A stretch of DNA of 64,000 nucleotides, from positions 7,687-71,686 of the forward strand of contig CAYPBQ010000004.1 in NCBI GenBank assembly GCA_964409035.1, read 5' to 3'. Made by a program: the position numbers and the translations under genes. The stretch is from an uncultured Candidatus Saccharibacteria bacterium. GTDB lineage: Bacteria > Patescibacteriota > Minisyncoccia > Phycocordibacterales > UBA12088. Shown here piece by piece: positions 1 to 64,000 of the stretch (positions are counted from its first letter, which is position 1; each line of letters opens with the position of its first letter). The notes beneath the pieces are model-generated. The model worked only from the letters and a program-made list of their open reading frames with translations, did not search any database and had not been told where the DNA came from.

Positions 1-853
1 TGCAGGAGAAGATAGACATGTCACCGCAGGAGCAGATAGTGTGTTTAAAGGAGAGGGGATAGGAAGTGATGAAAAACCTCTCACCCAAGAGGCAGTGAGG
101 TGGCGATGGAACTTCGGTGATGGGGTGGTCACACACGGCAAACGAGTAACTCATACCTTTGCTTACCCTGGCACATACGTAGTTGAGCTATCAGTATCAA
201 ACGAAGCGATGTTTGAAAGTGTGAGTGATAGAGTGGTGATTACTGCACGTCCCGCGCTGGTAACCATAGTTGAGGCAAGTAATCAATATATAGAGCTCAA
301 AAATAGCGATACGGTTGAGCTTGATATTTCAAGGTGGTTACTCTCTGATGGGGCGCATGTGTTTAGTATTCCTGAGGGTACCTATATTCTTCCGGGTATG
401 TCGGTGCGCTTTGCTGGCTCCACTACCAATCTTCGTGGTGGAGGCAATACATCACTCTTGTATCCAAATACCATGTTGGCAACAACACTGACAAAACAAG
501 ATGCTGGTGCTGTTGCTCTGTCTTCCGCTCAAAATCAAGTGGTGCCCGACACCACACCAGAGCGTATTTCTGTACCGATACGCATAAACAAACCACTTTC
601 ACCTCAAGCGACACAAGAAGTAGTAAACAGTACACCGACTACACAACACGCTGATGCGATACTAGCAGTTGATCCGCTTGCTGCTGCTGCCGTTGCATCT
701 GCAAGTACTGAAAACACGTTGTATAAGTGGCTTCTTATGCTTAGTGCGGTTATTGCAATAGCAGGAGTGATATTGTTTATTCATGATGGACATAAAGACA
801 CTGACACACATATAGTCCAACAGGAGGCAGATACATACACCATAGTATCGTGA
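1..853 (+). CDS. PKD-domain secreted protein, 5'-partial (reading frame open to window edge), C-terminal TM anchor
   Basis: Frame is open from nt 2 with no stop upstream of the called GTG at 41. Motif WRWNFGDGVVTHGKRVTHTFAYPGTYVVELSVSN matches the PKD-domain consensus (WxFGDG...HxY...G.Y.V.L.V.N). A hydrophobic C-terminal helix (LLMLSAVIAIAGVILFI) follows. Confidence 0.5.
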   Translation, partial: AGEDRHVTAGADSVFKGEGIGSDEKPLTQEAVRWRWNFGDGVVTHGKRVTHTFAYPGTYVVELSVSNEAMFESVSDRVVITARPALVTIVEASNQYIELKNSDTVELDISRWLLSDGAHVFSIPEGTYILPGMSVRFAGSTTNLRGGGNTSLLYPNTMLATTLTKQDAGAVALSSAQNQVVPDTTPERISVPIRINKPLSPQATQEVVNSTPTTQHADAILAVDPLAAAAVASASTENTLYKWLLMLSAVIAIAGVILFIHDGHKDTDTHIVQQEADTYTIVS

Positions 854-864
854 TAAAAACCCAT

Positions 865-2076
865 ATGACCCAAAAAAGAAAAATTCTAATTTTCTCACTT
901 TCTTACTACCCGTATGTGGGTGGGGCAGAAGTCGCCGTCAAAGAAATTACTGACAGAGTAAGTGATATAGAATTTCATCTTATTACTGCGCGTCTTGATG
1001 GTAACCTTCCTAGGGACGAAGTAATGGGTAATGTGGTTGTGCACCGTGTGGGGTGGGGAAAGAAATCTCCAACTCTTGAGGAGCTATCTTCATTCCCTTG
1101 GTATGTCATCTCTAAACTTAGTTACCCCATGCTCTCTGCAATAGTTGGGTATCGTCTACATAAGAAATACCATTTTGATGGCGCATGGGTGATTATGGCA
1201 TATGCGGGATTTGGCCTTGCGATACTTGATATCTTTGGCGTTCGTATTCCGTACATGCTTACCCTTCAAGAAGGTGATCCTCTTGAAAAAATCACAGGGC
1301 GATCACTCGTAAAGCCATTTTTCCCACTGTTCAAAAGGATATTTAGTAGAGCAAGCAAGGTTCAGGCTATTTCTCGCTATCTTGGGGCATGGGCTACGCA
1401 CATGGGATACATGGGTGAAGTAGCGGTAATTCCCAATGCGGTGGACTCAGCACATTTTAGTAGCCACAGTGGTGAGGAAAGCTCTGTGTATAAACAGATG
1501 AAGGCTAAAAAGCGGCAGGGTGATATATGGCTCATCACCACGTCGAGGTTGGTATACAAAAATGCCGTTGATGATGTAATACGCGCGCTAACATTACTTC
1601 CATCACATGTGTCTTTTGCTGTGCTTGGGATTGGTCCTGATGACACTACGCTTCGGGCTCTCGTGAAAGAGCTCGGGCTACAGGAGAGAGTGCACTTTTT
1701 TGGATATGTTGATCATGCTGATTTGCCTGCTTGCTTATCGCTAGGAGATATTTTTATTCGCCCATCTCGGACAGAGGGAATGGGCAACTCATTTATTGAG
1801 GCAATGGCGAGAGGGCTTCCGGTTATTGCCACGCAGGAGGGCGGTATTGCGGACTTTTTATTTGATGCAAAAAGGAATCCTGATATGGCAGAAACTGGTT
1901 TTGCAGTGGATAAAGATTCTCCATCACAAATTGCCGATGCGGTACTTAGGATTCTTGGAGACCCTGAGGCGACACAACGCACAATAGGTAACGCCAAAAG
2001 TATGGTTAAAGAAAAATACACGTGGGATATTGTAGCGGAGAGTATAAAACAACTATTAACAGATATGTATAAATAA
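865..2076 (+). CDS. Glycosyltransferase family 4 (GT4, GT-B fold)
   Basis: The N-terminus ILIFSLSYYPYVGGAEVA is typical of Glyco_trans_4. The C-terminal motif RPSRTEGMGNSFIEAMARGLPVIAT is the GT1/GT4 E-x7-E nucleotide-sugar site. ATG at 865; the ORF track calls GTG at 850. Confidence 0.8.
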   Translation: MTQKRKILIFSLSYYPYVGGAEVAVKEITDRVSDIEFHLITARLDGNLPRDEVMGNVVVHRVGWGKKSPTLEELSSFPWYVISKLSYPMLSAIVGYRLHKKYHFDGAWVIMAYAGFGLAILDIFGVRIPYMLTLQEGDPLEKITGRSLVKPFFPLFKRIFSRASKVQAISRYLGAWATHMGYMGEVAVIPNAVDSAHFSSHSGEESSVYKQMKAKKRQGDIWLITTSRLVYKNAVDDVIRALTLLPSHVSFAVLGIGPDDTTLRALVKELGLQERVHFFGYVDHADLPACLSLGDIFIRPSRTEGMGNSFIEAMARGLPVIATQEGGIADFLFDAKRNPDMAETGFAVDKDSPSQIADAVLRILGDPEATQRTIGNAKSMVKEKYTWDIVAESIKQLLTDMYK

Positions 2077-2102
2077 AGGAATTTTGGGAGAAGAAGTGGT
2101 TA

Positions 2103-2137
2103 GCGCCAAGCGGCGGCCCGCTGGCCGCCGCTTGGCG
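2103..2137 (+). terminator. GC-rich 16-bp inverted repeat (GCGCCAAGCGGCGGCC / GGCCGCCGCTTGGCG) after the GT4 gene
   Basis: Near-perfect hairpin read directly from the sequence. The downstream T-run is weak, so it may be an intrinsic terminator or simply a stabilising stem-loop. Confidence 0.45.
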
Positions 2138-2180
2138 TGTATCTATGTTCACACATCGTGAGTTATGATTATATGTGACT

Positions 2181-3302
2181 ATGCGATTTCTCATTGCAAC
2201 GGGGCTGTATCCGCCTGAAATAGGCGGCCCAGCCACTCATACAGTGACATTGGAGCGATATCTGCCACAGATAGGCATCGCAGTGTCAGTACTTCCGTTT
2301 TCACTCGTGAGAAGACATGTTCGAGGTGTTAGGCATGTGCTCTATTTTTTTGCTTGTATTAGGGCATTAAAGGGTGTGAATCTTATGTACGCGCTCGATC
2401 CATTTTCTGTTGGATTACCTGCGCTGTTTGCATCTCGTATAAAGGGTATTCCATTTGTACTTCGAGTGGCGGGTGATTATGCGTGGGAGCAAGGTGTCGG
2501 CAGATTTGGGGTAGTAGATACACTAGATGTCTTTGCTAAAAAAACCTCCGGTTATGGTTTTTTTGTATCGATACTAAAGAAGGTGCAGTTATTTGTAGCT
2601 CGTCAAGCTGATATGGTGATTGTGCCAAGCAAGTACATGAAAACAATAGTAGAGGCGTGGGGAGTTGATGGTAAAAAAATCGAGGTGGTCTATACCAGCT
2701 TTGAACCCGAGCTAGCACTTGGCAATAGGCGCACTCTCAGGGGTTTGTTACGCTTTAAAGGAAAGATGATTATTTCTATTGGGCGGTTGGTTCCGTGGAA
2801 GGGATTTACCGCTCTTATAGAATTAGTACCTGAGCTAGTGAAGCGCTACACAGATATGCGTCTCTTTATAGTGGGGAATGGTCCGGATATGCCACTTCTT
2901 GAAAAGCGAATTAAGGAACTAGATATAGAAAAATATGTATCACTTGGTGGATCTCTAGACCATGAGATCATGCTTCGTTATATACAGGCGGCAGACATAT
3001 TTGTTCTTAATACAAATTATGAAGGATTCTCACACTTACTACTTGAGGTAATGAGTGTGGGGACACCTATCGTGACAACTAATGTAGGGGGTAATACCGA
3101 GCTAATTGAGCATGATAAAAATGGGCTCTTAGTAGGTTATAATAATAAGAAGCAACTCATGCGATCTATTGTAAGTGTGCTTGATTCGCCAGTGTTGCGA
3201 AAACGTATTACAGAAGGAGGGGTAAAGGAGCTTGGGCGATTTACCCATCAAAAAATGATTGAACGGTTGGTACCGCTTTTGCTCAGGATACTTAGGAATT
3301 AG
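2181..3302 (+). CDS. Glycosyltransferase family 4
   Basis: N-terminus GLYPPEIGGPATH. C-terminal motif NTNYEGFSHLLLEVMSVGTPIVTTNVGGNTELIEHDKNGLLV is the GT4 EX7E motif. ATG at 2181 preferred over GTG at 2175. Confidence 0.8.
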   Translation: MRFLIATGLYPPEIGGPATHTVTLERYLPQIGIAVSVLPFSLVRRHVRGVRHVLYFFACIRALKGVNLMYALDPFSVGLPALFASRIKGIPFVLRVAGDYAWEQGVGRFGVVDTLDVFAKKTSGYGFFVSILKKVQLFVARQADMVIVPSKYMKTIVEAWGVDGKKIEVVYTSFEPELALGNRRTLRGLLRFKGKMIISIGRLVPWKGFTALIELVPELVKRYTDMRLFIVGNGPDMPLLEKRIKELDIEKYVSLGGSLDHEIMLRYIQAADIFVLNTNYEGFSHLLLEVMSVGTPIVTTNVGGNTELIEHDKNGLLVGYNNKKQLMRSIVSVLDSPVLRKRITEGGVKELGRFTHQKMIERLVPLLLRILRN

Positions 3303-3318
3303 TAATTTTCAACACACA

Positions 3319-4434
3319 ATGAAGGTACTCATGGTCTCAGGTGATAGGGCATACTTTGACGAAAAAAGCGCAGTACGCAAGCGGGCTGTTGCGTATGGGT
3401 CTGTGCTCACAGAGCTACACATAATTGTCACCACCACACAGTCGATGGGATTTTCACGTACAAAATTGGCAGATAACATTTGGCTCTATCCTACTAACTC
3501 TGCCTTCAGGGCTATTATGTGGCTCGATGCGATCTTTTTAGGAAGAGGTTTGCCGCCTACCGAACTAGTCACGTCACAAGACCCATTTGAACTTGGACTT
3601 GCATCATATGCAATTGCAAATGATCATTCTGCGCGATTGCAGCTACAAATTCATACGGATTTTATGAGTCCGCACTATAGAAAGCAGGGGGTGATACAGA
3701 GTATTCGTGTGCGCATTGCACGCTACCTTATCCCGAAAGCAGATTGCATCCGTGTGGTATCAGAGCGTATTCGTACATCACTCGCTGGTATGATGCTTCG
3801 AAAGGAACCACACGTACTCCCAATACACACTGATATAGGACATTTTCTTACTGATGAACCGTTATTTAAACTGCACACTAAGTACCCGCAATTTAATTTT
3901 ATCGTGGTTATGATGTCACGTATCACTAAGGAAAAGGATATTGGTACCGGCATGCGTGCATTCAAGATACTCCTTGAGAAAGATACTCGAGCGGGTTTGT
4001 GTATTGTTGGTGATGGTGAGGAGATGGGAGCGTTAAAGAAATTGGCGCACGAGCTTGGCATTGAAAATAATACGGTATTTGCAGGGTGGCAGCATGACAC
4101 TCTTTCGTATCTAAAGAGTGCAGATGTATTTCTTAACACCTCTTTGTATGAGGGGTACGCACTCACTCTCATTGAGGCAGCTGCTGCCAAGCGACCCATT
4201 GTTACCACTAATGTGGGTATTGCAGGCGAGCTGCTTATGAACCACCGTCACGCGCTTATTGCGCCCGTGGGAGATAGCAAAGAGCTAGGGTCACATCTTG
4301 TAGCGCTTATGTCGGATAATACACTCAGAGAGCGCCTTGCGGTCAATGCGCACGAGGAAGCAATGGCAAGCGCAAATATTTCTTTTGAAGAATACCTAGA
4401 AAGAATGAAAAATTCCTTCTCGTCATGTTTTTAG
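3319..4434 (+). CDS. Glycosyltransferase family 4
   Basis: MKVLMVSGD... N-terminus. Motif NTSLYEGYALTLIEAAAAKRPIVTTNVGIAGELL. Start moved to the internal ATG at 3319, because the track start at 3259 overlaps the upstream gene by 44 nt. Confidence 0.75.
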   Translation: MKVLMVSGDRAYFDEKSAVRKRAVAYGSVLTELHIIVTTTQSMGFSRTKLADNIWLYPTNSAFRAIMWLDAIFLGRGLPPTELVTSQDPFELGLASYAIANDHSARLQLQIHTDFMSPHYRKQGVIQSIRVRIARYLIPKADCIRVVSERIRTSLAGMMLRKEPHVLPIHTDIGHFLTDEPLFKLHTKYPQFNFIVVMMSRITKEKDIGTGMRAFKILLEKDTRAGLCIVGDGEEMGALKKLAHELGIENNTVFAGWQHDTLSYLKSADVFLNTSLYEGYALTLIEAAAAKRPIVTTNVGIAGELLMNHRHALIAPVGDSKELGSHLVALMSDNTLRERLAVNAHEEAMASANISFEEYLERMKNSFSSCF

Positions 4435-4443
4435 CTCTTTCTC

Positions 4444-5487
4444 ATGAAGTTACTTATTTGCACGCAAAAGGTTGATAGCAATGATCCAGTCTTAGGTTTC
4501 TTTCATCGATGGATTGAGGAGTTTGCCACTAACTACGAAAAGGTCACCGTGGTGTGTCTTTATAAGGGTGAGTACTCACTTCCACAAAATGTGGAGGTAA
4601 TTTCTCTTGGCAAGGAACGAGGGGTGCCCAAAATTGAGTATCTGATACAGTTTTACCGCTCTATATTACTGTATAGAAAAGACTACACACATGTATTTGT
4701 GCATATGAATCCTGTGTATGTGGTACTGGGAGGAATAATGTGGCGACTCCTTGGAAAGAGAATTTCCCTTTGGTATACACATAAATCAGTCGATACAAAA
4801 CTTAGAATTGCAGAAAAATTGGTGCATCACATCTTTACCGCATCTGCAGAAAGTTTTAGATTGCCATCAAAAAAGGTGGTTATCACGGGACATGCTATTG
4901 ATGTAGGGGCATATGCATCGGTAGCACATGAGCAAAGTGCAAGACTTCGATTATCGGTTATTGGAAGAATCTCACCGGCAAAACGAATTGATGTATTTAT
5001 TAGGACAATTGCAGAGTTAAAGAAGAGGGGAGTCGATGTGGTCGGGACGATAGTGGGAGATGTTGGTACACCAGAGGATGCTCCATATCTTGGCGCAATG
5101 AAGCGTCTTTCGCAGGAACTTTCATGTAGTGAGAATGTGCAATTTGTTGGGGCAGTCTCTCATCAAAAGATTGTCCACTATCTAGAGCAGACTGATATAT
5201 TTTTACACACCAGCGAGACGGGAAGTATGGACAAGTCTGTGCTAGAGGCATTTGCTTGTGGAGTCACGGTGCTCTCCTCAAGTGAGGCGTTTGAAGATGT
5301 TTTGATGCCGTATGCGCTATCTCTTAAAGAGATGAGTCCATCTCATATTGCTCAAAAAGTAGAAGCAATAACGGTACTTCCAGAAGACAAGCGTGATAGT
5401 ATCAAAATATTCCTGCGAGAGTATGTTCAAAAGGAGCACGGCCTTAAGGCTACCATTAAAAAGATAGTGGTTACTATGGAATCATAG
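4444..5487 (+). CDS. Glycosyltransferase, GT4-like (GT-B)
   Basis: The C-terminal HTSETGSMDKSVLEAFACGVTVLSS motif resembles the GT-B sugar-nucleotide binding motif. N-terminal half is Rossmann-like. Confidence 0.6.
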   Translation: MKLLICTQKVDSNDPVLGFFHRWIEEFATNYEKVTVVCLYKGEYSLPQNVEVISLGKERGVPKIEYLIQFYRSILLYRKDYTHVFVHMNPVYVVLGGIMWRLLGKRISLWYTHKSVDTKLRIAEKLVHHIFTASAESFRLPSKKVVITGHAIDVGAYASVAHEQSARLRLSVIGRISPAKRIDVFIRTIAELKKRGVDVVGTIVGDVGTPEDAPYLGAMKRLSQELSCSENVQFVGAVSHQKIVHYLEQTDIFLHTSETGSMDKSVLEAFACGVTVLSSSEAFEDVLMPYALSLKEMSPSHIAQKVEAITVLPEDKRDSIKIFLREYVQKEHGLKATIKKIVVTMES

Positions 5488-5549
5488 ATTTTGTCTTTGT
5501 TGCGTATCTGTCTTTTCTTGCTAGGATTTGATATACACTGCTTCCGCAT

Positions 5550-7049
5550 ATGAATTCCGCTATTTCAACAATAGAGCGGTATGTAGAAAAAGCAACTAAC
5601 CACAGGCTTTTTTTTGTTTCTCTAGTAACAGTAGCTGGCTTAGCAAACCTCCTTCTGTGGATCTTTTCTGATGTTAAATTTCAAAATGATGATCAGTTCA
5701 TTCTGTATCGCTATATAGATAATCTGTTAGCCGGGGAGGGTTTCGTATATAACATTGGGGAAAAAGTACTAGGATCTACAACTCCATTGTTTACCATAGT
5801 GGTTGCAGCTGTTGCTTTTTTACTCCCATTTCTAAGTACGCCTACAGCACTCGCATTTTGCAACATTGCTTTCTTCTCATTTTCAGCGCCGTACTTTCAC
5901 CGTGTCTCAAGTCGTTTTCTATCGAAGGGATTTGCCGCCCTCGTGACATTTATATACATACTGCTTTTATCACGGACCGTGTTAGAGGGTATGGAGACAT
6001 CCCTCTTTCTCCTTCTGCTTTTTGCCGCGCTCTCGTACCTATATAGCGGCAAGCATGTACTTGTGAGTATTCTTATAGCGCTTCTCGTGCTCACTCGACC
6101 TGATGCCGGCATTATTGCCATCCTTATCGGTATTTTTTGGATTGCTACGCTCGGCATGCGGGAAACAGTGAGACTAACAACCATAAGCGTGAGTGTGTTT
6201 TTAGTGTGGGCAGTATTTGCGACTTGTTACTTCGGCTCATTCATTCCGCAGTCACTACTCACTAAACTCAACTCTGGAGATATTTATCAACTGCCGTGGT
6301 ATCAGGCAGCAAAGATACAAATAGCACACATCAGCAAACTTCTTTTGGGTAGGCTATTTGATTTTAATGCGACAATACTGAACATGGGATTTCATCTTAC
6401 TCCTATCGCGGGACTCATCGTGCTTGGTGCTTCACGGGTATCAAAAGTAATTGGCGGTTCGCTCATTGTGAGTATTCCGCTAAGTTACCTCCTGCTTTTC
6501 TCTCTATCTAACCCTATTATATTTCCTTGGTACTTATCGCAAACTGAGCCTTTTTGGATACTGCTTATAATGGTTGGTGTGGAGCGGCTACTTGCCTATA
6601 GCAGTAAGGTGTGGGTGAAGGTGGCTGTACTTTCTATTATAATTTTGGGTCCGCTCATGTTTTACCTTACAACAGCCTTCGGCTCCCACCCGCAACCAAA
6701 GGCAACGCTATTTGAGGTGGGGACATACCTCAAAGAACACATACGAGAGGGTGAGTCAGTGGGTATCGCGGATATTGGCATTGTGGGGTACATGACGGGA
6801 GCCTATGTTCACGACTTTATAGGGCTAGTATCCCCCTCGTCAGTGGCATTTTATCGACCTCAATCTTGTATACCAACTGATTCGTTTTATACGATACCGC
6901 CACTTCTTATCAATCATACAAACCCTGATTACGTAGTTGGGAGGAAAGACCAACTTGGAGCATGTTTTTATAACGGTGACGCCATCAACAAATACGCACT
7001 TGTATTTGTTGATACAAGCAGTATGGTAGAGGTGTGGCGTAAAAAATAA
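5550..7049 (+). CDS. Polytopic membrane glycosyltransferase, GT-C superfamily (ArnT/PMT family 39/83-like)
   Basis: At least 11 predicted TM helices followed by a soluble C-terminal domain. The architecture and the adjacent 4-TM ArnE-like gene match lipid-linked-sugar-dependent GT-C enzymes. Confidence 0.55.
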   Translation: MNSAISTIERYVEKATNHRLFFVSLVTVAGLANLLLWIFSDVKFQNDDQFILYRYIDNLLAGEGFVYNIGEKVLGSTTPLFTIVVAAVAFLLPFLSTPTALAFCNIAFFSFSAPYFHRVSSRFLSKGFAALVTFIYILLLSRTVLEGMETSLFLLLLFAALSYLYSGKHVLVSILIALLVLTRPDAGIIAILIGIFWIATLGMRETVRLTTISVSVFLVWAVFATCYFGSFIPQSLLTKLNSGDIYQLPWYQAAKIQIAHISKLLLGRLFDFNATILNMGFHLTPIAGLIVLGASRVSKVIGGSLIVSIPLSYLLLFSLSNPIIFPWYLSQTEPFWILLIMVGVERLLAYSSKVWVKVAVLSIIILGPLMFYLTTAFGSHPQPKATLFEVGTYLKEHIREGESVGIADIGIVGYMTGAYVHDFIGLVSPSSVAFYRPQSCIPTDSFYTIPPLLINHTNPDYVVGRKDQLGACFYNGDAINKYALVFVDTSSMVEVWRKK

Positions 7050-7050
7050 C

Positions 7051-7413
7051 ATGGCATACCTACTGCTTATCATTGCGTTCTCATTGAATGCCTTAGCGAA
7101 CATACTTCTCAAATCAGCTGCAAGCATTGGAATATTTGGTTCTGTACTTGTTCCTCATGTGTTTGTCGTGCAAAACTGGAAACTTATTCTTGGACTTTCG
7201 TTTTTTGCTCTTAATGTTGTTTTTTACTTTCTCGCACTTAGGTCGTTATCACTTTCCGTCGCGTATCCCGTTATGGTGGTAATGACCTTTGTACTCGTTA
7301 ACGCAGGCGCAGCATATTTTTTTGGCGAGCAGATACATACCATACAAATAATTGGCTATGCACTGATGGTACTCGGCATCGTTCTTGTCTTAGGCTCAGT
7401 CGCCCGAGTATGA
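7051..7413 (+). CDS. 4-TM SMR/EamA-like small membrane protein (ArnE/ArnF-like candidate lipid-linked sugar flippase subunit)
   Basis: 120 aa with four hydrophobic helices (LLIIAFSLNALANILLK...). Start is 2 nt after the GT-C stop, and the gene ends in an ATGA overlap with the next gene. Confidence 0.55.
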   Translation: MAYLLLIIAFSLNALANILLKSAASIGIFGSVLVPHVFVVQNWKLILGLSFFALNVVFYFLALRSLSLSVAYPVMVVMTFVLVNAGAAYFFGEQIHTIQIIGYALMVLGIVLVLGSVARV

Positions 7414-8696
7414 AGTACTTTAAGGACCTTGCCATCACCCCGCTTACTGGCGCGCAGGTGATTCTTGATATCGATGGAACGCTCCTTCGAGATGGGGATA
7501 CTAGGGTTGGTAAAGATGAAGAAATACAACTGCGCAAGCTTTCGCAAATTGCGGACGTTTATCTTTTTTCAAATGGCGCAAGAGATAGATCGGCAATGCT
7601 CGCCAAGGAGTATGGTGTTTCTTATATCGATTCAATTAGAAAGAAGCCAAATAAGAAAGTCGCGACGAGCTTGCCATTTAGTCAAAAACGAGTGGTTATA
7701 GGTGATAAAGTACTCACGGATGGATTTTTCGCTCTTTTTACAGGAAGTTCATTTATACAGGTTGAACGTCTCACACAAACTAATCAAGCGCTCTTTACGC
7801 ATTTCGTTGATACGCTTGATAATCTCTTGTCGCCAATCATCCGGCCACTAATGCCACTACTTCATTACATCAGAATGCTTCGACCAGAGCAGTGGATTAA
7901 AAATTTACTCGTCTTCGCTCCTTTGTTCTTTGCGGGTGAGCTCTTTGATGTTGGTCTGCTTGGTAACGCAAGTATGGCCTTTATTGTGTTTTGTCTCGTA
8001 TCGAGTGCGGTATATATCATAAACGACGTTGTCGATACGGAAACAGACGCAAAGCATCCAATAAAGAGATTTAGGTCGCTACCGTCTGGGTCTGTGTCTG
8101 TTTTTGGCGCGCTAGCCTTTGCTGGTGTATTGCTGCTCTTCGCCTTTGCTGTTCTTTCATCCATTACGGCACTCATCCCGTACCTTACTTTTTACTTTCT
8201 GGCGAATGGCATCTATTCGCTCTTTTTAAAACATGTCGCGGTACTCGATATTGTCATTGTCGCGTCATTTTACGTGCTTAGAGTCTTAGTGGGAGGTGTC
8301 TCGACTAGTGTGTTTGTTTCTCTGTGGCTGCTCCTCGCGACGTTTTTTCTGGCACTATTTTTAGTAACTGGGAAGAGACGGGCAGAATTGCTTCATGCGC
8401 ATAAGCGAAAAGTACTTGAAGGCTATGCAAAAGAAACACTCGACTACTTTCTTATCAGCGCTGCACTGCTTTCAATTGTTACCTACAGCACGTGGGTGAT
8501 TCTTACCCATCCATCAATCATTGCAGTGGTAAGTGTCATGGTCGCTGTTGCAGCAATCTTTAGGGCTATCAATGTTCTGTTTCTGCATCCGAGTGAAGGA
8601 GAAAGTCCAGAAACTATTTTTCTTAAAGACAGATGGCTCTTTGTGTGTGCTTTGGCGTGGGGACTACTTATGGTCATGACATTTTACGGTGTATAG
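7410..8696 (+). CDS. Fusion protein: N-terminal HAD-family phosphatase + C-terminal UbiA-family polyprenyl-phosphate phosphoribosyltransferase (DPPR/Rv3806c-like)
   Basis: HAD motif I ILDIDGTLL, motif II-like VYLFSNGA and motif III-like VIGDKVLTD. UbiA part: RPEQWIKNLLVFAPLFFAG, NDVVDTETD (NDxxDxxxD) and KRFRSLPSG, followed by 7-8 TM helices. Confidence 0.7.
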   Translation: MKYFKDLAITPLTGAQVILDIDGTLLRDGDTRVGKDEEIQLRKLSQIADVYLFSNGARDRSAMLAKEYGVSYIDSIRKKPNKKVATSLPFSQKRVVIGDKVLTDGFFALFTGSSFIQVERLTQTNQALFTHFVDTLDNLLSPIIRPLMPLLHYIRMLRPEQWIKNLLVFAPLFFAGELFDVGLLGNASMAFIVFCLVSSAVYIINDVVDTETDAKHPIKRFRSLPSGSVSVFGALAFAGVLLLFAFAVLSSITALIPYLTFYFLANGIYSLFLKHVAVLDIVIVASFYVLRVLVGGVSTSVFVSLWLLLATFFLALFLVTGKRRAELLHAHKRKVLEGYAKETLDYFLISAALLSIVTYSTWVILTHPSIIAVVSVMVAVAAIFRAINVLFLHPSEGESPETIFLKDRWLFVCALAWGLLMVMTFYGV

Positions 8697-8717
8697 AAAC
8701 GTGGGTGTATAAGCAAT

Positions 8718-8747
8718 TGTCGGCGCCCTCTCAGGAGGGCGCCGACA
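8718..8747 (+). terminator. Perfect 13-bp stem hairpin (TGTCGGCGCCCTC-TCAG-GAGGGCGCCGACA) downstream of the HAD-UbiA gene
   Basis: Read from the sequence. No T-run follows, so function as an intrinsic terminator is uncertain. Confidence 0.4.
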
Positions 8748-8923
8748 GACTGGAGGGGAGACTACTTGCCGAGAATCCGACACAGTATCTCCCACAAATA
8801 ATAATACCTTTTGAGGAGCTGGGGTGGGGGTACAACTGCTGGATATAAAACACGCAACATTAATCATGTCAATGGTAATTTTTTGTTTATTTAGCATCAA
8901 AAAACATGGTACACTCGTAACAC

Positions 8924-10345
8924 ATGAGGTTTTTTATAACTGGAGGGTCTGGTTTCCTCGGCATCAATCTTGTTAGGTACCTTCTCAAAAGAGGGCATGT
9001 TGTTACGTCATACGACCTTGTTGCGTTTGATTATCCTGAAAAGGACGCCATAGTGTGGCACAAGGCTGACATTCGTGACTACCCAACCCTCGTTGAGGCT
9101 ATGAAGGGGAGCGACGTTGTCGTGCACTGCGCGGCTGCGCTCCCCTTGTACTCACCTGAAGATATACGAAGTACTGACATAATGGGTACTGATAACGTGG
9201 TAAAGGCAGCAAAGAGTAATGGTATCAAAAGAGTTATTCATATTTCTTCTACGGCGGTGTATGGTATACCCGATCATCATCCGCTCTACGAAACGGATAA
9301 GCTTGACGGTGTAGGGGAGTACGGTAAGGCAAAAATTGCTGCTGAGGAAATTTGTCTTGGGTATAGAAAAGAGGGAATGATCGTCCCCATATTGCGACCA
9401 AAATCATTTGTTGGACCTGAGCGCCTTGGGGTTTTTGCGCTCTTTTATGATTGGGCACTTTCTGGCGCGTGCTTTCCACTTATGGGTTCAGGGAAAAATA
9501 GATACCAACTACTTGATGTTGAGGATCTCTGTGACGTGATTTATATGTGCGCGATAAAAGATGACACAGTGGTGAATGATACTTTTAATATAGGCGCGAA
9601 AGTGTTCGGTACGATGAAAGAAGACTATCAGGCTGTGCTCGACGAGGCTGGATTTGGAAAATATGTAATTGGGATACCCGCATATCCAATGTTGGTTGCG
9701 TTGCGCATACTCGAGCGGTTACAACTCTCACCGCTCTACAAGTGGGTTTACGAAACCGCATTTAAAGACAGTTTTGTTTCTATTGAGAAAGCTGAGCAAC
9801 AACTTGGCTATACGCCAAAGTTTTCAAATAAAGATGCGTTGATTAAAAATTTCAGATGGTACAAAAACAATCTTGATTCATTTAGAGGAGAGAGTGGTAT
9901 ATCGCACCGAGTCCCATGGAAGCAAGGAGTACTCGCATACTTAAAGCCGCTATTTAGTGATCCCTACCGTGTTCTTAAATACCTCACAACAGGAGGTATT
10001 GGTGCAATTACCAACCTTGGCATTACGTATCTATGTGTGGATGTATTTGATTTCGTTGTCCTTTTGGGATCATCAATCGGCCTTGGTGTTTCTATGGTCA
10101 TTGGATTTCTTCTTCAAAAGTTTTGGACGTTCTCAGAATCAACCCTTTCACGCCTCCATACGCAGTTTGGTATGTACCTAAGTGTTTCCTTTGTTGGTCT
10201 TTTATTCAACGGCTTTTTGGTGTACTTCCTTGTCTCTATGCATGTCCACTACCTCATCGCGCAAACCGTAAGCATCGCCGCAGTAGCATTATTGAGCTTT
10301 TTTGTGTATCGTTCTATCATATTTACTTTCAAGAAGAGAGACTAG
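8924..10345 (+). CDS. Fusion protein: NAD-dependent epimerase/dehydratase (SDR) + C-terminal GtrA-like 4-TM domain
   Basis: N-terminus ITGGSGFLGINLVRYLLKRGH is the Rossmann GxxGxxG of the extended-SDR epimerase family. C-terminal ~120 aa (YLTTGGIGAITNLGITYLCVDVF...LLQKFWTF...) has 4 TM helices typical of GtrA family. Confidence 0.65.
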   Translation: MRFFITGGSGFLGINLVRYLLKRGHVVTSYDLVAFDYPEKDAIVWHKADIRDYPTLVEAMKGSDVVVHCAAALPLYSPEDIRSTDIMGTDNVVKAAKSNGIKRVIHISSTAVYGIPDHHPLYETDKLDGVGEYGKAKIAAEEICLGYRKEGMIVPILRPKSFVGPERLGVFALFYDWALSGACFPLMGSGKNRYQLLDVEDLCDVIYMCAIKDDTVVNDTFNIGAKVFGTMKEDYQAVLDEAGFGKYVIGIPAYPMLVALRILERLQLSPLYKWVYETAFKDSFVSIEKAEQQLGYTPKFSNKDALIKNFRWYKNNLDSFRGESGISHRVPWKQGVLAYLKPLFSDPYRVLKYLTTGGIGAITNLGITYLCVDVFDFVVLLGSSIGLGVSMVIGFLLQKFWTFSESTLSRLHTQFGMYLSVSFVGLLFNGFLVYFLVSMHVHYLIAQTVSIAAVALLSFFVYRSIIFTFKKRD

Positions 10346-10349
10346 TGAT

Positions 10350-11366
10350 ATGGATACCAAAAAAACATATTTCATTTCTGGGGTTGCCGGTTTCCTTGGG
10401 AGCCATTTAGCCGAACATCTTTTGAAAGAGGGTAATCGGGTTATTGGAAACGATACCCTCATTGGAGGATACCTCGATAATATCCCAGAAGGGGTTGAAT
10501 TTCATCAGGTAGACTGCCTCGACTTTGCCCGAATGAAGGAGCTCATGAAAGATGTTGATGTGGTGTATCACACAGCAGCGTACGCATATGAGGGATTGTC
10601 TGTTTTTTCACCTCATGTTGTTTGCGAAAATGTTTTTAGCGCTACTACCTCAGTGTTAAGCGCGGCAATCGCAAACAAGGTAAGACGGTTCGTATACTGT
10701 TCGAGTATGGCTCGCTACGGAGAACAACCGCAAACACCATTTACCGAGGATATGACACCTCGTCCGCAGGATCCTTACGCGATAGCTAAACTTGCCGCTG
10801 AAGACCAAGCTCGTCTTCTTGGCGCTATTCACGGCATGGAGGTGGTTATTGCCATTCCACATAACATCATTGGTCCTCGGCAGAAGTATGATGACCCGTA
10901 TAGAAATGTTGCCTCTATTATGATTAACCTCATGCTCCAGGGTAGGCAACCTGTTATATATGGGGATGGAAACCAGATGCGATGCTTCTCATTTGTTAAT
11001 GATGTTGTTGATCCATTAAAAAAGCTCGCCTACTTGCCTGAGGTTGTTGGTGAGTCCATCAATGTCGGACCTGATGAAGAGTTTGTGACGATCAATGATC
11101 TTGCAAGGGTTATCGCGGATCAACTCAACTTTACCCTAGAGCCAATCTACATGCCGGGGAGACCACAAGAGGTATTGAAGGCAACATGCAGCGCTGATAA
11201 GGCTCGAAGGCTCTTGGGTTATAAAACCACTACCACTCTTGAGGAAGGCATAGCCGAGATGATTGCGTACATACAGAGCCGTGGTCCAAAGCCTTTTAGC
11301 TACCACCTCAATCTTGAAATTGTAAACGACAAAACACCCAAGACGTGGAAAGACAAGATTTTCTAA
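10350..11366 (+). CDS. NAD-dependent nucleotide-sugar epimerase/dehydratase (extended SDR)
   Basis: ISGVAGFLGSHLAEHLLKEGNRVIGND (GxxGxxG) with YxxxK-type catalytic region. ATG at 10350 immediately after the upstream stop. Confidence 0.75.
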   Translation: MDTKKTYFISGVAGFLGSHLAEHLLKEGNRVIGNDTLIGGYLDNIPEGVEFHQVDCLDFARMKELMKDVDVVYHTAAYAYEGLSVFSPHVVCENVFSATTSVLSAAIANKVRRFVYCSSMARYGEQPQTPFTEDMTPRPQDPYAIAKLAAEDQARLLGAIHGMEVVIAIPHNIIGPRQKYDDPYRNVASIMINLMLQGRQPVIYGDGNQMRCFSFVNDVVDPLKKLAYLPEVVGESINVGPDEEFVTINDLARVIADQLNFTLEPIYMPGRPQEVLKATCSADKARRLLGYKTTTTLEEGIAEMIAYIQSRGPKPFSYHLNLEIVNDKTPKTWKDKIF

Positions 11367-11377
11367 TATACTTCTAC

Positions 11378-12112
11378 ATGTATCAAGGAAAAAAGGTGAG
11401 TATAGTTTTTCCAGTTTATAACGAAAAGGAAAACATATATAACGCAATAATCGAATTTTCTTCACACTCGCACGTTGATGAAGTGATTGCTGTTGATAAT
11501 AACTCTTCAGATGGATCCGACGTTGAGATTAAGCGTACAAATGCTCGGTATATAAAAGAGACTCGACAAGGATACGGTGCCGCTCTAACGCGAGGTATGC
11601 GCGAGGCTACGGGAGACATCATCGTGACGGTAGAGCCGGATGGTACCTTTTTAGCAAAAGATCTCGATAAGCTTCTCGTATACAGCAGAGATTTTGGAGC
11701 GGTGATTGGCACACGTACTGTTCGAAGTCCGGTATGGTCGGGAGGCGATATGGGCGCTAACATGGGCTTTCATATGCGAATGGGAAATTGGATGGTAGCA
11801 AAACTACTTGAATACCTCTTTAATGGGCCATCATTTACCGACGTGGGTTGTACATTTAAGCTCATTCACAAAAGTGACTACGACAAACTCAAAGACACGC
11901 TCATGGTAACAGGGTCACACTTTTCTCCCCATCTTATGATGCGTATACTTCAGTTTAAGATTCCAGTAATAGAGGTACCTGTGCACTATCGCGCGCGCAT
12001 CGGCACTTCTAAGATTACTGGGAAATTAAGTAAGACAATACGACTAGCGTTGAGAATGATACGGCTCATTGTAGAGCAACGCTTAAAATCAGTACATGAT
12101 CCCATTTCATAA
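11378..12112 (+). CDS. GT2 glycosyltransferase (polyprenyl/dolichyl-phosphate sugar synthase-like)
   Basis: VSIVFPVYNEKENI...VIAVDNNSSDGSD...DGT matches the GT-A fold DxD region of Dpm1/GtrB/ArnC-like enzymes. About 245 aa with no C-terminal TM. Confidence 0.7.
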   Translation: MYQGKKVSIVFPVYNEKENIYNAIIEFSSHSHVDEVIAVDNNSSDGSDVEIKRTNARYIKETRQGYGAALTRGMREATGDIIVTVEPDGTFLAKDLDKLLVYSRDFGAVIGTRTVRSPVWSGGDMGANMGFHMRMGNWMVAKLLEYLFNGPSFTDVGCTFKLIHKSDYDKLKDTLMVTGSHFSPHLMMRILQFKIPVIEVPVHYRARIGTSKITGKLSKTIRLALRMIRLIVEQRLKSVHDPIS

Positions 12113-13817
12113 GGTGATTGATTGGGTACAAGGCGCGCGTATACCGCTACTTATCCTGCCTTTTTTGGTAGGTTTCTATGCTGTGGTGACACGACTTATG
12201 GGGGTAGGGCAGTTGTACCATCAGGACGAGCATCGTTGGGCCATCGCGGTAAATGGCTCGTATGGCGTTTGGGACGCTATTCCGCACCCGATATTCTCAA
12301 AGCTTATATACATGGGGATTGGTGCCATAACTGGCTACGATTACTTGAGAGTTGTACCCCTCATACTGAGCCTTCTTACGCTCACCCTTATAATGGTTGT
12401 CGCGCAGCGTGCATACGGCACGCTCACCTCGCTCATTGCTGGGTTATTGTATGCTACTACTACCTACGCACTTATTGGATCGTTGCAGATAGATATTGAT
12501 GGAGCGTTTCTTCCATTCTTCACTATTCTCTCTATTGGCGCCTATCTGGAATGGCAACGCGCCACAGCTAAAAAAACAACATACGGAGCTTTGGGCGTTC
12601 TGCTTTTAGCTATAGTGCTAGGGCTTATGACAAAGCTCAGCTTTGTGCTCGTTCCGGCAGCCATAGGTGTTGACGCGCTTCTTCGGTATCAAAAGGTACG
12701 AGATGTGCTTATGAGTGTCCGCATCATGCTGCCACTTGTTCTGTTCGGAGTACTCGGTGCTTTTTTTGTATGGACGTATTGGGGTGATACACGAGCATTT
12801 TCATACATAGAACACTTTGTCGCTTTTAGCGGGCGCGACTATACACAGGTCTTATTCCAACTTGCTAAGGTGCTCTTCTATACGTCGCTTTTCATCCCTC
12901 TACTCATTGTCCTGGGGCTTCAGCATGTTCGACAACTATCAGTATGGTATCTATTTCTTGCCGCGAACATACTCTTTTATTTCGTTATATTTGATTTTAC
13001 CCACCGCACATTCGATAGGTATCTCATGTTTATCATTGTGCCAGGTGTCATCATTGCGGCCTACGTACTCAGCAGGGTGTATGCAGCAATGACGAATAAG
13101 GCAAGACAGGTTATGGTATACAGCTTTTGCATTGTCGGAGTAATCGCGACAAGTATAACGCACATTGTTTTTTCTTCAGCACACACACTTCTTGCGCTTA
13201 CCCCAAAGAGTAAATTTATTGAGGCATTGAAAACATTTGAGTGGAATATCCTTTTTCCGCTCTCTGGAGGATCCGGCCCCATTGGATTCTATTTGCCGCT
13301 TGATGGAATGCTGTACCTAGTCCTTGCCTCGTTCTTTTTTGGTGTCTTGTTTATCCTTGATCACTTAATAAAGAAGCAGGGAAGTGTTGCCCCCTTACTC
13401 CTCGGTGCGTTTATTGCTACTACGGCAGTACACAATGGCTTTGTTACCTTTGAATACCTAACCGGCGGCTACTATGGAAATACAACAAAAGTAGCTACGA
13501 CGATACTATCTGCGTTACCTGACGGAACAAAAGAAGTAAGGACGTATAATGATATTGCCGCATACGAGTTGTATGAGAGGGGTGTGTACGCTGGACGCTT
13601 CTACCCACATGAAGCATTCTTTGAAGCAAATGAAAAAAGACTCAAAGCATATATTGGTCTTTACATGATTGTCGACATGCCGCACCTTAATCCGGACCAA
13701 CTGTTTGGTAGATTTTTTTCAGCATGCAGCGTTGTCGCAACCACTTCAGACAAGTACATAGAAGGAAAATTGGTTTTTTGTGATGAACGGGCGCGACGCA
13801 TGTTTGAAAATAATTAA
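12096..13817 (+). CDS. Second polytopic GT-C family membrane glycosyltransferase (PMT/ArnT-like)
   Basis: More than 12 predicted TM helices. The loop-1 acidic motif YHQDEHRW resembles the conserved DE motif of PMT/ArnT-type GT-C enzymes. 17-nt overlap with the GT2 gene. Confidence 0.5.
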   Translation: MIPFHKVIDWVQGARIPLLILPFLVGFYAVVTRLMGVGQLYHQDEHRWAIAVNGSYGVWDAIPHPIFSKLIYMGIGAITGYDYLRVVPLILSLLTLTLIMVVAQRAYGTLTSLIAGLLYATTTYALIGSLQIDIDGAFLPFFTILSIGAYLEWQRATAKKTTYGALGVLLLAIVLGLMTKLSFVLVPAAIGVDALLRYQKVRDVLMSVRIMLPLVLFGVLGAFFVWTYWGDTRAFSYIEHFVAFSGRDYTQVLFQLAKVLFYTSLFIPLLIVLGLQHVRQLSVWYLFLAANILFYFVIFDFTHRTFDRYLMFIIVPGVIIAAYVLSRVYAAMTNKARQVMVYSFCIVGVIATSITHIVFSSAHTLLALTPKSKFIEALKTFEWNILFPLSGGSGPIGFYLPLDGMLYLVLASFFFGVLFILDHLIKKQGSVAPLLLGAFIATTAVHNGFVTFEYLTGGYYGNTTKVATTILSALPDGTKEVRTYNDIAAYELYERGVYAGRFYPHEAFFEANEKRLKAYIGLYMIVDMPHLNPDQLFGRFFSACSVVATTSDKYIEGKLVFCDERARRMFENN

Positions 13818-13867
13818 ACATAGCCCTCGTTGAGGCTTCGTGGCTAAAATGCTACAATCCTCGGTAC

Positions 13868-14494
13868 ATGACATGGCGTCTCTCAATTTTACGCTCGGAA
13901 CAGTATAAGGCGCTTCAACGCATTACCTTTATGGGTAAAGTGCTCGACCTTGGTGGAACCAAAGATGCCGTCTATCACCGGATGATAAACGGTTCTGGAA
14001 CTTTTTTGGTTGGAAACATTTCCCCAGCGTCAAACCCAGACATACTTTTCGATGCTCAAAAACCTTTTCCGCTAGAAAATGAATCGTTCGACAACATCGT
14101 GTGTCTCAATGTGCTTGAGCATGTATATGACTACAAGCCACTCCTCACTGAGTCATACAGAGTGCTAAAGAGTAGTGGAAGTATGGTTGCCTCTACGCCA
14201 TTTATGTATAGACTACACGGGTCACCTGATGATTTTTTTAGGTATACACCTTCTGCGTTAAAAAAAGCATTCACTGATGCTGGATTTAGAGAGGTTGTAG
14301 TAACCAATCTAGGCAAAGGCCCTTTTTCAATTTTTTGGCAGAGTGTATGCGGCGCTGTTCCCACAGTATTTCTGAGGACATTTTTTCAAGCTGTATTTGT
14401 TGGTATAGATACCGTGTTATCTATACTGAGTAGTCGGTATAAGCGAAACGCTGAACACTTACCGCTCGGGCTATTTGTTGTCGCTAAAAAATAA
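13868..14494 (+). CDS. Class I SAM-dependent methyltransferase (Methyltransf_11-like)
   Basis: VLDLGGTKD (motif I), VCLNVLEHVYD (motif post-II), LKSSGSMV. An extended -10 (TGCTACAAT) at about 13850-13858 may be the promoter. Confidence 0.65.
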   Translation: MTWRLSILRSEQYKALQRITFMGKVLDLGGTKDAVYHRMINGSGTFLVGNISPASNPDILFDAQKPFPLENESFDNIVCLNVLEHVYDYKPLLTESYRVLKSSGSMVASTPFMYRLHGSPDDFFRYTPSALKKAFTDAGFREVVVTNLGKGPFSIFWQSVCGAVPTVFLRTFFQAVFVGIDTVLSILSSRYKRNAEHLPLGLFVVAKK

Positions 14495-14500
14495 TCTTGT

Positions 14501-16192
14501 ATGCGTACGCACTATTTATTCAAGGCTGAGGGGGGCGCAGTAAAGGCGGAAAAGGGAATGCTCAGTGAGTACACGAGTGGAGAGGTAACTATATATTCAC
14601 ACGGACTTTCTGATGCCGTGATTAAAGAAATACTCCATTCGTATAAGTCTGAAGGCCTTATACCGTACGTAGATTCACTCACGATAAGTACCTTTTTGTG
14701 TATTATCTCTGATACACAGAAGGGAACCATCATTGTCATTAACGATAAATTCGGGAATAACGAAATATATTATCTCAAAACAAAAACTGGATTTTATCTC
14801 TCTGATTCACTGTCGGCTCTATTTGACTCTGCTAATATTACGCCTGAGGTTGATGTAGTTTCTGCGTATGAGCTCCTTTCATTTTTTACTATTCTTCCAC
14901 CTCGTACAATATATAAAGAGGCACAAGCAGTACCTGTGGGGAGTATGCTCACTCATTCATCAGAGGAAACCACATGCGTACGGTACTGGAACCTTGAGAA
15001 GAGGCTTTCAGATAAAGCAACAGACTATGAAGCACACGTTAATGCGTACCGGAAGATCTTTCATGACACAATCAAGCAAAGCGCTGATGGCAAGGTAGCT
15101 GTGGCGCTTTCGGGTGGTATTGATTCGGGTGGTATTCTTGGGGTCCTTACAGATATAAAAAAGTCTCCAGTACCGAGTATCTCGGTGGGAGCACAAGGTC
15201 CTAATAGTCATGATCTTGTAAGTGCCCGAAAGACCGTAGCCCATTTTGCATCTCCCAATGTTGAGTTGTACCCTGAGGCAAAATCATTCCTCTCACTTCT
15301 TGCATTTGTTGCGAAGAATATACAACAACCAATTAGTGTTGAAATGATACTTTCATGTTCGCCTGTATATAAGAAAGCAAAAGAGATGGGATATGAAAAG
15401 CTTTACTTTGGCTACGGCACGCAGCTACTGCTTGGCAACTTAAAGTCTGCACAATTTGAATACGCAACTCGTCTTTATGAGAAGTATCTTCCAAGAATTA
15501 TCCTCAATCCCTTATACTTACTCTATGCAAAGTACAAGGGTTTTTCAGAAACTAGAGTGGCGTACTTACTTGCTTCATCATGGCGGGAGCGTTTTGGATA
15601 TGCAAAGGGGGCACTCTACACAAGAGAAAAGCATTTATTTAAGGCACTCCCACAAAACTTTTTTGATGAGGTAACAGCGCACATCGCTCCTATCGAGGCG
15701 AGCTCGATTGCCCGAAGTGACGCTTTTGTCATTATGGAGATAACAAGTTGGATTGAATGCCAACAACAAAAAGATGGTCACGCAATCGCGCGAGTGTTTG
15801 AGATGGAGTCAATTGCTCCGTGGAATACTCCAACGGTTGCAGAAATCATGTTCCGTACATCAGATGAGATGCGACGACGCAATAAGTGGCAAAAGCAACT
15901 CATTCGGGACATGCTTAAACCATTTGTGCCTGAGCACCTCTACACAAGAGGGGGGAATTCACTCCTTGTTCCGTACACAACTCTGTTTGAAGAATATCGT
16001 CCTGTGCTGATTGCATACCTGAAGGGGAACAAGCTTATACAAAAACTTATTGATATGGATAGGTACGAAAAGGATTACAACACCCTTCCTGAGCCTGGGC
16101 TTAGTCTATTGCGTCTTACGAGCCTTGCGCTATGGTATGACGGCAAGCATGATAAAAATCATTTAGAAGAATTTGAGTCTCAAATAAAGTAA
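14501..16192 (+). CDS. Asparagine synthetase (AsnB)-like amidotransferase/ATP-pyrophosphatase, lacking the N-terminal Cys nucleophile
   Basis: PP-loop VALSGGIDSGGILGVL (SGGxDS). The N-terminal domain resembles the Asn-synthase glutaminase domain, but the protein does not begin with MCG. Confidence 0.6.
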   Translation: MRTHYLFKAEGGAVKAEKGMLSEYTSGEVTIYSHGLSDAVIKEILHSYKSEGLIPYVDSLTISTFLCIISDTQKGTIIVINDKFGNNEIYYLKTKTGFYLSDSLSALFDSANITPEVDVVSAYELLSFFTILPPRTIYKEAQAVPVGSMLTHSSEETTCVRYWNLEKRLSDKATDYEAHVNAYRKIFHDTIKQSADGKVAVALSGGIDSGGILGVLTDIKKSPVPSISVGAQGPNSHDLVSARKTVAHFASPNVELYPEAKSFLSLLAFVAKNIQQPISVEMILSCSPVYKKAKEMGYEKLYFGYGTQLLLGNLKSAQFEYATRLYEKYLPRIILNPLYLLYAKYKGFSETRVAYLLASSWRERFGYAKGALYTREKHLFKALPQNFFDEVTAHIAPIEASSIARSDAFVIMEITSWIECQQQKDGHAIARVFEMESIAPWNTPTVAEIMFRTSDEMRRRNKWQKQLIRDMLKPFVPEHLYTRGGNSLLVPYTTLFEEYRPVLIAYLKGNKLIQKLIDMDRYEKDYNTLPEPGLSLLRLTSLALWYDGKHDKNHLEEFESQIK

Positions 16193-16194
16193 AA

Positions 16195-16226
16195 CCCCAA
16201 GTTCGTAATTTTGCACGAACTTGGGG
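16195..16226. terminator. Bidirectional intrinsic terminator between convergent genes (perfect 11-bp stem CCCCAAGTTCG...CGAACTTGGGG), A-run on + strand and T-run on - strand
   Basis: Perfect inverted repeat read from the sequence, lying between the + strand stop at 16192 and the - strand stop at 16243. Confidence 0.6.
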
Positions 16227-16242
16227 GAAGGCCCCCTAGGGG

Positions 16243-17082
16243 CTAAAGATACGGTTCGGCAGAGTCTCCCATCACTCCTATCATTTTGGTGTAACCCATT
16301 GTTTGGGCTACTCTTTCCATTGCGGCATAGACTCCGCCTCCTTGACGTCCGACAGAGATCCCTTGCTCGTATAGCCATCTCATTCTCGAGTCCGCCTCTT
16401 CCCATGTTATTGGTATTCCTGTGAGGCCAATTTCCTCGATTTCCACTATGAAGGGGGTTCTCAAGTCAACACTTCGAAGATAAGTTCCAGTTATCCCTCT
16501 TTTTTGAGGGTCCCCATTCACTGTGTACAGGATGTTGGCTCTATAACCAGTATCTTCTAGTGCTCTTCTTATACCAGCACAAGTTGCTCCACTTCCTGCG
16601 GAGCATACAATGCAGTCGTATTGCTGTAGGGAATTGAAAATTTCCCTTGCGGTAATTTGCTGATGTGCCAGTACTGCACGTGGATCATTTAGTTGATCAA
16701 CGTAGTAGTACTCTCCTGCGCTTTCTTTAACCATATTTAGCGCATGGTTGTGGCTCTCCAGTGTGCAGGTGCCGCATTGTATGATGTTAGCACCAAACTC
16801 TCGAAGCTTTGAAAGCTTCAAAGGCGGGATTTTTTCGTTTACAACGACGGTACACCTGATACGTTTCTCTGCGCAGTAGAGGGCTACTGCGCAAGCAAAG
16901 CTGCCGCTCGAAGCACACCAAATATGTTTGTGCCTTACCCTTCTCAGCTCATCATCAAGAATGAACCTAGCTGGTTTTGCCTTTACTGCGCCATAAGGAT
17001 CATGTCCTCCCTCAAGTTTTGCAAACAATTGTAAGCTGCTTCTTGAGGGAAGCCTGACAATCGGAGGTGTCTTGGTTGCCAC
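16243..17082 (-). CDS. PLP-dependent enzyme of the cysteine synthase/CBS (tryptophan-synthase-beta fold II) family
   Basis: Collinear with CysK: PIVRL (substrate loop), KLEGGHDPYGAVKAKPA (PLP-lysine region, compare KxExxNPxxSVKxR), SSGSFACAVALYCA (compare TSGNTGIALA), CSAGSGATCAGIRRAL (compare GTGGTxxG glycine loop). Confidence 0.6.
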   Translation of the reverse strand: MATKTPPIVRLPSRSSLQLFAKLEGGHDPYGAVKAKPARFILDDELRRVRHKHIWCASSGSFACAVALYCAEKRIRCTVVVNEKIPPLKLSKLREFGANIIQCGTCTLESHNHALNMVKESAGEYYYVDQLNDPRAVLAHQQITAREIFNSLQQYDCIVCSAGSGATCAGIRRALEDTGYRANILYTVNGDPQKRGITGTYLRSVDLRTPFIVEIEEIGLTGIPITWEEADSRMRWLYEQGISVGRQGGGVYAAMERVAQTMGYTKMIGVMGDSAEPYL

Positions 17083-17199
17083 TGAAGTTCTCCTCGGGAC
17101 ACCGTGCCCATTTGTTAAACAAAATGTGATAACAGTTAGTTACAGGAGTAATTAACTGTCCACATTGCCACAGGCACTATGCCATTTTCTTTCAAAAAA

Positions 17200-18438
17200 T
17201 CAACCCAATGCTTGTATTTTCGATTGAATGAGGTTTTTTGTGAATGTTACATCGCCAATGTCTAATGATGCGGTAACCAATTTCTCCATATCCTCAGGTG
17301 CTATATCTAGTAGGTCTTGAAGCAGGTCATACCATAGAGATTCTTGCATGTGGTACAAGAACCGTTTTTGATCATTTCCAAAATATGCGGTGATGGCTGT
17401 GTTAGATAGGCTGATATCCCACAACACATCTATGATGTGTAGTGATAAGAGATCATCCGTATCTGCGCATCTTCCACCAAGGGATGTAGCATCCTTAAAA
17501 AAGCTAAATGCCGGTATGTTAAAAATAGAATCAAAAGCTATAAGAGCATGTTGCCAGTACAAATTCTCGTCGTATACATTTGGAGTCGTAAAGTGAGCAA
17601 ATGAATCTCGGTGATTGCGTATGACACTAACTAGTTTAGTGCCTATTGGTTCTGATGCATTCGTGTTTGAACTTTCAGCTACAAATTTACCAGCATAGAT
17701 GACCTCAAAGTAGTAATGAAGAAATACTGTAGCGCGAGTAAGAAGTGGGGCAGTGGCTGACACATTCTTATCAGCAGTGAAAAAAGTGATTACCCCAGCT
17801 TCCTTGCTATGACTCACGCGCCAAGGCTTGAGTGTCCTCCCTGCATTATTAAGAGTTTGCGAATATTGCTGCATATCTAAGACTTGCAGGGCTAGTTCTC
17901 TGTCTTCAAAATCAGCAGCAGTACAAGCGCTAAGTGATGATTGGTACGCATGTTGCCACGCATCATCTTCCGTGTGCCTTGTTGCAGAAAGTATCATTCT
18001 AAGTGAAAGTTTTTTACTTAAGTTCTCTATGTTGTCAGCATGGTGAAGCTTTAAAAGAGCATGCGGAGGATTTGCTACAAGCAATCTCTTAATTGCAGTA
18101 TCAGTGAGGTACTTGGTGGCTATGGGGTTGTGTGGAATAGAGTCGAGCAATGAATGCCCAAATGTTAGAAGCGCATCAGCACTGGAAGGATCAACCAATG
18201 GAAATATATTTTTTAGTGTGCGCTCTATTTCTTCAATTAAAGCAATCATTTTGTTGTGAGCACACGCCGATGCGTCAGATGAAGAAATGTCGCATCCTAA
18301 TGCGACTACCTTCTCGCGAAACTGCTTTTGATTCTTATCAGAGAGAATCTGTAATTTTTCGTGTGTATTTGGGAGCACTTCAAGAAGATGGCTACACTCA
18401 TCATTAAGTATGTGCTGTAGGTGGGGAATTGATTTCAT
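17200..18438 (-). CDS. Hypothetical protein (412 aa), no recognisable motif; probably co-transcribed with the downstream CysK-like gene
   Basis: Long ORF with coding-like composition. The only support is the open frame and operon context. Confidence 0.4.
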   Translation of the reverse strand: MKSIPHLQHILNDECSHLLEVLPNTHEKLQILSDKNQKQFREKVVALGCDISSSDASACAHNKMIALIEEIERTLKNIFPLVDPSSADALLTFGHSLLDSIPHNPIATKYLTDTAIKRLLVANPPHALLKLHHADNIENLSKKLSLRMILSATRHTEDDAWQHAYQSSLSACTAADFEDRELALQVLDMQQYSQTLNNAGRTLKPWRVSHSKEAGVITFFTADKNVSATAPLLTRATVFLHYYFEVIYAGKFVAESSNTNASEPIGTKLVSVIRNHRDSFAHFTTPNVYDENLYWQHALIAFDSIFNIPAFSFFKDATSLGGRCADTDDLLSLHIIDVLWDISLSNTAITAYFGNDQKRFLYHMQESLWYDLLQDLLDIAPEDMEKLVTASLDIGDVTFTKNLIQSKIQALG

Positions 18439-18566
18439 ATTTGTCGTAACGGTATGCTAGAAACGCTTTTTAATTATAGTTTTTCCATGGTATCACCACT
18501 TGAAGACGCGTACACTACCCAGCAAAAATTGGAATAATAAATACACTGTTACTGCTTTGGTCTGCG

Positions 18567-19844
18567 TTAATTTGGTGTAGTAAATATCTTGTTTAAATAT
18601 ATCGAGCCTAGCCCAGCTTGTAGGATGCGCGCACCGATGCGGGCGACAATCGCACCCATGATGCCAAAGAAGGCAATACCAATAACCAGTGAACAGATTT
18701 GAATCACTGACCCAGTGATTTGTAGTGTGTATAGCTCCCTTACTTTTTTGTGTGCTTTTAGAATGGTATTTGGGATAGACATAAGCGCCCCAAGTATGGT
18801 GAGTGAGAGTAGTTGAGTGTAGGGGATACTCGCAAGATATTGTGGAAAGAGTAGTGCAAATATATATGGAGCAAGTAGGGCATAGATGCCAGCAATGGCA
18901 AGGAGGAATACACCAAAAAGCATCATTCGAGCATAGATAGTGCGTCCTATCTCATTGATTGAACGTTCTGCAAACTTTGGCAGCGCAACAGTGCTTATCG
19001 TGCGCGTCATGTTGCGTATGTAGTCGGGAAATAGGGTAGCAAAGGTGTATATCGCAAGCTCAATCGGTCCTAAAAAGTAGAATACTAAGACCTTGTCTAT
19101 GTGGTTGGTGATTACATAAAAACCATTTATGTAACTAAGGTGTTTGCCGTACTCGATGGTGTCTGTGTGTGTTGCGCCATCAACTAATACCTCGTGGTAC
19201 TTGTTTACGACAAACATAAGCATTATCGCGTGTGCTGCGGTATAAAACGCAAAGTATGCAATCACCAGCGAGAGTAGCTCTGTGGAGTAAAACAAGGCGC
19301 TCACAACACCTAGGGTGCCGGCAATATGCGCAAGCGTGACATACATACTTGTTCGCTTGAAATCCTTTTTTCCACTTAGGTACGATGAGTACATCTGTAC
19401 AGGCTCAAATAGAGGGAGGAATACCGCAGCGACAACTAACGCAAGTGCTAGTTCAGTATGTTGCTCTACTACATAGTAATAGATGGCAATACCTAATGCG
19501 GCAACTGATGCAAGGACACCCCAACGCATGCGAACCATAAGGCTATATGCAAAAACTCCTCTTTCATTAAGCGCGACCGCTCTTACAACTGATGTTGCAA
19601 GACCTGGTAGGGTAAGAGCACCCAATACACCAGCAACAGAGAGAATGAATCGATAGTTACCAAAGACTTCAGGAGGAATGAGGTTGGCAAATGCATAGGA
19701 TAGAATGAGCCCTGATGCACCAGTAATCAGTTGCCCGAAAGTAATCCAAAACCCTCCACCCAGGAGGTATTTCATGTCGGTTTTGGTGTACCGCTCGGAT
19801 TTTTTCAGTATGACAAGAAGGCGGTTTTTTAGGGATGTGAGCAT
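18567..19844 (-). CDS. Wzx-like oligosaccharide flippase (MOP/MATE superfamily polysaccharide biosynthesis protein)
   Basis: 425 aa with 12 predicted TM helices. The N-terminus (GGGFWITFGQLITGASGLILSYAFANLIPPEVFG) is typical of the Polysacc_synt/Wzx family. Confidence 0.65.
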   Translation of the reverse strand: MLTSLKNRLLVILKKSERYTKTDMKYLLGGGFWITFGQLITGASGLILSYAFANLIPPEVFGNYRFILSVAGVLGALTLPGLATSVVRAVALNERGVFAYSLMVRMRWGVLASVAALGIAIYYYVVEQHTELALALVVAAVFLPLFEPVQMYSSYLSGKKDFKRTSMYVTLAHIAGTLGVVSALFYSTELLSLVIAYFAFYTAAHAIMLMFVVNKYHEVLVDGATHTDTIEYGKHLSYINGFYVITNHIDKVLVFYFLGPIELAIYTFATLFPDYIRNMTRTISTVALPKFAERSINEIGRTIYARMMLFGVFLLAIAGIYALLAPYIFALLFPQYLASIPYTQLLSLTILGALMSIPNTILKAHKKVRELYTLQITGSVIQICSLVIGIAFFGIMGAIVARIGARILQAGLGSIYLNKIFTTPN

Positions 19845-19902
19845 GTACAGTATTGTAACTCTCGATTCGCAATAGGGATACTGCCGTGGTATAGTTTTTC
19901 CA

Positions 19903-22068
19903 ATGACTATAAAAGATGCACTGCGTTATACGCTTATTGCCGGTACCTTTTTGGTGCCTTTTATTCCGCTTATTGTTAGTGAGTCGATGTTTTTCCCTTA
20001 TATCACTGGGAAGGGATTTTCATTCAGAATACTAGTTGAGGTTCTCTTTGGTGTCTGGGCAGTGCTTGCCATTATGGAGCCGGCGTATCGTCCTAAGTTT
20101 TCATGGCTTCTTGCTTCACTTGCCATGTTTGTGGGGTGGATATTTGTCGCGGATCTATTTAGCCCAAATGTATTTAAGAGCTTCTTTTCAAACTTTGAGC
20201 GAATGGAGGGATGGATCACGCTGTTCCACCTGCTTCTGTACTTTGTGATAACAATAAGCGTACTCACTACCGAACGCTTGTGGTATTGGTTTTGGCATAT
20301 CTCAATCGCGGTTGCTGCGGTGATTGGTATACAGGGCATGCTCGAGATACGAGAATATCTATTTAATGGAGTAGGTGGATCACGTATTGATGTTACTCTT
20401 GGCAATCCTACCTATCTTGCGGTGTACACACTCTTCCATATATTTATTGCAATTCAGTACGCTTTACGAGACGGGCTTAAATGGTTCTACCGTTTGCCAT
20501 ACGGATTCTTTATCCTCTTAATGCTTGTAACGCTCTACTACACTGCAACCCGTGGAGCGATACTAGGATTTTTGGGCGGTATTACTCTCGCGGCGATTAT
20601 TGCAGGATTTCTTTCATCAACAAAGCAGATTCGATATGGCTCAGGGATACTACTTATCACACTTGCGCTTGGTGCGGGGGTATTCTTTATGAACCGCGAC
20701 AGTGCCTTTGTTACGTCCTCACCGGTACTCAATCGTTTCGCTTCTATTTCTCTTACAGACACTACCACCATTTCTCGATTCATGATCTGGAACATGGCGT
20801 ACGAAGGCTTTAAGGAGAGACCGGTGCTTGGGTGGGGGCAAGAGAGTTTCAACTACGTTTTTAACCAGCACTACAATCCGCTCATGTTTAAGCAAGAGCA
20901 GTGGTTTGATAGGGTGCATAACATTTTCCTAGATTGGCTTATTGCAGGAGGTATATTTGGGTTTGTTCTCTATCTGTCTTTGTTCGGAATCGCTCTCTAC
21001 TATCTATGGTTTTCTAAAAAGGGTGACTTCTCTGTAACAGAGAAAGCGGTGTTCACAGGACTACTTGGCGCCTACATGGTGCACAACATCTTTGTGTTTG
21101 ATAACCTCATAAGCTATGTGTTCTTTGTAAGTTTACTTGCATACCTACACGTGCGTAGCACTAAAGATGAGCCAGTGATCTTTGCTGAAAAGAGAGTGAG
21201 CGAACAGACCGTCTATACAATAGTAGCTCCGGCGGTATTTGTGATTACGGTGGTATGTGTATACGCGCTTAATGTTCCAGGTATTCAAACTGCAAAGCTG
21301 CTTATTGATACTTACTCTCCGCAAGAGGGTGGTGTGCTAGTTAATCTTGCAATGTACGAGCAGGCATACGCAAAAAATAGTGTAGGAAAACAAGAGACGG
21401 CTGAGCAAGTAATTCAGGCAGCACTACAGGTAATAAGTGCTGATACAGTGAGTAGCGAAGAGAAGCAGAAGTTTTCTGCTGGTGCGGTCGCAATACTTCA
21501 ATCTGAAATTGATCAGTACCCTGATGATGCGCGACTCCAACTTTTCTTAGGTACATTCCTTAATGGCGCAGGTCAGCCAGGCGAAGCAAGCGAGTCACTA
21601 TTAAGAGCATTAGAGCTTTCTCCAAAGAAGCAGACAATATATTACGAGCTAGGACTTGCAAGTATTAATGGTGGTGACACCAAGAAAGGTGTTGAGTACA
21701 TGAAGGCAGCATTTGACCTTGCTCCTTCAAATGAACAGGCAGCGGTCTTTTATGCAGTTGCGTTAATCTATGACGACAGACTTGCTGAGGCAAAGGCCTT
21801 TCTCACTGAACAGGTGGGTACGCATATACTTGATAACAACACACTCTTAACTAGTTATTACAATGCCAAGGACATGCCATCAGTTGTAGCTATTTGGGAG
21901 CTACGGGCATCAACCGATAATGAATCACTTCTTGGATTAGCTGCAGCATATCTAAATAGTGGAGACAAGAAAAAGGCTCGAGAGACACTAGTAAGAATGC
22001 AGGCAGCGTTTCCTGATAGGGCAGAAGAAATAACCGCGTATCTTGCTGAAGTTGATGCAATGAAGTAA
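19903..22068 (+). CDS. Wzy/O-antigen-ligase-like polytopic membrane protein fused to C-terminal TPR repeats
   Basis: About 12 TM helices with a large periplasmic loop (Wzy_C-like) in the N-terminal 420 aa. The C-terminal 300 aa hold TPR-like helical repeats (LLRALELSPKKQTIYYELGLASINGGDTKKGVEYMKAAFDLAPSNEQAAVFYAVAL...). Confidence 0.55.
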   Translation: MTIKDALRYTLIAGTFLVPFIPLIVSESMFFPYITGKGFSFRILVEVLFGVWAVLAIMEPAYRPKFSWLLASLAMFVGWIFVADLFSPNVFKSFFSNFERMEGWITLFHLLLYFVITISVLTTERLWYWFWHISIAVAAVIGIQGMLEIREYLFNGVGGSRIDVTLGNPTYLAVYTLFHIFIAIQYALRDGLKWFYRLPYGFFILLMLVTLYYTATRGAILGFLGGITLAAIIAGFLSSTKQIRYGSGILLITLALGAGVFFMNRDSAFVTSSPVLNRFASISLTDTTTISRFMIWNMAYEGFKERPVLGWGQESFNYVFNQHYNPLMFKQEQWFDRVHNIFLDWLIAGGIFGFVLYLSLFGIALYYLWFSKKGDFSVTEKAVFTGLLGAYMVHNIFVFDNLISYVFFVSLLAYLHVRSTKDEPVIFAEKRVSEQTVYTIVAPAVFVITVVCVYALNVPGIQTAKLLIDTYSPQEGGVLVNLAMYEQAYAKNSVGKQETAEQVIQAALQVISADTVSSEEKQKFSAGAVAILQSEIDQYPDDARLQLFLGTFLNGAGQPGEASESLLRALELSPKKQTIYYELGLASINGGDTKKGVEYMKAAFDLAPSNEQAAVFYAVALIYDDRLAEAKAFLTEQVGTHILDNNTLLTSYYNAKDMPSVVAIWELRASTDNESLLGLAAAYLNSGDKKKARETLVRMQAAFPDRAEEITAYLAEVDAMK

Positions 22069-22096
22069 TTGACAAAAGATACTTATTTGCTATAAT
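22069..22096 (+). promoter_or_regulatory. Near-consensus sigma70-type promoter: TTGACA - 16 nt - TGCTATAAT (extended -10)
   Basis: TTGACA at 22069-22074 and TGnTATAAT at 22088-22096, read directly from the sequence. Confidence 0.6.
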
Positions 22097-22102
22097 AGTT
22101 TT

Positions 22103-22174
22103 GTGAGTGCCTCGAAAGTTGTGAGGCTTCCAAGAAAATCTACGAAAACGCCCCCTCGGGGGCTTTTTCGTTTT
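22103..22174 (+). ncRNA. Candidate ~70-nt small RNA or attenuator leader: two hairpins, the second a GC stem followed by TTTTTCGTTTT
   Basis: Hairpin 1 is GCCTC-gaaagttgt-GAGGC (22109-22127). Hairpin 2 is GCCCC-ctcg-GGGGC (22150-22163) followed by a T-run, a typical intrinsic terminator about 70 nt downstream of the consensus promoter. Confidence 0.3.
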
Positions 22175-22205
22175 ATGGCTCGCATAGCTAGTAGCTAATA
22201 GACAT

Positions 22206-22505
22206 GTGCGATACACTCTCTTTATGGCGGTTACTCAAAATAATGATGTCCAATTTGATGAGGGAGGGGATGCTAATCCTCTTTTTAATAACCATGGTTC
22301 AGGAATGGTTACTCTTTTGATGCGCTACTCATATGGGCGCATCAGTACACCCTCGCAAGCGTCACTGGTGCTTTTATTGATGAGTGTCTGCTTTATTGTT
22401 GTATCGCTATGGATTGCTTTTGCAAATTCTAAACAAGCAGAGTATGAACCGGTCCCTGTAACGGGAGGGGTGAGTGGTGATGTAAACTGGCCACCAGTAC
22501 GGTAG
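22206..22505 (+). CDS. Hypothetical small membrane protein (99 aa, one TM helix)
   Basis: ORF between the terminator and the pilin gene, with TM segment ASLVLLLMSVCFIVVSLWIAFA. No homology recognised. Confidence 0.3.
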   Translation: MRYTLFMAVTQNNDVQFDEGGDANPLFNNHGSGMVTLLMRYSYGRISTPSQASLVLLLMSVCFIVVSLWIAFANSKQAEYEPVPVTGGVSGDVNWPPVR

Positions 22506-22525
22506 TGGCTATTGCAGACTGATAT

Positions 22526-23104
22526 ATGCGTTCTCAAAAAAACCAAAAAGGATTTACCCTCATCGAGTTACTCGTCGTGATTGCAATTATTGGACTACTC
22601 TCGAGTGTTGTCTTTGCGAGTCTACAATCAGCGCGTGAGAAAGGGAAGATTGCACAGGTAATTAGCAACGTAAAGTCTGTGGTGCTTGCGATTGAGTTGT
22701 ATCGTGATGATATGGGCTTTTATCCACCTGATGTGAGCCGTGGGTGGGATCCTGGAGTTACGAACCCCATGCCATATAACCCTGATACTGGCGCGACAGA
22801 AATACCGGTGTGTAATCATTGCCCAGATAATTGGACCAGTATTGTTGCCGAGAGGTGGAAAGGCCCGTACCTCCCTTCATGGCCAAAGACACCGTGGGGT
22901 GGAACATTCGACTTCAACTATTGGGCAATCGGGTCTACTCGCTATGGATGTGTCCTTCCTCCTGGTGTATATATCGGCGCGCAGCGCGATGTGGCAGATG
23001 TAAACCCAGTGAGTGTTGAAGCTGAACAAATGATGCTTGACCAAGGTTTTGATGGTGACGGGTGCCTTAATGGAGAGGTGCAAATACGTCTCTTCCCCTT
23101 GTAG
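22526..23104 (+). CDS. Type IV pilin/pseudopilin-like protein (class III prepilin signal)
   Basis: MRSQKNQKG|FTLIELLVVIAIIGLLSSVVFASL has the prepilin peptidase motif G-F-T-L-I-E with Glu+5, followed by a Cys-containing variable C-terminal domain. Confidence 0.75.
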   Translation: MRSQKNQKGFTLIELLVVIAIIGLLSSVVFASLQSAREKGKIAQVISNVKSVVLAIELYRDDMGFYPPDVSRGWDPGVTNPMPYNPDTGATEIPVCNHCPDNWTSIVAERWKGPYLPSWPKTPWGGTFDFNYWAIGSTRYGCVLPPGVYIGAQRDVADVNPVSVEAEQMMLDQGFDGDGCLNGEVQIRLFPL

Positions 23105-23134
23105 GGGGCGTGTATTGTCCGTGGTGTATGTGCG

Positions 23135-25567
23135 GTGCTAATATACGCATACATGTTGGGTGTGGCACACATACGGCTCGCCTTTATTTTTCTCCTCAGT
23201 GGACTTGTCTTTTTTGTGCCGGCTACTAGTTTTGCTGCGGGGCTTGAGCTTGTGTCTGTGCGGACGGGTGGCAAGGTAATACATGATGGAGATGTAGTAA
23301 TTCCTGAAGATTTTTTGCAGACAAGTGATTCTTGGCAGTTTGTTGTCTCTTCTGATTCTACGGTGAGATTTCCTGACGGTGGTATTGGTGTTTTTAAGGG
23401 GGTCTTTGGTAATACTGACCCTGCCTATTCTGGTTTTGGATTTAAGGGATGGTCTGCAGGAGAGAGTGTGCCTGTATCAAACAGATTTTTAGCAATGAAA
23501 AATGCGCCATTTGGTACGTATACGGTATTGCTCTCTAAGCCACACCCTTCAATGCTAAATCAGGCATATCAGTGGTTTACCTCAGGAGGAATTAGTGGCG
23601 CAGAGCCCATATACGACACACTCACTTTTACGTATGCCCCAACCCGGATCGAGGAGTGCTGCTCAAATGTATTTTTTATCCCTGGTATCTCAGGGAGTGA
23701 TTTATACGTGCAAGACAGTGACGATCAGCTGTGGCCACCTCAATTATTTGTAGGGAACTATGACTCTTCAGAACTCAGAATGAATAATGACGGTACAAGT
23801 AAAAAGGATATCTACACAAAGGAGGTGATTGCGAGTGCGGGGACGTCGCATTTTTATACGCAGTTTTTCGCGTCGCTTGATGAACTTAGAGAGAGTAGAG
23901 AGATTAATGAGTGGCACGCGCAGCCATATGATTGGCGACTAGATATTGAGACTATTGCTCGTGGAGTAATAAATACAAAGGACGGCGGTACCACAATGGT
24001 AGAAGAACTAGAGCGCCTTGCTGCCACATCACAAACAGGAAAGGTAACCATTGTCGCCCACTCAATGGGAGGGTTGATAGGAAAGCTTCTTATTGATGAG
24101 CTAGTTAGACAAGGCAAAGAGCATCTTGTCGATAAATTTGTAACAGTGGGTACGCCAGAGGCGGGTACACCAAGCGCGGTGGGTACACTTCTTCATGGTC
24201 ATGGACAACGATTTTTCTTCGGGCTTGCTCTTAGCGAACCGTACGCCCGTGAGGCAATACAAAATATGGTGAGCGCGCACGTACTTCTTCCGTCGCGTGC
24301 ATACTTTACTAATGGAGGGGCAAGTACAGTGCAGATACTTCCACATAATCAGAAACTTTCGACATGGAAGTTGGCATATGGTGAGAACATTACTTCGCGA
24401 GAATCACTCGAGACATTTCTGACCGATAGCCACGGACTCAGGAACCTACCTGTATTTGATGACATACAAACACCAACAACGTTGCATCAAGGATTGTTAA
24501 CTCGCGCGCAAAACCTTCATGATGTACTTGATTCTTGGACTGCGCCTGATGATATTGAGGTGACTACTGTGGTGGGGTGGGGTATGCCCACCATTGAGGG
24601 TATTACATATGAAGGGGAGCCACCATCAAATGAAGCTATACGATACAGTCCACAAATTACTTTCGATGGGGATGGTACGGTGGTGGGGGATAGTAGCAAT
24701 AACGTGACATATTATTTTAATATTTTTGGGTTTAATGATGATGAAAAGACGAATTACAGTCATGCAGATATTTTTGAGTCTAGTAAAATTTTTTCATTAA
24801 TAAAAAATATAATTCGAAGTGAAGACTTACCAATTATATTTATAGGTAAAAATAAGCCATTACCCTCCTCTATCCCTAAAAACACCCTCATAGGTGTCCA
24901 TTCACCAATATCTATTGCTGCGACAAATAACAGTGGGCAATATGTTGGCAAACATATCCATACTTCCGAGGTTGTTTCTTATATAGAAGATATTCCAAAT
25001 AGTGCCTATCTTGAAGTGGGGGACGCTAAGTATGTGGTACTTCCAACTGGCGAGGAATACCACCTAGAGTTAAGTGGTACAGGAAGTGGTACTTTTTCAC
25101 TATCATTTGATGCTGTTACTGAAGCTGGGGTGGTAAAGGGAAAAAACTACCCAGACATCCCCATATCTATAAATACTGATGCCAAGGTAACTATCGCCCC
25201 TGATGGCACCCTTACTTCATTTTTGGTGGATACTGAAGGTGATGGAAATTATGAAAAAGATATACTCGCAAGTATACCCACGCCAAATGAGGGGCATCGT
25301 GACCCAGAAGCTATCATGGCAGATATAACCGCTATGGCACCCACACTCCCTATATCACGCTACTATCAGATGGTATTTTTGCACAAGCTTTACTACGCAC
25401 GGCGATACATTGCCATGAATAGGCCGTATACCGCATCTATAGTTATTAATGGTGGATACAAGATAATGAAAAAGCGCACCATGGGAACATGGGCAAGTCC
25501 TGAGATGAATGCATTTAGAGGACTGTATAAAGAGCTTTATGAAAGTTTAAGAAGTAGGATAAAATAA
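23135..25567 (+). CDS. Large secreted alpha/beta-hydrolase (lipase/LCAT/PGAP1-like) protein with signal peptide
   Basis: N-terminal signal/TM (LAFIFLLSGLVFFVPATSFA). FFIPGISGSDLY and VTIVAHSMGGLIGKLLIDELV (GxSxG nucleophile elbow) are typical of the lipase class-2/PGAP1 family. Long C-terminal beta-rich extension. Confidence 0.55.
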   Translation: MLIYAYMLGVAHIRLAFIFLLSGLVFFVPATSFAAGLELVSVRTGGKVIHDGDVVIPEDFLQTSDSWQFVVSSDSTVRFPDGGIGVFKGVFGNTDPAYSGFGFKGWSAGESVPVSNRFLAMKNAPFGTYTVLLSKPHPSMLNQAYQWFTSGGISGAEPIYDTLTFTYAPTRIEECCSNVFFIPGISGSDLYVQDSDDQLWPPQLFVGNYDSSELRMNNDGTSKKDIYTKEVIASAGTSHFYTQFFASLDELRESREINEWHAQPYDWRLDIETIARGVINTKDGGTTMVEELERLAATSQTGKVTIVAHSMGGLIGKLLIDELVRQGKEHLVDKFVTVGTPEAGTPSAVGTLLHGHGQRFFFGLALSEPYAREAIQNMVSAHVLLPSRAYFTNGGASTVQILPHNQKLSTWKLAYGENITSRESLETFLTDSHGLRNLPVFDDIQTPTTLHQGLLTRAQNLHDVLDSWTAPDDIEVTTVVGWGMPTIEGITYEGEPPSNEAIRYSPQITFDGDGTVVGDSSNNVTYYFNIFGFNDDEKTNYSHADIFESSKIFSLIKNIIRSEDLPIIFIGKNKPLPSSIPKNTLIGVHSPISIAATNNSGQYVGKHIHTSEVVSYIEDIPNSAYLEVGDAKYVVLPTGEEYHLELSGTGSGTFSLSFDAVTEAGVVKGKNYPDIPISINTDAKVTIAPDGTLTSFLVDTEGDGNYEKDILASIPTPNEGHRDPEAIMADITAMAPTLPISRYYQMVFLHKLYYARRYIAMNRPYTASIVINGGYKIMKKRTMGTWASPEMNAFRGLYKELYESLRSRIK

Positions 25568-25705
25568 TAGTATGGACAATCTGATACAAAAAATAGCATT
25601 CATGGTGGTAGGAGCAGTGCTTTTATTTACTAGCTATGTGTTGTGGAGTCCTGGGACGTTTGGGTTGTGTGAGGAGCCAGTTAGGCTCGTTGAGCATAAT
25701 ATTTT
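25560..25705 (+). repeat. 146-bp perfect direct repeat, copy 1 (RBS region + first 45 codons of paralog A); copy 2 at 26072-26217
   Basis: Base-by-base comparison: identical from 11 nt upstream of the ATG through codon 45, with divergence beginning at 25706 versus 26218. Confidence 0.8.
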
Positions 25706-26033
25706 CGGCACAGTTGAGAGGTGTGAAATTGGATTTAACATAGATTCAAGTATTAAAATAATTCTTGAATACATCGGACTGGTATTTGTGGTAGCAAGTT
25801 CGTTTTCTTTTTTTCTAAATTTTTCCCAATTTAAGGTCTTCATTAGCTCGTTTTTTATTGGGTTAATGCTTGTATTGTCTTTTATTTTCTTTTTCCCGGA
25901 TTTCGATGTTATGTACGGGGCTACTTATGACGTGAAGGATCGCTCGGCATCAGGTGCCTTAGTTTTGGCTATCTACACAGTTATTGTTTATTTGCATGCT
26001 CTAATAAGGGCAAAAACTCGTGATTTAAAGTAA
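25572..26033 (+). CDS. Small polytopic membrane protein, paralog A
   Basis: 153 aa with 4 predicted TM helices. First 45 codons are identical at nucleotide level to the next gene. Confidence 0.5.
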   Translation: MDNLIQKIAFMVVGAVLLFTSYVLWSPGTFGLCEEPVRLVEHNIFGTVERCEIGFNIDSSIKIILEYIGLVFVVASSFSFFLNFSQFKVFISSFFIGLMLVLSFIFFFPDFDVMYGATYDVKDRSASGALVLAIYTVIVYLHALIRAKTRDLK

Positions 26034-26071
26034 GTGTTCACTTGTGTCCATGCAACTTTTACATTGAAAAG

Positions 26072-26217
26072 TAAAATAATAGTATGGACAATCTGATACA
26101 AAAAATAGCATTCATGGTGGTAGGAGCAGTGCTTTTATTTACTAGCTATGTGTTGTGGAGTCCTGGGACGTTTGGGTTGTGTGAGGAGCCAGTTAGGCTC
26201 GTTGAGCATAATATTTT
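26072..26217 (+). repeat. 146-bp perfect direct repeat, copy 2 (5' end of paralog B)
   Basis: See copy 1. Confidence 0.8.
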
Positions 26218-26548
26218 TGGTCAAATTGAAAGATGTACTCTGATATCAGCATCCGAGGTGCACAAATTTGCTGGAGTTGCTGAAAATATTGCTTTCATCA
26301 TAATAATATTTTTTACTTTCTCTTTCCTTTTCAACTCAACGCAATTTAGAATTTTTAGAAATCTATTTTTGATTGGATTAGTTGCAACTATATTATTTAT
26401 ATACTTCTTCCCAAATTTTGATGTTGCATTTGGTTCAACATTTGAAATAACACACCGAACAAGGGTGGGTTCATATGCGCTTGCGGTATATTCTGCAGTT
26501 GGATACATATATGCCCTTATAAAAGGAAGAGCTCAAAAAGCGAGTTAA
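26084..26548 (+). CDS. Small polytopic membrane protein, paralog B
   Basis: 154 aa. N-terminal 46 aa identical to paralog A, the remainder about 30% identical with the same hydropathy pattern. Confidence 0.5.
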   Translation: MDNLIQKIAFMVVGAVLLFTSYVLWSPGTFGLCEEPVRLVEHNIFGQIERCTLISASEVHKFAGVAENIAFIIIIFFTFSFLFNSTQFRIFRNLFLIGLVATILFIYFFPNFDVAFGSTFEITHRTRVGSYALAVYSAVGYIYALIKGRAQKAS

Positions 26549-26949
26549 CGCTTTCTGAGCTCAAGTAGCACCGCCTCACCTTCGTAAACTTCAATAGGTG
26601 TTACCAACAATAGAGATTCTCTAACTACTCTATCAGTGCAACCGCTATCAACTAGTTGTTGCAATGCATCACAATTTGCTCTCAAGTTTTGGTGTAATTT
26701 TACCAAATGCTCTAATATTCTTTGTCGTAATACGATACGAATAGCAGCACAAATTTGTGGAGTCTTACAACACATAGTGAGCCATTTGTGCCAGGCATCG
26801 TCCAGTGCCTCAGCTCCGCTTATCTTGCTTCCGATACTGGATATTATTGTTCTAGAATCCCCCTTCTTAGCAGCAGTAATTTCATTCTCGAGTATGCTAT
26901 TCATTGCAATGAGTTTCTGAAAGAGTGTAAGCGCAATTTCCTCACTCAT
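26545..26949 (-). CDS. Hypothetical protein (134 aa), helical, Cys-containing
   Basis: Open frame only. Its end overlaps paralog B convergently by 4 nt. Confidence 0.3.
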   Translation of the reverse strand: MSEEIALTLFQKLIAMNSILENEITAAKKGDSRTIISSIGSKISGAEALDDAWHKWLTMCCKTPQICAAIRIVLRQRILEHLVKLHQNLRANCDALQQLVDSGCTDRVVRESLLLVTPIEVYEGEAVLLELRKR

Positions 26950-27082
26950 CGCAACCCCCAGTTATTAGACCCAACACAGATTACCTGATTTTTTGAAATT
27001 TAGAAGAGGTGAATTGTTGGCTTGCGTGCTTTTAAAAAAGTGGTTCACTTGAGGTAGCATCCCCTAACAGTGGAGGGTTCCC

Positions 27083-27301
27083 ATGCCTGCTACTGCAGTT
27101 CATACAGTTATCAAGCGCCATGCCCAACTTGAGTTTGAAGCTGCAAACAGCAATGTATCCCAAACTCCGCCGGTATACATGAATCATCCCGGTACGTACT
27201 GCATTATTGAGTATTATATTAATCTCTGGCGTACTGCACTCGGTCTTGCGAGTATTTTCAATCGCCATCTTGAACAAATAGGAAAAACATGGCGTATCTG
27301 A
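27083..27301 (+). CDS. Candidate small protein (72 aa) with SD GGAGGG 5 nt upstream and a strong terminator immediately downstream
   Basis: GGAGGG-ttccc-ATG at 27083. The stop at 27301 is followed by the hairpin at 27307-27338. Confidence 0.3.
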   Translation: MPATAVHTVIKRHAQLEFEAANSNVSQTPPVYMNHPGTYCIIEYYINLWRTALGLASIFNRHLEQIGKTWRI

Positions 27302-27306
27302 AATTG

Positions 27307-27338
27307 GGCCAGAAGTAGTACACGTACTACTTCTGGCC
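27307..27338 (+). terminator. Intrinsic terminator: perfect 14-bp stem GGCCAGAAGTAGTAC-acg-GTACTACTTCTGGCC followed by a T-rich tract
   Basis: Perfect inverted repeat read from the sequence, followed by TCCTTGCTTTTTGG. Confidence 0.6.
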
Positions 27339-27497
27339 TCCTTGCTTTTTGGATAGTAATAATCCTTGATAACATTTGGTTGCAACTTTACTCATATCCG
27401 TTACTATAGATACGTTCTTAACAGGTACGGGGGGCGGTGGCACTCACATAGATTTTCACTTGGAGCTCGCTCCCGCTCCCCATATCTTTTCGGAACT

Positions 27498-28526
27498 ATG
27501 GACTTGAGAGAATACATATCACTTAGAGAATACTCTACATTTAAGACAGGCGGCAACGCCCGCTTTTTTGTTTCTGCTACTAGTATTGATGTGGTGCGTG
27601 AGGCAGTTGCATTTGCGAACTCCAAATCACTTCCATGGATCCTTCTCTCTGGGGGTTCAAATGTGCTGTTCGATGACAAAGGATTTGATGGGTTGGTCAT
27701 TCATATACAAATAAAGGGTATACATCTTGAACAAGGTGTAGGTGATACCGTTTTGCTCCATGCGGGTGCTGCCGAAGAGTGGGATTCTCTTGTTGTATAT
27801 GCGGTCGATCACGATTTGTGGGGATTAGAAAATCTCTCCGGTATACCTGGATACGTTGGTGCATCACTCGTACAAAATATTGGTGCGTATGGAGCAGAAG
27901 TTAAAGATGTATTTATGTGCGCGCATGTACTCGACACCAAACTAAATGAAGTGCGTACTGTAACCATAAAGGATGCTGACTTTGGTTATCGTCATAGTAT
28001 GTTTCAGCATAACGAGCATCTAGTTATCACTCATGTTACTTTCAAACTCTCTACTGTAGGTACACCACAACTCTCATATAAAGACCTTGCGCAGAGTGTG
28101 CTCACTGCACAATCTTCTGCGCGTGAGGTGCGAGATACAGTGCTAACGATACGGGCCAACAAGTTTCCACCGCTTACCATCTATGGCACTGCGGGGTCAT
28201 TTTTCAAAAACCCTCATATTACCCACGAGGCGTATGCTCACCTTAGAGAGCGGTACCCCCTAATTCCTGGCTATATAGAAGGGGATTTAGTAAAGGTACC
28301 TCTTGCCTGGATATTGGACAATGTACTAAATTTGAAAGGATACAAGCAAGGACATGCATCGTTATACGAACGACAGCCGCTTGTTATGGTTGCAGATGTT
28401 GGCGCGACAACACATGAAGTGCTCACACTTGCTGATGACATAATTAAAAAAGTTTTTGATGTTACTGCAATCACCATCACACCAGAGGTAACTATCATCA
28501 CTACATCGCATAAGAAAAAATTTTAA
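27498..28526 (+). CDS. murB: UDP-N-acetylenolpyruvoylglucosamine reductase (MurB)
   Basis: FAD-binding PCMH domain (TFKTGGNARFFVSATSIDVVREAVAFANSKSLPWILLSGGSNVLF) and C-terminal AGSFFKNP (MurB GSxFKNP substrate motif). ATG at 27498 chosen, because the upstream ~44 codons of the track ORF lack similarity. Confidence 0.7.
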   Translation: MDLREYISLREYSTFKTGGNARFFVSATSIDVVREAVAFANSKSLPWILLSGGSNVLFDDKGFDGLVIHIQIKGIHLEQGVGDTVLLHAGAAEEWDSLVVYAVDHDLWGLENLSGIPGYVGASLVQNIGAYGAEVKDVFMCAHVLDTKLNEVRTVTIKDADFGYRHSMFQHNEHLVITHVTFKLSTVGTPQLSYKDLAQSVLTAQSSAREVRDTVLTIRANKFPPLTIYGTAGSFFKNPHITHEAYAHLRERYPLIPGYIEGDLVKVPLAWILDNVLNLKGYKQGHASLYERQPLVMVADVGATTHEVLTLADDIIKKVFDVTAITITPEVTIITTSHKKKF

Positions 28527-28595
28527 TACATGACACTGCGTGCAAAATTTTTTGTAACAAGGTGTACATAAAAAATTTGTTAAAAAAAGTTATCC

Positions 28596-28683
28596 ACACA
28601 AATTGTGTAAATATTATTGTTAGTTACATTGTTGTGCATGATAATTATAACGAGCAGCGATACTATGTAACACAATGTGTTAC
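28596..28683 (+). promoter_or_regulatory. AT-rich upstream region with two inverted repeats sharing ACACA/TGTGT half-sites (ACACAA-a-TTGTGT at 28596-28608; GTAACACA-a-TGTGTTAC at 28667-28683)
   Basis: Inverted repeats read directly from the sequence. They lie 50-140 nt upstream of the lysine-rich small gene. Confidence 0.35.
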
Positions 28684-28732
28684 TGGTCGGATATCGTTCG
28701 CCTTTAATTGGTAAATTTGCATAAAAAAAATC

Positions 28733-28849
28733 ATGCCAGCAAAAAAGAAGCGAGTAGCTAAGAAAGCTACAAAGAAGGTAGCAAAGAAGCGAGTAGCTAA
28801 GAAAGCTACAAAGAAGGTAGCAAAGAAGGCAGCACGCCGCCGCCGATAA
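28733..28849 (+). CDS. Lysine/arginine-rich 38-aa basic protein (histone H1/Hc-like, KKAxKK repeats); missing from the ORF track because it is under 60 aa
   Basis: Translation: MPAKKKRVAKKATKKVAKKRVAKKATKKVAKKAARRRR*. It contains a perfect 39-bp tandem duplication (28747-28785 / 28786-28824). An A-rich tract precedes the ATG and a terminator hairpin lies at 28871-28897. Confidence 0.6.
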   Translation: MPAKKKRVAKKATKKVAKKRVAKKATKKVAKKAARRRR

Positions 28850-28870
28850 CTCTACTCTCTTGTAGAAAAC

Positions 28871-28897
28871 AAAACCCCCACAAGGGGTTTTGTTTTT
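28871..28897 (+). terminator. Intrinsic terminator AAAACCCC-caca-GGGGTTTT + TGTTTTTTG
   Basis: Read from the sequence, 22 nt after the stop of the lysine-rich ORF. Confidence 0.6.
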
Positions 28898-28946
28898 TGT
28901 TGTATCTTTGCGACTGCTTGATACAGCACTATGGTAGGGTATATGC

Positions 28947-29477
28947 ATGAGTCCGGTACATATACGAACAGCTCTACCAGAGGATAGCGCAGCTATGGTA
29001 GATATTTTATTCCGTGCATGGTGCGCAACATATGTAACACTTGGAGTTCCTGAAGCAGCAATTATCGAATCATTTGGTGATAGGGATAAAAAGATAGATG
29101 TGTATGCAGAGTATATAAAAGCACAAGATGTTTCTGCGCGTGTCGTTCTTGTTGCTGAAAATGATGAGGGGGTAGTGTGTGGTTTGTGTGTGCTAAACAA
29201 AAAAGATGAAATATGGAGGTTGTCACAGTTTTATGTTGATCCAACGTGGATAAGAATGGGTATCGGCTCTGCGCTAATGGCCGAGGCAATTGATCGTGCC
29301 AATACAGATATAGAGCTATCAGTTGTGGTAAACAATGATCGTGCAATCGCCTTTTATACAGCGCAGGGCTTTGCACCAACGGGAGAAACATCAAAATATC
29401 AGCTAACTAATACAGTGTATCTTGATGAGATTGTAATGAGGCGTTCAAGAGCTGGTAAGCGGGTTGAAGGCAGCTAA
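28947..29477 (+). CDS. GNAT family N-acetyltransferase
   Basis: 176 aa. Motif A VDPTWIRMGIGSALMAEAI (Q/R-x-x-G-x-G/A acetyl-CoA site) and motif B-like region AIAFYTAQGF. Confidence 0.65.
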   Translation: MSPVHIRTALPEDSAAMVDILFRAWCATYVTLGVPEAAIIESFGDRDKKIDVYAEYIKAQDVSARVVLVAENDEGVVCGLCVLNKKDEIWRLSQFYVDPTWIRMGIGSALMAEAIDRANTDIELSVVVNNDRAIAFYTAQGFAPTGETSKYQLTNTVYLDEIVMRRSRAGKRVEGS

Positions 29478-29583
29478 AAAGCGGCGTGTTAAAAGAGCCT
29501 CTTTTTAGCCATATATCATACAAAATTAAAAATAGCCGGTTTCGAACCAGCAAAAAATGTGCTACCATGCACATGTTTTACCT

Positions 29584-32085
29584 ATGAAAATATTTGATAC
29601 TATATTCGGCACTCCGTCGTCAAAGGCTATAAAACGCTATAAGCCAATAGTGGCTAGTATTAATGCGCTAGAGCCATCCATTGCATCACTTACTGATGAT
29701 GAACTTCGTCAAAAAACTGCTCAGTTTAAAGCGCGCCTTAAAGAGGGTGAGACTACCGCAACACTCCTTCCAGAGGCATTTGCGGTGGTGAGAGAGGTCT
29801 CAAAGCGCTTAAGCGGGGAAAGGCACTATGATGTGCAGCTTATGGGCGGTATTGCGCTTCATGAAGGAAATATAGCAGAAATGAAAACAGGTGAAGGAAA
29901 GACGCTTGTCGCCACACTGCCTGTGTATCTTAACGCGCTTGTTGGTGACGGTGTTCATGTTATTACGGTCAATGACTACCTCGCTCGTCGCGACGCGGTA
30001 TGGATGGGGCAAATATATGCATTCCTAGGGTTAAGTGTCGGCATCATCAATAGTGATGGAGCATATTTATATGACGCATCAGCCAAACCTGAAGAATCAA
30101 ATGAAGATGACATAAGGGATGAGTTAGGTTCATTCAAGGTGGTGCATGAATACCTACGCCCTGCATCAAAGAAAGACGCGTACTATGCTGATATTACCTA
30201 CGGTACCAACAACGAATACGGCTTTGATTATCTACGAGATAATATTGAGTATGAACCACAGGCACTGCGACAACGCGGACACCATTATGCCATTGTCGAT
30301 GAAATTGACTCTATATTAATAGACGAAGCGAGAACACCGCTTATTATTTCAAGCCCCGCGGCAGAGTCTGAAAATTTGTATCAGACGTTTGCTGAAATAG
30401 CCCGCGCACTAAAGGAGGGTGAGGATTTTGAAAAGGAGGAAAAATCAAGATCAATTTCAATAACAGATAAAGGTATAGAAAAAGCTGAACAGATGCTCGG
30501 CGTTACCGATATATATACCCAAAAAGGTATTAAGTATGTGCACCACCTTGAGACAGCGATACGAGCGAAGGCGTTGTATACAAAGGATAAGCAGTATGTA
30601 GTCAAAGATGGACAAATTGTGATTGTCGATGAGTTTACCGGTAGATTGCAACCAGGAAGACGGTGGAGTGAAGGGCTTCATCAAGCAATAGAAGCAAAGG
30701 AGGGTATGGCAGTACAAAGAGAGAGCCGTACCTATGCCTCAGTGACATTTCAAAATTATTTCAGAATGTACAAAAAGCTCTCTGGAATGACGGGTACCGC
30801 AGAGACCTCTGCTGAAGAATTTCAAACCGTATACAACTTGGAGACTATTGTTATACCGACACATCGAGCTATTTCAAGGATCGATAGGAATGATCTCATT
30901 TATAAAAATGAAAATGCAAAATTCAGCGCGGTTGCAAAAAGAGTTAAGGAGGTAAGCGCACTCGGGCAACCTGTACTTATCGGTACTGTTTCTATTGAAA
31001 AGAATGAATTACTTAGTGCCTACCTTCATAAAGAGGGAGTACCCCACGAAGTGCTAAATGCTAAAAACCATGAACGTGAAGGAGAGATAATCGCACAAGC
31101 AGGGAAGAAGGGTAATGTGACAGTGGCAACCAACATGGCAGGAAGAGGAGTAGATATAAAACTAGGAGGTGTGCCAACAACACCTGAAGACAGAGAAGAA
31201 GTTAAAGCGCTTGGAGGTCTCTTTGTGCTTGGAACAGAACGCCACGAAGCACGTCGCATTGATAACCAGTTACGAGGCCGATCAGGTAGGCAAGGCGATC
31301 CAGGAGAAACACAATTTTTTGTGTCGCTTGATGATGACCTAATGCGAGTATTCGGAAACAATGAGCTTATACGAATGGTAATGGACAAGCTACCAGAAGA
31401 TGAAGCCATAGCACACAGTCGTATTTCAAAATCACTTGAAACCGCCCAAAAGAGAATCGAAGGATTCAATTTTGATTCACGAAAACACGTGCTTGCCTAC
31501 GATAATGTGATGAATCATCAGCGCCAGGCAATATACAAAAAGCGCATGATCGCGCTACTAGGGAGTGATGCCGAAGTTGATGAGCTCTTAGTATCATGTT
31601 CACGTGATACAGATGCGGTGGCTCGTATATTAGAGAGTAAAAAGAATGAGCTTGGTGCAAGCGCGCTGTATATGCAAGCGCGTAGATTAGTTATGCGCAC
31701 TATAGATACTTTATGGATGGACCATCTCGAGAGTATGGAGTATTTGCGCTCCAGTGTTAATTTAAGAGCGTATGGTCAAAGAGACCCACTCATAGAATAT
31801 AGAAAGGAGGGACTTAGACTCTTTAAAGAATTGGAAGAAAACATTGAAGAAGATATCAGGAATAAACTACCAACTCTTGCCCTCAGCACTCTTCCGGTGG
31901 GGCAGATAAAAGTGCAAGCTATACAACCAACATCAAGCACCACTTCACCAGTCGTTGAGAATGGAGCAACCTACGGCAGAAATGATCTTGTCACCATTAG
32001 TGATGGGGTAACCACTGAAACAGTAAAGTTTAAAAAAGCAGAAGCAAAAATCGCACAAGGTTTTAGGATTATTGAAAAAAAATAA
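29584..32085 (+). CDS. secA: Preprotein translocase ATPase SecA
   Basis: MKIFDTIFGTPSSKAIKRYKPIV (SecA N-terminus), MKTGEGKTLVATLP (Walker A), DEIDSILIDEARTPLIIS (DEAD-like motif), MAGRGVDIKLGG, RRIDNQLRGRSGRQGDPGE. ATG at 29584. Confidence 0.9.
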   Translation: MKIFDTIFGTPSSKAIKRYKPIVASINALEPSIASLTDDELRQKTAQFKARLKEGETTATLLPEAFAVVREVSKRLSGERHYDVQLMGGIALHEGNIAEMKTGEGKTLVATLPVYLNALVGDGVHVITVNDYLARRDAVWMGQIYAFLGLSVGIINSDGAYLYDASAKPEESNEDDIRDELGSFKVVHEYLRPASKKDAYYADITYGTNNEYGFDYLRDNIEYEPQALRQRGHHYAIVDEIDSILIDEARTPLIISSPAAESENLYQTFAEIARALKEGEDFEKEEKSRSISITDKGIEKAEQMLGVTDIYTQKGIKYVHHLETAIRAKALYTKDKQYVVKDGQIVIVDEFTGRLQPGRRWSEGLHQAIEAKEGMAVQRESRTYASVTFQNYFRMYKKLSGMTGTAETSAEEFQTVYNLETIVIPTHRAISRIDRNDLIYKNENAKFSAVAKRVKEVSALGQPVLIGTVSIEKNELLSAYLHKEGVPHEVLNAKNHEREGEIIAQAGKKGNVTVATNMAGRGVDIKLGGVPTTPEDREEVKALGGLFVLGTERHEARRIDNQLRGRSGRQGDPGETQFFVSLDDDLMRVFGNNELIRMVMDKLPEDEAIAHSRISKSLETAQKRIEGFNFDSRKHVLAYDNVMNHQRQAIYKKRMIALLGSDAEVDELLVSCSRDTDAVARILESKKNELGASALYMQARRLVMRTIDTLWMDHLESMEYLRSSVNLRAYGQRDPLIEYRKEGLRLFKELEENIEEDIRNKLPTLALSTLPVGQIKVQAIQPTSSTTSPVVENGATYGRNDLVTISDGVTTETVKFKKAEAKIAQGFRIIEKK

Positions 32086-32087
32086 TT

Positions 32088-32432
32088 TTGCCTATGACCC
32101 ATTTAATCTCACGGTATCTACTTATAGTGTTTAGCATCCTTCTCATCGCAAGGCTTGTTCCCGGTGTCTCGGTTGATGGACTTACTACCACTCTCATTGT
32201 TGCGCTTGTACTTGGGCTTATCAATATTACTCTGAAGCCAATCCTCTTTGTGCTTACGCTACCTGTTACTATCCTCACCCTCGGGTTATTTGCATTCATA
32301 CTCAATGCGTTACTGCTCTGGTTCGTCGCCTCCTTTGTTGAAGGTTTTTATATTGACGGATTTATTCCTGCACTTCTTAGTGCACTTATCATCTCGCTCG
32401 TAACGTGGGTGGGGAACAAGGTGCTCCCATAA
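32088..32432 (+). CDS. 4-TM membrane protein of the YvlD/phage_holin_4_2 family
   Basis: 114 aa. LIARLVPGVSVDGLTTTLIVALVLGLINITLKPILFVLTLPVTILTLGLFAFILNALLLWFVASFVEGFYIDGF matches the conserved PF04020 pattern. Confidence 0.55.
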   Translation: MPMTHLISRYLLIVFSILLIARLVPGVSVDGLTTTLIVALVLGLINITLKPILFVLTLPVTILTLGLFAFILNALLLWFVASFVEGFYIDGFIPALLSALIISLVTWVGNKVLP

Positions 32433-32463
32433 TACTTGGCACGTACCACTACACTCCCTCTGC

Positions 32464-32494
32464 TAAAAACACCTCTTATTAAAAGAGGTGTTTT
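32464..32494 (+). terminator. Intrinsic terminator: 13-bp stem AAAAACACCTCTT / AAGAGGTGTTTTT
   Basis: Perfect inverted repeat with a T-run, downstream of secA and the holin-like gene. Confidence 0.6.
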
Positions 32495-32540
32495 TAGCAT
32501 GCTTGCAGGAGTTCGCTATGCACTGTAGTCTGTGAGATAC

Positions 32541-33512
32541 ATGGCATTCGTAGATGAATTACTCATACAAGCAAAGGCAGGCAACGGCGGAACCGGTGTT
32601 GTTCGTTGGCGTAGAGAAAAGTTCGTCCCACTTGGAGGTCCAGCGGGTGGTAATGGTGGCAAGGGCGGTGATGTGTACCTTAAGGGTGTGCGAGATAGGA
32701 TGATACTAGCGAGGTACAAAGGAGACACCAACTTTGCTGCAGCTAATGGCGAATCAGGAAGAAAGGATAATGAACATGGAAAAAATGGGCAAGACCTTTA
32801 CATTGAGGTTCCTACCGGAAGTATCATTACTCAAAGAGATTCTGACCGACAAATAAGAATTGATCATGAGGGGCAGATCGAGCTTCTTCTTAAGGGTGGA
32901 AAGGGAGGTCTTGGCAATACTGAGTTTAAAAGCTCCCGCAACACTACCCCGATGGAATTTACTCCTGGTGAGGATGGTGAAGGTGGTGTTTTTCTCATTG
33001 AGCTTGAGCTAATCGCAGATATTGGCCTCATCGGATTTCCAAATGCAGGAAAGTCATCGCTTCTTAATGCGCTTACTAATTCTCATTCTAAAGTGGGCGA
33101 CTATCCATTTACCACACTGGAGCCATCACTAGGAGTTATGGACAAGTATGTTATTGCAGACATACCTGGTCTAATTGAAGGAGCATCAGAGGGCAGAGGG
33201 CTTGGTCACAAGTTTCTAAAGCATGTTACTAGGACAAAAATACTCGTTCATCTTATCTCGGCTAGCCGAGATAACCAAGTTTTAAGCTATAAATCAATAC
33301 GAACAGAGCTAGGTGCATTTAGCGATGATTTGTTAAAGAAGGAAGAGCTCGTGCTACTTTCCCAAGCTGATACAGTTTCTCCAGAGGAAGCAACAAGACT
33401 AGTAAAAGAATTTAAGAAGGAGACAGGTAAGGATATGATTCAGGTTTCAGTTATTGATGATGCCGCAATGAAGCACCTTCGCGAAGTACTCCTCACAATT
33501 TTGAGCAAATAG
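32541..33512 (+). CDS. obg: GTPase Obg/CgtA
   Basis: Glycine-rich Obg fold (FVDELLIQAKAGNGGTGVVRWRREKFVPLGGPAGGNGGKGGDVY), G1 GFPNAGKSSLLNALT, G3 DIPGLIEGAS. Start at 32541 (MAFVDE); the alternative at 32532 is also possible. Confidence 0.85.
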   Translation: MAFVDELLIQAKAGNGGTGVVRWRREKFVPLGGPAGGNGGKGGDVYLKGVRDRMILARYKGDTNFAAANGESGRKDNEHGKNGQDLYIEVPTGSIITQRDSDRQIRIDHEGQIELLLKGGKGGLGNTEFKSSRNTTPMEFTPGEDGEGGVFLIELELIADIGLIGFPNAGKSSLLNALTNSHSKVGDYPFTTLEPSLGVMDKYVIADIPGLIEGASEGRGLGHKFLKHVTRTKILVHLISASRDNQVLSYKSIRTELGAFSDDLLKKEELVLLSQADTVSPEEATRLVKEFKKETGKDMIQVSVIDDAAMKHLREVLLTILSK

Positions 33513-33534
33513 GGCGCTCTGCTATAGTGTCGTT

Positions 33535-34932
33535 ATGGAATTTAAACCTACTATTGGTCTAGAAATACACGCGGAGCTGAAGACAAAAACAAAGATGTTT
33601 TGCAGCTCTGCTAATGATCCATCAGCAGAGCCAAATACTAATATTTGCCCAGTGTGTATGGGGCACCCTGGAGTACTCCCTAGAGTAAACAAGGAAGCAG
33701 TAAAGAGCGTGTTAACTGTTGGGGTTGCAGTTGGAGGCACCCTAGCTGATTACACTGAGTTTGATAGAAAGAATTATTTTTACCCCGATATACCAAAGGG
33801 CTATCAGATAAGTCAGTACAAGCATCCTCTTGTTTCTGGAGGTAGCATCAATGGCGTTTTGTTGACTCGTATTCATCTTGAGGAGGATACAGCAAAATCT
33901 TCTCACGAGAGTGCAAGTGGCAGTCTTGTCGACTTTAATAGAGCTGGGGTGCCGCTCATGGAGCTGGTTACAGAGCCTGTTATCCATAGTGCAGAAGAGG
34001 CAAGTTTGTTTGCTAAGGAATTACAGTTGCTTCTTCGAACACTCGGAGTGTCTGATGCAAACATGGAAAAGGGTGAGATGCGAGTAGAGGCAAATATATC
34101 AGTGAGTGCAAATGATACTCTTGGTACTAAAGTGGAGGTAAAAAATCTCAACTCATTCAAGTCTGTCGAGAGAGCAATTGAGTACGAGATAAAACGTCAC
34201 ATTGAAGCTATATCTCGGGGAGACGAGATAGTTCAGGAGACAAGAGGGTGGGATGAGATGGGTGAAAAAACATTCTCTCAAAGAAAAAAGGAGAGTGCTC
34301 ATGACTATCGATATTTTCCAGACCCAGACATTCCAAAGTATGTTATTTCAGAAATCCCAGAATTTTCCCTTGAAGCATTACGTCTCTCAATGCCGGAGTT
34401 GCCAGTAGATAGGAGGGTACGATTAGATTCGTACGGAATTGCAAAAGATGTGCGTGACACCCTTACTAATCAGATCGAGCTAGGTCATTTTTTTGATGAG
34501 ATTATTAGTGGAAAGGAGGCAGTTATTTCATTTGTTACCAAGGCAGCTAATTACCTCACGTCTGATTTAAATGGACTAGGGGGTAGGAATCTACTCACTG
34601 TCAGTGGTATGCGGTCACTTATTGATTTACTTGAATCTGGCGAACTATCCTCAAGAGGAGCAAAAGATGTACTCAAATCACTAAATGAATCAGGTGATAA
34701 TGACGCAATGGCTACTGCTAAAAGGCTTGGCGTGCTTCAGGTAAATGATGACTCACTACTTATAACCATTGCGCAAGACGTTGTGGCAGCTAATGCTGCT
34801 GTTGTACTTGAGTATAAACAAGGGAAGGAGAGCTCGCTACAGTTTTTGGTGGGGCAAGGAATGAAGTTGTCTAAAGGTTCTGCTAATCCTAAGAAGCTAA
34901 GTGAGGCAATAGTAAAGGCTATCAGTGCATAA
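33535..34932 (+). CDS. gatB: Asp-tRNA(Asn)/Glu-tRNA(Gln) amidotransferase subunit B (GatB)
   Basis: MEFKPTIGLEIHAELKTKTKMFCS...CPVCMGHPGVLP...RIHLEEDTAKS...VDFNRAGVPLMELVTEP follows the GatB/GatE catalytic-domain pattern, with a C-terminal YqeY-like tail. Confidence 0.85.
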   Translation: MEFKPTIGLEIHAELKTKTKMFCSSANDPSAEPNTNICPVCMGHPGVLPRVNKEAVKSVLTVGVAVGGTLADYTEFDRKNYFYPDIPKGYQISQYKHPLVSGGSINGVLLTRIHLEEDTAKSSHESASGSLVDFNRAGVPLMELVTEPVIHSAEEASLFAKELQLLLRTLGVSDANMEKGEMRVEANISVSANDTLGTKVEVKNLNSFKSVERAIEYEIKRHIEAISRGDEIVQETRGWDEMGEKTFSQRKKESAHDYRYFPDPDIPKYVISEIPEFSLEALRLSMPELPVDRRVRLDSYGIAKDVRDTLTNQIELGHFFDEIISGKEAVISFVTKAANYLTSDLNGLGGRNLLTVSGMRSLIDLLESGELSSRGAKDVLKSLNESGDNDAMATAKRLGVLQVNDDSLLITIAQDVVAANAAVVLEYKQGKESSLQFLVGQGMKLSKGSANPKKLSEAIVKAISA

Positions 34933-34989
34933 AAGTATCTCGTCTAGCCGACCTGTGTACAAGTGTATTGTGCTTTAAATAGCACTGGG

Positions 34990-34998
34990 TGGTATAAT
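34990..34998 (+). promoter_or_regulatory. Extended -10 element TGGTATAAT placed 7 nt before the ATG at 35005, implying a leaderless mRNA
   Basis: TGgTATAAT at 34990-34998; ATG at 35005. Confidence 0.4.
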
Positions 34999-35004
34999 TA
35001 CCGC

Positions 35005-35640
35005 ATGAAGGAGAACGCACTAGTATTTAATGGTAAGGCATATGTATCCTCGGTACGAGCATCACAGCTTACCGGTTATACTACTGATTACATCGGGCAA
35101 CTCTGCAGAGCAAATAGGGCAGACTGTAGGTTAGTCGGGCGTACCTGGTATGTCGAGCAGACATCCCTATGCGGCAGAAAGGTTCAAAAGCGTATTTCTG
35201 AGAACTCTCCTAAGGGAATGACTATAGAAATAAGAAGAAAGGGCACATATACTGATAGACAAAAGTATCTGGTTGAAGAGTTATCAAGGAGATCATCCTA
35301 TATTCCAAAAAACGAAGAGCAGATAGTTTTTGAGTATGATGATGCGCCACTATTTCCAGCGGTATCGAAGGAGTTACCAGTCGAATCACTCAAAAAAGTA
35401 GAGCCAGCTAAGACTTACGTTGAGGTACCTTCTGTTAAGAGAGACATTCTTTCACCAATTCAGACCCGACATATATCTCGAAGGGGTAAGTTTGCTATAC
35501 AGGGTATTTTACTGCCAGTCTCTGCTGTCCTTCTATTTGCTATTGCTACTTTTGGACTTGAAGCAACGTATTCATACTCAGATAAGGATGGTCTTACTCG
35601 GGGCGTTCAAGTCGTATCCGCATCAGAAATATCATTATAA
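35005..35640 (+). CDS. Membrane-anchored DNA-binding protein: N-terminal excisionase/MerR-type HTH (HTH_17-like) + C-terminal single TM
   Basis: SVRASQLTGYTTDYIGQLCRANRADCRLVGRTWYV matches the excisionase-family HTH pattern (compare ...vgr.Wr.). A basic linker and a TM helix (AIQGILLPVSAVLLFAIATFGL) follow. ATG at 35005 rather than the GTG at 34963. Confidence 0.5.
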   Translation: MKENALVFNGKAYVSSVRASQLTGYTTDYIGQLCRANRADCRLVGRTWYVEQTSLCGRKVQKRISENSPKGMTIEIRRKGTYTDRQKYLVEELSRRSSYIPKNEEQIVFEYDDAPLFPAVSKELPVESLKKVEPAKTYVEVPSVKRDILSPIQTRHISRRGKFAIQGILLPVSAVLLFAIATFGLEATYSYSDKDGLTRGVQVVSASEISL

Positions 35641-35647
35641 TTCAACA

Positions 35648-35675
35648 TATCTCGTATAGACGAGATAGATTTTTA
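35648..35675 (+). terminator. Intrinsic terminator ATCTCGT-atag-ACGAGAT + GATTTTT
   Basis: Read from the sequence, 8 nt after the stop. Confidence 0.5.
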
Positions 35676-36240
35676 GATATACTCCTTAAAAAATTGGGAT
35701 TTTCAGCTTCGGTTTATTGCTTAAAAGTAATTAAGTACCGTTCATTTTGATACAAGGGCTACAAGAAAAATACTTAATGTGGATTTATTATTTTTATACT
35801 GGTTTAGTGTGGATTTATGACTGATCCCTTTGCATTAGTCTTGGTTATTTTGGCACAAACAGCTCTATTGGTATGGTAATGCCTTATCAACCCACATTTT
35901 GAAGTGTATTTGCACTCTAATTCATAATTCTGGGTAGTTTTAGAGTCAAATCACAAATTTTTGTAGCACTTCTACTTTTTCTATATTGGTAACTAAAAGG
36001 ATGGATCACATACACATATGCATGCGTATTTTATTTGTCCATACGATTACGCAATCTGACTTCCAAAGATTAATTTATGGGTAGTAAATATTGTTAAACA
36101 AAAATTTGAATGGTACACCATCTCGCTACTTCAATTAGAAATTTATAAGTAATTGTTATCCACACATATACATGATGCCTATTGTTGATTACGTTGTAAA
36201 ATATAATTAATTCGGCAATGCGAACTAGTTCGTTAAGTAT
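35676..36240. promoter_or_regulatory. ~565-bp AT-rich non-coding spacer (after the 35648-35675 terminator; ~600 bp between the two HTH genes) with an 11-bp direct repeat TGTGGATTTAT (35778-35788 and 35808-35818), a TATAAT at 36202-36207 and a perfect 12-bp palindrome CGAACTAGTTCG (36221-36232) 9 nt upstream of the next start codon
   Basis: No ORF over 60 aa in any frame. Repeat and palindrome coordinates were counted directly. Confidence 0.4.
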
Positions 36241-37155
36241 ATGAATCAAAAAATAATCGCAAAGCAAGAACTAATCTCATCAAACGAGGCATCGCGCCTA
36301 TCAGGGTATTCAACCGAGTATATCGCTCGTCTTTGTAGACGTGGTGACATAGAGGCTCGCAGAGTAGGAAGAGCGTGGTATGTGGTTGATGCTTCATTGA
36401 AGCAACATCTTTTAAAGAGGGATGGAAATATTGTTGAGAGTAATGACTCCACGCTAGCTCGAGATTTACTTCCAGCAGATCAGGCGGGTAAGTTTGTGGG
36501 GTACTCTGGAGACTACGTAGCTAAGCTTTGCAGAGAAGGGGTCATTTCTTGTAGTAAGGTTGGGCGGGTGTGGCATGCGCAGGTTGAGTCATTGAGGCAG
36601 TTTGAAGCCTTGCAATCTGCAAAGATTCAGGAAAAGAAACTTAGTCTTACAGAAGTTAGGCGCAAGGAATATCAAAATAAACAGAGAGCAAGAAAAATAG
36701 TAGAGGTAATAACTGGTAGATCACTTATCACGTTTTTTGCTGAACAAGGTGCAATGAGGAGTTTTGCTGTAGCACTATTTGCTCTTGCTACGGTGTTTGG
36801 GAGTGTGGAGCTGCAGCACAACAGATTAATTGTTAGTGCAGTCGATGCCGCTTCTACCATTGTTGAATCAGTTTATAACGGACGATTAGCAGATGATCAG
36901 GTGGCAAGTAGCGTGGATTCAACCCTGAAGGCTCATGATGATTCAGCGCAAGATAGAGCGCTTGGAATGGTAGTTATACCAAGCGATAACACGCAAAATA
37001 TTAACAACATCAAAGATTCTTTTTCTGATGAAGTAGTCATATCACGCGCTGATAGTACTACCGGAGTGATTACCCCAGTATTTAAAAATTCTAATGGAGA
37101 TGAATATCTGTACGTCATGGTGCCGGTTGATCAAACTATAAAAGAGAGCCCATAG
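36241..37155 (+). CDS. Membrane-anchored DNA-binding protein with two tandem excisionase-type HTH domains, one TM helix and a ~110-aa extracytoplasmic tail
   Basis: HTH 1: ASRLSGYSTEYIARLCRRGDIEARRVGRAWYV. HTH 2: AGKFVGYSGDYVAKLCREGVISCSKVGRVWHA. Basic linker, then TM FAVALFALATVFGSV. Paralogous to 35005-35640. Confidence 0.5.
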   Translation: MNQKIIAKQELISSNEASRLSGYSTEYIARLCRRGDIEARRVGRAWYVVDASLKQHLLKRDGNIVESNDSTLARDLLPADQAGKFVGYSGDYVAKLCREGVISCSKVGRVWHAQVESLRQFEALQSAKIQEKKLSLTEVRRKEYQNKQRARKIVEVITGRSLITFFAEQGAMRSFAVALFALATVFGSVELQHNRLIVSAVDAASTIVESVYNGRLADDQVASSVDSTLKAHDDSAQDRALGMVVIPSDNTQNINNIKDSFSDEVVISRADSTTGVITPVFKNSNGDEYLYVMVPVDQTIKESP

Positions 37156-37251
37156 TCTGTTTTTGGAAACCACGACTCAACATTTGAATCATGGTTTCCG
37201 AGCGTAGACTCGGAGGTCGAACATTATCAGAAATAGCATTACTCGAGGATT

Positions 37252-37953
37252 ATGATAGTAACAAAGATACAGATAGTACTTAAAGATGCGGGCATAGCTA
37301 CGCTCTTGTTGGCTATACTAATCTACACAAGCTATCTAATGCTTGAGCCAAAAATTTCCGGTGCGGTGTCTACATCGGAGCAGTTTACCGTGTCACTTAC
37401 GGTAGCTGAAGAAATATCATTCTTTACTCCACCTGCAGATGTATCTCTCTCTCCAGCACTCTCTGGACTAACGGGAGGAACAGCAAATGGTGGTACACAA
37501 GTAAGAGTGTTAACCAACAATGCGACTGGTTACCAAATGTCGCTTAAGGCAAGCTCATCGCTTGGGATGATAGGACACAGTAATGGTGGGGTTATTCCTG
37601 CGCTTGTACCAAGTGTCGGCACTGTTCCTAATTTCAGCTTTGATAGCGGGACGGTAGCAGCAAACACTACTCGGTTTGCGTATTCAGTAGAGGCAAGTAC
37701 TACTGCTGATCTTGATCCTTCGTTCAAGGACAATGGATCTGCATGTAATACAGGCAGCTCAGATACTGCAAACAAGTGTTGGTTAAATGCAAGTACTACT
37801 CCTGAAGTAGTAATAAATAGAACCACCATCACGCCAAATTCAGGTGCGACTACTACCATAAAGTTTAGAGTGGTGATGCGTAGCAACCCTTCTCCACTCA
37901 TTCCTAACGATACCTATACCGCTACCACAACACTTACCGCAACCACTAATTAG
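37252..37953 (+). CDS. Secreted surface protein (233 aa), paralog of 38950-39738; possible WxL-like C-terminal domain
   Basis: SD GAGGA 4 nt upstream. N-terminal signal anchor. Shared motifs with the paralog: TGGTANGGTQV...TGYQMSLKA / TGGTANGSTTANV...TGYELKIKA, and C-terminal KCWLNASTTPEVVI / TCWDPVTTSDVVI. Confidence 0.5.
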   Translation: MIVTKIQIVLKDAGIATLLLAILIYTSYLMLEPKISGAVSTSEQFTVSLTVAEEISFFTPPADVSLSPALSGLTGGTANGGTQVRVLTNNATGYQMSLKASSSLGMIGHSNGGVIPALVPSVGTVPNFSFDSGTVAANTTRFAYSVEASTTADLDPSFKDNGSACNTGSSDTANKCWLNASTTPEVVINRTTITPNSGATTTIKFRVVMRSNPSPLIPNDTYTATTTLTATTN

Positions 37954-37955
37954 TT

Positions 37956-38948
37956 ATGTATCGCATACTCATTGCACTTCTTATACCGTTTTCCATCACT
38001 GCGTTTTTAGCGGTGCCTATTGTTGGTGCACCGACTCCGGTTATATCTGAAGAGACAGTGCTTGCGATAGATGATTTGCCTTCAGACGAAGTATTTGGTG
38101 ATTTTGTGGTGGGTCCAGGAAAGGTGGATGTACTTCTTGCGCCTGGCGCAACCACCACTGTGTATCTTCGAGTATCGAACAGAATGGGTGACGATAAAAT
38201 GTTCAATGTAGAGGTAGAGGACTTTGCAGGAACGCAAGATCCCAACCAAACAATCGTACTTTTGGGAGATGAGCGTGGACCTTACTCTCTTAAGGATTAT
38301 GTGCGACCAGCAACAACAACCTTTCCGGTTGATCACGCAACAAGGGTTACTATTCCGGTAACTATTACTGTTCCATCTGACGCAGAGCCAGGGGGTAGGT
38401 ATGGCAGCGTACTTATTAGTACTGTGTCAAAAAATGCTGATGTTGGGGCACGTGATGGCGCGCAAAGCGGCGCGGCAATTGTATCAAGAATAGGCGTACT
38501 CTTTTTTGTTCGTATAGAAGGAGAAGCAGTTGAAGAGGGTAAGCTTACATCTTTCGACACAAAAGATTCACGCCGATTATTTCAAGGTGGAGAGATTCCT
38601 CTTGAAATCTTGTATGAAAACACCGGATCGGTACACCTAAATCCTTATGGCTACATCACTATAAAAAATATATTTGGTGAGGTTATAGGAGCACAAGAAC
38701 TTGATCCTTGGTTTACACTTCCAAAGTCATTGCGTTTGAGAGAGGTGACGTGGGAACGAGCACTTCTTGTTGGTAGGTATACCGCCGAGCTGCAGCTTAA
38801 TAGGGGGTATGACGATATTGTTGAGAGTGCGAGTGTTTCTTTCTGGGTGATACCTATAAAGATGGTTGTGCTAGTACTTTCTGGACTATTCATCTTAATG
38901 ATTATCCTCAGATGGATAACAAAGAATTTTGAGATCAAAAAGAAGTAG
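37956..38948 (+). CDS. Cell-surface protein with N-terminal signal, two beta-sandwich-like regions and a C-terminal TM anchor + basic tail (DUF916/DUF3324-like architecture)
   Basis: Signal MYRILIALLIPFSITAFLAVPIVGA. C-terminal MVVLVLSGLFILMIILRWITKNFEIKKK. Start is 2 nt after the upstream stop. Confidence 0.45.
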   Translation: MYRILIALLIPFSITAFLAVPIVGAPTPVISEETVLAIDDLPSDEVFGDFVVGPGKVDVLLAPGATTTVYLRVSNRMGDDKMFNVEVEDFAGTQDPNQTIVLLGDERGPYSLKDYVRPATTTFPVDHATRVTIPVTITVPSDAEPGGRYGSVLISTVSKNADVGARDGAQSGAAIVSRIGVLFFVRIEGEAVEEGKLTSFDTKDSRRLFQGGEIPLEILYENTGSVHLNPYGYITIKNIFGEVIGAQELDPWFTLPKSLRLREVTWERALLVGRYTAELQLNRGYDDIVESASVSFWVIPIKMVVLVLSGLFILMIILRWITKNFEIKKK

Positions 38949-38949
38949 T

Positions 38950-39738
38950 ATGCATATGTTCTTTATTGCAACACGCAATCGAATACTGAGAGGGCTTGCA
39001 TCTTTGATTGTGACGGTACTTCTTTTTGGATTTTCTACTCACCTTGGTAGGGCTGCGGTAATGCAAAGCAGTAACTATAAAATTGAGCGCGACAGTATAA
39101 ACACTGGCGGAGCACTTGGTGAATCAGGAAGTTACTCAATGGAAGATTCTATGGGTGAAGTAGCGACTGGATATTCAGAAAGTGCAACATTCAAATTGCA
39201 CGCAGGATATCAACAGCTTCACGAGGCAACACTCTCATTATCTGGTATGACGAATGTACTACTCACACCAACACTACTACCAATTACTGGCGGTACTGCA
39301 AATGGAAGTACTACCGCAAATGTGTATTCAGATAGTTCAACTGGCTATGAGCTCAAAATAAAAGCTGAGTATGATCCAGCCATGCGCCAATCTGCAACAA
39401 GTAGTTTTGCTAACTATACACCAGCGGGTGTTGCTCCTGATTATGCATTTACCGTTGGTACGCAAGCGGCAGAGTTTGGATTCTCTGCGTATGGAGTAGA
39501 CATAGCAACTCGATACAAAAATAATGGATCTGTTTGCGGAGTTGGAAGTCTTGTTACTGATAGTACGTGTTGGGACCCAGTTACCACTTCTGATGTAGTT
39601 ATCGCACGTAGAACAAGCCAGACAGGTATAGCAGGTATAGCCACCAAAATAAACTTTAGGGCAGTAGTAGCACCAAACGCGAATCCTGCGGAGGGTACGT
39701 ACATAGCTACAACTACCGTAACGTTGGTTGCTATATAA
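38950..39738 (+). CDS. Secreted surface protein (paralog of 37252-37953)
   Basis: See the paralog. ATG at 38950 chosen, right after the upstream TAG. Confidence 0.5.
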   Translation: MHMFFIATRNRILRGLASLIVTVLLFGFSTHLGRAAVMQSSNYKIERDSINTGGALGESGSYSMEDSMGEVATGYSESATFKLHAGYQQLHEATLSLSGMTNVLLTPTLLPITGGTANGSTTANVYSDSSTGYELKIKAEYDPAMRQSATSSFANYTPAGVAPDYAFTVGTQAAEFGFSAYGVDIATRYKNNGSVCGVGSLVTDSTCWDPVTTSDVVIARRTSQTGIAGIATKINFRAVVAPNANPAEGTYIATTTVTLVAI

Positions 39739-39743
39739 AGACA

Positions 39744-41069
39744 ATGAAGAATGTTCTTTTACAATTTTTTCTTATCGTACTCATTATCTTCTTAGCTCCT
39801 CGCTATGCTGAGGGGCAAGGGAAAACCTTCGAAGTATCTTTTGAAGTAACTGATGGTATTGCATCTACTACTGTTATTTCTAATCCTCCACCAGGCGGCG
39901 GGCCACTTCCAGTACAGCCACAACCTATATTTATTGATATAGCGGTAGAGGCAACTACTGATTCTTCAGAAATATTCTGGAGCACAAATCCACACACAAG
40001 AGGAATAATCATGTGGGGTGCAACTCCAGACTTAGAGCTCGGATCAATCAGCGCTCCTCTATATAATAGAGAGCATACTACATTTATAGAGTCTCTTGTT
40101 GAGCAGAAAACCTACTACTTTCGGATTATTGCACAGGATGGCTTTGGAAATCTGATTGACTCTGGAGTTATCTCCTTTGTAACCAAGGGTAAGGATGACG
40201 TGCTATCGCCATCAAATCCTATTACCTTCACTGCAAAAGCAGAGGGTGTTGCGATTCGCCTTGATTGGCAAAATCCTTCCGATGAAGATTTTCGCTCGGT
40301 GCGAATTATTAGGAGTCCACTATTCTATCCCGCAGATATCGTAGATGGGGCGCTTGTATACGAAGGGTCTTTAGAGACATTCCTTGATACAGATGTGGTT
40401 ACTGACACCCGCTACTATTACACTTTGTTTGCAAAGGATGCTGCTGGTAATTACTCATCAGGAGTTGTTGCTGACGCGATCATCTTTGGAGATGGAGGTA
40501 TTGGAGAAGTACAAAAGCCATTTGAAAATCTTCCAAATGCGCCAATAGTACACCCACAGTTACAATCGATCACACTCTATGATCTTGAATATATTCAAAA
40601 GGGGATATTGCTTCCTGTCTCAAGTACCTCACCTCGAATATATATAGATGGAGGATATGACCTGTTAGTGAGGCTTGAGTACGGAAAAGTTCCTGAAGTG
40701 TTAAAGACTATTGCGATCACAATCACTGATCCGATTGAAAAAGACAAACACTTTTCTTTTCTTCTTCGAGTGAATAAGGATAAGTCGTACTATGAAGCAC
40801 GACTTTCACCACTTGAGAGGAAGGGGGTATACGAATTCCTTTTTGCAGTTCTTGATTACAAAAATCAAAACCTAAAAAAGCTGTACGGACAATTTATAGT
40901 TGATAAGGTTTCCTCGCTTATCACTGTCGTACGAACATCTCCCACACTTACTTACGCGCGTACTGCCCTCATGAGCTTCTTGATGCTCTTTATGATCTTC
41001 ATTATTGCCTGCCTAAGAAGAAGACAACAATTTACTGAGGAGTTACCACAATCATGCAATCGTTGCTAA
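39744..41069 (+). CDS. Secreted fibronectin type III domain protein with C-terminal TM anchor
   Basis: Signal peptide. FWSTNPHTRGIIMWGATPDLELGS...KTYYFRIIAQDGFGN is an FN3 / purple-acid-phosphatase-N-like fold. A second beta domain follows, then C-terminal TM MSFLMLFMIFIIACLRRRQQF. Confidence 0.5.
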   Translation: MKNVLLQFFLIVLIIFLAPRYAEGQGKTFEVSFEVTDGIASTTVISNPPPGGGPLPVQPQPIFIDIAVEATTDSSEIFWSTNPHTRGIIMWGATPDLELGSISAPLYNREHTTFIESLVEQKTYYFRIIAQDGFGNLIDSGVISFVTKGKDDVLSPSNPITFTAKAEGVAIRLDWQNPSDEDFRSVRIIRSPLFYPADIVDGALVYEGSLETFLDTDVVTDTRYYYTLFAKDAAGNYSSGVVADAIIFGDGGIGEVQKPFENLPNAPIVHPQLQSITLYDLEYIQKGILLPVSSTSPRIYIDGGYDLLVRLEYGKVPEVLKTIAITITDPIEKDKHFSFLLRVNKDKSYYEARLSPLERKGVYEFLFAVLDYKNQNLKKLYGQFIVDKVSSLITVVRTSPTLTYARTALMSFLMLFMIFIIACLRRRQQFTEELPQSCNRC

Positions 41070-44000
41070 AAACAACCGCATATATAGTTAATTTCATACT
41101 GCTTTTTGAAGCGGTGGTTTTTCCATTTTCATACTCTACCGCACAGGCGCAAGTTGCATTTACTCGTCAAATCAATTACCAGGGTAAACTCACTGATACA
41201 GTGGGTGGAGTAGTTGCTGATGGTAATTACAATCTTCGTTTCAAATTGTATACATCTGCAACTGGTGGCTCGCCAATATGGACTGAAACATGGTGCTACT
41301 CACCAAATGCTGGAATAACTTGTAACGGTACTGGAGTAAACAACAGACCAGCGCTGGTTAATGGATTGTTTTCAGTAATGCTTGGCTCAACCACTGCTCT
41401 TACTAGTATTAACTTCAATCAACCACTCTACTTAGGTGTAGAGGTAGGTGGTACTGGTACTACTCCAACATGGGATGGAGAGATGTCACCACGAAAGCGA
41501 TTAGGCACTGTGCCATCTGCATTTGAAGCAGAAAATGCACAAACAGTAGGTGGTGTTGCATCTTCTTCATTGCTAAGGAGCAACACGAGTGACGCCTACA
41601 CCTCGGGTACACTCACTTTCGATTCAGGGACATCTCTTGTGGTAAATGGTAATGCGACCTTTGCGAGGGCAACTACCACTAATGCAACAACCACTCATTT
41701 ATATATAGGTACGGATGTGTGGCTAAATGGAGAACGTTTTACCGACCTTACGGGTACTGGACTTAAAAATACTGCTGGAGCACTACAGGTTGATGATACC
41801 GTCTTTCTATCTCTTTCAAATTGGTTTGCAACCACCACCGATGCGCTTGATGAGGGATCATCAAATCTTTACTTTACTAATGCAAGAGTGGCTGCGTATA
41901 TTAACGCATCATCAACTATTCCACATGTTGCGGGTGGAGCATTTGGTAACATACTACGTTGGAGTGGCTCTGCATGGCAGAGTGTTGCCACCTCAACACT
42001 AAGGATTGCAATAGGAGATACCACCGGAACTTTATCCGTTGCTCGAGGAGGTACCGGCGCCACTACGCTAACTGGCGTACTTAAGGGTAACGGTACGAGC
42101 GCCTTCACTGCTATGACAGGGACTGCAAATTACGTTACTCGTTGGACTGATGCAAATACGCTTGGTACAGGAGTGCTCTATGATAATGGGACAAATGTAG
42201 GAATTGGAACCACAACCCCAATTGATAAATTGTTTGTGTATGGCGGTGATGTGAGTGTTGGGAAGTCATCAAACACTTCTTTTACAGGAACGCGAATATA
42301 CACAGGCGGAGTTGAGCGAGCACAAGTACTTGCAAACATCGATTCTACCGATGGCGGTAAATTAGTCTTTTATACAAAGGCATCAGGCGGATCAATAACT
42401 GAAGCGGCACGCTTTGACCAAGCGGGGAGAATGTCTATTGGTGTGGGTGCTACTCCATCAGGGCGCCTTCATGTTGCTGGGTCAGGAAATGTGCTTTTCA
42501 TGAATTCGGGCAACACCGGTATTGGCACCACCTCCCCATACGCAAAACTTTCTGTGGCAGGACACGTAGTCGGTGCATACTTCACCGCTACCACTACATC
42601 TACAAGTACATTGCCACGCACCAATATCACCCGCCTCACACTAGGGGGTGACTATGTTACTGATATCACCGGCACTGGACTTTCAGTATCATCTGGCTCA
42701 CTCAATGTATCTGCGGTACCAGCATCAGCTCTCTCACTCACTCAGGGATACACCTATGTGGGCAATGCTTCAAATGTTGCTTCTGCTACGTCGACGTTGT
42801 TTATTTCAACAGCAAAGAATGTGGGAGTGGGGACGACGGTGCCTGCGGCAAAATTGCAGATACAAGGATCAGGGGGAATTGGTCAATCAGTGATGATTGA
42901 TAACAGAGAATTGAAGTTTAGAGGAGATGGAGACGCTCACTACTCTATCTTTGCAAATAGAATAGCAGGAACACTAACCATTGAAGAGACGAGCGCAAAT
43001 GGAGATGTTGGATACGCTGGTTCAGTAAGGCTTGCAATACAGAAGACAACTGGGTATGTAGGTATAGGTACAGATACCCCTTTATCAAAACTTGATGTAG
43101 TTGGTGGTTCTCTTGGAGTACGTTCCTCTACACTTACAAATGGTTCAATTTATATAAATCCAGGTGGATCAGATTATGCGGGGTACATAGATTTTTATAA
43201 GGCAGGACCAACAAGAATCGCATATCTTGGATACAAGGATGGTGGTAGTGGTAATTTGGGATTAAATCTCGAAAACTCCGCTAGCTTTAACATAAATGGT
43301 GGCAATGTTGGTATTGGTACCACTAGCCCTACCGCACTACTTCATGTTCGCAAGGATCAGAATGAGGGAACTAAATCAAGAGTGGTAAACCTTAGTAGTG
43401 GCACCAATGCGTTTTCACAATTTTCAGTTGATGCGCTAGGTGCTAGTCTCTACAACTATGCAATAGGTTCTGGATACACTACTGCAGGACGATACGTAGC
43501 AGCCTCTGGCGCACTTGATGCAGTTGGTGCTGGTGGGCTTAGTATTTCTGCATCTGATGGTTCGGGAGTAATCCGATTTTATACTGCGGGGGATAATGAG
43601 CGACTTCGCATTACTAGCACAGGTAATGTTGGGATTGGCACCACCTCCCCATACGCAAAACTTTCTGTTGCAGGACACGTCGTCGGTGCATACTTCACTG
43701 CTACCACCACCTCAACCTCAACTCTCCCACGCACGAACATAACAAGACTCACACTAGGGGGTGACTATGTTACTGATATCACCGGCACTGGACTTTCAGT
43801 ATCATCTGGCTCACTCAATGTATCTGCGGTACCAGCATCAGCTCTCTCACTCACTCAGGGATACACCTATGTGGGCAATGCTTCAAATGTTGCTTCTGCT
43901 ACGTCGACGTTGTTTATGTCGAGCGCAAGTAGAGTAGGTATCAAACAAACCTCACCTGGAACCACACTTGATGTTGGCGCAAGCACCTTAGATACTATTC

Positions 44001-47000
44001 GCTCGTATGGGGGATTTGTTGGGCACGCATCAGCAAATATAGATGGAACGGGTGCGGCGGCGTACTTCCCAAATGGGCTATATTCAAATGCTGCTACCTC
44101 ATGGATATATGGCAATGTATATTTTTCCGCAGGTGCGTCTGTAATTCAGAGTGATGGGGATGTGGGTATTGGAACTACCAATCCTACAGGTAGATTCAGT
44201 ATTGTGTCGGCTGACTCGCCGTATATGTTTACGGTCTCTGGAGCTTCAAAAGGAGTGAGATTTGAAGGTAACTCAACGGGAGTAATTCTTTCGGGTGTAG
44301 ACAACACGCTGGCATCTTCGTACCAACCACTTTATATGAATGGTAGTTACCTTGGATTTCAAAACAGTACTACCGAAGTAATGAGGATAACAGGAAATAA
44401 AGTAGGCATAGGAACAACAAATCCAAACTATAAACTCACAGTGTCTGCTGGTGATCAAGATGGTATAAGTGTTGTTTCGTCAGGAACAGCTCGAATGGAA
44501 TTTAATCCAGATGGAGGAGGTGCGGTGGTATTTAACAACGCAGATGCGAATGGGTTTTACTTTAATCAAAATGGCACAACAAGGGTTACCTTTGATGGGT
44601 CTGGTAAAGTAGGCATCGGGACAGCGGCGCCTGACACTATTTTACACATTAGCAGCGCAACCCCAGTTCTACGAATAGACGCTTCAAATAACAATGTTGA
44701 TTCAACACTGCAGTTTCTTGGTAGAGATTCAAACAGTGGTCAGACCTCAAAGGTTCAATTCGTACAGGGAGTTACCGAAACAGTAAGTGGTATTGGTGCG
44801 ACGTTAAACATACTCACCACAAAGGAGAGTTCGGGTGGTTCTACTTTCACCTCATCAATGTTTATAAATAAACTTGGCAATGTAGGTATAGCAACAACTG
44901 CGCCCGCATATAAGATGGATGTAAACGGATACATCAATACCTCAGGGATAACTGGTGGATATAAGATGCAAGGTAACACCGTCCTCTATGCTTCTACGAC
45001 CAACACCTCTCTTGCGGTAGGGGCATCGTCTGCTGCTGCATGGATGCGCGCCTCTTCTTCTCAAAAGTACTCGATAGCGATGGGGTATCAAGCGCTTGCC
45101 GCTACTCCAACCGGAAACCCAACCAAAAACACCGCACTTGGTTTCTATGCCTTAAGTGCAAACACCTCTGGAACTCAAAACACATCAATAGGCGCAAATA
45201 CACTTCAACAAAACACCACTGGATCATATAACACTGCAGCGGGCGTACTTTCTCAATACGCCAACACCACCGGATCATACAACACCAGCTATGGCTACGC
45301 ATCTTTGTTTAGTAATACTACAGGAACAGACAACACCGCATTAGGATTTCAATCTCTCTACTACAATACGTCAGGAGTACACAATACTGCTGTGGGTCAG
45401 AATACATTACTTTCAAATACTACCGGATCATATAACAGTGCGTTTGGTCTACAAGCACTCCAAAGCAATACATCAGGAATACACAATACATCGATTGGAC
45501 GCACTTCGATGTATTTAAATACAAGCGGCTCATACAATGCTGCCCTCGGAATGTACGCCCTCTACTACAACACCTCTGCAACTACAAGTACCGCAATTGG
45601 TTGGGGTGCGGGACAAGGATCGACAAATTACTCAAATACAGGAGGTACATATGTTGGATATGCTGCTGGCTATAATTTAGGAAATGCTTCCAACTACAAC
45701 ACGCTCATTGGCCTTCAAACGGGATTCGGCATTACCACAGGAGCGCGTAACACTGTAATCGGCAACAGTACTATTGCTGCTTCATACAATCAAATCACCA
45801 CTGGAAGCAACAACATTGCAATTGGTAATGATGTTGCAGTACCGAGTGCTACCGCATCCAATCAATTAGTAATTGGCAACCTTATCTATGGCACAGGACT
45901 TAGTGGGACAGGAAGCACTGTCTCAACCGGAAGTATTGGTATCGGTATTGTAAATCCGACCGGTAAACTGCAAGTTGTTGGTGATGAGGTGCGCGTGGGT
46001 GATAGCGGATCGGTGGATATTGCGACTGCAGACGGAGATTTATTTGTCGAAGATGATCTTGAGGTTGATGGTGAGATATATGCCTCAACAATTCTCTCTG
46101 GGGATACTAACCTTGTTCCAAATTGGCAATTTGAGAGTGATGGCGCCTGGCCCGACCCTGCTGATACAGTAGAGACAACTTTTATTGATGGAGAATCTAT
46201 AAAGGCGCATCGATCGGTAGAGAGTGGCACGGGTTGTTATGGGTGGGGGCATTCGCCTACATTCTTGGTCAATCCAACTAAAACATATGAATTTAGTGTC
46301 TGGATAAAATCTACCGAGAATGACATGAACAACTACTTTGGATTTTTTGCGTATGACGCAAGTGGTACGCAAATATCTACTTCACCATTTGATAATCCGT
46401 ATTTTAGAGGGGATGAAAATGATCCAAATGAATGGCATAGGTGGAGTGGATACATCATGCCATCATACAGCGACGATAACGCTAATGGTTTTCCTGACGC
46501 AGGAGACTCACCACAAACACGAGGAGTGGATTATTCATGGCCAAGTAACACAGTCTCTGCCAAGGTGCGCTTTGGATCGTGTTATGGCGATGGCTCTAAT
46601 ACAGGCCTATCCTACTTTGCATACCCACAGGTAAAAGAGATACAGCCTGACAAACGCTTTGTAGAGGGTGATCATACAATATACGGGGATCTTGTGGTGG
46701 GACAATCAGGCGCAACAAACAAGGTCGATATTGCAAGTGGGACACGATCAGCAACACACGCGAGCGGGTTACCACTATATGTAACTGGCGATATAGGTGC
46801 CGCATCAAGTGGTATTGAGTTTAGACATTCAAATGGTTCACAAGGCATTGGCTTTGGCTACAATACTATTTATGCTACGGGTAGTAACTCTTCACAAGAG
46901 CTAAACTTTACCACAAAGGGTACTTCCGGCATGCACTTTCAAATTGGAGGAAATACCAAAATGGCTATTAATGGCACGACTGGCAACGTAGGCATCGGCA

Positions 47001-50000
47001 CTACAACACCTGGAGTAAAACTGGATGTTGTCGGCTCGATTCGAGCTTATTCAAATGCGCTTAACAATGCCACTATCGATCAAACAAAGATTGCTTTTAT
47101 AAATACAACAAACACTGCAGCCTTTGATGTTGGATTACTTGGAGGAACATCAGATGCGATTGCCTATCTATACAATCGAGCAAATGCAGCAATGATATTT
47201 GGTACAAACAACTCCTCAAGAATGACAATAGATGGTAGTGGAAATGTTGGTATCGGCACAACAAATCCTGGGCAAAAATTGGAAGTTACCGGTAATACCA
47301 CCATTACCGGCACATTACGCGTTGGTGCCTCAACCGGAGGATCGGGGACTGCTGGAGATATTGTTGCTCGACGTTCAGCAACAACTGGGGCTTATTATTT
47401 TGGGGATTCAACGAGTAATTATCTTTACTTCGATGGTACTAATTACATATTTGGTCTCGGGGGATTGTATGTTAATACCAACGGCAATGTAGGTATTGGC
47501 AACACTTCCCCCTCTCAAAAACTTGATGTTGTTGGCAACATAAAATCAACTGGATACGGTATTTTCCCAACAGGCATAGCACCTGCGGTAACTGGTGCTC
47601 CTGATGGAAAGATATTCTCACCTTCTGGTGACTACCTCGGAGCTACTACTTGGGGTATCAATTATAACGAGGGAACTCCAGATTATATTGAGTTTAATAA
47701 TGCAAGCGGAGCAACATCGAGGATTGCTTTGGATGATGGTAGTGCGCATTTTGCCTTAAGTGGCGGCTCTGTCGGTATTGGAACGACGGCACCAGGAAGT
47801 AAATTGGTTGTTAGTGGCGGCAATGTAACTATTGCTCCTACAGGTTCTGAAATTGCTGCTGGCTATAATCCTTTGTATGTTAATGCGCCTGTAGCTTCAT
47901 CGGTAACAACCGATGAAGAGGTTTCTACGGCTGGTATCAACATAAGAGGCTACGGAGACAATGTGAATTTGCAACTTGGGGTTGGGGGTTCGGCTTTGAA
48001 TTATTCTGGTTGGATACAGGCATCGTATGATAATGGTGGAACTGGAGGAGTAGAGCCACTGTTATTGAATCCTGCCGGTGGCAACGTTGGTATTGGCACG
48101 ACAAGCCCAACAAAAAAACTATCAACCTATCATACTGGTTCACAAAACGGCATAGAGATTGCAGGATATGTTCCTACGCTCTACTTTAGAAATGTCGGGT
48201 ACACGGGTGATCACTACCACATCTCTGTTGCAGAAACTGGAACTAATAGCACTTTTGCAATTAAAAACGAAACAGACGGTACGTACCCATTTGCCATTGA
48301 TGGGGCCGGAAAGGTGGGTATCTTAAATAGCTCTCCTACATACTCACTTGATGTAAGTGGCACCGGAAGATTTACCGACGATCTTTATATGGAGAGTGGG
48401 CTAAAGAGAGAAAACAACTCTCTTGATGATACTGACAGCTCATTATACATGCAGTACTACTCTAGTGGGGGTGGGGTGGTTATCGGTGATAGTGGTGTAG
48501 ATCACGACCTTACTGTGTATGGTACCGGTACATTTAATGAATATATTTATCTTCCTGACTCCAACACGCGCCTTAGTGAAGGTGCGGGTAACGCGCTTAG
48601 AATGCAAACCAACTCTGGATATATTGATATTGGCGCACAAAACACCTCGTACGCACACATTTATACTGATAGACCTGCCTTTTATACTAACGCACCTGTT
48701 CGTGTGCAAGGCTCGTTAAGTGTTGGTTCAGCAACCTATGCGGGAACTGATGCGCCAACAAACGGGGCTATTATTGAGGGAAATGTTGGTATCGGTACAA
48801 CAAATCCTGCATCATTTAAACTACAGGTTGCTGGAAATGTGGGGCCAGAGACAGATGCTACCTATGACCTTGGCTCATCTGCAAAGCGATGGAATAACTT
48901 GTACCTTACCAATGCGCCAATTATTGGTGGATATCACGACCTTACCAACGACAATCTTCTTTCTAATGGAGATTTTGAGACAGGCACCTTTACGGGCTGG
49001 ACTGCCTCGGGCACAACTGGTGTTGTTTCTGCGGGTGCCTATGCAGGAAATTACTCCGCACAGTCAACAGGAAATCAAACAGTGCTCAGTGATGATTACA
49101 TACCAGTTGATCCAGATTACGACGTGCTTCAACTTGAGGGATGGTTTAAAGAAACTACTACTGGTTCGCCAACACCCGGCGTATTGTATTTTGGCTACAT
49201 TGCGTATGACGAGAGCAAGGTAGCGATTACCACTAGCCCATGCGGCACCTATTGTTACTTTGCAGCATCAGGATATAACATTCCTAATGATGGTGCGTGG
49301 CACAAGTTTTCAGCTACCACCAATGGCGAAGGCACCAGTTACCCAAACTTCCCAGTGGGTACGAAGTATGTACGTGTGCTCATGCTTATGAACTACGCTG
49401 CATCATCAAATGAGGTTACCCGCTTTGACCACGTTACCCTCAAGAGAGTTAACAATGGACCTCTCTTTGTTGGAAATAACTTCTCAACAACAAACCTAGC
49501 TGATCAAAATCAGGCTACAAAGCTCTACACTACCGCATCAAATAATTTTGTTATTGAGCCGCCATCCTCGGGTAAGGTTGGTATTGGTACTGCGTCTCCA
49601 CGGCAAAAATTAGAAGTCATTGGTATATCTCAAATTTCATATGCTGACGGCGGTAATGATTTCTTGACCATACAGCCTTATACAGATGGGTACACGTATT
49701 TTAATTCTCATGGAGATGGCGCTGGAGAAGGTGGATTTAGATTTAGAACCAATGATGGAGCTGCAGAGTCTATGGTAATTACACACAGTGGTTATGTAGG
49801 GATAGGGACCACCGGTCCAGGCAACCTCCTTAGTGTAAACCAGGCGGGTAATGCAACAGTGGGTACCGGCACCACTTATGGAATAGCGCTATACAACCAA
49901 GGTACGTTAAACGCAGGGCTTGGCTCTGATGCAAGTAGTGTGTTTTTGCAAAGCTGGGCAGGCAAGCCACTTCATATAAACAATCAAGGCAATAATACGA

Positions 50001-53000
50001 TCCTTAACTATGGAGGTGGGGGCGTGGCAATAGGTGCTCTTTCCTCGCCTAGCTATACTCTTGATGTAAGAGGAGACACGCGTACAAGCAGACTTCGTTT
50101 GTTGGGAGAAGGGACAGATAGCGGACAAAGCAATTGCTACTACTGTATGTATCAAGAGGGTGGTGCATGGAGTAGTCCGTATCCTGACCTGCGCATACAA
50201 TTTCACACCGGAATAAAAATGGAAGCGTACCACGCGTATGGTGGTATTAAGATGTACAACGGATACGATGGGTCTGGTAATCCTGCTGGCCTTGCCTTCT
50301 CAGTGGGAGACGGAGATCAAACGGTGCGCTCGTATCAAAACTTCTATGCACCTATTGTGTATGATCAAGATAATGCATCGTATTATCTTGATTCAAGTGC
50401 AAGTGGTACGAGCCTCAACACCGCCGGCGCGATATACGCAGGGGCAGATGTTATTGTGGGGAATCAAATTGTATTATCTCAAGCAAATGGTACTGACAAT
50501 GGCTCCCCAAGTATTACCCCATTTGCAACAGATGATTTTTCATACGATGGCGATTATTTAAGCCATTACGGCTTTGGTTTTTACAGCAATAGTGGTTCAG
50601 GGGGCACACACGCATACATGAACGGTTACTACGGCCTCGACTTTTTTACCTCAGGCACTAACAGAATGCGAATAAGATCTGACGGCAATATAGGCATCGG
50701 AACAGTCGCTCCTTCAGCAAAGCTCACTATAATTACGAGTAGTGACTCTGCTCCAAGTACTATTAGTGCCTACGACGCACGGCATATCTCGGTTGGTCCA
50801 AGTGTCTCAGATGCTATTGCTTTCTCAAAAACAACAGGAGGTAGTTCATACATCACTTCTCTTCGTCCGGGTGTTGCATGGGACCCTCTTGCAATACAAG
50901 CAAGTACATTCACCTTTAATCCAGGCGGAGGCACTTCTTCTTTTTACATTAATAGTTCCGGCAACATTGGTATTGGGACGACAGGTCAGCAAGAGAAGGT
51001 ACAGATTTTTAAGGATGGTACACCTGCTGAGGGTAACTTTGGTCTTTCTATACTCTCAGCTTCGGCAGATTCAGAGCTTGCACTCGGTGCCTCTGCTTCG
51101 GGGGACTACTCATACATTCAATCATTTTCAGATGGGGTAAGTTGGACAAACAGACCACTTATACTACAACCAAATGGTGGCGCGGTTACAATAGGAGCAG
51201 TAGCTAATCCACGAACAAATACTGTACTAGATGTAGCAGGAGGAATTGGAATGGGACGACTTGGTACGTTTGGTACATATAATTCTTCACAGATACAAGG
51301 TATATGGAGTATTTCTCCTGATTATTTGATTAGCACCGGTTCCAATAATGGAGGCAATGCATACGGCATGGCGTACAGCTACGATAGTAATGGTGTCGGT
51401 ATTTCCGGATATGGTCACCAGATAGTATTTGTCGGAAATGGTACACGATACGCAAGCATTGGTGTTGATTCCGGTCATGCATATTTCGCTGGCAACGTCG
51501 GCATAGGGACGACAGCGCCAGGGGTAAAATTGGATGTTGTAGGAAATATTGCCGTCTCTGGTTCAAATGGTAATAGCATTTATACATGGACAAACTCAGA
51601 CACTAACTGGAGAATGGGTATGTCTAATAGTCCTGGATTCACGAGAGCGCTCGCGACTACGCATACGTCCTATGTGACCTATTCAAATGGAGCTGGGCAG
51701 GGATTTGCGGTTGGGGTAAATGGAGGCAACTCCAGTTTTGAAGTTGCTGGTTCAGATCATACGGCATACTTCAGAGGTAATGTTGGTCTTGGGACGGCAG
51801 CGCCAGAATCTAAACTAGAGGTAAATGGCGGAGCGCTCACTATGCAACGAGACAACGTACTCCATTACAGAAACGTTGTGCACTATCGAGTTAATGCACC
51901 AGATCAGCCAGGCACCATGCAAATCGAGATGCCAAAATTGTGGTCGGACACCATGATAACAGTGACTATTAAGGGGTACGACTATGATGCAAGTGCGGTA
52001 GGGGCAGGAGCGTGGGAGGTGGTGGTAAGTGGCTACAATTATGGTGCTGGTCCTTACTGGGTTAACACGTCAGCAGAGATACGAGGTAACGCTCCATTTA
52101 CACAGGTGCGTCTTGCGCGCAATGGATCTAAAAACGTTATCCTCCTTGGTGATACATCAACAGACTGGGACTACCCACAGGTAGCGGTAACTGATGTTGT
52201 TGCTGGGTATTCATCACAGACAGGGTGGGGTAGCGGGTGGTCTATTTCGCTCCTTAGCTCTGAGGCAAGTATTTCAGTTGTTACCACACCAAACCTTAAT
52301 ATGGGTAGGTTTGCAGATGGTTCAGCGTCAGCACCTACCCTTAGCTTTTTCACTGATACCAATACTGGTATCTATCGCCCAGGTAGCGATATTATTGGCT
52401 TTACCACGGGTGGCACAGAGCGTTTACGTCTAGATGGTTCTGGAAATCTTACCTTCAGTGGGGCAAATCCAACCATACAATCTGGAGGATCATATTTTGT
52501 TATTCCAAACGGTGTTTATTTCTCAGGTGGTACATCTTATTTTCAGACTAATACCAATTTTAGAGCAAACATTCAAAATGATACTGCAGCCTACCTTACC
52601 ATTGCTGGTGGCACTAGTGGCAATACTTACTTCTCTGGCAACGTAGGTATTAATACCAGCGCACCTAGTGTCAAATTGCATGTAAATGCTGGAGCTGCAG
52701 AAGCAATACGCATACAAGGTACTGCGGCATATATGTCATTCTACGATACGGCAGGCAGCGACCGATTTGGCTATATTCAACACACAGGCTCTAACCTGGC
52801 ATTGGTAAACGAAGAAGCAGGAATACTTAGTTTCTATACTTCAAATACCGAACGTGCTCGTTTTGATAGTTCGGGTAATCTTATCTTTAATCGCGTAGGG
52901 ATAGGAGCGGTTGGATCGTATGATGCTACCAAGACGCAGGCAGTGTGGTCTATGGGATCATCGTATGTATTGCCTCCTGATGGCGGAACCACCTCATATG

Positions 53001-54643
53001 GTACTTTGTACGGACTCGGGTGGTCATACAATCCAGACTACGGAGGAGCGGGTAATAACCCTCAATCAAAGGCGGGTCTTAATCATCAACTACTCCTAAT
53101 GATGAATGGTGTCACATATACAGCACTTGGAAATGGTATTTGGACAGCGGGTAAAATAACCACGACTGGAGGTATTGCAAGCTCTGGTGGGACAGTTCTA
53201 TCAAACTATGCTGGCTCAGGAGATATCTGGTTGCCGTACACTGATGGGAATTCATATTTGCGTAGCCCAACAAACTGGGTAACAAATACTATTCGAGCAG
53301 AAAATGGAAATTGGTACTTGCCAAATAGCGGAAGTGCCTATTTCAATCAGGGTAGTATGGGTATTGGCACCACCTCGCCTGTCTCAACTCTTGAAGTCAG
53401 TCGCACTTCTCAAGATAGTAACTCGGTCAACTCATACGGATTTAATGTGACGAATGGTAATGGAAAAATTGGTATGGGATACGACTTGGCGGACAACATG
53501 GCATACATCCAAAGTTATAGATATCTCGTCTCGTGGAATAACCTAGTTATCAACCCACATGGAGGTAATGTTGGTGTTGGCACCATATCTCCTAACCAGG
53601 GCAAGGTAGAGGTAATGGGAGGATCAGTGTGTGTAGATACGAACTCCGATGCTAATGCTTCATCATGTATCGCAAACGAATCCGATGTGCGCTTGAAGAA
53701 AAATATTGAAACACTCTCTGCGAGTTCATCACTTGCAACTCTCCTTACCCTTAACCCCGTTACCTTTGATTGGCGAGTTGACGATCCTGAGGTGCTCTCG
53801 CACTACCCACTTATCTCTCGCTTCGCATCGTCAACACACTCAGTAGGACTTATCGCTCAAGAGGTGCTTGAAGCATATCCACTTGCGATGGGTACAGAGA
53901 CGGTGGGAGATAGTGAGGTGCAATATTTCCAGCTCGATTATGAAAAATTTATACCGCTTATTATTAGTGGTGTGAAAGAGCTTGCAATACGGGTAAATAC
54001 CTTTGGGGATACGCTAACCACACTCACCGGAAAAGTAGATGAGCTTGCCCTTGCAGTTACTACCCTTACCACAAAAGTCGAGGAGGGAGTGATAGCGAGC
54101 GGTAATGTAATAAGTAGCGGTCTATCACAATTTAGCGCGCTGTGGGTGGGAGAGATTGCAGTTGGTACAAGTGAAAAACCAACCGGTATTACTATGTATG
54201 ATGAAGTAACAGGTGAGCCGTATTGCTTTAAGATACGAGAGGGACAGATAGCTACCACTCTTGGTGTGTGTAGTACTATACCTACTGATGAGGATATGGA
54301 TACTGATGCTGATACAGAAGCTCCGATTATTGTGATAATGGGCAATAATCCTGCACAAATTAGTATTGGTGAGACGTATAATGATTTAGGAGTAACGGTT
54401 ACAGACAATATAAACCCAAATGTTGGGTACACTGTATTTGTTGATGGGGTAGAAGTATCAAACATTATGCTCGATACTTCAGTTGAAAGAACATACGAGA
54501 TTAAGTATGTAGCAGAAGATCAAGCAGGGAATATTGGTACCGCAACCAGAACGGTGATAATAGCCCCAATAGAAAATACGCCTCAAGAAGATACAGAGGT
54601 ATCAGATGAGGGTGATGTGCCAGAGGGTACACCATCTGAGTAG
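41054..54643 (+). CDS. Giant (4529 aa) secreted fibre/adhesin-like protein: signal peptide, tail-fibre-like repeats, two CBM4_9-like domains, phage-type intramolecular chaperone (peptidase S74) domain, C-terminal DUF5011 Ig-like domain
   Basis: Signal ...FSYSTAQAQ. More than 15 occurrences of G(N)VGIGTT(S/N)P...KL(D/E)V(V/S)G. 15-aa repeats NTAxGxxALxxNTTGxx (~45127-45600). NWQFESDGAW (46121-) and SNGDFETGTFTGW (48961-) are CBM4_9 hallmarks. SDVRLKKNIETL...LIAQEVLEAYP...QLDYEKFIPLII (53681-54000) is the endosialidase-chaperone domain. MGNNPAQISIGETYNDLGVTVTD (54318-54570) is DUF5011. Confidence 0.8.
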   Translation: MQSLLKTTAYIVNFILLFEAVVFPFSYSTAQAQVAFTRQINYQGKLTDTVGGVVADGNYNLRFKLYTSATGGSPIWTETWCYSPNAGITCNGTGVNNRPALVNGLFSVMLGSTTALTSINFNQPLYLGVEVGGTGTTPTWDGEMSPRKRLGTVPSAFEAENAQTVGGVASSSLLRSNTSDAYTSGTLTFDSGTSLVVNGNATFARATTTNATTTHLYIGTDVWLNGERFTDLTGTGLKNTAGALQVDDTVFLSLSNWFATTTDALDEGSSNLYFTNARVAAYINASSTIPHVAGGAFGNILRWSGSAWQSVATSTLRIAIGDTTGTLSVARGGTGATTLTGVLKGNGTSAFTAMTGTANYVTRWTDANTLGTGVLYDNGTNVGIGTTTPIDKLFVYGGDVSVGKSSNTSFTGTRIYTGGVERAQVLANIDSTDGGKLVFYTKASGGSITEAARFDQAGRMSIGVGATPSGRLHVAGSGNVLFMNSGNTGIGTTSPYAKLSVAGHVVGAYFTATTTSTSTLPRTNITRLTLGGDYVTDITGTGLSVSSGSLNVSAVPASALSLTQGYTYVGNASNVASATSTLFISTAKNVGVGTTVPAAKLQIQGSGGIGQSVMIDNRELKFRGDGDAHYSIFANRIAGTLTIEETSANGDVGYAGSVRLAIQKTTGYVGIGTDTPLSKLDVVGGSLGVRSSTLTNGSIYINPGGSDYAGYIDFYKAGPTRIAYLGYKDGGSGNLGLNLENSASFNINGGNVGIGTTSPTALLHVRKDQNEGTKSRVVNLSSGTNAFSQFSVDALGASLYNYAIGSGYTTAGRYVAASGALDAVGAGGLSISASDGSGVIRFYTAGDNERLRITSTGNVGIGTTSPYAKLSVAGHVVGAYFTATTTSTSTLPRTNITRLTLGGDYVTDITGTGLSVSSGSLNVSAVPASALSLTQGYTYVGNASNVASATSTLFMSSASRVGIKQTSPGTTLDVGASTLDTIRSYGGFVGHASANIDGTGAAAYFPNGLYSNAATSWIYGNVYFSAGASVIQSDGDVGIGTTNPTGRFSIVSADSPYMFTVSGASKGVRFEGNSTGVILSGVDNTLASSYQPLYMNGSYLGFQNSTTEVMRITGNKVGIGTTNPNYKLTVSAGDQDGISVVSSGTARMEFNPDGGGAVVFNNADANGFYFNQNGTTRVTFDGSGKVGIGTAAPDTILHISSATPVLRIDASNNNVDSTLQFLGRDSNSGQTSKVQFVQGVTETVSGIGATLNILTTKESSGGSTFTSSMFINKLGNVGIATTAPAYKMDVNGYINTSGITGGYKMQGNTVLYASTTNTSLAVGASSAAAWMRASSSQKYSIAMGYQALAATPTGNPTKNTALGFYALSANTSGTQNTSIGANTLQQNTTGSYNTAAGVLSQYANTTGSYNTSYGYASLFSNTTGTDNTALGFQSLYYNTSGVHNTAVGQNTLLSNTTGSYNSAFGLQALQSNTSGIHNTSIGRTSMYLNTSGSYNAALGMYALYYNTSATTSTAIGWGAGQGSTNYSNTGGTYVGYAAGYNLGNASNYNTLIGLQTGFGITTGARNTVIGNSTIAASYNQITTGSNNIAIGNDVAVPSATASNQLVIGNLIYGTGLSGTGSTVSTGSIGIGIVNPTGKLQVVGDEVRVGDSGSVDIATADGDLFVEDDLEVDGEIYASTILSGDTNLVPNWQFESDGAWPDPADTVETTFIDGESIKAHRSVESGTGCYGWGHSPTFLVNPTKTYEFSVWIKSTENDMNNYFGFFAYDASGTQISTSPFDNPYFRGDENDPNEWHRWSGYIMPSYSDDNANGFPDAGDSPQTRGVDYSWPSNTVSAKVRFGSCYGDGSNTGLSYFAYPQVKEIQPDKRFVEGDHTIYGDLVVGQSGATNKVDIASGTRSATHASGLPLYVTGDIGAASSGIEFRHSNGSQGIGFGYNTIYATGSNSSQELNFTTKGTSGMHFQIGGNTKMAINGTTGNVGIGTTTPGVKLDVVGSIRAYSNALNNATIDQTKIAFINTTNTAAFDVGLLGGTSDAIAYLYNRANAAMIFGTNNSSRMTIDGSGNVGIGTTNPGQKLEVTGNTTITGTLRVGASTGGSGTAGDIVARRSATTGAYYFGDSTSNYLYFDGTNYIFGLGGLYVNTNGNVGIGNTSPSQKLDVVGNIKSTGYGIFPTGIAPAVTGAPDGKIFSPSGDYLGATTWGINYNEGTPDYIEFNNASGATSRIALDDGSAHFALSGGSVGIGTTAPGSKLVVSGGNVTIAPTGSEIAAGYNPLYVNAPVASSVTTDEEVSTAGINIRGYGDNVNLQLGVGGSALNYSGWIQASYDNGGTGGVEPLLLNPAGGNVGIGTTSPTKKLSTYHTGSQNGIEIAGYVPTLYFRNVGYTGDHYHISVAETGTNSTFAIKNETDGTYPFAIDGAGKVGILNSSPTYSLDVSGTGRFTDDLYMESGLKRENNSLDDTDSSLYMQYYSSGGGVVIGDSGVDHDLTVYGTGTFNEYIYLPDSNTRLSEGAGNALRMQTNSGYIDIGAQNTSYAHIYTDRPAFYTNAPVRVQGSLSVGSATYAGTDAPTNGAIIEGNVGIGTTNPASFKLQVAGNVGPETDATYDLGSSAKRWNNLYLTNAPIIGGYHDLTNDNLLSNGDFETGTFTGWTASGTTGVVSAGAYAGNYSAQSTGNQTVLSDDYIPVDPDYDVLQLEGWFKETTTGSPTPGVLYFGYIAYDESKVAITTSPCGTYCYFAASGYNIPNDGAWHKFSATTNGEGTSYPNFPVGTKYVRVLMLMNYAASSNEVTRFDHVTLKRVNNGPLFVGNNFSTTNLADQNQATKLYTTASNNFVIEPPSSGKVGIGTASPRQKLEVIGISQISYADGGNDFLTIQPYTDGYTYFNSHGDGAGEGGFRFRTNDGAAESMVITHSGYVGIGTTGPGNLLSVNQAGNATVGTGTTYGIALYNQGTLNAGLGSDASSVFLQSWAGKPLHINNQGNNTILNYGGGGVAIGALSSPSYTLDVRGDTRTSRLRLLGEGTDSGQSNCYYCMYQEGGAWSSPYPDLRIQFHTGIKMEAYHAYGGIKMYNGYDGSGNPAGLAFSVGDGDQTVRSYQNFYAPIVYDQDNASYYLDSSASGTSLNTAGAIYAGADVIVGNQIVLSQANGTDNGSPSITPFATDDFSYDGDYLSHYGFGFYSNSGSGGTHAYMNGYYGLDFFTSGTNRMRIRSDGNIGIGTVAPSAKLTIITSSDSAPSTISAYDARHISVGPSVSDAIAFSKTTGGSSYITSLRPGVAWDPLAIQASTFTFNPGGGTSSFYINSSGNIGIGTTGQQEKVQIFKDGTPAEGNFGLSILSASADSELALGASASGDYSYIQSFSDGVSWTNRPLILQPNGGAVTIGAVANPRTNTVLDVAGGIGMGRLGTFGTYNSSQIQGIWSISPDYLISTGSNNGGNAYGMAYSYDSNGVGISGYGHQIVFVGNGTRYASIGVDSGHAYFAGNVGIGTTAPGVKLDVVGNIAVSGSNGNSIYTWTNSDTNWRMGMSNSPGFTRALATTHTSYVTYSNGAGQGFAVGVNGGNSSFEVAGSDHTAYFRGNVGLGTAAPESKLEVNGGALTMQRDNVLHYRNVVHYRVNAPDQPGTMQIEMPKLWSDTMITVTIKGYDYDASAVGAGAWEVVVSGYNYGAGPYWVNTSAEIRGNAPFTQVRLARNGSKNVILLGDTSTDWDYPQVAVTDVVAGYSSQTGWGSGWSISLLSSEASISVVTTPNLNMGRFADGSASAPTLSFFTDTNTGIYRPGSDIIGFTTGGTERLRLDGSGNLTFSGANPTIQSGGSYFVIPNGVYFSGGTSYFQTNTNFRANIQNDTAAYLTIAGGTSGNTYFSGNVGINTSAPSVKLHVNAGAAEAIRIQGTAAYMSFYDTAGSDRFGYIQHTGSNLALVNEEAGILSFYTSNTERARFDSSGNLIFNRVGIGAVGSYDATKTQAVWSMGSSYVLPPDGGTTSYGTLYGLGWSYNPDYGGAGNNPQSKAGLNHQLLLMMNGVTYTALGNGIWTAGKITTTGGIASSGGTVLSNYAGSGDIWLPYTDGNSYLRSPTNWVTNTIRAENGNWYLPNSGSAYFNQGSMGIGTTSPVSTLEVSRTSQDSNSVNSYGFNVTNGNGKIGMGYDLADNMAYIQSYRYLVSWNNLVINPHGGNVGVGTISPNQGKVEVMGGSVCVDTNSDANASSCIANESDVRLKKNIETLSASSSLATLLTLNPVTFDWRVDDPEVLSHYPLISRFASSTHSVGLIAQEVLEAYPLAMGTETVGDSEVQYFQLDYEKFIPLIISGVKELAIRVNTFGDTLTTLTGKVDELALAVTTLTTKVEEGVIASGNVISSGLSQFSALWVGEIAVGTSEKPTGITMYDEVTGEPYCFKIREGQIATTLGVCSTIPTDEDMDTDADTEAPIIVIMGNNPAQISIGETYNDLGVTVTDNINPNVGYTVFVDGVEVSNIMLDTSVERTYEIKYVAEDQAGNIGTATRTVIIAPIENTPQEDTEVSDEGDVPEGTPSE
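42641..42804 (+). repeat. 164-bp perfect intragenic direct repeat, copy 1 (copy 2 at 43754-43917), embedded in ~290-bp homologous blocks whose 5' parts differ at scattered sites
   Basis: Base-by-base comparison of 42517-42810 against 43636-43920. Confidence 0.8.
43754..43917 (+). repeat. 164-bp perfect intragenic direct repeat, copy 2
   Basis: See copy 1. Confidence 0.8.
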
Positions 54644-54672
54644 TTGAAGTAATATGACACCATCAATCATAT

Positions 54673-55203
54673 ATGAATAATTTTTATAGAAACAAGCATG
54701 GATTCACTCTTATAGAGCTGCTCGTTGTCATCGCTATTATTGGGCTTCTATCATCAGTGGTATTTGCGTCATTAAATACCGCGAGAGGAAAAGCTCGTGA
54801 TGCCCGAAGAAAAGCCGATCTTGCGGAGCTTCAAAAAGGACTAGAGTTGTATTACGACACCTACGGCGGGTATCCATCAAGTGCGTGTCCTGCGGTTGAT
54901 TATCAAATCGAGACAAGTCTTGCAATGGAATCAAAGATGCTCCAGTTTCTACCGACATTTCCAAAGGATCCTCAAGATGGTAGCTGCTACAATAATTCAT
55001 ACCTTTATATTAGTAACGTATACAACAACTGCAGCGCCCCAAATGCTGGAGCGACACAATATGCGCTATACGCAACGCTAGAAGACCAGACACAAAACAA
55101 CTTAAACCCCGCAAGTGGTACCGACAATTGGCTCCGTGGTGGCGCTGGAGCGTGTGGTAATAGTAACCGACCAAATTACAAAGTAACCACAGGCGGCATA
55201 TAG
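54673..55203 (+). CDS. Type IV pilin/pseudopilin-like protein
   Basis: MNNFYRNKHG|FTLIELLVVIAIIGLLSSVVFASLNTARGKARDARRK. C-terminal domain has 4 Cys. Confidence 0.75.
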   Translation: MNNFYRNKHGFTLIELLVVIAIIGLLSSVVFASLNTARGKARDARRKADLAELQKGLELYYDTYGGYPSSACPAVDYQIETSLAMESKMLQFLPTFPKDPQDGSCYNNSYLYISNVYNNCSAPNAGATQYALYATLEDQTQNNLNPASGTDNWLRGGAGACGNSNRPNYKVTTGGI

Positions 55204-55255
55204 GGATTGGGAATAAGCAGCAAGATGTTCAAATTAAACTAATGTATACTACACA

Positions 55256-56296
55256 GTGATGAAAAGAATACGAGTAGCAATAAATGGATTTGGAAGAATA
55301 GGGAGGGCATTTTTTAGTGTTGCTAAGAATGTCCCTGAATTACAAGTAATCGCCATCAATGATTTAGGAGACGCAGAAAATCTTGCCTATTTGCTTAAAT
55401 ACGACACGGTATATGGAAGGAGTGGATTTGATCCAAAAATAAAAAAGGAGGGGAGTGCGGTATTTATGGATGTTGAGGGTAATCACACTCGATTTTTATC
55501 GGAAAAAGACCCAACTATGTTGCCCTGGAGTGAGTTAGATATTGATATAGTACTTGAATCAACTGGTGTGTTTGCAAGTTACGAGAAGGCGCGAGTACAT
55601 CTTGAGGCGGGAGCTAAGCGGGTTGTTATTAGTGCGCCAGTAAAGGATGAGGCGCCTTCTGGGATCATCGGTGTTACGGCGCTTATGGGTATTAATACTG
55701 AGCTCCTTAAAGACGCGGATATATCTTCTAATGCATCGTGTACCACTAATGCGGTATCTCCAGTAATACAAATACTTCACGAAGCTATTGGAATCGAAAA
55801 GGCAATGCTCAATACCACCCATGCGTATACCGCAAGTCAGTCTATAGTTGATGGTACTAAGCCAAAGGATTGGAAAGAGGGAAGAGCTGCGGCACACAAC
55901 ATTGTCCCCACCACTACCGGCGCGGCAGTTGCAACCACCAAGGCAATTACTGATCTTGCAGGAAAGTTTGATGGAGTTGCAATGCGTGTGCCGGTTATCG
56001 CAGGTTCAATTGCTGATATTACTTTTGTTGCAAAGAGGCGTACCTCGGTAGTAGAAGTAAATACCGCCCTCAAGGAAGCGGCACTTACCCCTCGTTGGAA
56101 AGATGTATTTTCTTTCACTGAAGAGCCGATAGTATCAAGTGATGTACTTGGACAGCCTTTTGCTTCTATCGCAGATCTTTCTCTCACTCAGGTAGTAGAC
56201 GGTGATTTGGTAAAGGTGCTTGCGTGGTATGACAATGAAATGGGCTATACTCACTCACTCATACAACATGTAAAGGAAGCAGGAAGGTATGTATGA
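55256..56296 (+). CDS. gap: Glyceraldehyde-3-phosphate dehydrogenase
   Basis: RVAINGFGRIGRAFF (NAD-binding), SNASCTTNAVSPV (active-site ASCTTN), WYDNEMGYTHSL. Confidence 0.9.
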   Translation: MMKRIRVAINGFGRIGRAFFSVAKNVPELQVIAINDLGDAENLAYLLKYDTVYGRSGFDPKIKKEGSAVFMDVEGNHTRFLSEKDPTMLPWSELDIDIVLESTGVFASYEKARVHLEAGAKRVVISAPVKDEAPSGIIGVTALMGINTELLKDADISSNASCTTNAVSPVIQILHEAIGIEKAMLNTTHAYTASQSIVDGTKPKDWKEGRAAAHNIVPTTTGAAVATTKAITDLAGKFDGVAMRVPVIAGSIADITFVAKRRTSVVEVNTALKEAALTPRWKDVFSFTEEPIVSSDVLGQPFASIADLSLTQVVDGDLVKVLAWYDNEMGYTHSLIQHVKEAGRYV

Positions 56297-56835
56297 AAAT
56301 AATAAATAATCCATCTCTATCAATAAGTGACGTAAAAAGAGGATTTACCCTCATAGAACTACTTGTAGTGATTGCCATTATCGGGCTACTTTCATCGGTG
56401 GTATTTGCGTCACTTAATAGCGCGCGCACAAAGGCGCGTGATGCTAAGCGACAGGCAGATTTGGGGCAAATACGAATAGCGCTAGAACTTTACTATGACG
56501 CAAATGGCGCATACCCCATAGGTGGTTGGTGGTATAGTTGCGATTCGTCCTGGAATAACTTACAAAGTGCCCTTGCTACGTATATGCCTAACTTGCCGAA
56601 GGATCCAGTTAACACATCATGTGCGGGTCCGTGGAATAACGGCTACTACACATATGTGTACGGCTCTGGCTCTGGGCAAAAATACGATCTTATAGGACAG
56701 TTTGAAAATACTAGTCATCCAGAGCGATGTGCAGTACGCGGGTGGCGATATCATGATTGGGGAGGAGGAACTTACTGGTGTAGTTACGCGGGCGGTGGCT
56801 ACGGTTATAGCCCCTACATGTTTGCAGACCATTAA
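56293..56835 (+). CDS. Type IV pilin/pseudopilin-like protein (ATGA overlap with gap)
   Basis: ...SDVKRG|FTLIELLVVIAIIGLLSSVVFASLNSARTKARDAKRQ. Cys-rich C-terminus. Confidence 0.75.
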   Translation: MKIINNPSLSISDVKRGFTLIELLVVIAIIGLLSSVVFASLNSARTKARDAKRQADLGQIRIALELYYDANGAYPIGGWWYSCDSSWNNLQSALATYMPNLPKDPVNTSCAGPWNNGYYTYVYGSGSGQKYDLIGQFENTSHPERCAVRGWRYHDWGGGTYWCSYAGGGYGYSPYMFADH

Positions 56836-56843
56836 AATACAGT

Positions 56844-57299
56844 ATGACAAAAAAGACAGTAATCATTGGTGCTGATCATGCAGGCTTTGCACTCAAAAAA
56901 GCCCTTATTTCATATGTTCAAAATGAGCTTCAACATGAGGTGGTTGATATGGGAGCCACTGATTTTGATGAAAATGACGATTACCCCACTATACTTATTC
57001 CAGCGGTCTCCCGAATGTTGGGCTCGCTTGAAAATAGTGTCGGTATTTTTATAGGAGGTTCAGGGCAGGGAGAGGCGATAGTAGCTAATAGGTGTAAAGG
57101 GATACGAGCCGCGGTGTACAATAATGACAATCTCGAATTAATTAAACTTGCGCGAGAGCATAATGACACAAATGTTCTATCGATTGGGGCGCGGTTTATT
57201 TCTGAAGATGGCGCAAAAGAGGCGGTAGCACTTTTTCTTGCAACTGATTTCTCCAACGAAGCGCGTCATGTTCGTCGTATTGCACAAATAGATGCTTGA
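56844..57299 (+). CDS. rpiB: Ribose-5-phosphate isomerase B (RpiB/LacAB family)
   Basis: VIIGADHAGFALKKAL...GIFIGGSGQGEAIVANRCKGIRAA...LSIGARF follows the RpiB pattern. Confidence 0.85.
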   Translation: MTKKTVIIGADHAGFALKKALISYVQNELQHEVVDMGATDFDENDDYPTILIPAVSRMLGSLENSVGIFIGGSGQGEAIVANRCKGIRAAVYNNDNLELIKLAREHNDTNVLSIGARFISEDGAKEAVALFLATDFSNEARHVRRIAQIDA

Positions 57300-57306
57300 T
57301 ATGCTA

Positions 57307-57795
57307 ATGATAAGAAAAACATCCGGATTCACCCTCATCGAGCTTCTTGTTGTTATCGCTATTATTGGGCTACTGTCATCGGTGGTATTTGCATCACTTA
57401 ATAGCGCACGAGCAAAAGCACGTGATGCGGTGAGAAAAACACAATTAGCTGAGGCGATGAAAGCACTTCAATTATATTACGACACCTATAATACCTTTCA
57501 GGTGGCTGGGTCTGGGTGGCAGGGGTGTTCGTGTGGGTGGTTCGACTATCAAGATTCAGGTTCATACGCTCTATCTGTCTCAAGAGCGCTTGTAAATGCG
57601 GGTTTGGTTAGTGGAGAGATTTCGCACCCAACACCCGGGCAGTACTACATGATATATCACCCATACGGAGCAACGGTTGGAGTCTGTTTGTATGCTCAGC
57701 TTGAAAATCCTACTGCGGAGGATAGAGCAAAGTATGCATCACAGCCTAACAACCTTGATGGCTATGGTATGAATTATGCTGTTTGTTCGCGATAA
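57307..57795 (+). CDS. Type IV pilin/pseudopilin-like protein
   Basis: MIRKTSG|FTLIELLVVIAIIGLLSSVVFASLNSARAKARDAVRK. Start at the ATG at 57307, which gives a 7-aa leader; the track start 57292 overlaps rpiB. Confidence 0.75.
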   Translation: MIRKTSGFTLIELLVVIAIIGLLSSVVFASLNSARAKARDAVRKTQLAEAMKALQLYYDTYNTFQVAGSGWQGCSCGWFDYQDSGSYALSVSRALVNAGLVSGEISHPTPGQYYMIYHPYGATVGVCLYAQLENPTAEDRAKYASQPNNLDGYGMNYAVCSR

Positions 57796-57804
57796 TTTTA
57801 TTTT

Positions 57805-58479
57805 ATGAATGTTCAAATTCTACCCGCTATATTGCCTACATCACACGCAGATTTAGTTGAAAAGGTTGCACTTGTCGTGCCTCCTGCGACTCGTATTCAA
57901 ATTGATATTGTTGATGGTATATTCGCAGCGCCATCCACATGGCCAATAGCCAATAAAGCGGATAATGAATGGCAAGAAATTCTCACCCAAGATAGAGGGC
58001 TTCCTAAGTGGGAGAGTGTTGAGTATGAGATTGATCTTATGGTAGAAAACCCAAGAGAGCATATGGATGCCTGGATTGACGCAGGTGCCTCTACACTCAT
58101 ATTTCATTTTAACTCTTCCATACTACCTGCATTGCAAGAATGTATTTCATTGGCACATGAGCGTGGAACACAAGTAGGTCTTGCGATAAAACCATCTAGT
58201 GAAGGTTATGAAGATTTGTTAGGTGGTATTGACCTTATCCAAGTAATGGGGAGCGATACCATTGGTATGCAGGGCACTCCACTTGATGAACGTATATATG
58301 ACATCATTGCGCGGCTACATGCTAGTAGCGAGGTTACGATTGGTGTAGATATTGGCGTGAATAAACGTACGCTAAAAAAGCTAGTTGCTGCAGGAGCAAC
58401 ACACTTTGCTGTTGGGTCAGCTATATTTGGCGACTCATCACCTAAAGATGCGTATAAACAATTACTTGAATTGGTGTAG
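57805..58479 (+). CDS. rpe: Ribulose-phosphate 3-epimerase-like (TIM-barrel Rpe family)
   Basis: ILPAILPTSHADLVEKV...IQIDIVDG (compare IAPSILSADF...HVDVMDG), DLMVENP (compare HLMV.NP), GVDIGVNKRTL, AVGSAIFG. Confidence 0.7.
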   Translation: MNVQILPAILPTSHADLVEKVALVVPPATRIQIDIVDGIFAAPSTWPIANKADNEWQEILTQDRGLPKWESVEYEIDLMVENPREHMDAWIDAGASTLIFHFNSSILPALQECISLAHERGTQVGLAIKPSSEGYEDLLGGIDLIQVMGSDTIGMQGTPLDERIYDIIARLHASSEVTIGVDIGVNKRTLKKLVAAGATHFAVGSAIFGDSSPKDAYKQLLELV

Positions 58480-58487
58480 TAAGTGCT

Positions 58488-59000
58488 ATGAGACAAAACA
58501 GCGCATTTACCCTCATAGAACTACTGGTCGTTATCGCTATCATCGGACTACTGTCATCGGTGGTATTTGCGTCACTTAATAGCGCACGCACAAAGGCGCG
58601 TGACGCGACGAGACTTGCAGAAATCCAAGAAATTGTAAAAGCACTTGCGCTGTATTATTCAGATTATAATGCGTATCCTGATTCAGATTTTGATGGGTGC
58701 GGTGGATGGGATAATGGTAATCTCGCGTATCCGTTACTTAATGGTAGGGGCATGGATACATATTTTTCAGGGAGAGTACCTATCGATGAGGGATTTTCTG
58801 GAAACTGCCAAGGATACAATTATTATAGATATCCTGCGGGCTATGCTAATTGTGATAGTGCTCGCGGAGCGTATTTTGTGCTTGGGGTAAGAGATATGGA
58901 AACATCAGGTAACCCACATCCTGATTCACCAGGGTGGAGCTGTCCATCTAGAGACTGGCAAGGAGAGTTTGATTATGTGGTCGGAGGGTTTGAGCGTTGA
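58488..59000 (+). CDS. Type IV pilin/pseudopilin-like protein
   Basis: MRQNSA|FTLIELLVVIAIIGLLSSVVFASLNSARTKARDATR. 6 Cys in the C-terminal domain. Confidence 0.75.
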   Translation: MRQNSAFTLIELLVVIAIIGLLSSVVFASLNSARTKARDATRLAEIQEIVKALALYYSDYNAYPDSDFDGCGGWDNGNLAYPLLNGRGMDTYFSGRVPIDEGFSGNCQGYNYYRYPAGYANCDSARGAYFVLGVRDMETSGNPHPDSPGWSCPSRDWQGEFDYVVGGFER

Positions 59001-59034
59001 TATGTGGATACTGAAAGCTGCTACTTGAGGTATC

Positions 59035-59907
59035 ATGGTAATGATGGCATATCTAACAGAGGAGAAACGATTATTTCTTGAACAAAAAGCAAACGAAGTA
59101 CGTCAGTTACTGATCGACATGCTTGAGGATGCAGGATCAGGGCACACTGCAGGCCCTTTGGGTATGGCAGATGTATTTACTGCGTTTTATTTTCATATTC
59201 TTAATCACAACCCTAAAGAACCAATGTTTCAAGATAGGGATCGATTCATTCTTTCTAATGGACATATCGTACCAATTAGATATGCAACTATGGCGCTCGC
59301 TGGTTATTTTAGTGTTGAAGAAGCAAAAACACTTAGAAAGTTTGGCTCAAGGATGCAGGGACACCCAGAGCGCATATTATTACCAGAAATGGAGACCACT
59401 TCTGGTCCACTAGGAACAGGGCTTTCTCAGGCTGCGGGTATTGCACTTGCTGCACGTATGGATAAAAAAACTTTTCGCACCTATTGCATGATGGGTGATG
59501 GAGAGCAGGACGCGGGTAATGTGTGGGAAGCAGTAATGTTTGCGGGAAAGTATAAACTATCTAATCTCACCGCCATCATAGACAGAAACAATATACAAAT
59601 TAATGGTATGACTGAAGAGGTTATGCCACTTGAACCCCTACGAGATAAATATGAGGCGTTTAACTGGAATGTGATTGATATAGATGCGCACAACATGGAA
59701 GCTATTGTTGATGCGGTAGAGCAGGCAAAAGCAGTGTATGAAAAACCTACACTTATCATTGCGCATGCAATTGCAGGTAAGGGAATAAAGGAAATCGAGT
59801 ATGATTATAAGTGGCACGGTATACCGCCTAATAAAGAGCAAGAACAAAAGTGGCTCAAAGAACTTCGTTCATTAGGAGGAAAAATAACTCCAAGTAACCA
59901 CGATTAA
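59035..59907 (+). CDS. Transketolase, N-terminal (ThDP-binding) subunit of a split enzyme
   Basis: GSGHTAGPLGMADVF (ThDP-binding), MMGDGEQDAGNVWEA (GDG motif), IIDRNNIQING. Confidence 0.85.
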   Translation: MVMMAYLTEEKRLFLEQKANEVRQLLIDMLEDAGSGHTAGPLGMADVFTAFYFHILNHNPKEPMFQDRDRFILSNGHIVPIRYATMALAGYFSVEEAKTLRKFGSRMQGHPERILLPEMETTSGPLGTGLSQAAGIALAARMDKKTFRTYCMMGDGEQDAGNVWEAVMFAGKYKLSNLTAIIDRNNIQINGMTEEVMPLEPLRDKYEAFNWNVIDIDAHNMEAIVDAVEQAKAVYEKPTLIIAHAIAGKGIKEIEYDYKWHGIPPNKEQEQKWLKELRSLGGKITPSNHD

Positions 59908-59908
59908 T

Positions 59909-60907
59909 ATGATTGTAGGAGAAGCACGACTACACAAAGGAATACTTGACGACACTCTGAGAGAAACAGGTGCTACTCGTGATGGTTTTGGAAAGGGTGT
60001 GGTTGAGGCAGGAGAGCGTGACGCAAGGGTGGTGGTGTTATGTGCTGATCTAGCAGAGAGTACCCGCAGTCATTGGTTTAAAGAAAAATTTCCTGATAGA
60101 TATATTGAGCTTGGAGTTGCGGAACAAAATCTTGCAGGGGTAGCAAGTGGTATGGCATCTATGGGTAAAGTACCATTTATTACTTCTTATGCGGCATTTA
60201 ACCCTGGTCGCAATAATGAACAGATACGAACAACAATCGCCCTTAATGAGCAACCAGTGATTGTTTGTGGTATGCATGCCGGTCTATCGGTAGGACCTGA
60301 CGGCGCAACACACCAAGCACTAGAGGATGTTGCGCTTATGCGTGTCATTCCTAATATGACAGTCATTGTTCCAATGGATATGGAAGAAGCAAGAAAGGCC
60401 ACACTTGCTGCAGCTACAAACAAACGTCCTACATACCTTAGATTTGCGAGAGAAAACACTCCAATACTAACAACCAAAGATACCCCATTTGAAATTGGTA
60501 AGGCGTATCGAGTGTGGCAGGGAGATAAGCCAAAAGTTGGTATTATCGCGATGGGTAGTATGGTATATCAAGCAATACAAGCAGCAGTTGATTTAGAAAC
60601 TCGTCTTGGTATTAGCTCGGTGGTGCTTTCAGTACATACTATAAAACCACTTGATACTGATGCGGTAGTTGCGCTTGCGCATGAGACTAATGCAATACTC
60701 ACTGTTGAAGAACATCAGGTAATGGGTGGATTAGGCGGCGCGGTGGCAGAAACGTTAAGCTTGATGCGCCCAACTAAAATGGCATTTATTGGAGTACAAA
60801 ATCGGTTTGGTCAGTCTGGTACAACACAAGAGTTATACAGCGCATACGGATTAGATGTACCTACTATTGTACAAAAAGCTATTTCCTTAACACAATCTTC
60901 ACTATGA
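59909..60907 (+). CDS. Transketolase, C-terminal (pyrimidine-binding + C-terminal domain) subunit
   Basis: GVAEQNLAGVASGMA, MHAGLSVGPDGATHQALEDVALMRVIPNM. Starts 1 nt after the N-terminal subunit stop. Confidence 0.85.
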   Translation: MIVGEARLHKGILDDTLRETGATRDGFGKGVVEAGERDARVVVLCADLAESTRSHWFKEKFPDRYIELGVAEQNLAGVASGMASMGKVPFITSYAAFNPGRNNEQIRTTIALNEQPVIVCGMHAGLSVGPDGATHQALEDVALMRVIPNMTVIVPMDMEEARKATLAAATNKRPTYLRFARENTPILTTKDTPFEIGKAYRVWQGDKPKVGIIAMGSMVYQAIQAAVDLETRLGISSVVLSVHTIKPLDTDAVVALAHETNAILTVEEHQVMGGLGGAVAETLSLMRPTKMAFIGVQNRFGQSGTTQELYSAYGLDVPTIVQKAISLTQSSL

Positions 60908-60949
60908 AAAAGAAATATTCCGCAATGAAATCGTATGAAGTGAGACCAT

Positions 60950-61249
60950 TTGTTGCTTGGTTTTTTATCTCTTCTGTCACTGCCGGTGCATACTACTTCC
61001 TCTGGAGTATATCCAACAGTATGGTTGTTTATTAGCATTGTAATGTATATGAGAAAATTACACGCAATAAAATTAAATTTTTGGTTCAGTGGAATATTTC
61101 TCGGGGCACTTGCTGGAGGCGCCATGTTTCTTATTTATAAAGTCTCACACAGCGAAGCATTTATCGCTGATATTTCAGCGACACGTGTGCAGAATGATCA
61201 GATTTTAAAGGGTAGAGATTTTGATGAGATAAATCTCTACGCTGAATAG
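60950..61249 (+). CDS. Hypothetical small membrane protein (99 aa)
   Basis: Open frame with two hydrophobic segments. An alternative 43-aa ORF in another frame starts at 60904. Weak support. Confidence 0.25.
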   Translation: MLLGFLSLLSLPVHTTSSGVYPTVWLFISIVMYMRKLHAIKLNFWFSGIFLGALAGGAMFLIYKVSHSEAFIADISATRVQNDQILKGRDFDEINLYAE

Positions 61250-61258
61250 GTATTTATC

Positions 61259-62257
61259 CTACAGCGCAGTCGGAATGTACTCAGGTGGCGCTTTGCGTAG
61301 ATAGTCTTGTATCTGATCTTGCGAGAGAAGTCCCTTTTGCGCACCAATCTCTTGCACTACAGACATTGAGTTGATTGGTCCCCAACTTAGGGCGGTAGGT
61401 ATGTCGTGTCCTAGTGCGAGTGCTGTGGTGAATGTTGAAGAAAATGAATCACCAGCACCTGTTCTATCAACGGGTGGGGCGATATCTGGGTACATTGGCA
61501 TATGCCACGCACTCACGCCATCGCTTGCATACGCACCACGTGGGCCATCAGTAATGACAACTATTTTTGGACCCTTTTGATGTATAGCATGCAGCAATTG
61601 TTTTATATCAAGACCCTTTTCACCTACGATACTTTGCGCCTCCTCTTTATTACAAAAAAACAGAGTTGATGCTTCGTATACAGATTTAAGTGCCTCGTAT
61701 CCGAGTTTGATTTGAAATGATCCTGGTTGAAATACCAACTTGCTTGTGGGGTGATTTTTTACATAGGTAGCTATCTCCTCGTGGTATGGAAGTGAATTAT
61801 GCTCTCCCACTGAGCTGAAATATATCCACGATGGTTCACCAAGATCAGGGAGTGAGTATGGATATTCCTCATGCTTAATTAAAATAGTGCGCTCCGGCGC
61901 TAGGCGTAGTACGTAATGATGATTGGATTTTTTACCAGCGTGCCTTCGTACAAATCTTTTATCAACACCCTCTTGCTCAAGCTGACGTATCATCTGGTCA
62001 CCCTCGTCGTCATCTCCCATATCAGTTACGAGTGCGCTACGAAGACCTAGCCGATGTGCACTCACAGCGGCATTAGGACTATTACCCACAGCAGGCACAA
62101 TCACAAAGTCTTTGAACTCAATTTTATCTCCAAAGTTCATCGCAAGGAGCTCGCGACCACTTTCGGTATCAGTTACTACCTTAGCCCATTCAGGTGAGAG
62201 CTCAATAAACTCATCGTTTACTATGTCGCCAATTGCTACGAAATCAAGTTTTTCCAT
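61259..62257 (-). CDS. PfkB-family carbohydrate kinase (ribokinase/fructokinase-like)
   Basis: VDRTGAGDSFSSTFTTALALG (PfkB signature 2, DTxGAGD) and an N-terminal GG dipeptide region. 332 aa. Confidence 0.75.
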   Translation of the reverse strand: MEKLDFVAIGDIVNDEFIELSPEWAKVVTDTESGRELLAMNFGDKIEFKDFVIVPAVGNSPNAAVSAHRLGLRSALVTDMGDDDEGDQMIRQLEQEGVDKRFVRRHAGKKSNHHYVLRLAPERTILIKHEEYPYSLPDLGEPSWIYFSSVGEHNSLPYHEEIATYVKNHPTSKLVFQPGSFQIKLGYEALKSVYEASTLFFCNKEEAQSIVGEKGLDIKQLLHAIHQKGPKIVVITDGPRGAYASDGVSAWHMPMYPDIAPPVDRTGAGDSFSSTFTTALALGHDIPTALSWGPINSMSVVQEIGAQKGLLSQDQIQDYLRKAPPEYIPTAL

Positions 62258-62313
62258 AATAGAAATGCGGATAAGCTGATATATTATAGTTACGTATATA
62301 CAGTGTAGCAGTT

Positions 62314-62889
62314 ATGCATAATTTGTTACAGAGATTTAAAACAAGAAATATCTACAGAGGATTTACTCTCATAGAGTTACTCGTAGTCATTGCTATTATT
62401 GGACTCCTTTCCTCGGTGGTATTTGCTTCACTTAACAGTGCGCGTAGCAAGGCACGTGACGCCAAACGAATTGCAGATTTTCAGCAAATTCGAACCGCAC
62501 TAGAATTGTTTTATGATACACATGGTAGATACCCCAATAGCCCTGGAGCTGCCACATGGGATCAACATTGGGATTATTTTGCCCAGTGTCTTGAAACAGC
62601 GAGTGATGCCTCATGCGGATTTGCCCTCTCAACTCGCCCTGTCTTTATGTCAGAGGTGCCACAAGATCCTCAAGACAGCCCATCGGGATTTTCTGATGCA
62701 GATCCGACATATTACTATGCATGGCCAGCGGGTTGTGGGACGGGACAAAGCTATAGACTCGCAGTACGCCTAGAAAATGCAAGCAACCAGAGCCTGGGTG
62801 GGGATTTAGACGGCAGTTTTTATAATAATAACGGGCTTTGTAATGATCCATATTATTGTATTGGGGTGGGTACCTGTGGTGGCTGGTAG
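62314..62889 (+). CDS. Type IV pilin/pseudopilin-like protein
   Basis: ...NIYRG|FTLIELLVVIAIIGLLSSVVFASLNSARSKARDAKR. 7 Cys in the C-terminal domain. Confidence 0.75.
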   Translation: MHNLLQRFKTRNIYRGFTLIELLVVIAIIGLLSSVVFASLNSARSKARDAKRIADFQQIRTALELFYDTHGRYPNSPGAATWDQHWDYFAQCLETASDASCGFALSTRPVFMSEVPQDPQDSPSGFSDADPTYYYAWPAGCGTGQSYRLAVRLENASNQSLGGDLDGSFYNNNGLCNDPYYCIGVGTCGGW

Positions 62890-62959
62890 GATTCGATTTT
62901 TATAGTGATTAGTCATTACTGGGTTGCCAAATATCCATAATTAGGTATAGTTTTGCGGT

Positions 62960-63610
62960 ATGGTAGTAAAACTAGAAGCAACAAAACGAGAGACATCAAA
63001 GTCCGCACGCGCCACCCTCAGAAAGGAGGCGATGATTCCTGCGGTGGTGTATGGCAAGAAGGAGGCATCAACTCCTATTGCGGTGTCAGTAATTAATTTT
63101 AAAAAGGTGTGGGAAGAGGCTGGCGAGTCAACAGTGGTTACTCTTGATGGCTTTGGAAAAAGCGTTGATGTGCTAATCCAGGAGGTATCAATAGATCATA
63201 TATCGGGCCTTCCGGTGCATGTTGATTTTTATGCTATTGAGGCAGACAAAAAAGTTGAGGTAGAGGTACCACTTGAGTATGTTGGTGAGGCTCCTGCGGT
63301 GAAGCTCCTTGGAGGAAACCTTGTAAAGGTTCTTCACGAAGTATCTATTGAAGCACTTCCAAAAAATCTTCCTCATAGTATTGAAGTTGATATCTCTTCA
63401 CTAGAAACATTTGAAACTCAAATTCTTGCTAAGGATTTGAAGCTAAGTACCGGTGTTACCCTTATTACTGATGCTGAGGAAGTAGTTGCACTGGTAGCTC
63501 CAGTTACAGAGGAAAAAGAAGAAGAGGTAGCTGCTCCGGATTTATCTGCCATTGAAGTAGAAAAGAAGGGTAAGACTGATGAAGAAGCAGACACTAAAGC
63601 TGACGAATAA
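62960..63610 (+). CDS. rplY: 50S ribosomal protein L25 / general stress protein Ctc
   Basis: MVVKLEATKRETSKSARATLRKEAMIPAVVYGKKE (L25 N-terminal consensus), full-length Ctc form with an acidic C-terminal tail. Confidence 0.8.
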   Translation: MVVKLEATKRETSKSARATLRKEAMIPAVVYGKKEASTPIAVSVINFKKVWEEAGESTVVTLDGFGKSVDVLIQEVSIDHISGLPVHVDFYAIEADKKVEVEVPLEYVGEAPAVKLLGGNLVKVLHEVSIEALPKNLPHSIEVDISSLETFETQILAKDLKLSTGVTLITDAEEVVALVAPVTEEKEEEVAAPDLSAIEVEKKGKTDEEADTKADE

Positions 63611-63630
63611 TACATATACAATTAGAGAGT

Positions 63631-63662
63631 AAGCAACATGCCCCAATGGGGGCATGTTGCTT
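63631..63662 (+). terminator. Intrinsic terminator: 14-bp stem AAGCAACATGCCCC-aatg-GGGGCATGTTGCTT followed by TAGTGTTTTGTG
   Basis: Perfect inverted repeat read from the sequence, 20 nt after the rplY stop. Confidence 0.6.
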
Positions 63663-63690
63663 TAGTGTTTTGTGATAGAATATTTCTGTT

Positions 63691-64000
63691 ATGAAGCGTT
63701 TAGGATATATCACAATAATTACGCTCTCACTGTGTGTGGGGATGTTTTCGCACACACCTATACTTAGTGCCCAGGTGACCAGTGAAGATGTGGCACGCAG
63801 AAGAGCCGAACTAGAGGCGCAGTTGCAGCAAATTGAAAAAGAGATACAAGCGCAGGGCGTGCTTCTAGAAGGAAAGCAGAAAGAGAGAGTTTCTCTTGAG
63901 CGAGACGTGGCTATTCTTGATGCTCAAATCGCCAAGGCTAAACTTGCAATTAAGCAACGTGATATTGCCATACAGCAAATCAATGGTGATATAGGGGATA
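63691..64000 (+). CDS. 3'-partial gene: signal peptide + coiled-coil N-terminus, typical of EnvC/M23-peptidase-type murein hydrolase (activator) proteins
   Basis: MKRLGYITIITLSLCVGMFSHTPILSAQ (signal) followed by heptad-rich RRRAELEAQLQQIEKEIQAQ...ILDAQIAKAKLAIKQRDIAIQQ. Runs off the window edge. Confidence 0.4.
   Translation, partial: MKRLGYITIITLSLCVGMFSHTPILSAQVTSEDVARRRAELEAQLQQIEKEIQAQGVLLEGKQKERVSLERDVAILDAQIAKAKLAIKQRDIAIQQINGDIGD

Follow-up and report, generated by a model that had tools for sequence, protein, structure and literature searches.

In Neisseria, the major-like accessory pilins ComP, PilV and PilX are encoded away from pilE and from the pilus machinery, and they are full-length proteins that join the N-terminal helix of the major pilin to a different head and are thought to co-assemble in one filament. 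In the Parcubacteria, type IV pili and competence genes belong to the core, alongside a conserved non-oxidative pentose-phosphate gene cluster (Nelson & Stegen 2015, PMC4508563), and in the saccharibacterium Nanosynbacter lyticus TM7x 13 predicted pilins are found in several loci, including one orphan pilin (PMC11623550). The TM7x pilins resemble T2SS pseudopilins in sequence and give lollipop AlphaFold models, and the pili of this organism are important for its episymbiotic lifestyle (PMC11623550). Here we analysed a 64-kb stretch of DNA (the window) from an ultrasmall, Parcubacteria/Kaiserbacteria-like member of the Patescibacteria, whose sugar-phosphate genes match the Parcubacteria cluster in content and order: gap-rpiB-rpe-tktN-tktC, followed by an opposite-strand pfkB and by L25 (PMC4508563). 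The published description of that cluster does not mention pilins (PMC4508563), whereas in the window a pilin precedes gap, one occupies every junction from there as far as tktN (pil1 to pil4), and another stands between pfkB and L25 (pil5). A previous interpretation made without database searches (the sequence-only reading) had proposed this gene order and a sixth pilin paralog at 22526; the open reading frames lie exactly where it placed them, and the sixth paralog is real and has the same helix. The full order is pil1-gap-pil2-rpiB-pil3-rpe-pil4-tktN-tktC-(two small membrane ORFs)-pfkB(-)-pil5-L25, with the following features and their Pfam and NCBIfam matches:

54673..55203, + strand: pil1, type IV pilin (N_methyl 8.9e-10, TIGR02532); leader MNNFYRNKHG before F, mature protein of 166 aa with 4 Cys
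55259..56296, + strand: gap, type I glyceraldehyde-3-phosphate dehydrogenase (Gp_dh_N/Gp_dh_C; TIGR01534 1e-107); the ORF opens at GTG 55256, and the start conserved in the sister species L086 is ATG 55259
56293..56835, + strand: pil2, pilin from a subfamily widespread in Patescibacteria (N_methyl); ATGA overlap with the gap stop
56844..57299, + strand: rpiB, ribose-5-phosphate isomerase B (LacAB_rpiB 1.5e-39; NF004051 above cut-off)
57292..57795, + strand: pil3, pilin of a lineage-restricted subfamily (N_methyl)
57805..58479, + strand: rpe, divergent ribulose-phosphate 3-epimerase (Ribul_P_3_epim 2.3e-18)
58488..59000, + strand: pil4, pilin from a subfamily with a very wide distribution (N_methyl); leader MRQNSA before F, Ala at -1
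59035..59907, + strand: tktN, transketolase N-terminal subunit (Transketolase_N 2.1e-63); the true start is likely ATG 59044, the L086 equivalent of 59035 being ATA
59909..60907, + strand: tktC, transketolase C-terminal subunit (Transket_pyr and Transketolase_C)
60904..61035, + strand: o43, 43-aa membrane ORF with no Pfam match; ATGA overlap with the tktC stop, kept as protein in L086 despite synonymous changes
61049..61249, + strand: o66, 66-aa membrane ORF, final gene of the co-directional string; kept in L086, with a 47-nt exact run at 61058-61104
61259..62257, - strand: pfkB-family sugar kinase, ribokinase-like (PfkB 7.9e-37); convergent with the operon
62258..62313, no strand: pfkB/pil5 divergent intergenic region with candidate promoters; conserved in L086
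62314..62889, + strand: pil5, pilin paralog with 6 Cys (N_methyl)
62920..62981, + strand: L25 promoter and 5' end (TTGCCA-16-TATAGT at 62924-62951; promoter scan 10/12)
22526..23104, + strand: pil0, sixth pilin, outside the block (N_methyl/TIGR02532); downstream of a Wzy_C+TPR protein

The two small ORFs after tktC, o43 and o66, had been missing from the earlier gene order. The kinase gene, whose best NCBIfam match is ribokinase, below the cut-off, has the same position in most relatives, and the L25 promoter region marks the end of the pilin and sugar-phosphate neighbourhood within the window.

All six window pilins match N_methyl (PF07963) and TIGR02532 above cut-off and carry a class III (prepilin) signal, with a short leader and then G or A before FTLIEL with Glu5; the corresponding DNA pattern occurs six times in the window against none expected. 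The AF2 model of pil2 (pLDDT 91) has a lollipop fold, with a helix (20-71) and a beta head, and its top 19 matches in a PDB search were all pseudopilins or type IV pilins, individually weak (E 0.04-1). The T2SS major pseudopilins GspG/EpsG/PulG provide the best PDB fold matches (4lw9, 3gn9, 3fu1, 1t92) and the best NCBIfam match (TIGR01710, E 1e-10 to 5e-16), at scores of 41-59 bits that lie well below the 88.85-bit family cut-off. Unlike GspG, however, the window pilins have larger heads with two or three Cys pairs, and a gspH-K-like set or secretin context is absent from this monoderm-like Patescibacterium. With TM7x the organism shares its place in the Patescibacteria, its many pilin paralogs, their lollipop models and their pseudopilin-like similarity, but the TM7x pilins lie in dedicated pilus loci with machinery or in pilin-only loci (PMC11623550), whereas those of the window are interleaved with central-carbon genes; the TM7x paper moreover describes pilins as poorly conserved across phyla (PMC11623550), whereas identity within the pil2 and pil4 subfamilies is 50-70% among many lineages of Parcubacteria. 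No PilD, PilB, PilC or PilM genes were found within the 64-kb window, and the processing and assembly of its pilins are assumed from knowledge of the group (Nelson & Stegen 2015, PMC4508563).

Comparison of the pilins with one another placed their similarity in the protein rather than in the DNA. Twenty-four residues of the helix are invariant in the protein alignment of all six, pil0 included, while the C-terminal halves are divergent; each protein has 4-6 Cys. The near-identical 5' segment of the sequence-only reading thus stands for the protein but not for the DNA, in which the same 72 nt are 68-89% identical between pairs, with 8-18/24 codons differing and only 7-16/24 third positions agreeing, and pairs of pilin genes share exact runs of at most 9-32 nt, mostly ≤17. 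Likewise, the C-terminal domains are divergent and contain several Cys, as that reading held, but they are not unrelated, since the proteins can be aligned end to end at 32-47% identity and have motifs in common (LELYYD..G.YP, PKDP and Y.L..LEN). Synonymous sites among the paralogs are near saturation. Judging from their sequences, the paralogs are ancient, because pil2 and pil4 each have >100 database homologs that are closer than any paralog in the window (48-92% identity for pil2; for pil4, 51-68% along ~99% of its length, with homologs from several candidate phyla); a representative search with pil3 gave one match at 72% and others at ≤55% over the full length. As with the Neisseria accessory pilins, these are proteins of similar size with a common helix and differing heads, encoded apart from the assembly genes; in the window, however, all six paralogs carry exactly the same 24-residue helix, and four of them lie inside a metabolic operon.

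The same interleaved order is present in the sister species (L086/L087), at ~79% nucleotide identity to the window and dS of at least 1, and because of this shared layout we consider the arrangement real and stable. Whether the pilins are conserved in relatives had been a question of the earlier interpretation: from pil1 to pil5 the L086 orthologs are 97, 88, 75, 92 and 94% identical in amino acids, and the dN/dS values of the five, 0.011-0.097 (0.011 for pil1, 0.041 for pil2, 0.097 for pil3 and 0.029 for pil4), indicate purifying selection comparable to that on the housekeeping genes (0.016-0.065), such as those for SecA, Obg, GatB, GAPDH and Tkt. Among the enzymes, the gap product is 97.7% identical to that of L086, that of rpe 75% and that of rpiB only 52%. 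L086 has in addition a PemK insert in the block and two more pilins after L25, and its pil4 lacks an ATG, GTG or TTG start, the only in-frame candidate being an ATA that overlaps the rpe stop (ATAA), an arrangement that fits termination-reinitiation coupling.

Examination of 82 dereplicated Patescibacteria loci showed the gap-rpiB-rpe-tktN-tktC block in most of them, often uninterrupted (L003, L004, L005, L009, L015, L017, L092 and others), and by this distribution it is an ancestral housekeeping operon of the group. The nearest outgroups lack the full interleaving, which agrees with the earlier proposal that pilins were inserted into a pre-existing operon. The layout had also been called highly unusual. 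This needs to be qualified: the complete one-pilin-per-junction pattern was seen in the window's own lineage only, but the same junctions in relatives hold assorted small inserts (toxin-antitoxin pairs in L002 and L033, small TM proteins, an aldolase) and sometimes pilins, a sister clade keeps a small-TM and pilin cassette between rpiB and rpe, and solitary pilins amid housekeeping genes are common in the group (L169, L173, L083). Pilins made up 19/297 of the non-core ORFs inside the block versus 12/730 outside (OR 4.1, p = 1.6e-4; OR 3.5, p = 0.0017 without the window's lineage), these being values from crude ORF calls and phylogenetically non-independent loci. Pil2-type pilins occur in the block in 5/7 lineages examined, at differing junctions, and the block is only ~1-2% of such a genome.

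Of the five pilins that had been placed in a single translationally coupled operon, four belong to the co-directional string; pil5 does not, since it comes after pfkB on the opposite strand and is preceded by a conserved region of its own. Distances of -4, 8, -8, 9, 8 and 1 nt match the 0-10 nt or overlapping junctions of that description, but those from pil1 to gap (52 nt) and from pil4 to tktN (34 nt, or 43 nt with ATG 59044) do not, and while the ATGA overlap at 56293 is present, the 8-nt overlap at 57292 depends on the pil3 start, the alternative at 57301, 1 nt past the rpiB stop, being that of the public gene call of the same sequence. Elsewhere in the window the median gap between same-strand genes is 9 nt (15/29 are ≤10 nt, at a coding density of ~0.96), and because the cluster shares its tight spacing and same-strand runs with the genome as a whole, these features do not set it apart and are weak evidence for stoichiometric co-expression. 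The stretch 54673-61249 has no strong + strand terminator; a single strong one lies further on, at 63631-63662. A TATACT box conserved in L086, 8 nt upstream of the gap start codon, suggests that transcription also begins internally at one site or more; gap probably has its own conserved promoter-like region, and pil1 may have a transcript separate from that of the other genes in the string. The segment 62240-62330, which spans the pfkB/pil5 intergenic region, is 87% identical to L086 (79% overall) and includes a 33-nt exact run at 62302-62334; the promoter scan gave matches at 62233-62260 and 62260-62287, and pil5 is probably its own transcription unit. With a 62-nt run in the L25 5' region 100% identical to L086, the promoters at L25, pfkB/pil5 and gap stand out by conservation, whereas this two-genome comparison showed no comparable upstream islands at pil2, rpiB, pil3, rpe and pil4; promoters of the embedded pilins could lie inside the upstream coding sequence.

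The sequence-only reading had also suggested that the pilins entered by recombination at the 5' segment and that these repeats are substrates for recombination or antigenic variation. In such a system the shared segments would let variable heads swap among expression sites, as in Neisseria pilE/pilS, with which the locus has in common multiple pilin-coding segments of common 5' and variable 3' parts, here inside 8 kb; pil2-type pilins at different junctions in different lineages, and the divergent allele that replaces rpiB, a gene flanked by two pilins, in one of two sister genomes, could be read in the same way. The window nevertheless lacks silent truncated copies, every pilin being full-length with a start codon and signal peptide, and segments conserved as protein but not as DNA speak against insertion through them. 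Antigenic variation is contradicted because the one-to-one positional orthologs are 75-97% identical, with dN/dS of 0.01-0.10 like housekeeping genes, and no mosaicism between paralogs was seen in the window x L086 matrix, where each pilin has one match at 75-97% and all others are ≤59%. We consider swapping of this kind highly improbable.

A neutral origin has more in its favour, although we regard it as rather unlikely. Pilins, which are among the most numerous small genes of these genomes that can change place at little cost, would have piled up by chance at junctions that tolerate inserts and persisted since rearrangements are rare, possibly with their own promoters inside the upstream genes and without benefit from their location. 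Unrelated inserts do fill the same junctions in relatives, where the block contains 278 ORFs that are not pilins and 19 that are, and the solitary pilins elsewhere and the general tightness of spacing point in the same direction. Chance accumulation is, however, difficult to reconcile with the roughly 4-fold enrichment of pilins relative to the flanks, with the recurrence of one subfamily in so small a part of the genome, with an order kept over saturated synonymous divergence, and with the L086 pil4, whose lack of a canonical start codon is hard to square with an independent transcription and translation unit. Functional coupling would account for the recurrent association at different junctions: pili that take up DNA or nucleosides, or hold a supplying host, would be co-expressed as a nutritional module with a block that burns ribose, and the ribokinase-like kinase alongside and the core pili and competence genes of the Parcubacteria (PMC4508563) would suit it. 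This link comes from co-location only, no competence or nucleoside-processing genes lie in the block, pilins also occur in other housekeeping neighbourhoods and the assignment of PfkB falls short of the family cut-off; the coupling is improbable in our view.

Taking all the results together, the locus has the look of pilus genes carried along by a housekeeping operon, and not of a device for recombination or antigenic variation. To the reading that pilins entered a permissive sugar-phosphate operon, itself probably constitutive, and are co-transcribed with it we give a probability of about 60%. In the window's lineage, four distinct, anciently diverged pilin genes came to lie before gap and at the junctions up to tktN, and purifying selection holds the first 24 mature residues identical, presumably because one prepilin peptidase, one assembly platform and one filament core serve all of them. 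The different disulfide-containing heads would confer different surface properties, like a major pilin with its major-like accessory pilins, if they co-assemble into one pilus, as we infer. The embedded pilins would most likely be transcribed by read-through with the sugar-phosphate genes, because they have hardly any DNA between them and their neighbours and lack both terminators and conserved islands upstream, and be translated by close coupling. If so, and this is where we infer the selective reason for their location to lie, the organism would express its pilins constitutively without having to give them promoters of their own, in a genome of ~96% coding density.

All the open reading frames claimed by the sequence-only reading were recovered at their coordinates, with Pfam and NCBIfam in agreement with every assignment, and the sixth pilin paralog that it had placed at 22526 is also present, scoring above the TIGR02532 cut-off. 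Five type IV pilin genes (pil1 to pil5) are arranged around the sugar-phosphate block gap-rpiB-rpe-tktN-tktC and the sixth (pil0) lies outside it, as follows.

Pilin genes, sugar-phosphate genes and adjoining ORFs in the window
22526-23104, + strand: sixth pilin, pil0 (TIGR02532)
54673-55203, + strand: pilin pil1 (ORF call; PF07963, TIGR02532)
55256/55259-56296, + strand: gap (ORF call; Pfam, NCBIfam)
56293-56835, + strand: pilin pil2 (ORF call; PF07963, TIGR02532)
56844-57299, + strand: rpiB (ORF call; Pfam, NCBIfam)
57292-57795, + strand: pilin pil3 (ORF call; PF07963, TIGR02532)
57805-58479, + strand: rpe (ORF call; Pfam, NCBIfam)
58488-59000, + strand: pilin pil4 (ORF call; PF07963, TIGR02532)
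59035/59044-59907, + strand: tktN (ORF call; Pfam, NCBIfam)
59909-60907, + strand: tktC (ORF call; Pfam, NCBIfam)
60904-61035, + strand: o43, 43-aa membrane ORF (ATGA overlap with the tktC stop; protein conserved in sister species L086)
61049-61249, + strand: o66, 66-aa membrane ORF (protein conserved in L086)
61259-62257, - strand: pfkB (ORF call; Pfam, NCBIfam)
62314-62889, + strand: pilin pil5 (ORF call; PF07963, TIGR02532)
62960-63610, + strand: ribosomal protein L25 (ORF call; Pfam, NCBIfam)

With gap, rpiB, rpe and the split transketolase ordered on one strand and pfkB and L25 near, this is the non-oxidative pentose-phosphate and lower-glycolysis block of Parcubacteria, in a gene order that is also found in dozens of relatives. 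The window has a coding density of about 0.96 and a G+C content of about 43%. The best non-self matches of its RpiB are only about 60% identical and, judged by the sequence relatives of RpiB, GAPDH and transketolase, the window belongs to the Parcubacteria/Kaiserbacteria part of Patescibacteria. A 99-aa ORF called mechanically after tktC proved to be an artefact of start choice, comparison with the sister genome giving o43 and o66 in its place. Pfam offered no family for o43, o66, p225 (an ORF whose L086 homolog precedes pil1) or the small transmembrane partner protein of pilins in relatives.

The pilins carry class III signal peptides, with a leader of 6-17 aa in all six, Gly at residue -1 in five of the six and Ala in pil4, and F+1 and E+5 in every one, the cleavage-site motif being G↓FTLIEL in five pilins and A↓FTLIEL in pil4. 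The mature proteins are 155-183 aa long and their heads contain 4-6 Cys each. Scores against PF07963 were 32-38 bits for pil1 to pil5 (cut-off 21.2) and those against TIGR02532 were 28-36 bits for all six (cut-off 16.3). Membership in the T2SS major pseudopilin family GspG (TIGR01710) was rejected because the scores (40.6-59.0 bits, from alignments to only the N-terminal 53-103 model positions) fall far below the cut-off of 88.85, and we therefore file these proteins in the type IV pilin superfamily, as new members of a known family. The pilin fold anticipated by the sequence-only reading appeared in pil2, the one pilin modelled: the AlphaFold2 model, built on 55 homologs (pLDDT 91, pTM 0.79), predicts a lollipop fold with a long N-terminal alpha-helix (residues 20-71, 52 residues) on a small head of beta strands. 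The top 19 PDB matches of this model were all T2SS major pseudopilins or type IV pilins, including EpsG, PulG, gonococcal pilin and C. difficile PilA1, each match being individually weak (E 0.04-1.7, TM up to 0.50 by target). In the pil2 subfamily two Cys hardly vary and are candidate disulfide residues. No PilD or PilB/PilC-type assembly gene lies within the 64-kb window; type IV pilus machinery has been reported within the Parcubacteria core (PMC4508563). A short way upstream of the sixth pilin (22526), positions 19903-22068 encode a 721-aa membrane protein that combines an O-antigen-ligase (Wzy_C) domain with TPR repeats at its C-terminus, a pairing that by analogy recalls pilin O-glycosyltransferases such as PglL/TfpO.

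The pilin genes had been described as sharing a near-identical 5' segment followed by unrelated C-terminal domains, an arrangement proposed to serve recombination at that segment or antigenic variation. The near identity stands for the protein, where the 24 residues FTLIELLVVIAIIGLLSSVVFASL are invariant across all six paralogs, and fails for the DNA: the 72-nt core encoding this helix is just 68-89% identical between pilin genes, 8-18 of its 24 codons differ between pairs, third positions agree in 7-16 of the 24, and the longest exact run common to any two genes is 9-32 nt, in most cases no more than 17 nt. Read from the sequences, this pattern is the signature of old genes kept to one amino-acid sequence by selection and not that of recent duplication or gene conversion, and with so little identity the segment is poorly suited to homologous recombination. 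The C-terminal parts are not unrelated either, being divergent yet alignable, with motifs in common and an overall identity of 32-47% to pil1. Database searches returned more than 100 homologs of pil2 (48-92% identity over about 90% of length) and more than 100 of pil4 (51-68% over about 99% of length), the latter in genomes labelled Campbellbacteria, Nealsonbacteria, Doudnabacteria, Portnoybacteria and others, whereas pil3 is more restricted, its homologs being one representative at 72% and others that do not exceed about 55% over the full length. Because the database homologs of pil2 and pil4 are closer than any paralog in the window, we conclude that the five pilins are distinct subfamilies that split long before the window species arose. 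Recent tandem duplication is rejected, given paralogs only 32-47% identical and closer homologs of pil2 and pil4 in other phylum-level groups. Elsewhere in the window, the tandem paralogous 153/154-aa membrane proteins at 25572-26033 and 26084-26548, for which Pfam has no family, have in common a 165-nt 5' segment with 96% DNA identity, and this pair, unlike the pilins, carries the sequence marks of a recent duplication or gene conversion.

Comparison with the sister species, represented by L086 (a 237-kb contig, GCA_964562615.1) and L087 (a JGI contig), bears on the same question. The order in both is pil1-gap-pil2-rpiB-[PemK toxin]-pil3-rpe-pil4-tktN-tktC-o43-o66-pfkB(-)-pil5-L25, followed by a 469-aa protein, two further pilins and L31. 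Nucleotide identity between L086 and the window is about 79% overall and synonymous sites are saturated (dS from 0.9 to more than 3); each window pilin matches solely its positional partner in L086, with protein identities of 97, 88, 75, 92 and 94% for pil1 to pil5 and with heads 76-99% identical. The dN/dS values of the pilins (0.011-0.097) are comparable to those of SecA, Obg, GatB, GAPDH, TktN, TktC, PfkB and L25 (0.016-0.065), which, together with the kept order, indicates that the pilins are constrained like core enzymes and that the interleaving has been stable over a long time. The intact orthologs and low dN/dS dismiss pseudogenes or chance ORFs. Antigenic variation of the pilE/pilS type, or recombination of cassettes, is likewise rejected: the pilins form one-to-one positional orthologs, none of the rapid head diversification that it calls for was seen, long near-identical DNA for gene conversion is absent, and all six pilins are complete ORFs with start codons and leaders, with no silent, promoterless or 5'-truncated donor copies among them.

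Other differences between the two species were observed. The PemK-family toxin gene (L086 11002-11388, between rpiB and pil3) is absent from the window, which shows that junctions of the block still accept new genes. The window rpiB (56844-57299) and that of L086 (10544-10993) are 52% identical in protein and 55-65% in nucleotides, against 88-98% for flanking genes, with the adjoining pil3 and rpe also more divergent (75%); the L086 allele has close relatives elsewhere (the protein P0076, 91%) and the window allele none above 62%, a pattern suggesting that a foreign allele has replaced rpiB in place. A stretch of about 19 kb (35641-54643) is absent from L086, where the p225 homolog is followed by 312 nt and then pil1. 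This stretch holds an HTH_17 gene (36241-37155), four co-directional secreted or surface ORFs with N-terminal anchors and Thr/Ser-rich sequence (37252-41069), one of them with a weak match below cut-off to the WxL-interacting-protein peptidoglycan-binding domain (E 0.004), and, downstream of these, a giant repetitive protein of 4529 aa (41054-54643) with a Peptidase_S74 intramolecular-chaperone domain and an Ig-like C-terminus. The four ORFs may form a surface-complex module accompanying the giant protein, and the whole looks like a species-variable surface-fibre island placed directly upstream of pil1.

The synteny survey used RpiB (species-representative genomes) and TktN (metagenomes) as anchors, and about 170 loci were annotated with phmmer and a pilin HMM. 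Dereplication left 82 loci containing the block, and in many of them gap-rpiB-rpe-tktN-tktC is uninterrupted (for example L003, L004, L005, L009, L015, L017 and L092), which is the ancestral state. Other loci carry small junction inserts, namely toxin-antitoxin-like pairs (L002, L033), small membrane proteins, an aldolase and sometimes pilins (L006, L007, L016, L018, L082, L085, L093, L122, L132, L138, L141, L148 and L170), the junction most often occupied being rpiB/rpe. Of the non-core ORFs, 297 lie inside the block, 19 of them pilins, and 730 lie outside it, 12 of them pilins (odds ratio 4.1, p = 1.6e-4; 3.5, p = 0.0017, without the window's lineage), the test being crude since ORF calls are mechanical and loci related. 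In a sister clade a conserved two-gene cassette, an 83-aa membrane protein and a pilin, occupies rpiB/rpe. Clustering groups these pilins upstream of rpe with pil2, and their candidacy as pil3 orthologs was not supported. Such a cassette (a membrane protein of about 80-90 aa with no Pfam family, then a pil2-type pilin) recurs at different places in the block in different lineages, and five of the seven pil2-type orthologs whose context was read lie inside the block, at different junctions.

Positions of the cassette and of pil2-type pilins in relatives
Cassette at rpiB/rpe: L093, L122, L129, L131, L132, L138, L141, L170
Cassette elsewhere in the block: L006 13396-14145; L016 7790-8950
pil2-type pilin in the block: gap/rpiB (L086); rpiB/rpe (L170); before tktN (L172); between pfkB and L25 (L088)
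pil2-type pilins in the block: four in tandem between tktN and tktC (contig of protein P0123)
pil2-type pilin outside the block: adjoining murD (L169)
pil2-type pilin outside the block: L171 8001-8513, 63% identical, plasmid- or mobile-element-like context

The neighbours of the L171 pilin are ParA, an RHH antitoxin, a replication protein A-like protein, a PD-(D/E)XK protein and an S74/Ig-like fibre protein, a gene content that hints that pil2-subfamily pilins can travel on mobile DNA. The pil4-type ortholog of another lineage (L173) is a solitary gene between tgt and ileS, and no pil4-type pilin was found upstream of tktN in the next-closest lineages L089, L091, L092, L095 and L165. The nearest outgroups by TktN (69-79% identity) are without full interleaving. 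Insertion of pilins into a conserved gap-rpiB-rpe-tkt operon, the other half of the interpretation raised from the sequence, is supported: pilins have an affinity for the block across the clade, and the full pattern of one pilin per junction is a product of the window's own lineage that predates its split from L086.

From pil1 or gap to tktC-o43-o66 the genes have the layout of a single polycistronic operon, by their common strand, their short or overlapping junctions (-8 to 52 nt) and the lack of an internal intrinsic terminator. No convincing + strand terminator exists in 54673-61249, the two weak + strand terminator-like hairpins both lying in coding sequence, and the sole strong one follows L25 (63631-63662). 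Short junctions are the rule throughout the window (median 9 nt). Saturation at synonymous sites lets conserved non-coding DNA stand out against the 79% background: a 62-nt stretch identical to L086 (62920-62981), with a near-consensus TTGCCA-16-TATAGT and the L25 start, marks the putative L25 promoter; the divergent pfkB/pil5 intergenic region reaches 87% identity, with an exact run of 33 nt; and a TATACT box, 8 nt ahead of the gap ATG and conserved in L086, argues for at least one internal start. No comparable conserved DNA precedes pil2, rpiB, pil3, rpe or pil4. The pil4 ortholog of L086 lacks any ATG, GTG or TTG ahead of its conserved AFTLIEL (region 12730-12764), and the only candidate start is an ATA that shares bases with the rpe stop (ATAA), consistent with translation that reinitiates once rpe has ended; its public gene call begins inside the helix and so misses the signal peptide. 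Indirectly, the absence of conserved upstream islands, the lack of a terminator and the ATA/stop overlap in L086 favour co-transcription of the embedded genes with close translational coupling, pil5 being likely, and pil1 possibly, a separate transcription unit. Within tktC, a run of 47 nt (60053-60099) is unchanged in L086 and overlaps a promoter-like match (60077-60106); candidate causes are an internal promoter, an RNA element and strong constraint on the peptide. No structured RNA or riboswitch reached Rfam gathering scores in 34000-64000, and the window contains no tRNA.

The best-supported explanation is that distinct old pilin genes were inserted, junction by junction, into a permissive, probably constitutive housekeeping operon, on which they would now depend for expression. 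The identical helix of the six paralogs would be most simply explained by common processing, common assembly and joint packing into a single filament, in which the differing heads would provide distinct surface functions. Major-like accessory pilins exist in Neisseria, and the window's set, with its common helix and different heads, resembles them. It also resembles the multi-pilin systems of Saccharibacteria, shown by experiment (PMC11623550). Neutral accumulation of pilins at the block junctions is a possible alternative. A further one is that the embedding was selected, type IV pili and ribose salvage being one co-expressed nutritional module in this Parcubacteria clade: pili would capture DNA or nucleosides, or hold the host supplying them, the ribokinase-like PfkB, RpiB, Rpe, transketolase and GAPDH would turn pentose into energy, and the operon would keep pilus subunits and salvage enzymes in a fixed ratio. 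We regard this as improbable, the functional link between pili and pentose salvage being attractive but unsupported; if true, a surface organelle would be wired to central carbon metabolism, in a way not recognised before, in organisms that possess hardly any transcriptional regulators. A conserved pentose-phosphate cluster and, separately, a type IV pilus have been recorded among core Parcubacteria functions (PMC4508563). In the literature searched we found no description of pilins interleaved with the pentose-phosphate/transketolase cluster of CPR bacteria. We do not regard the operon architecture as a system of a new kind.

In Patescibacteria, type IV pili have a central part in locating hosts and staying attached to them, and the regulator-poor genomes of these bacteria have many pilin paralogs to express. 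At this locus the repeated pilin 5' ends do not mark an antigenic-variation system, tempting as that misreading is; the pilins, in a layout stable across species and strongly constrained, appear to have lost their own transcription units and to reside in an essential sugar-phosphate operon. The five conserved pilins with an identical helix are a defined set usable for structural work on mixed filaments, and the recurrent tie of one pilin subfamily to the block is a testable lead on a link between pili and pentose salvage. If co-transcription holds, this locus would be a concrete example of streamlined genomes wiring accessory surface genes to housekeeping expression.
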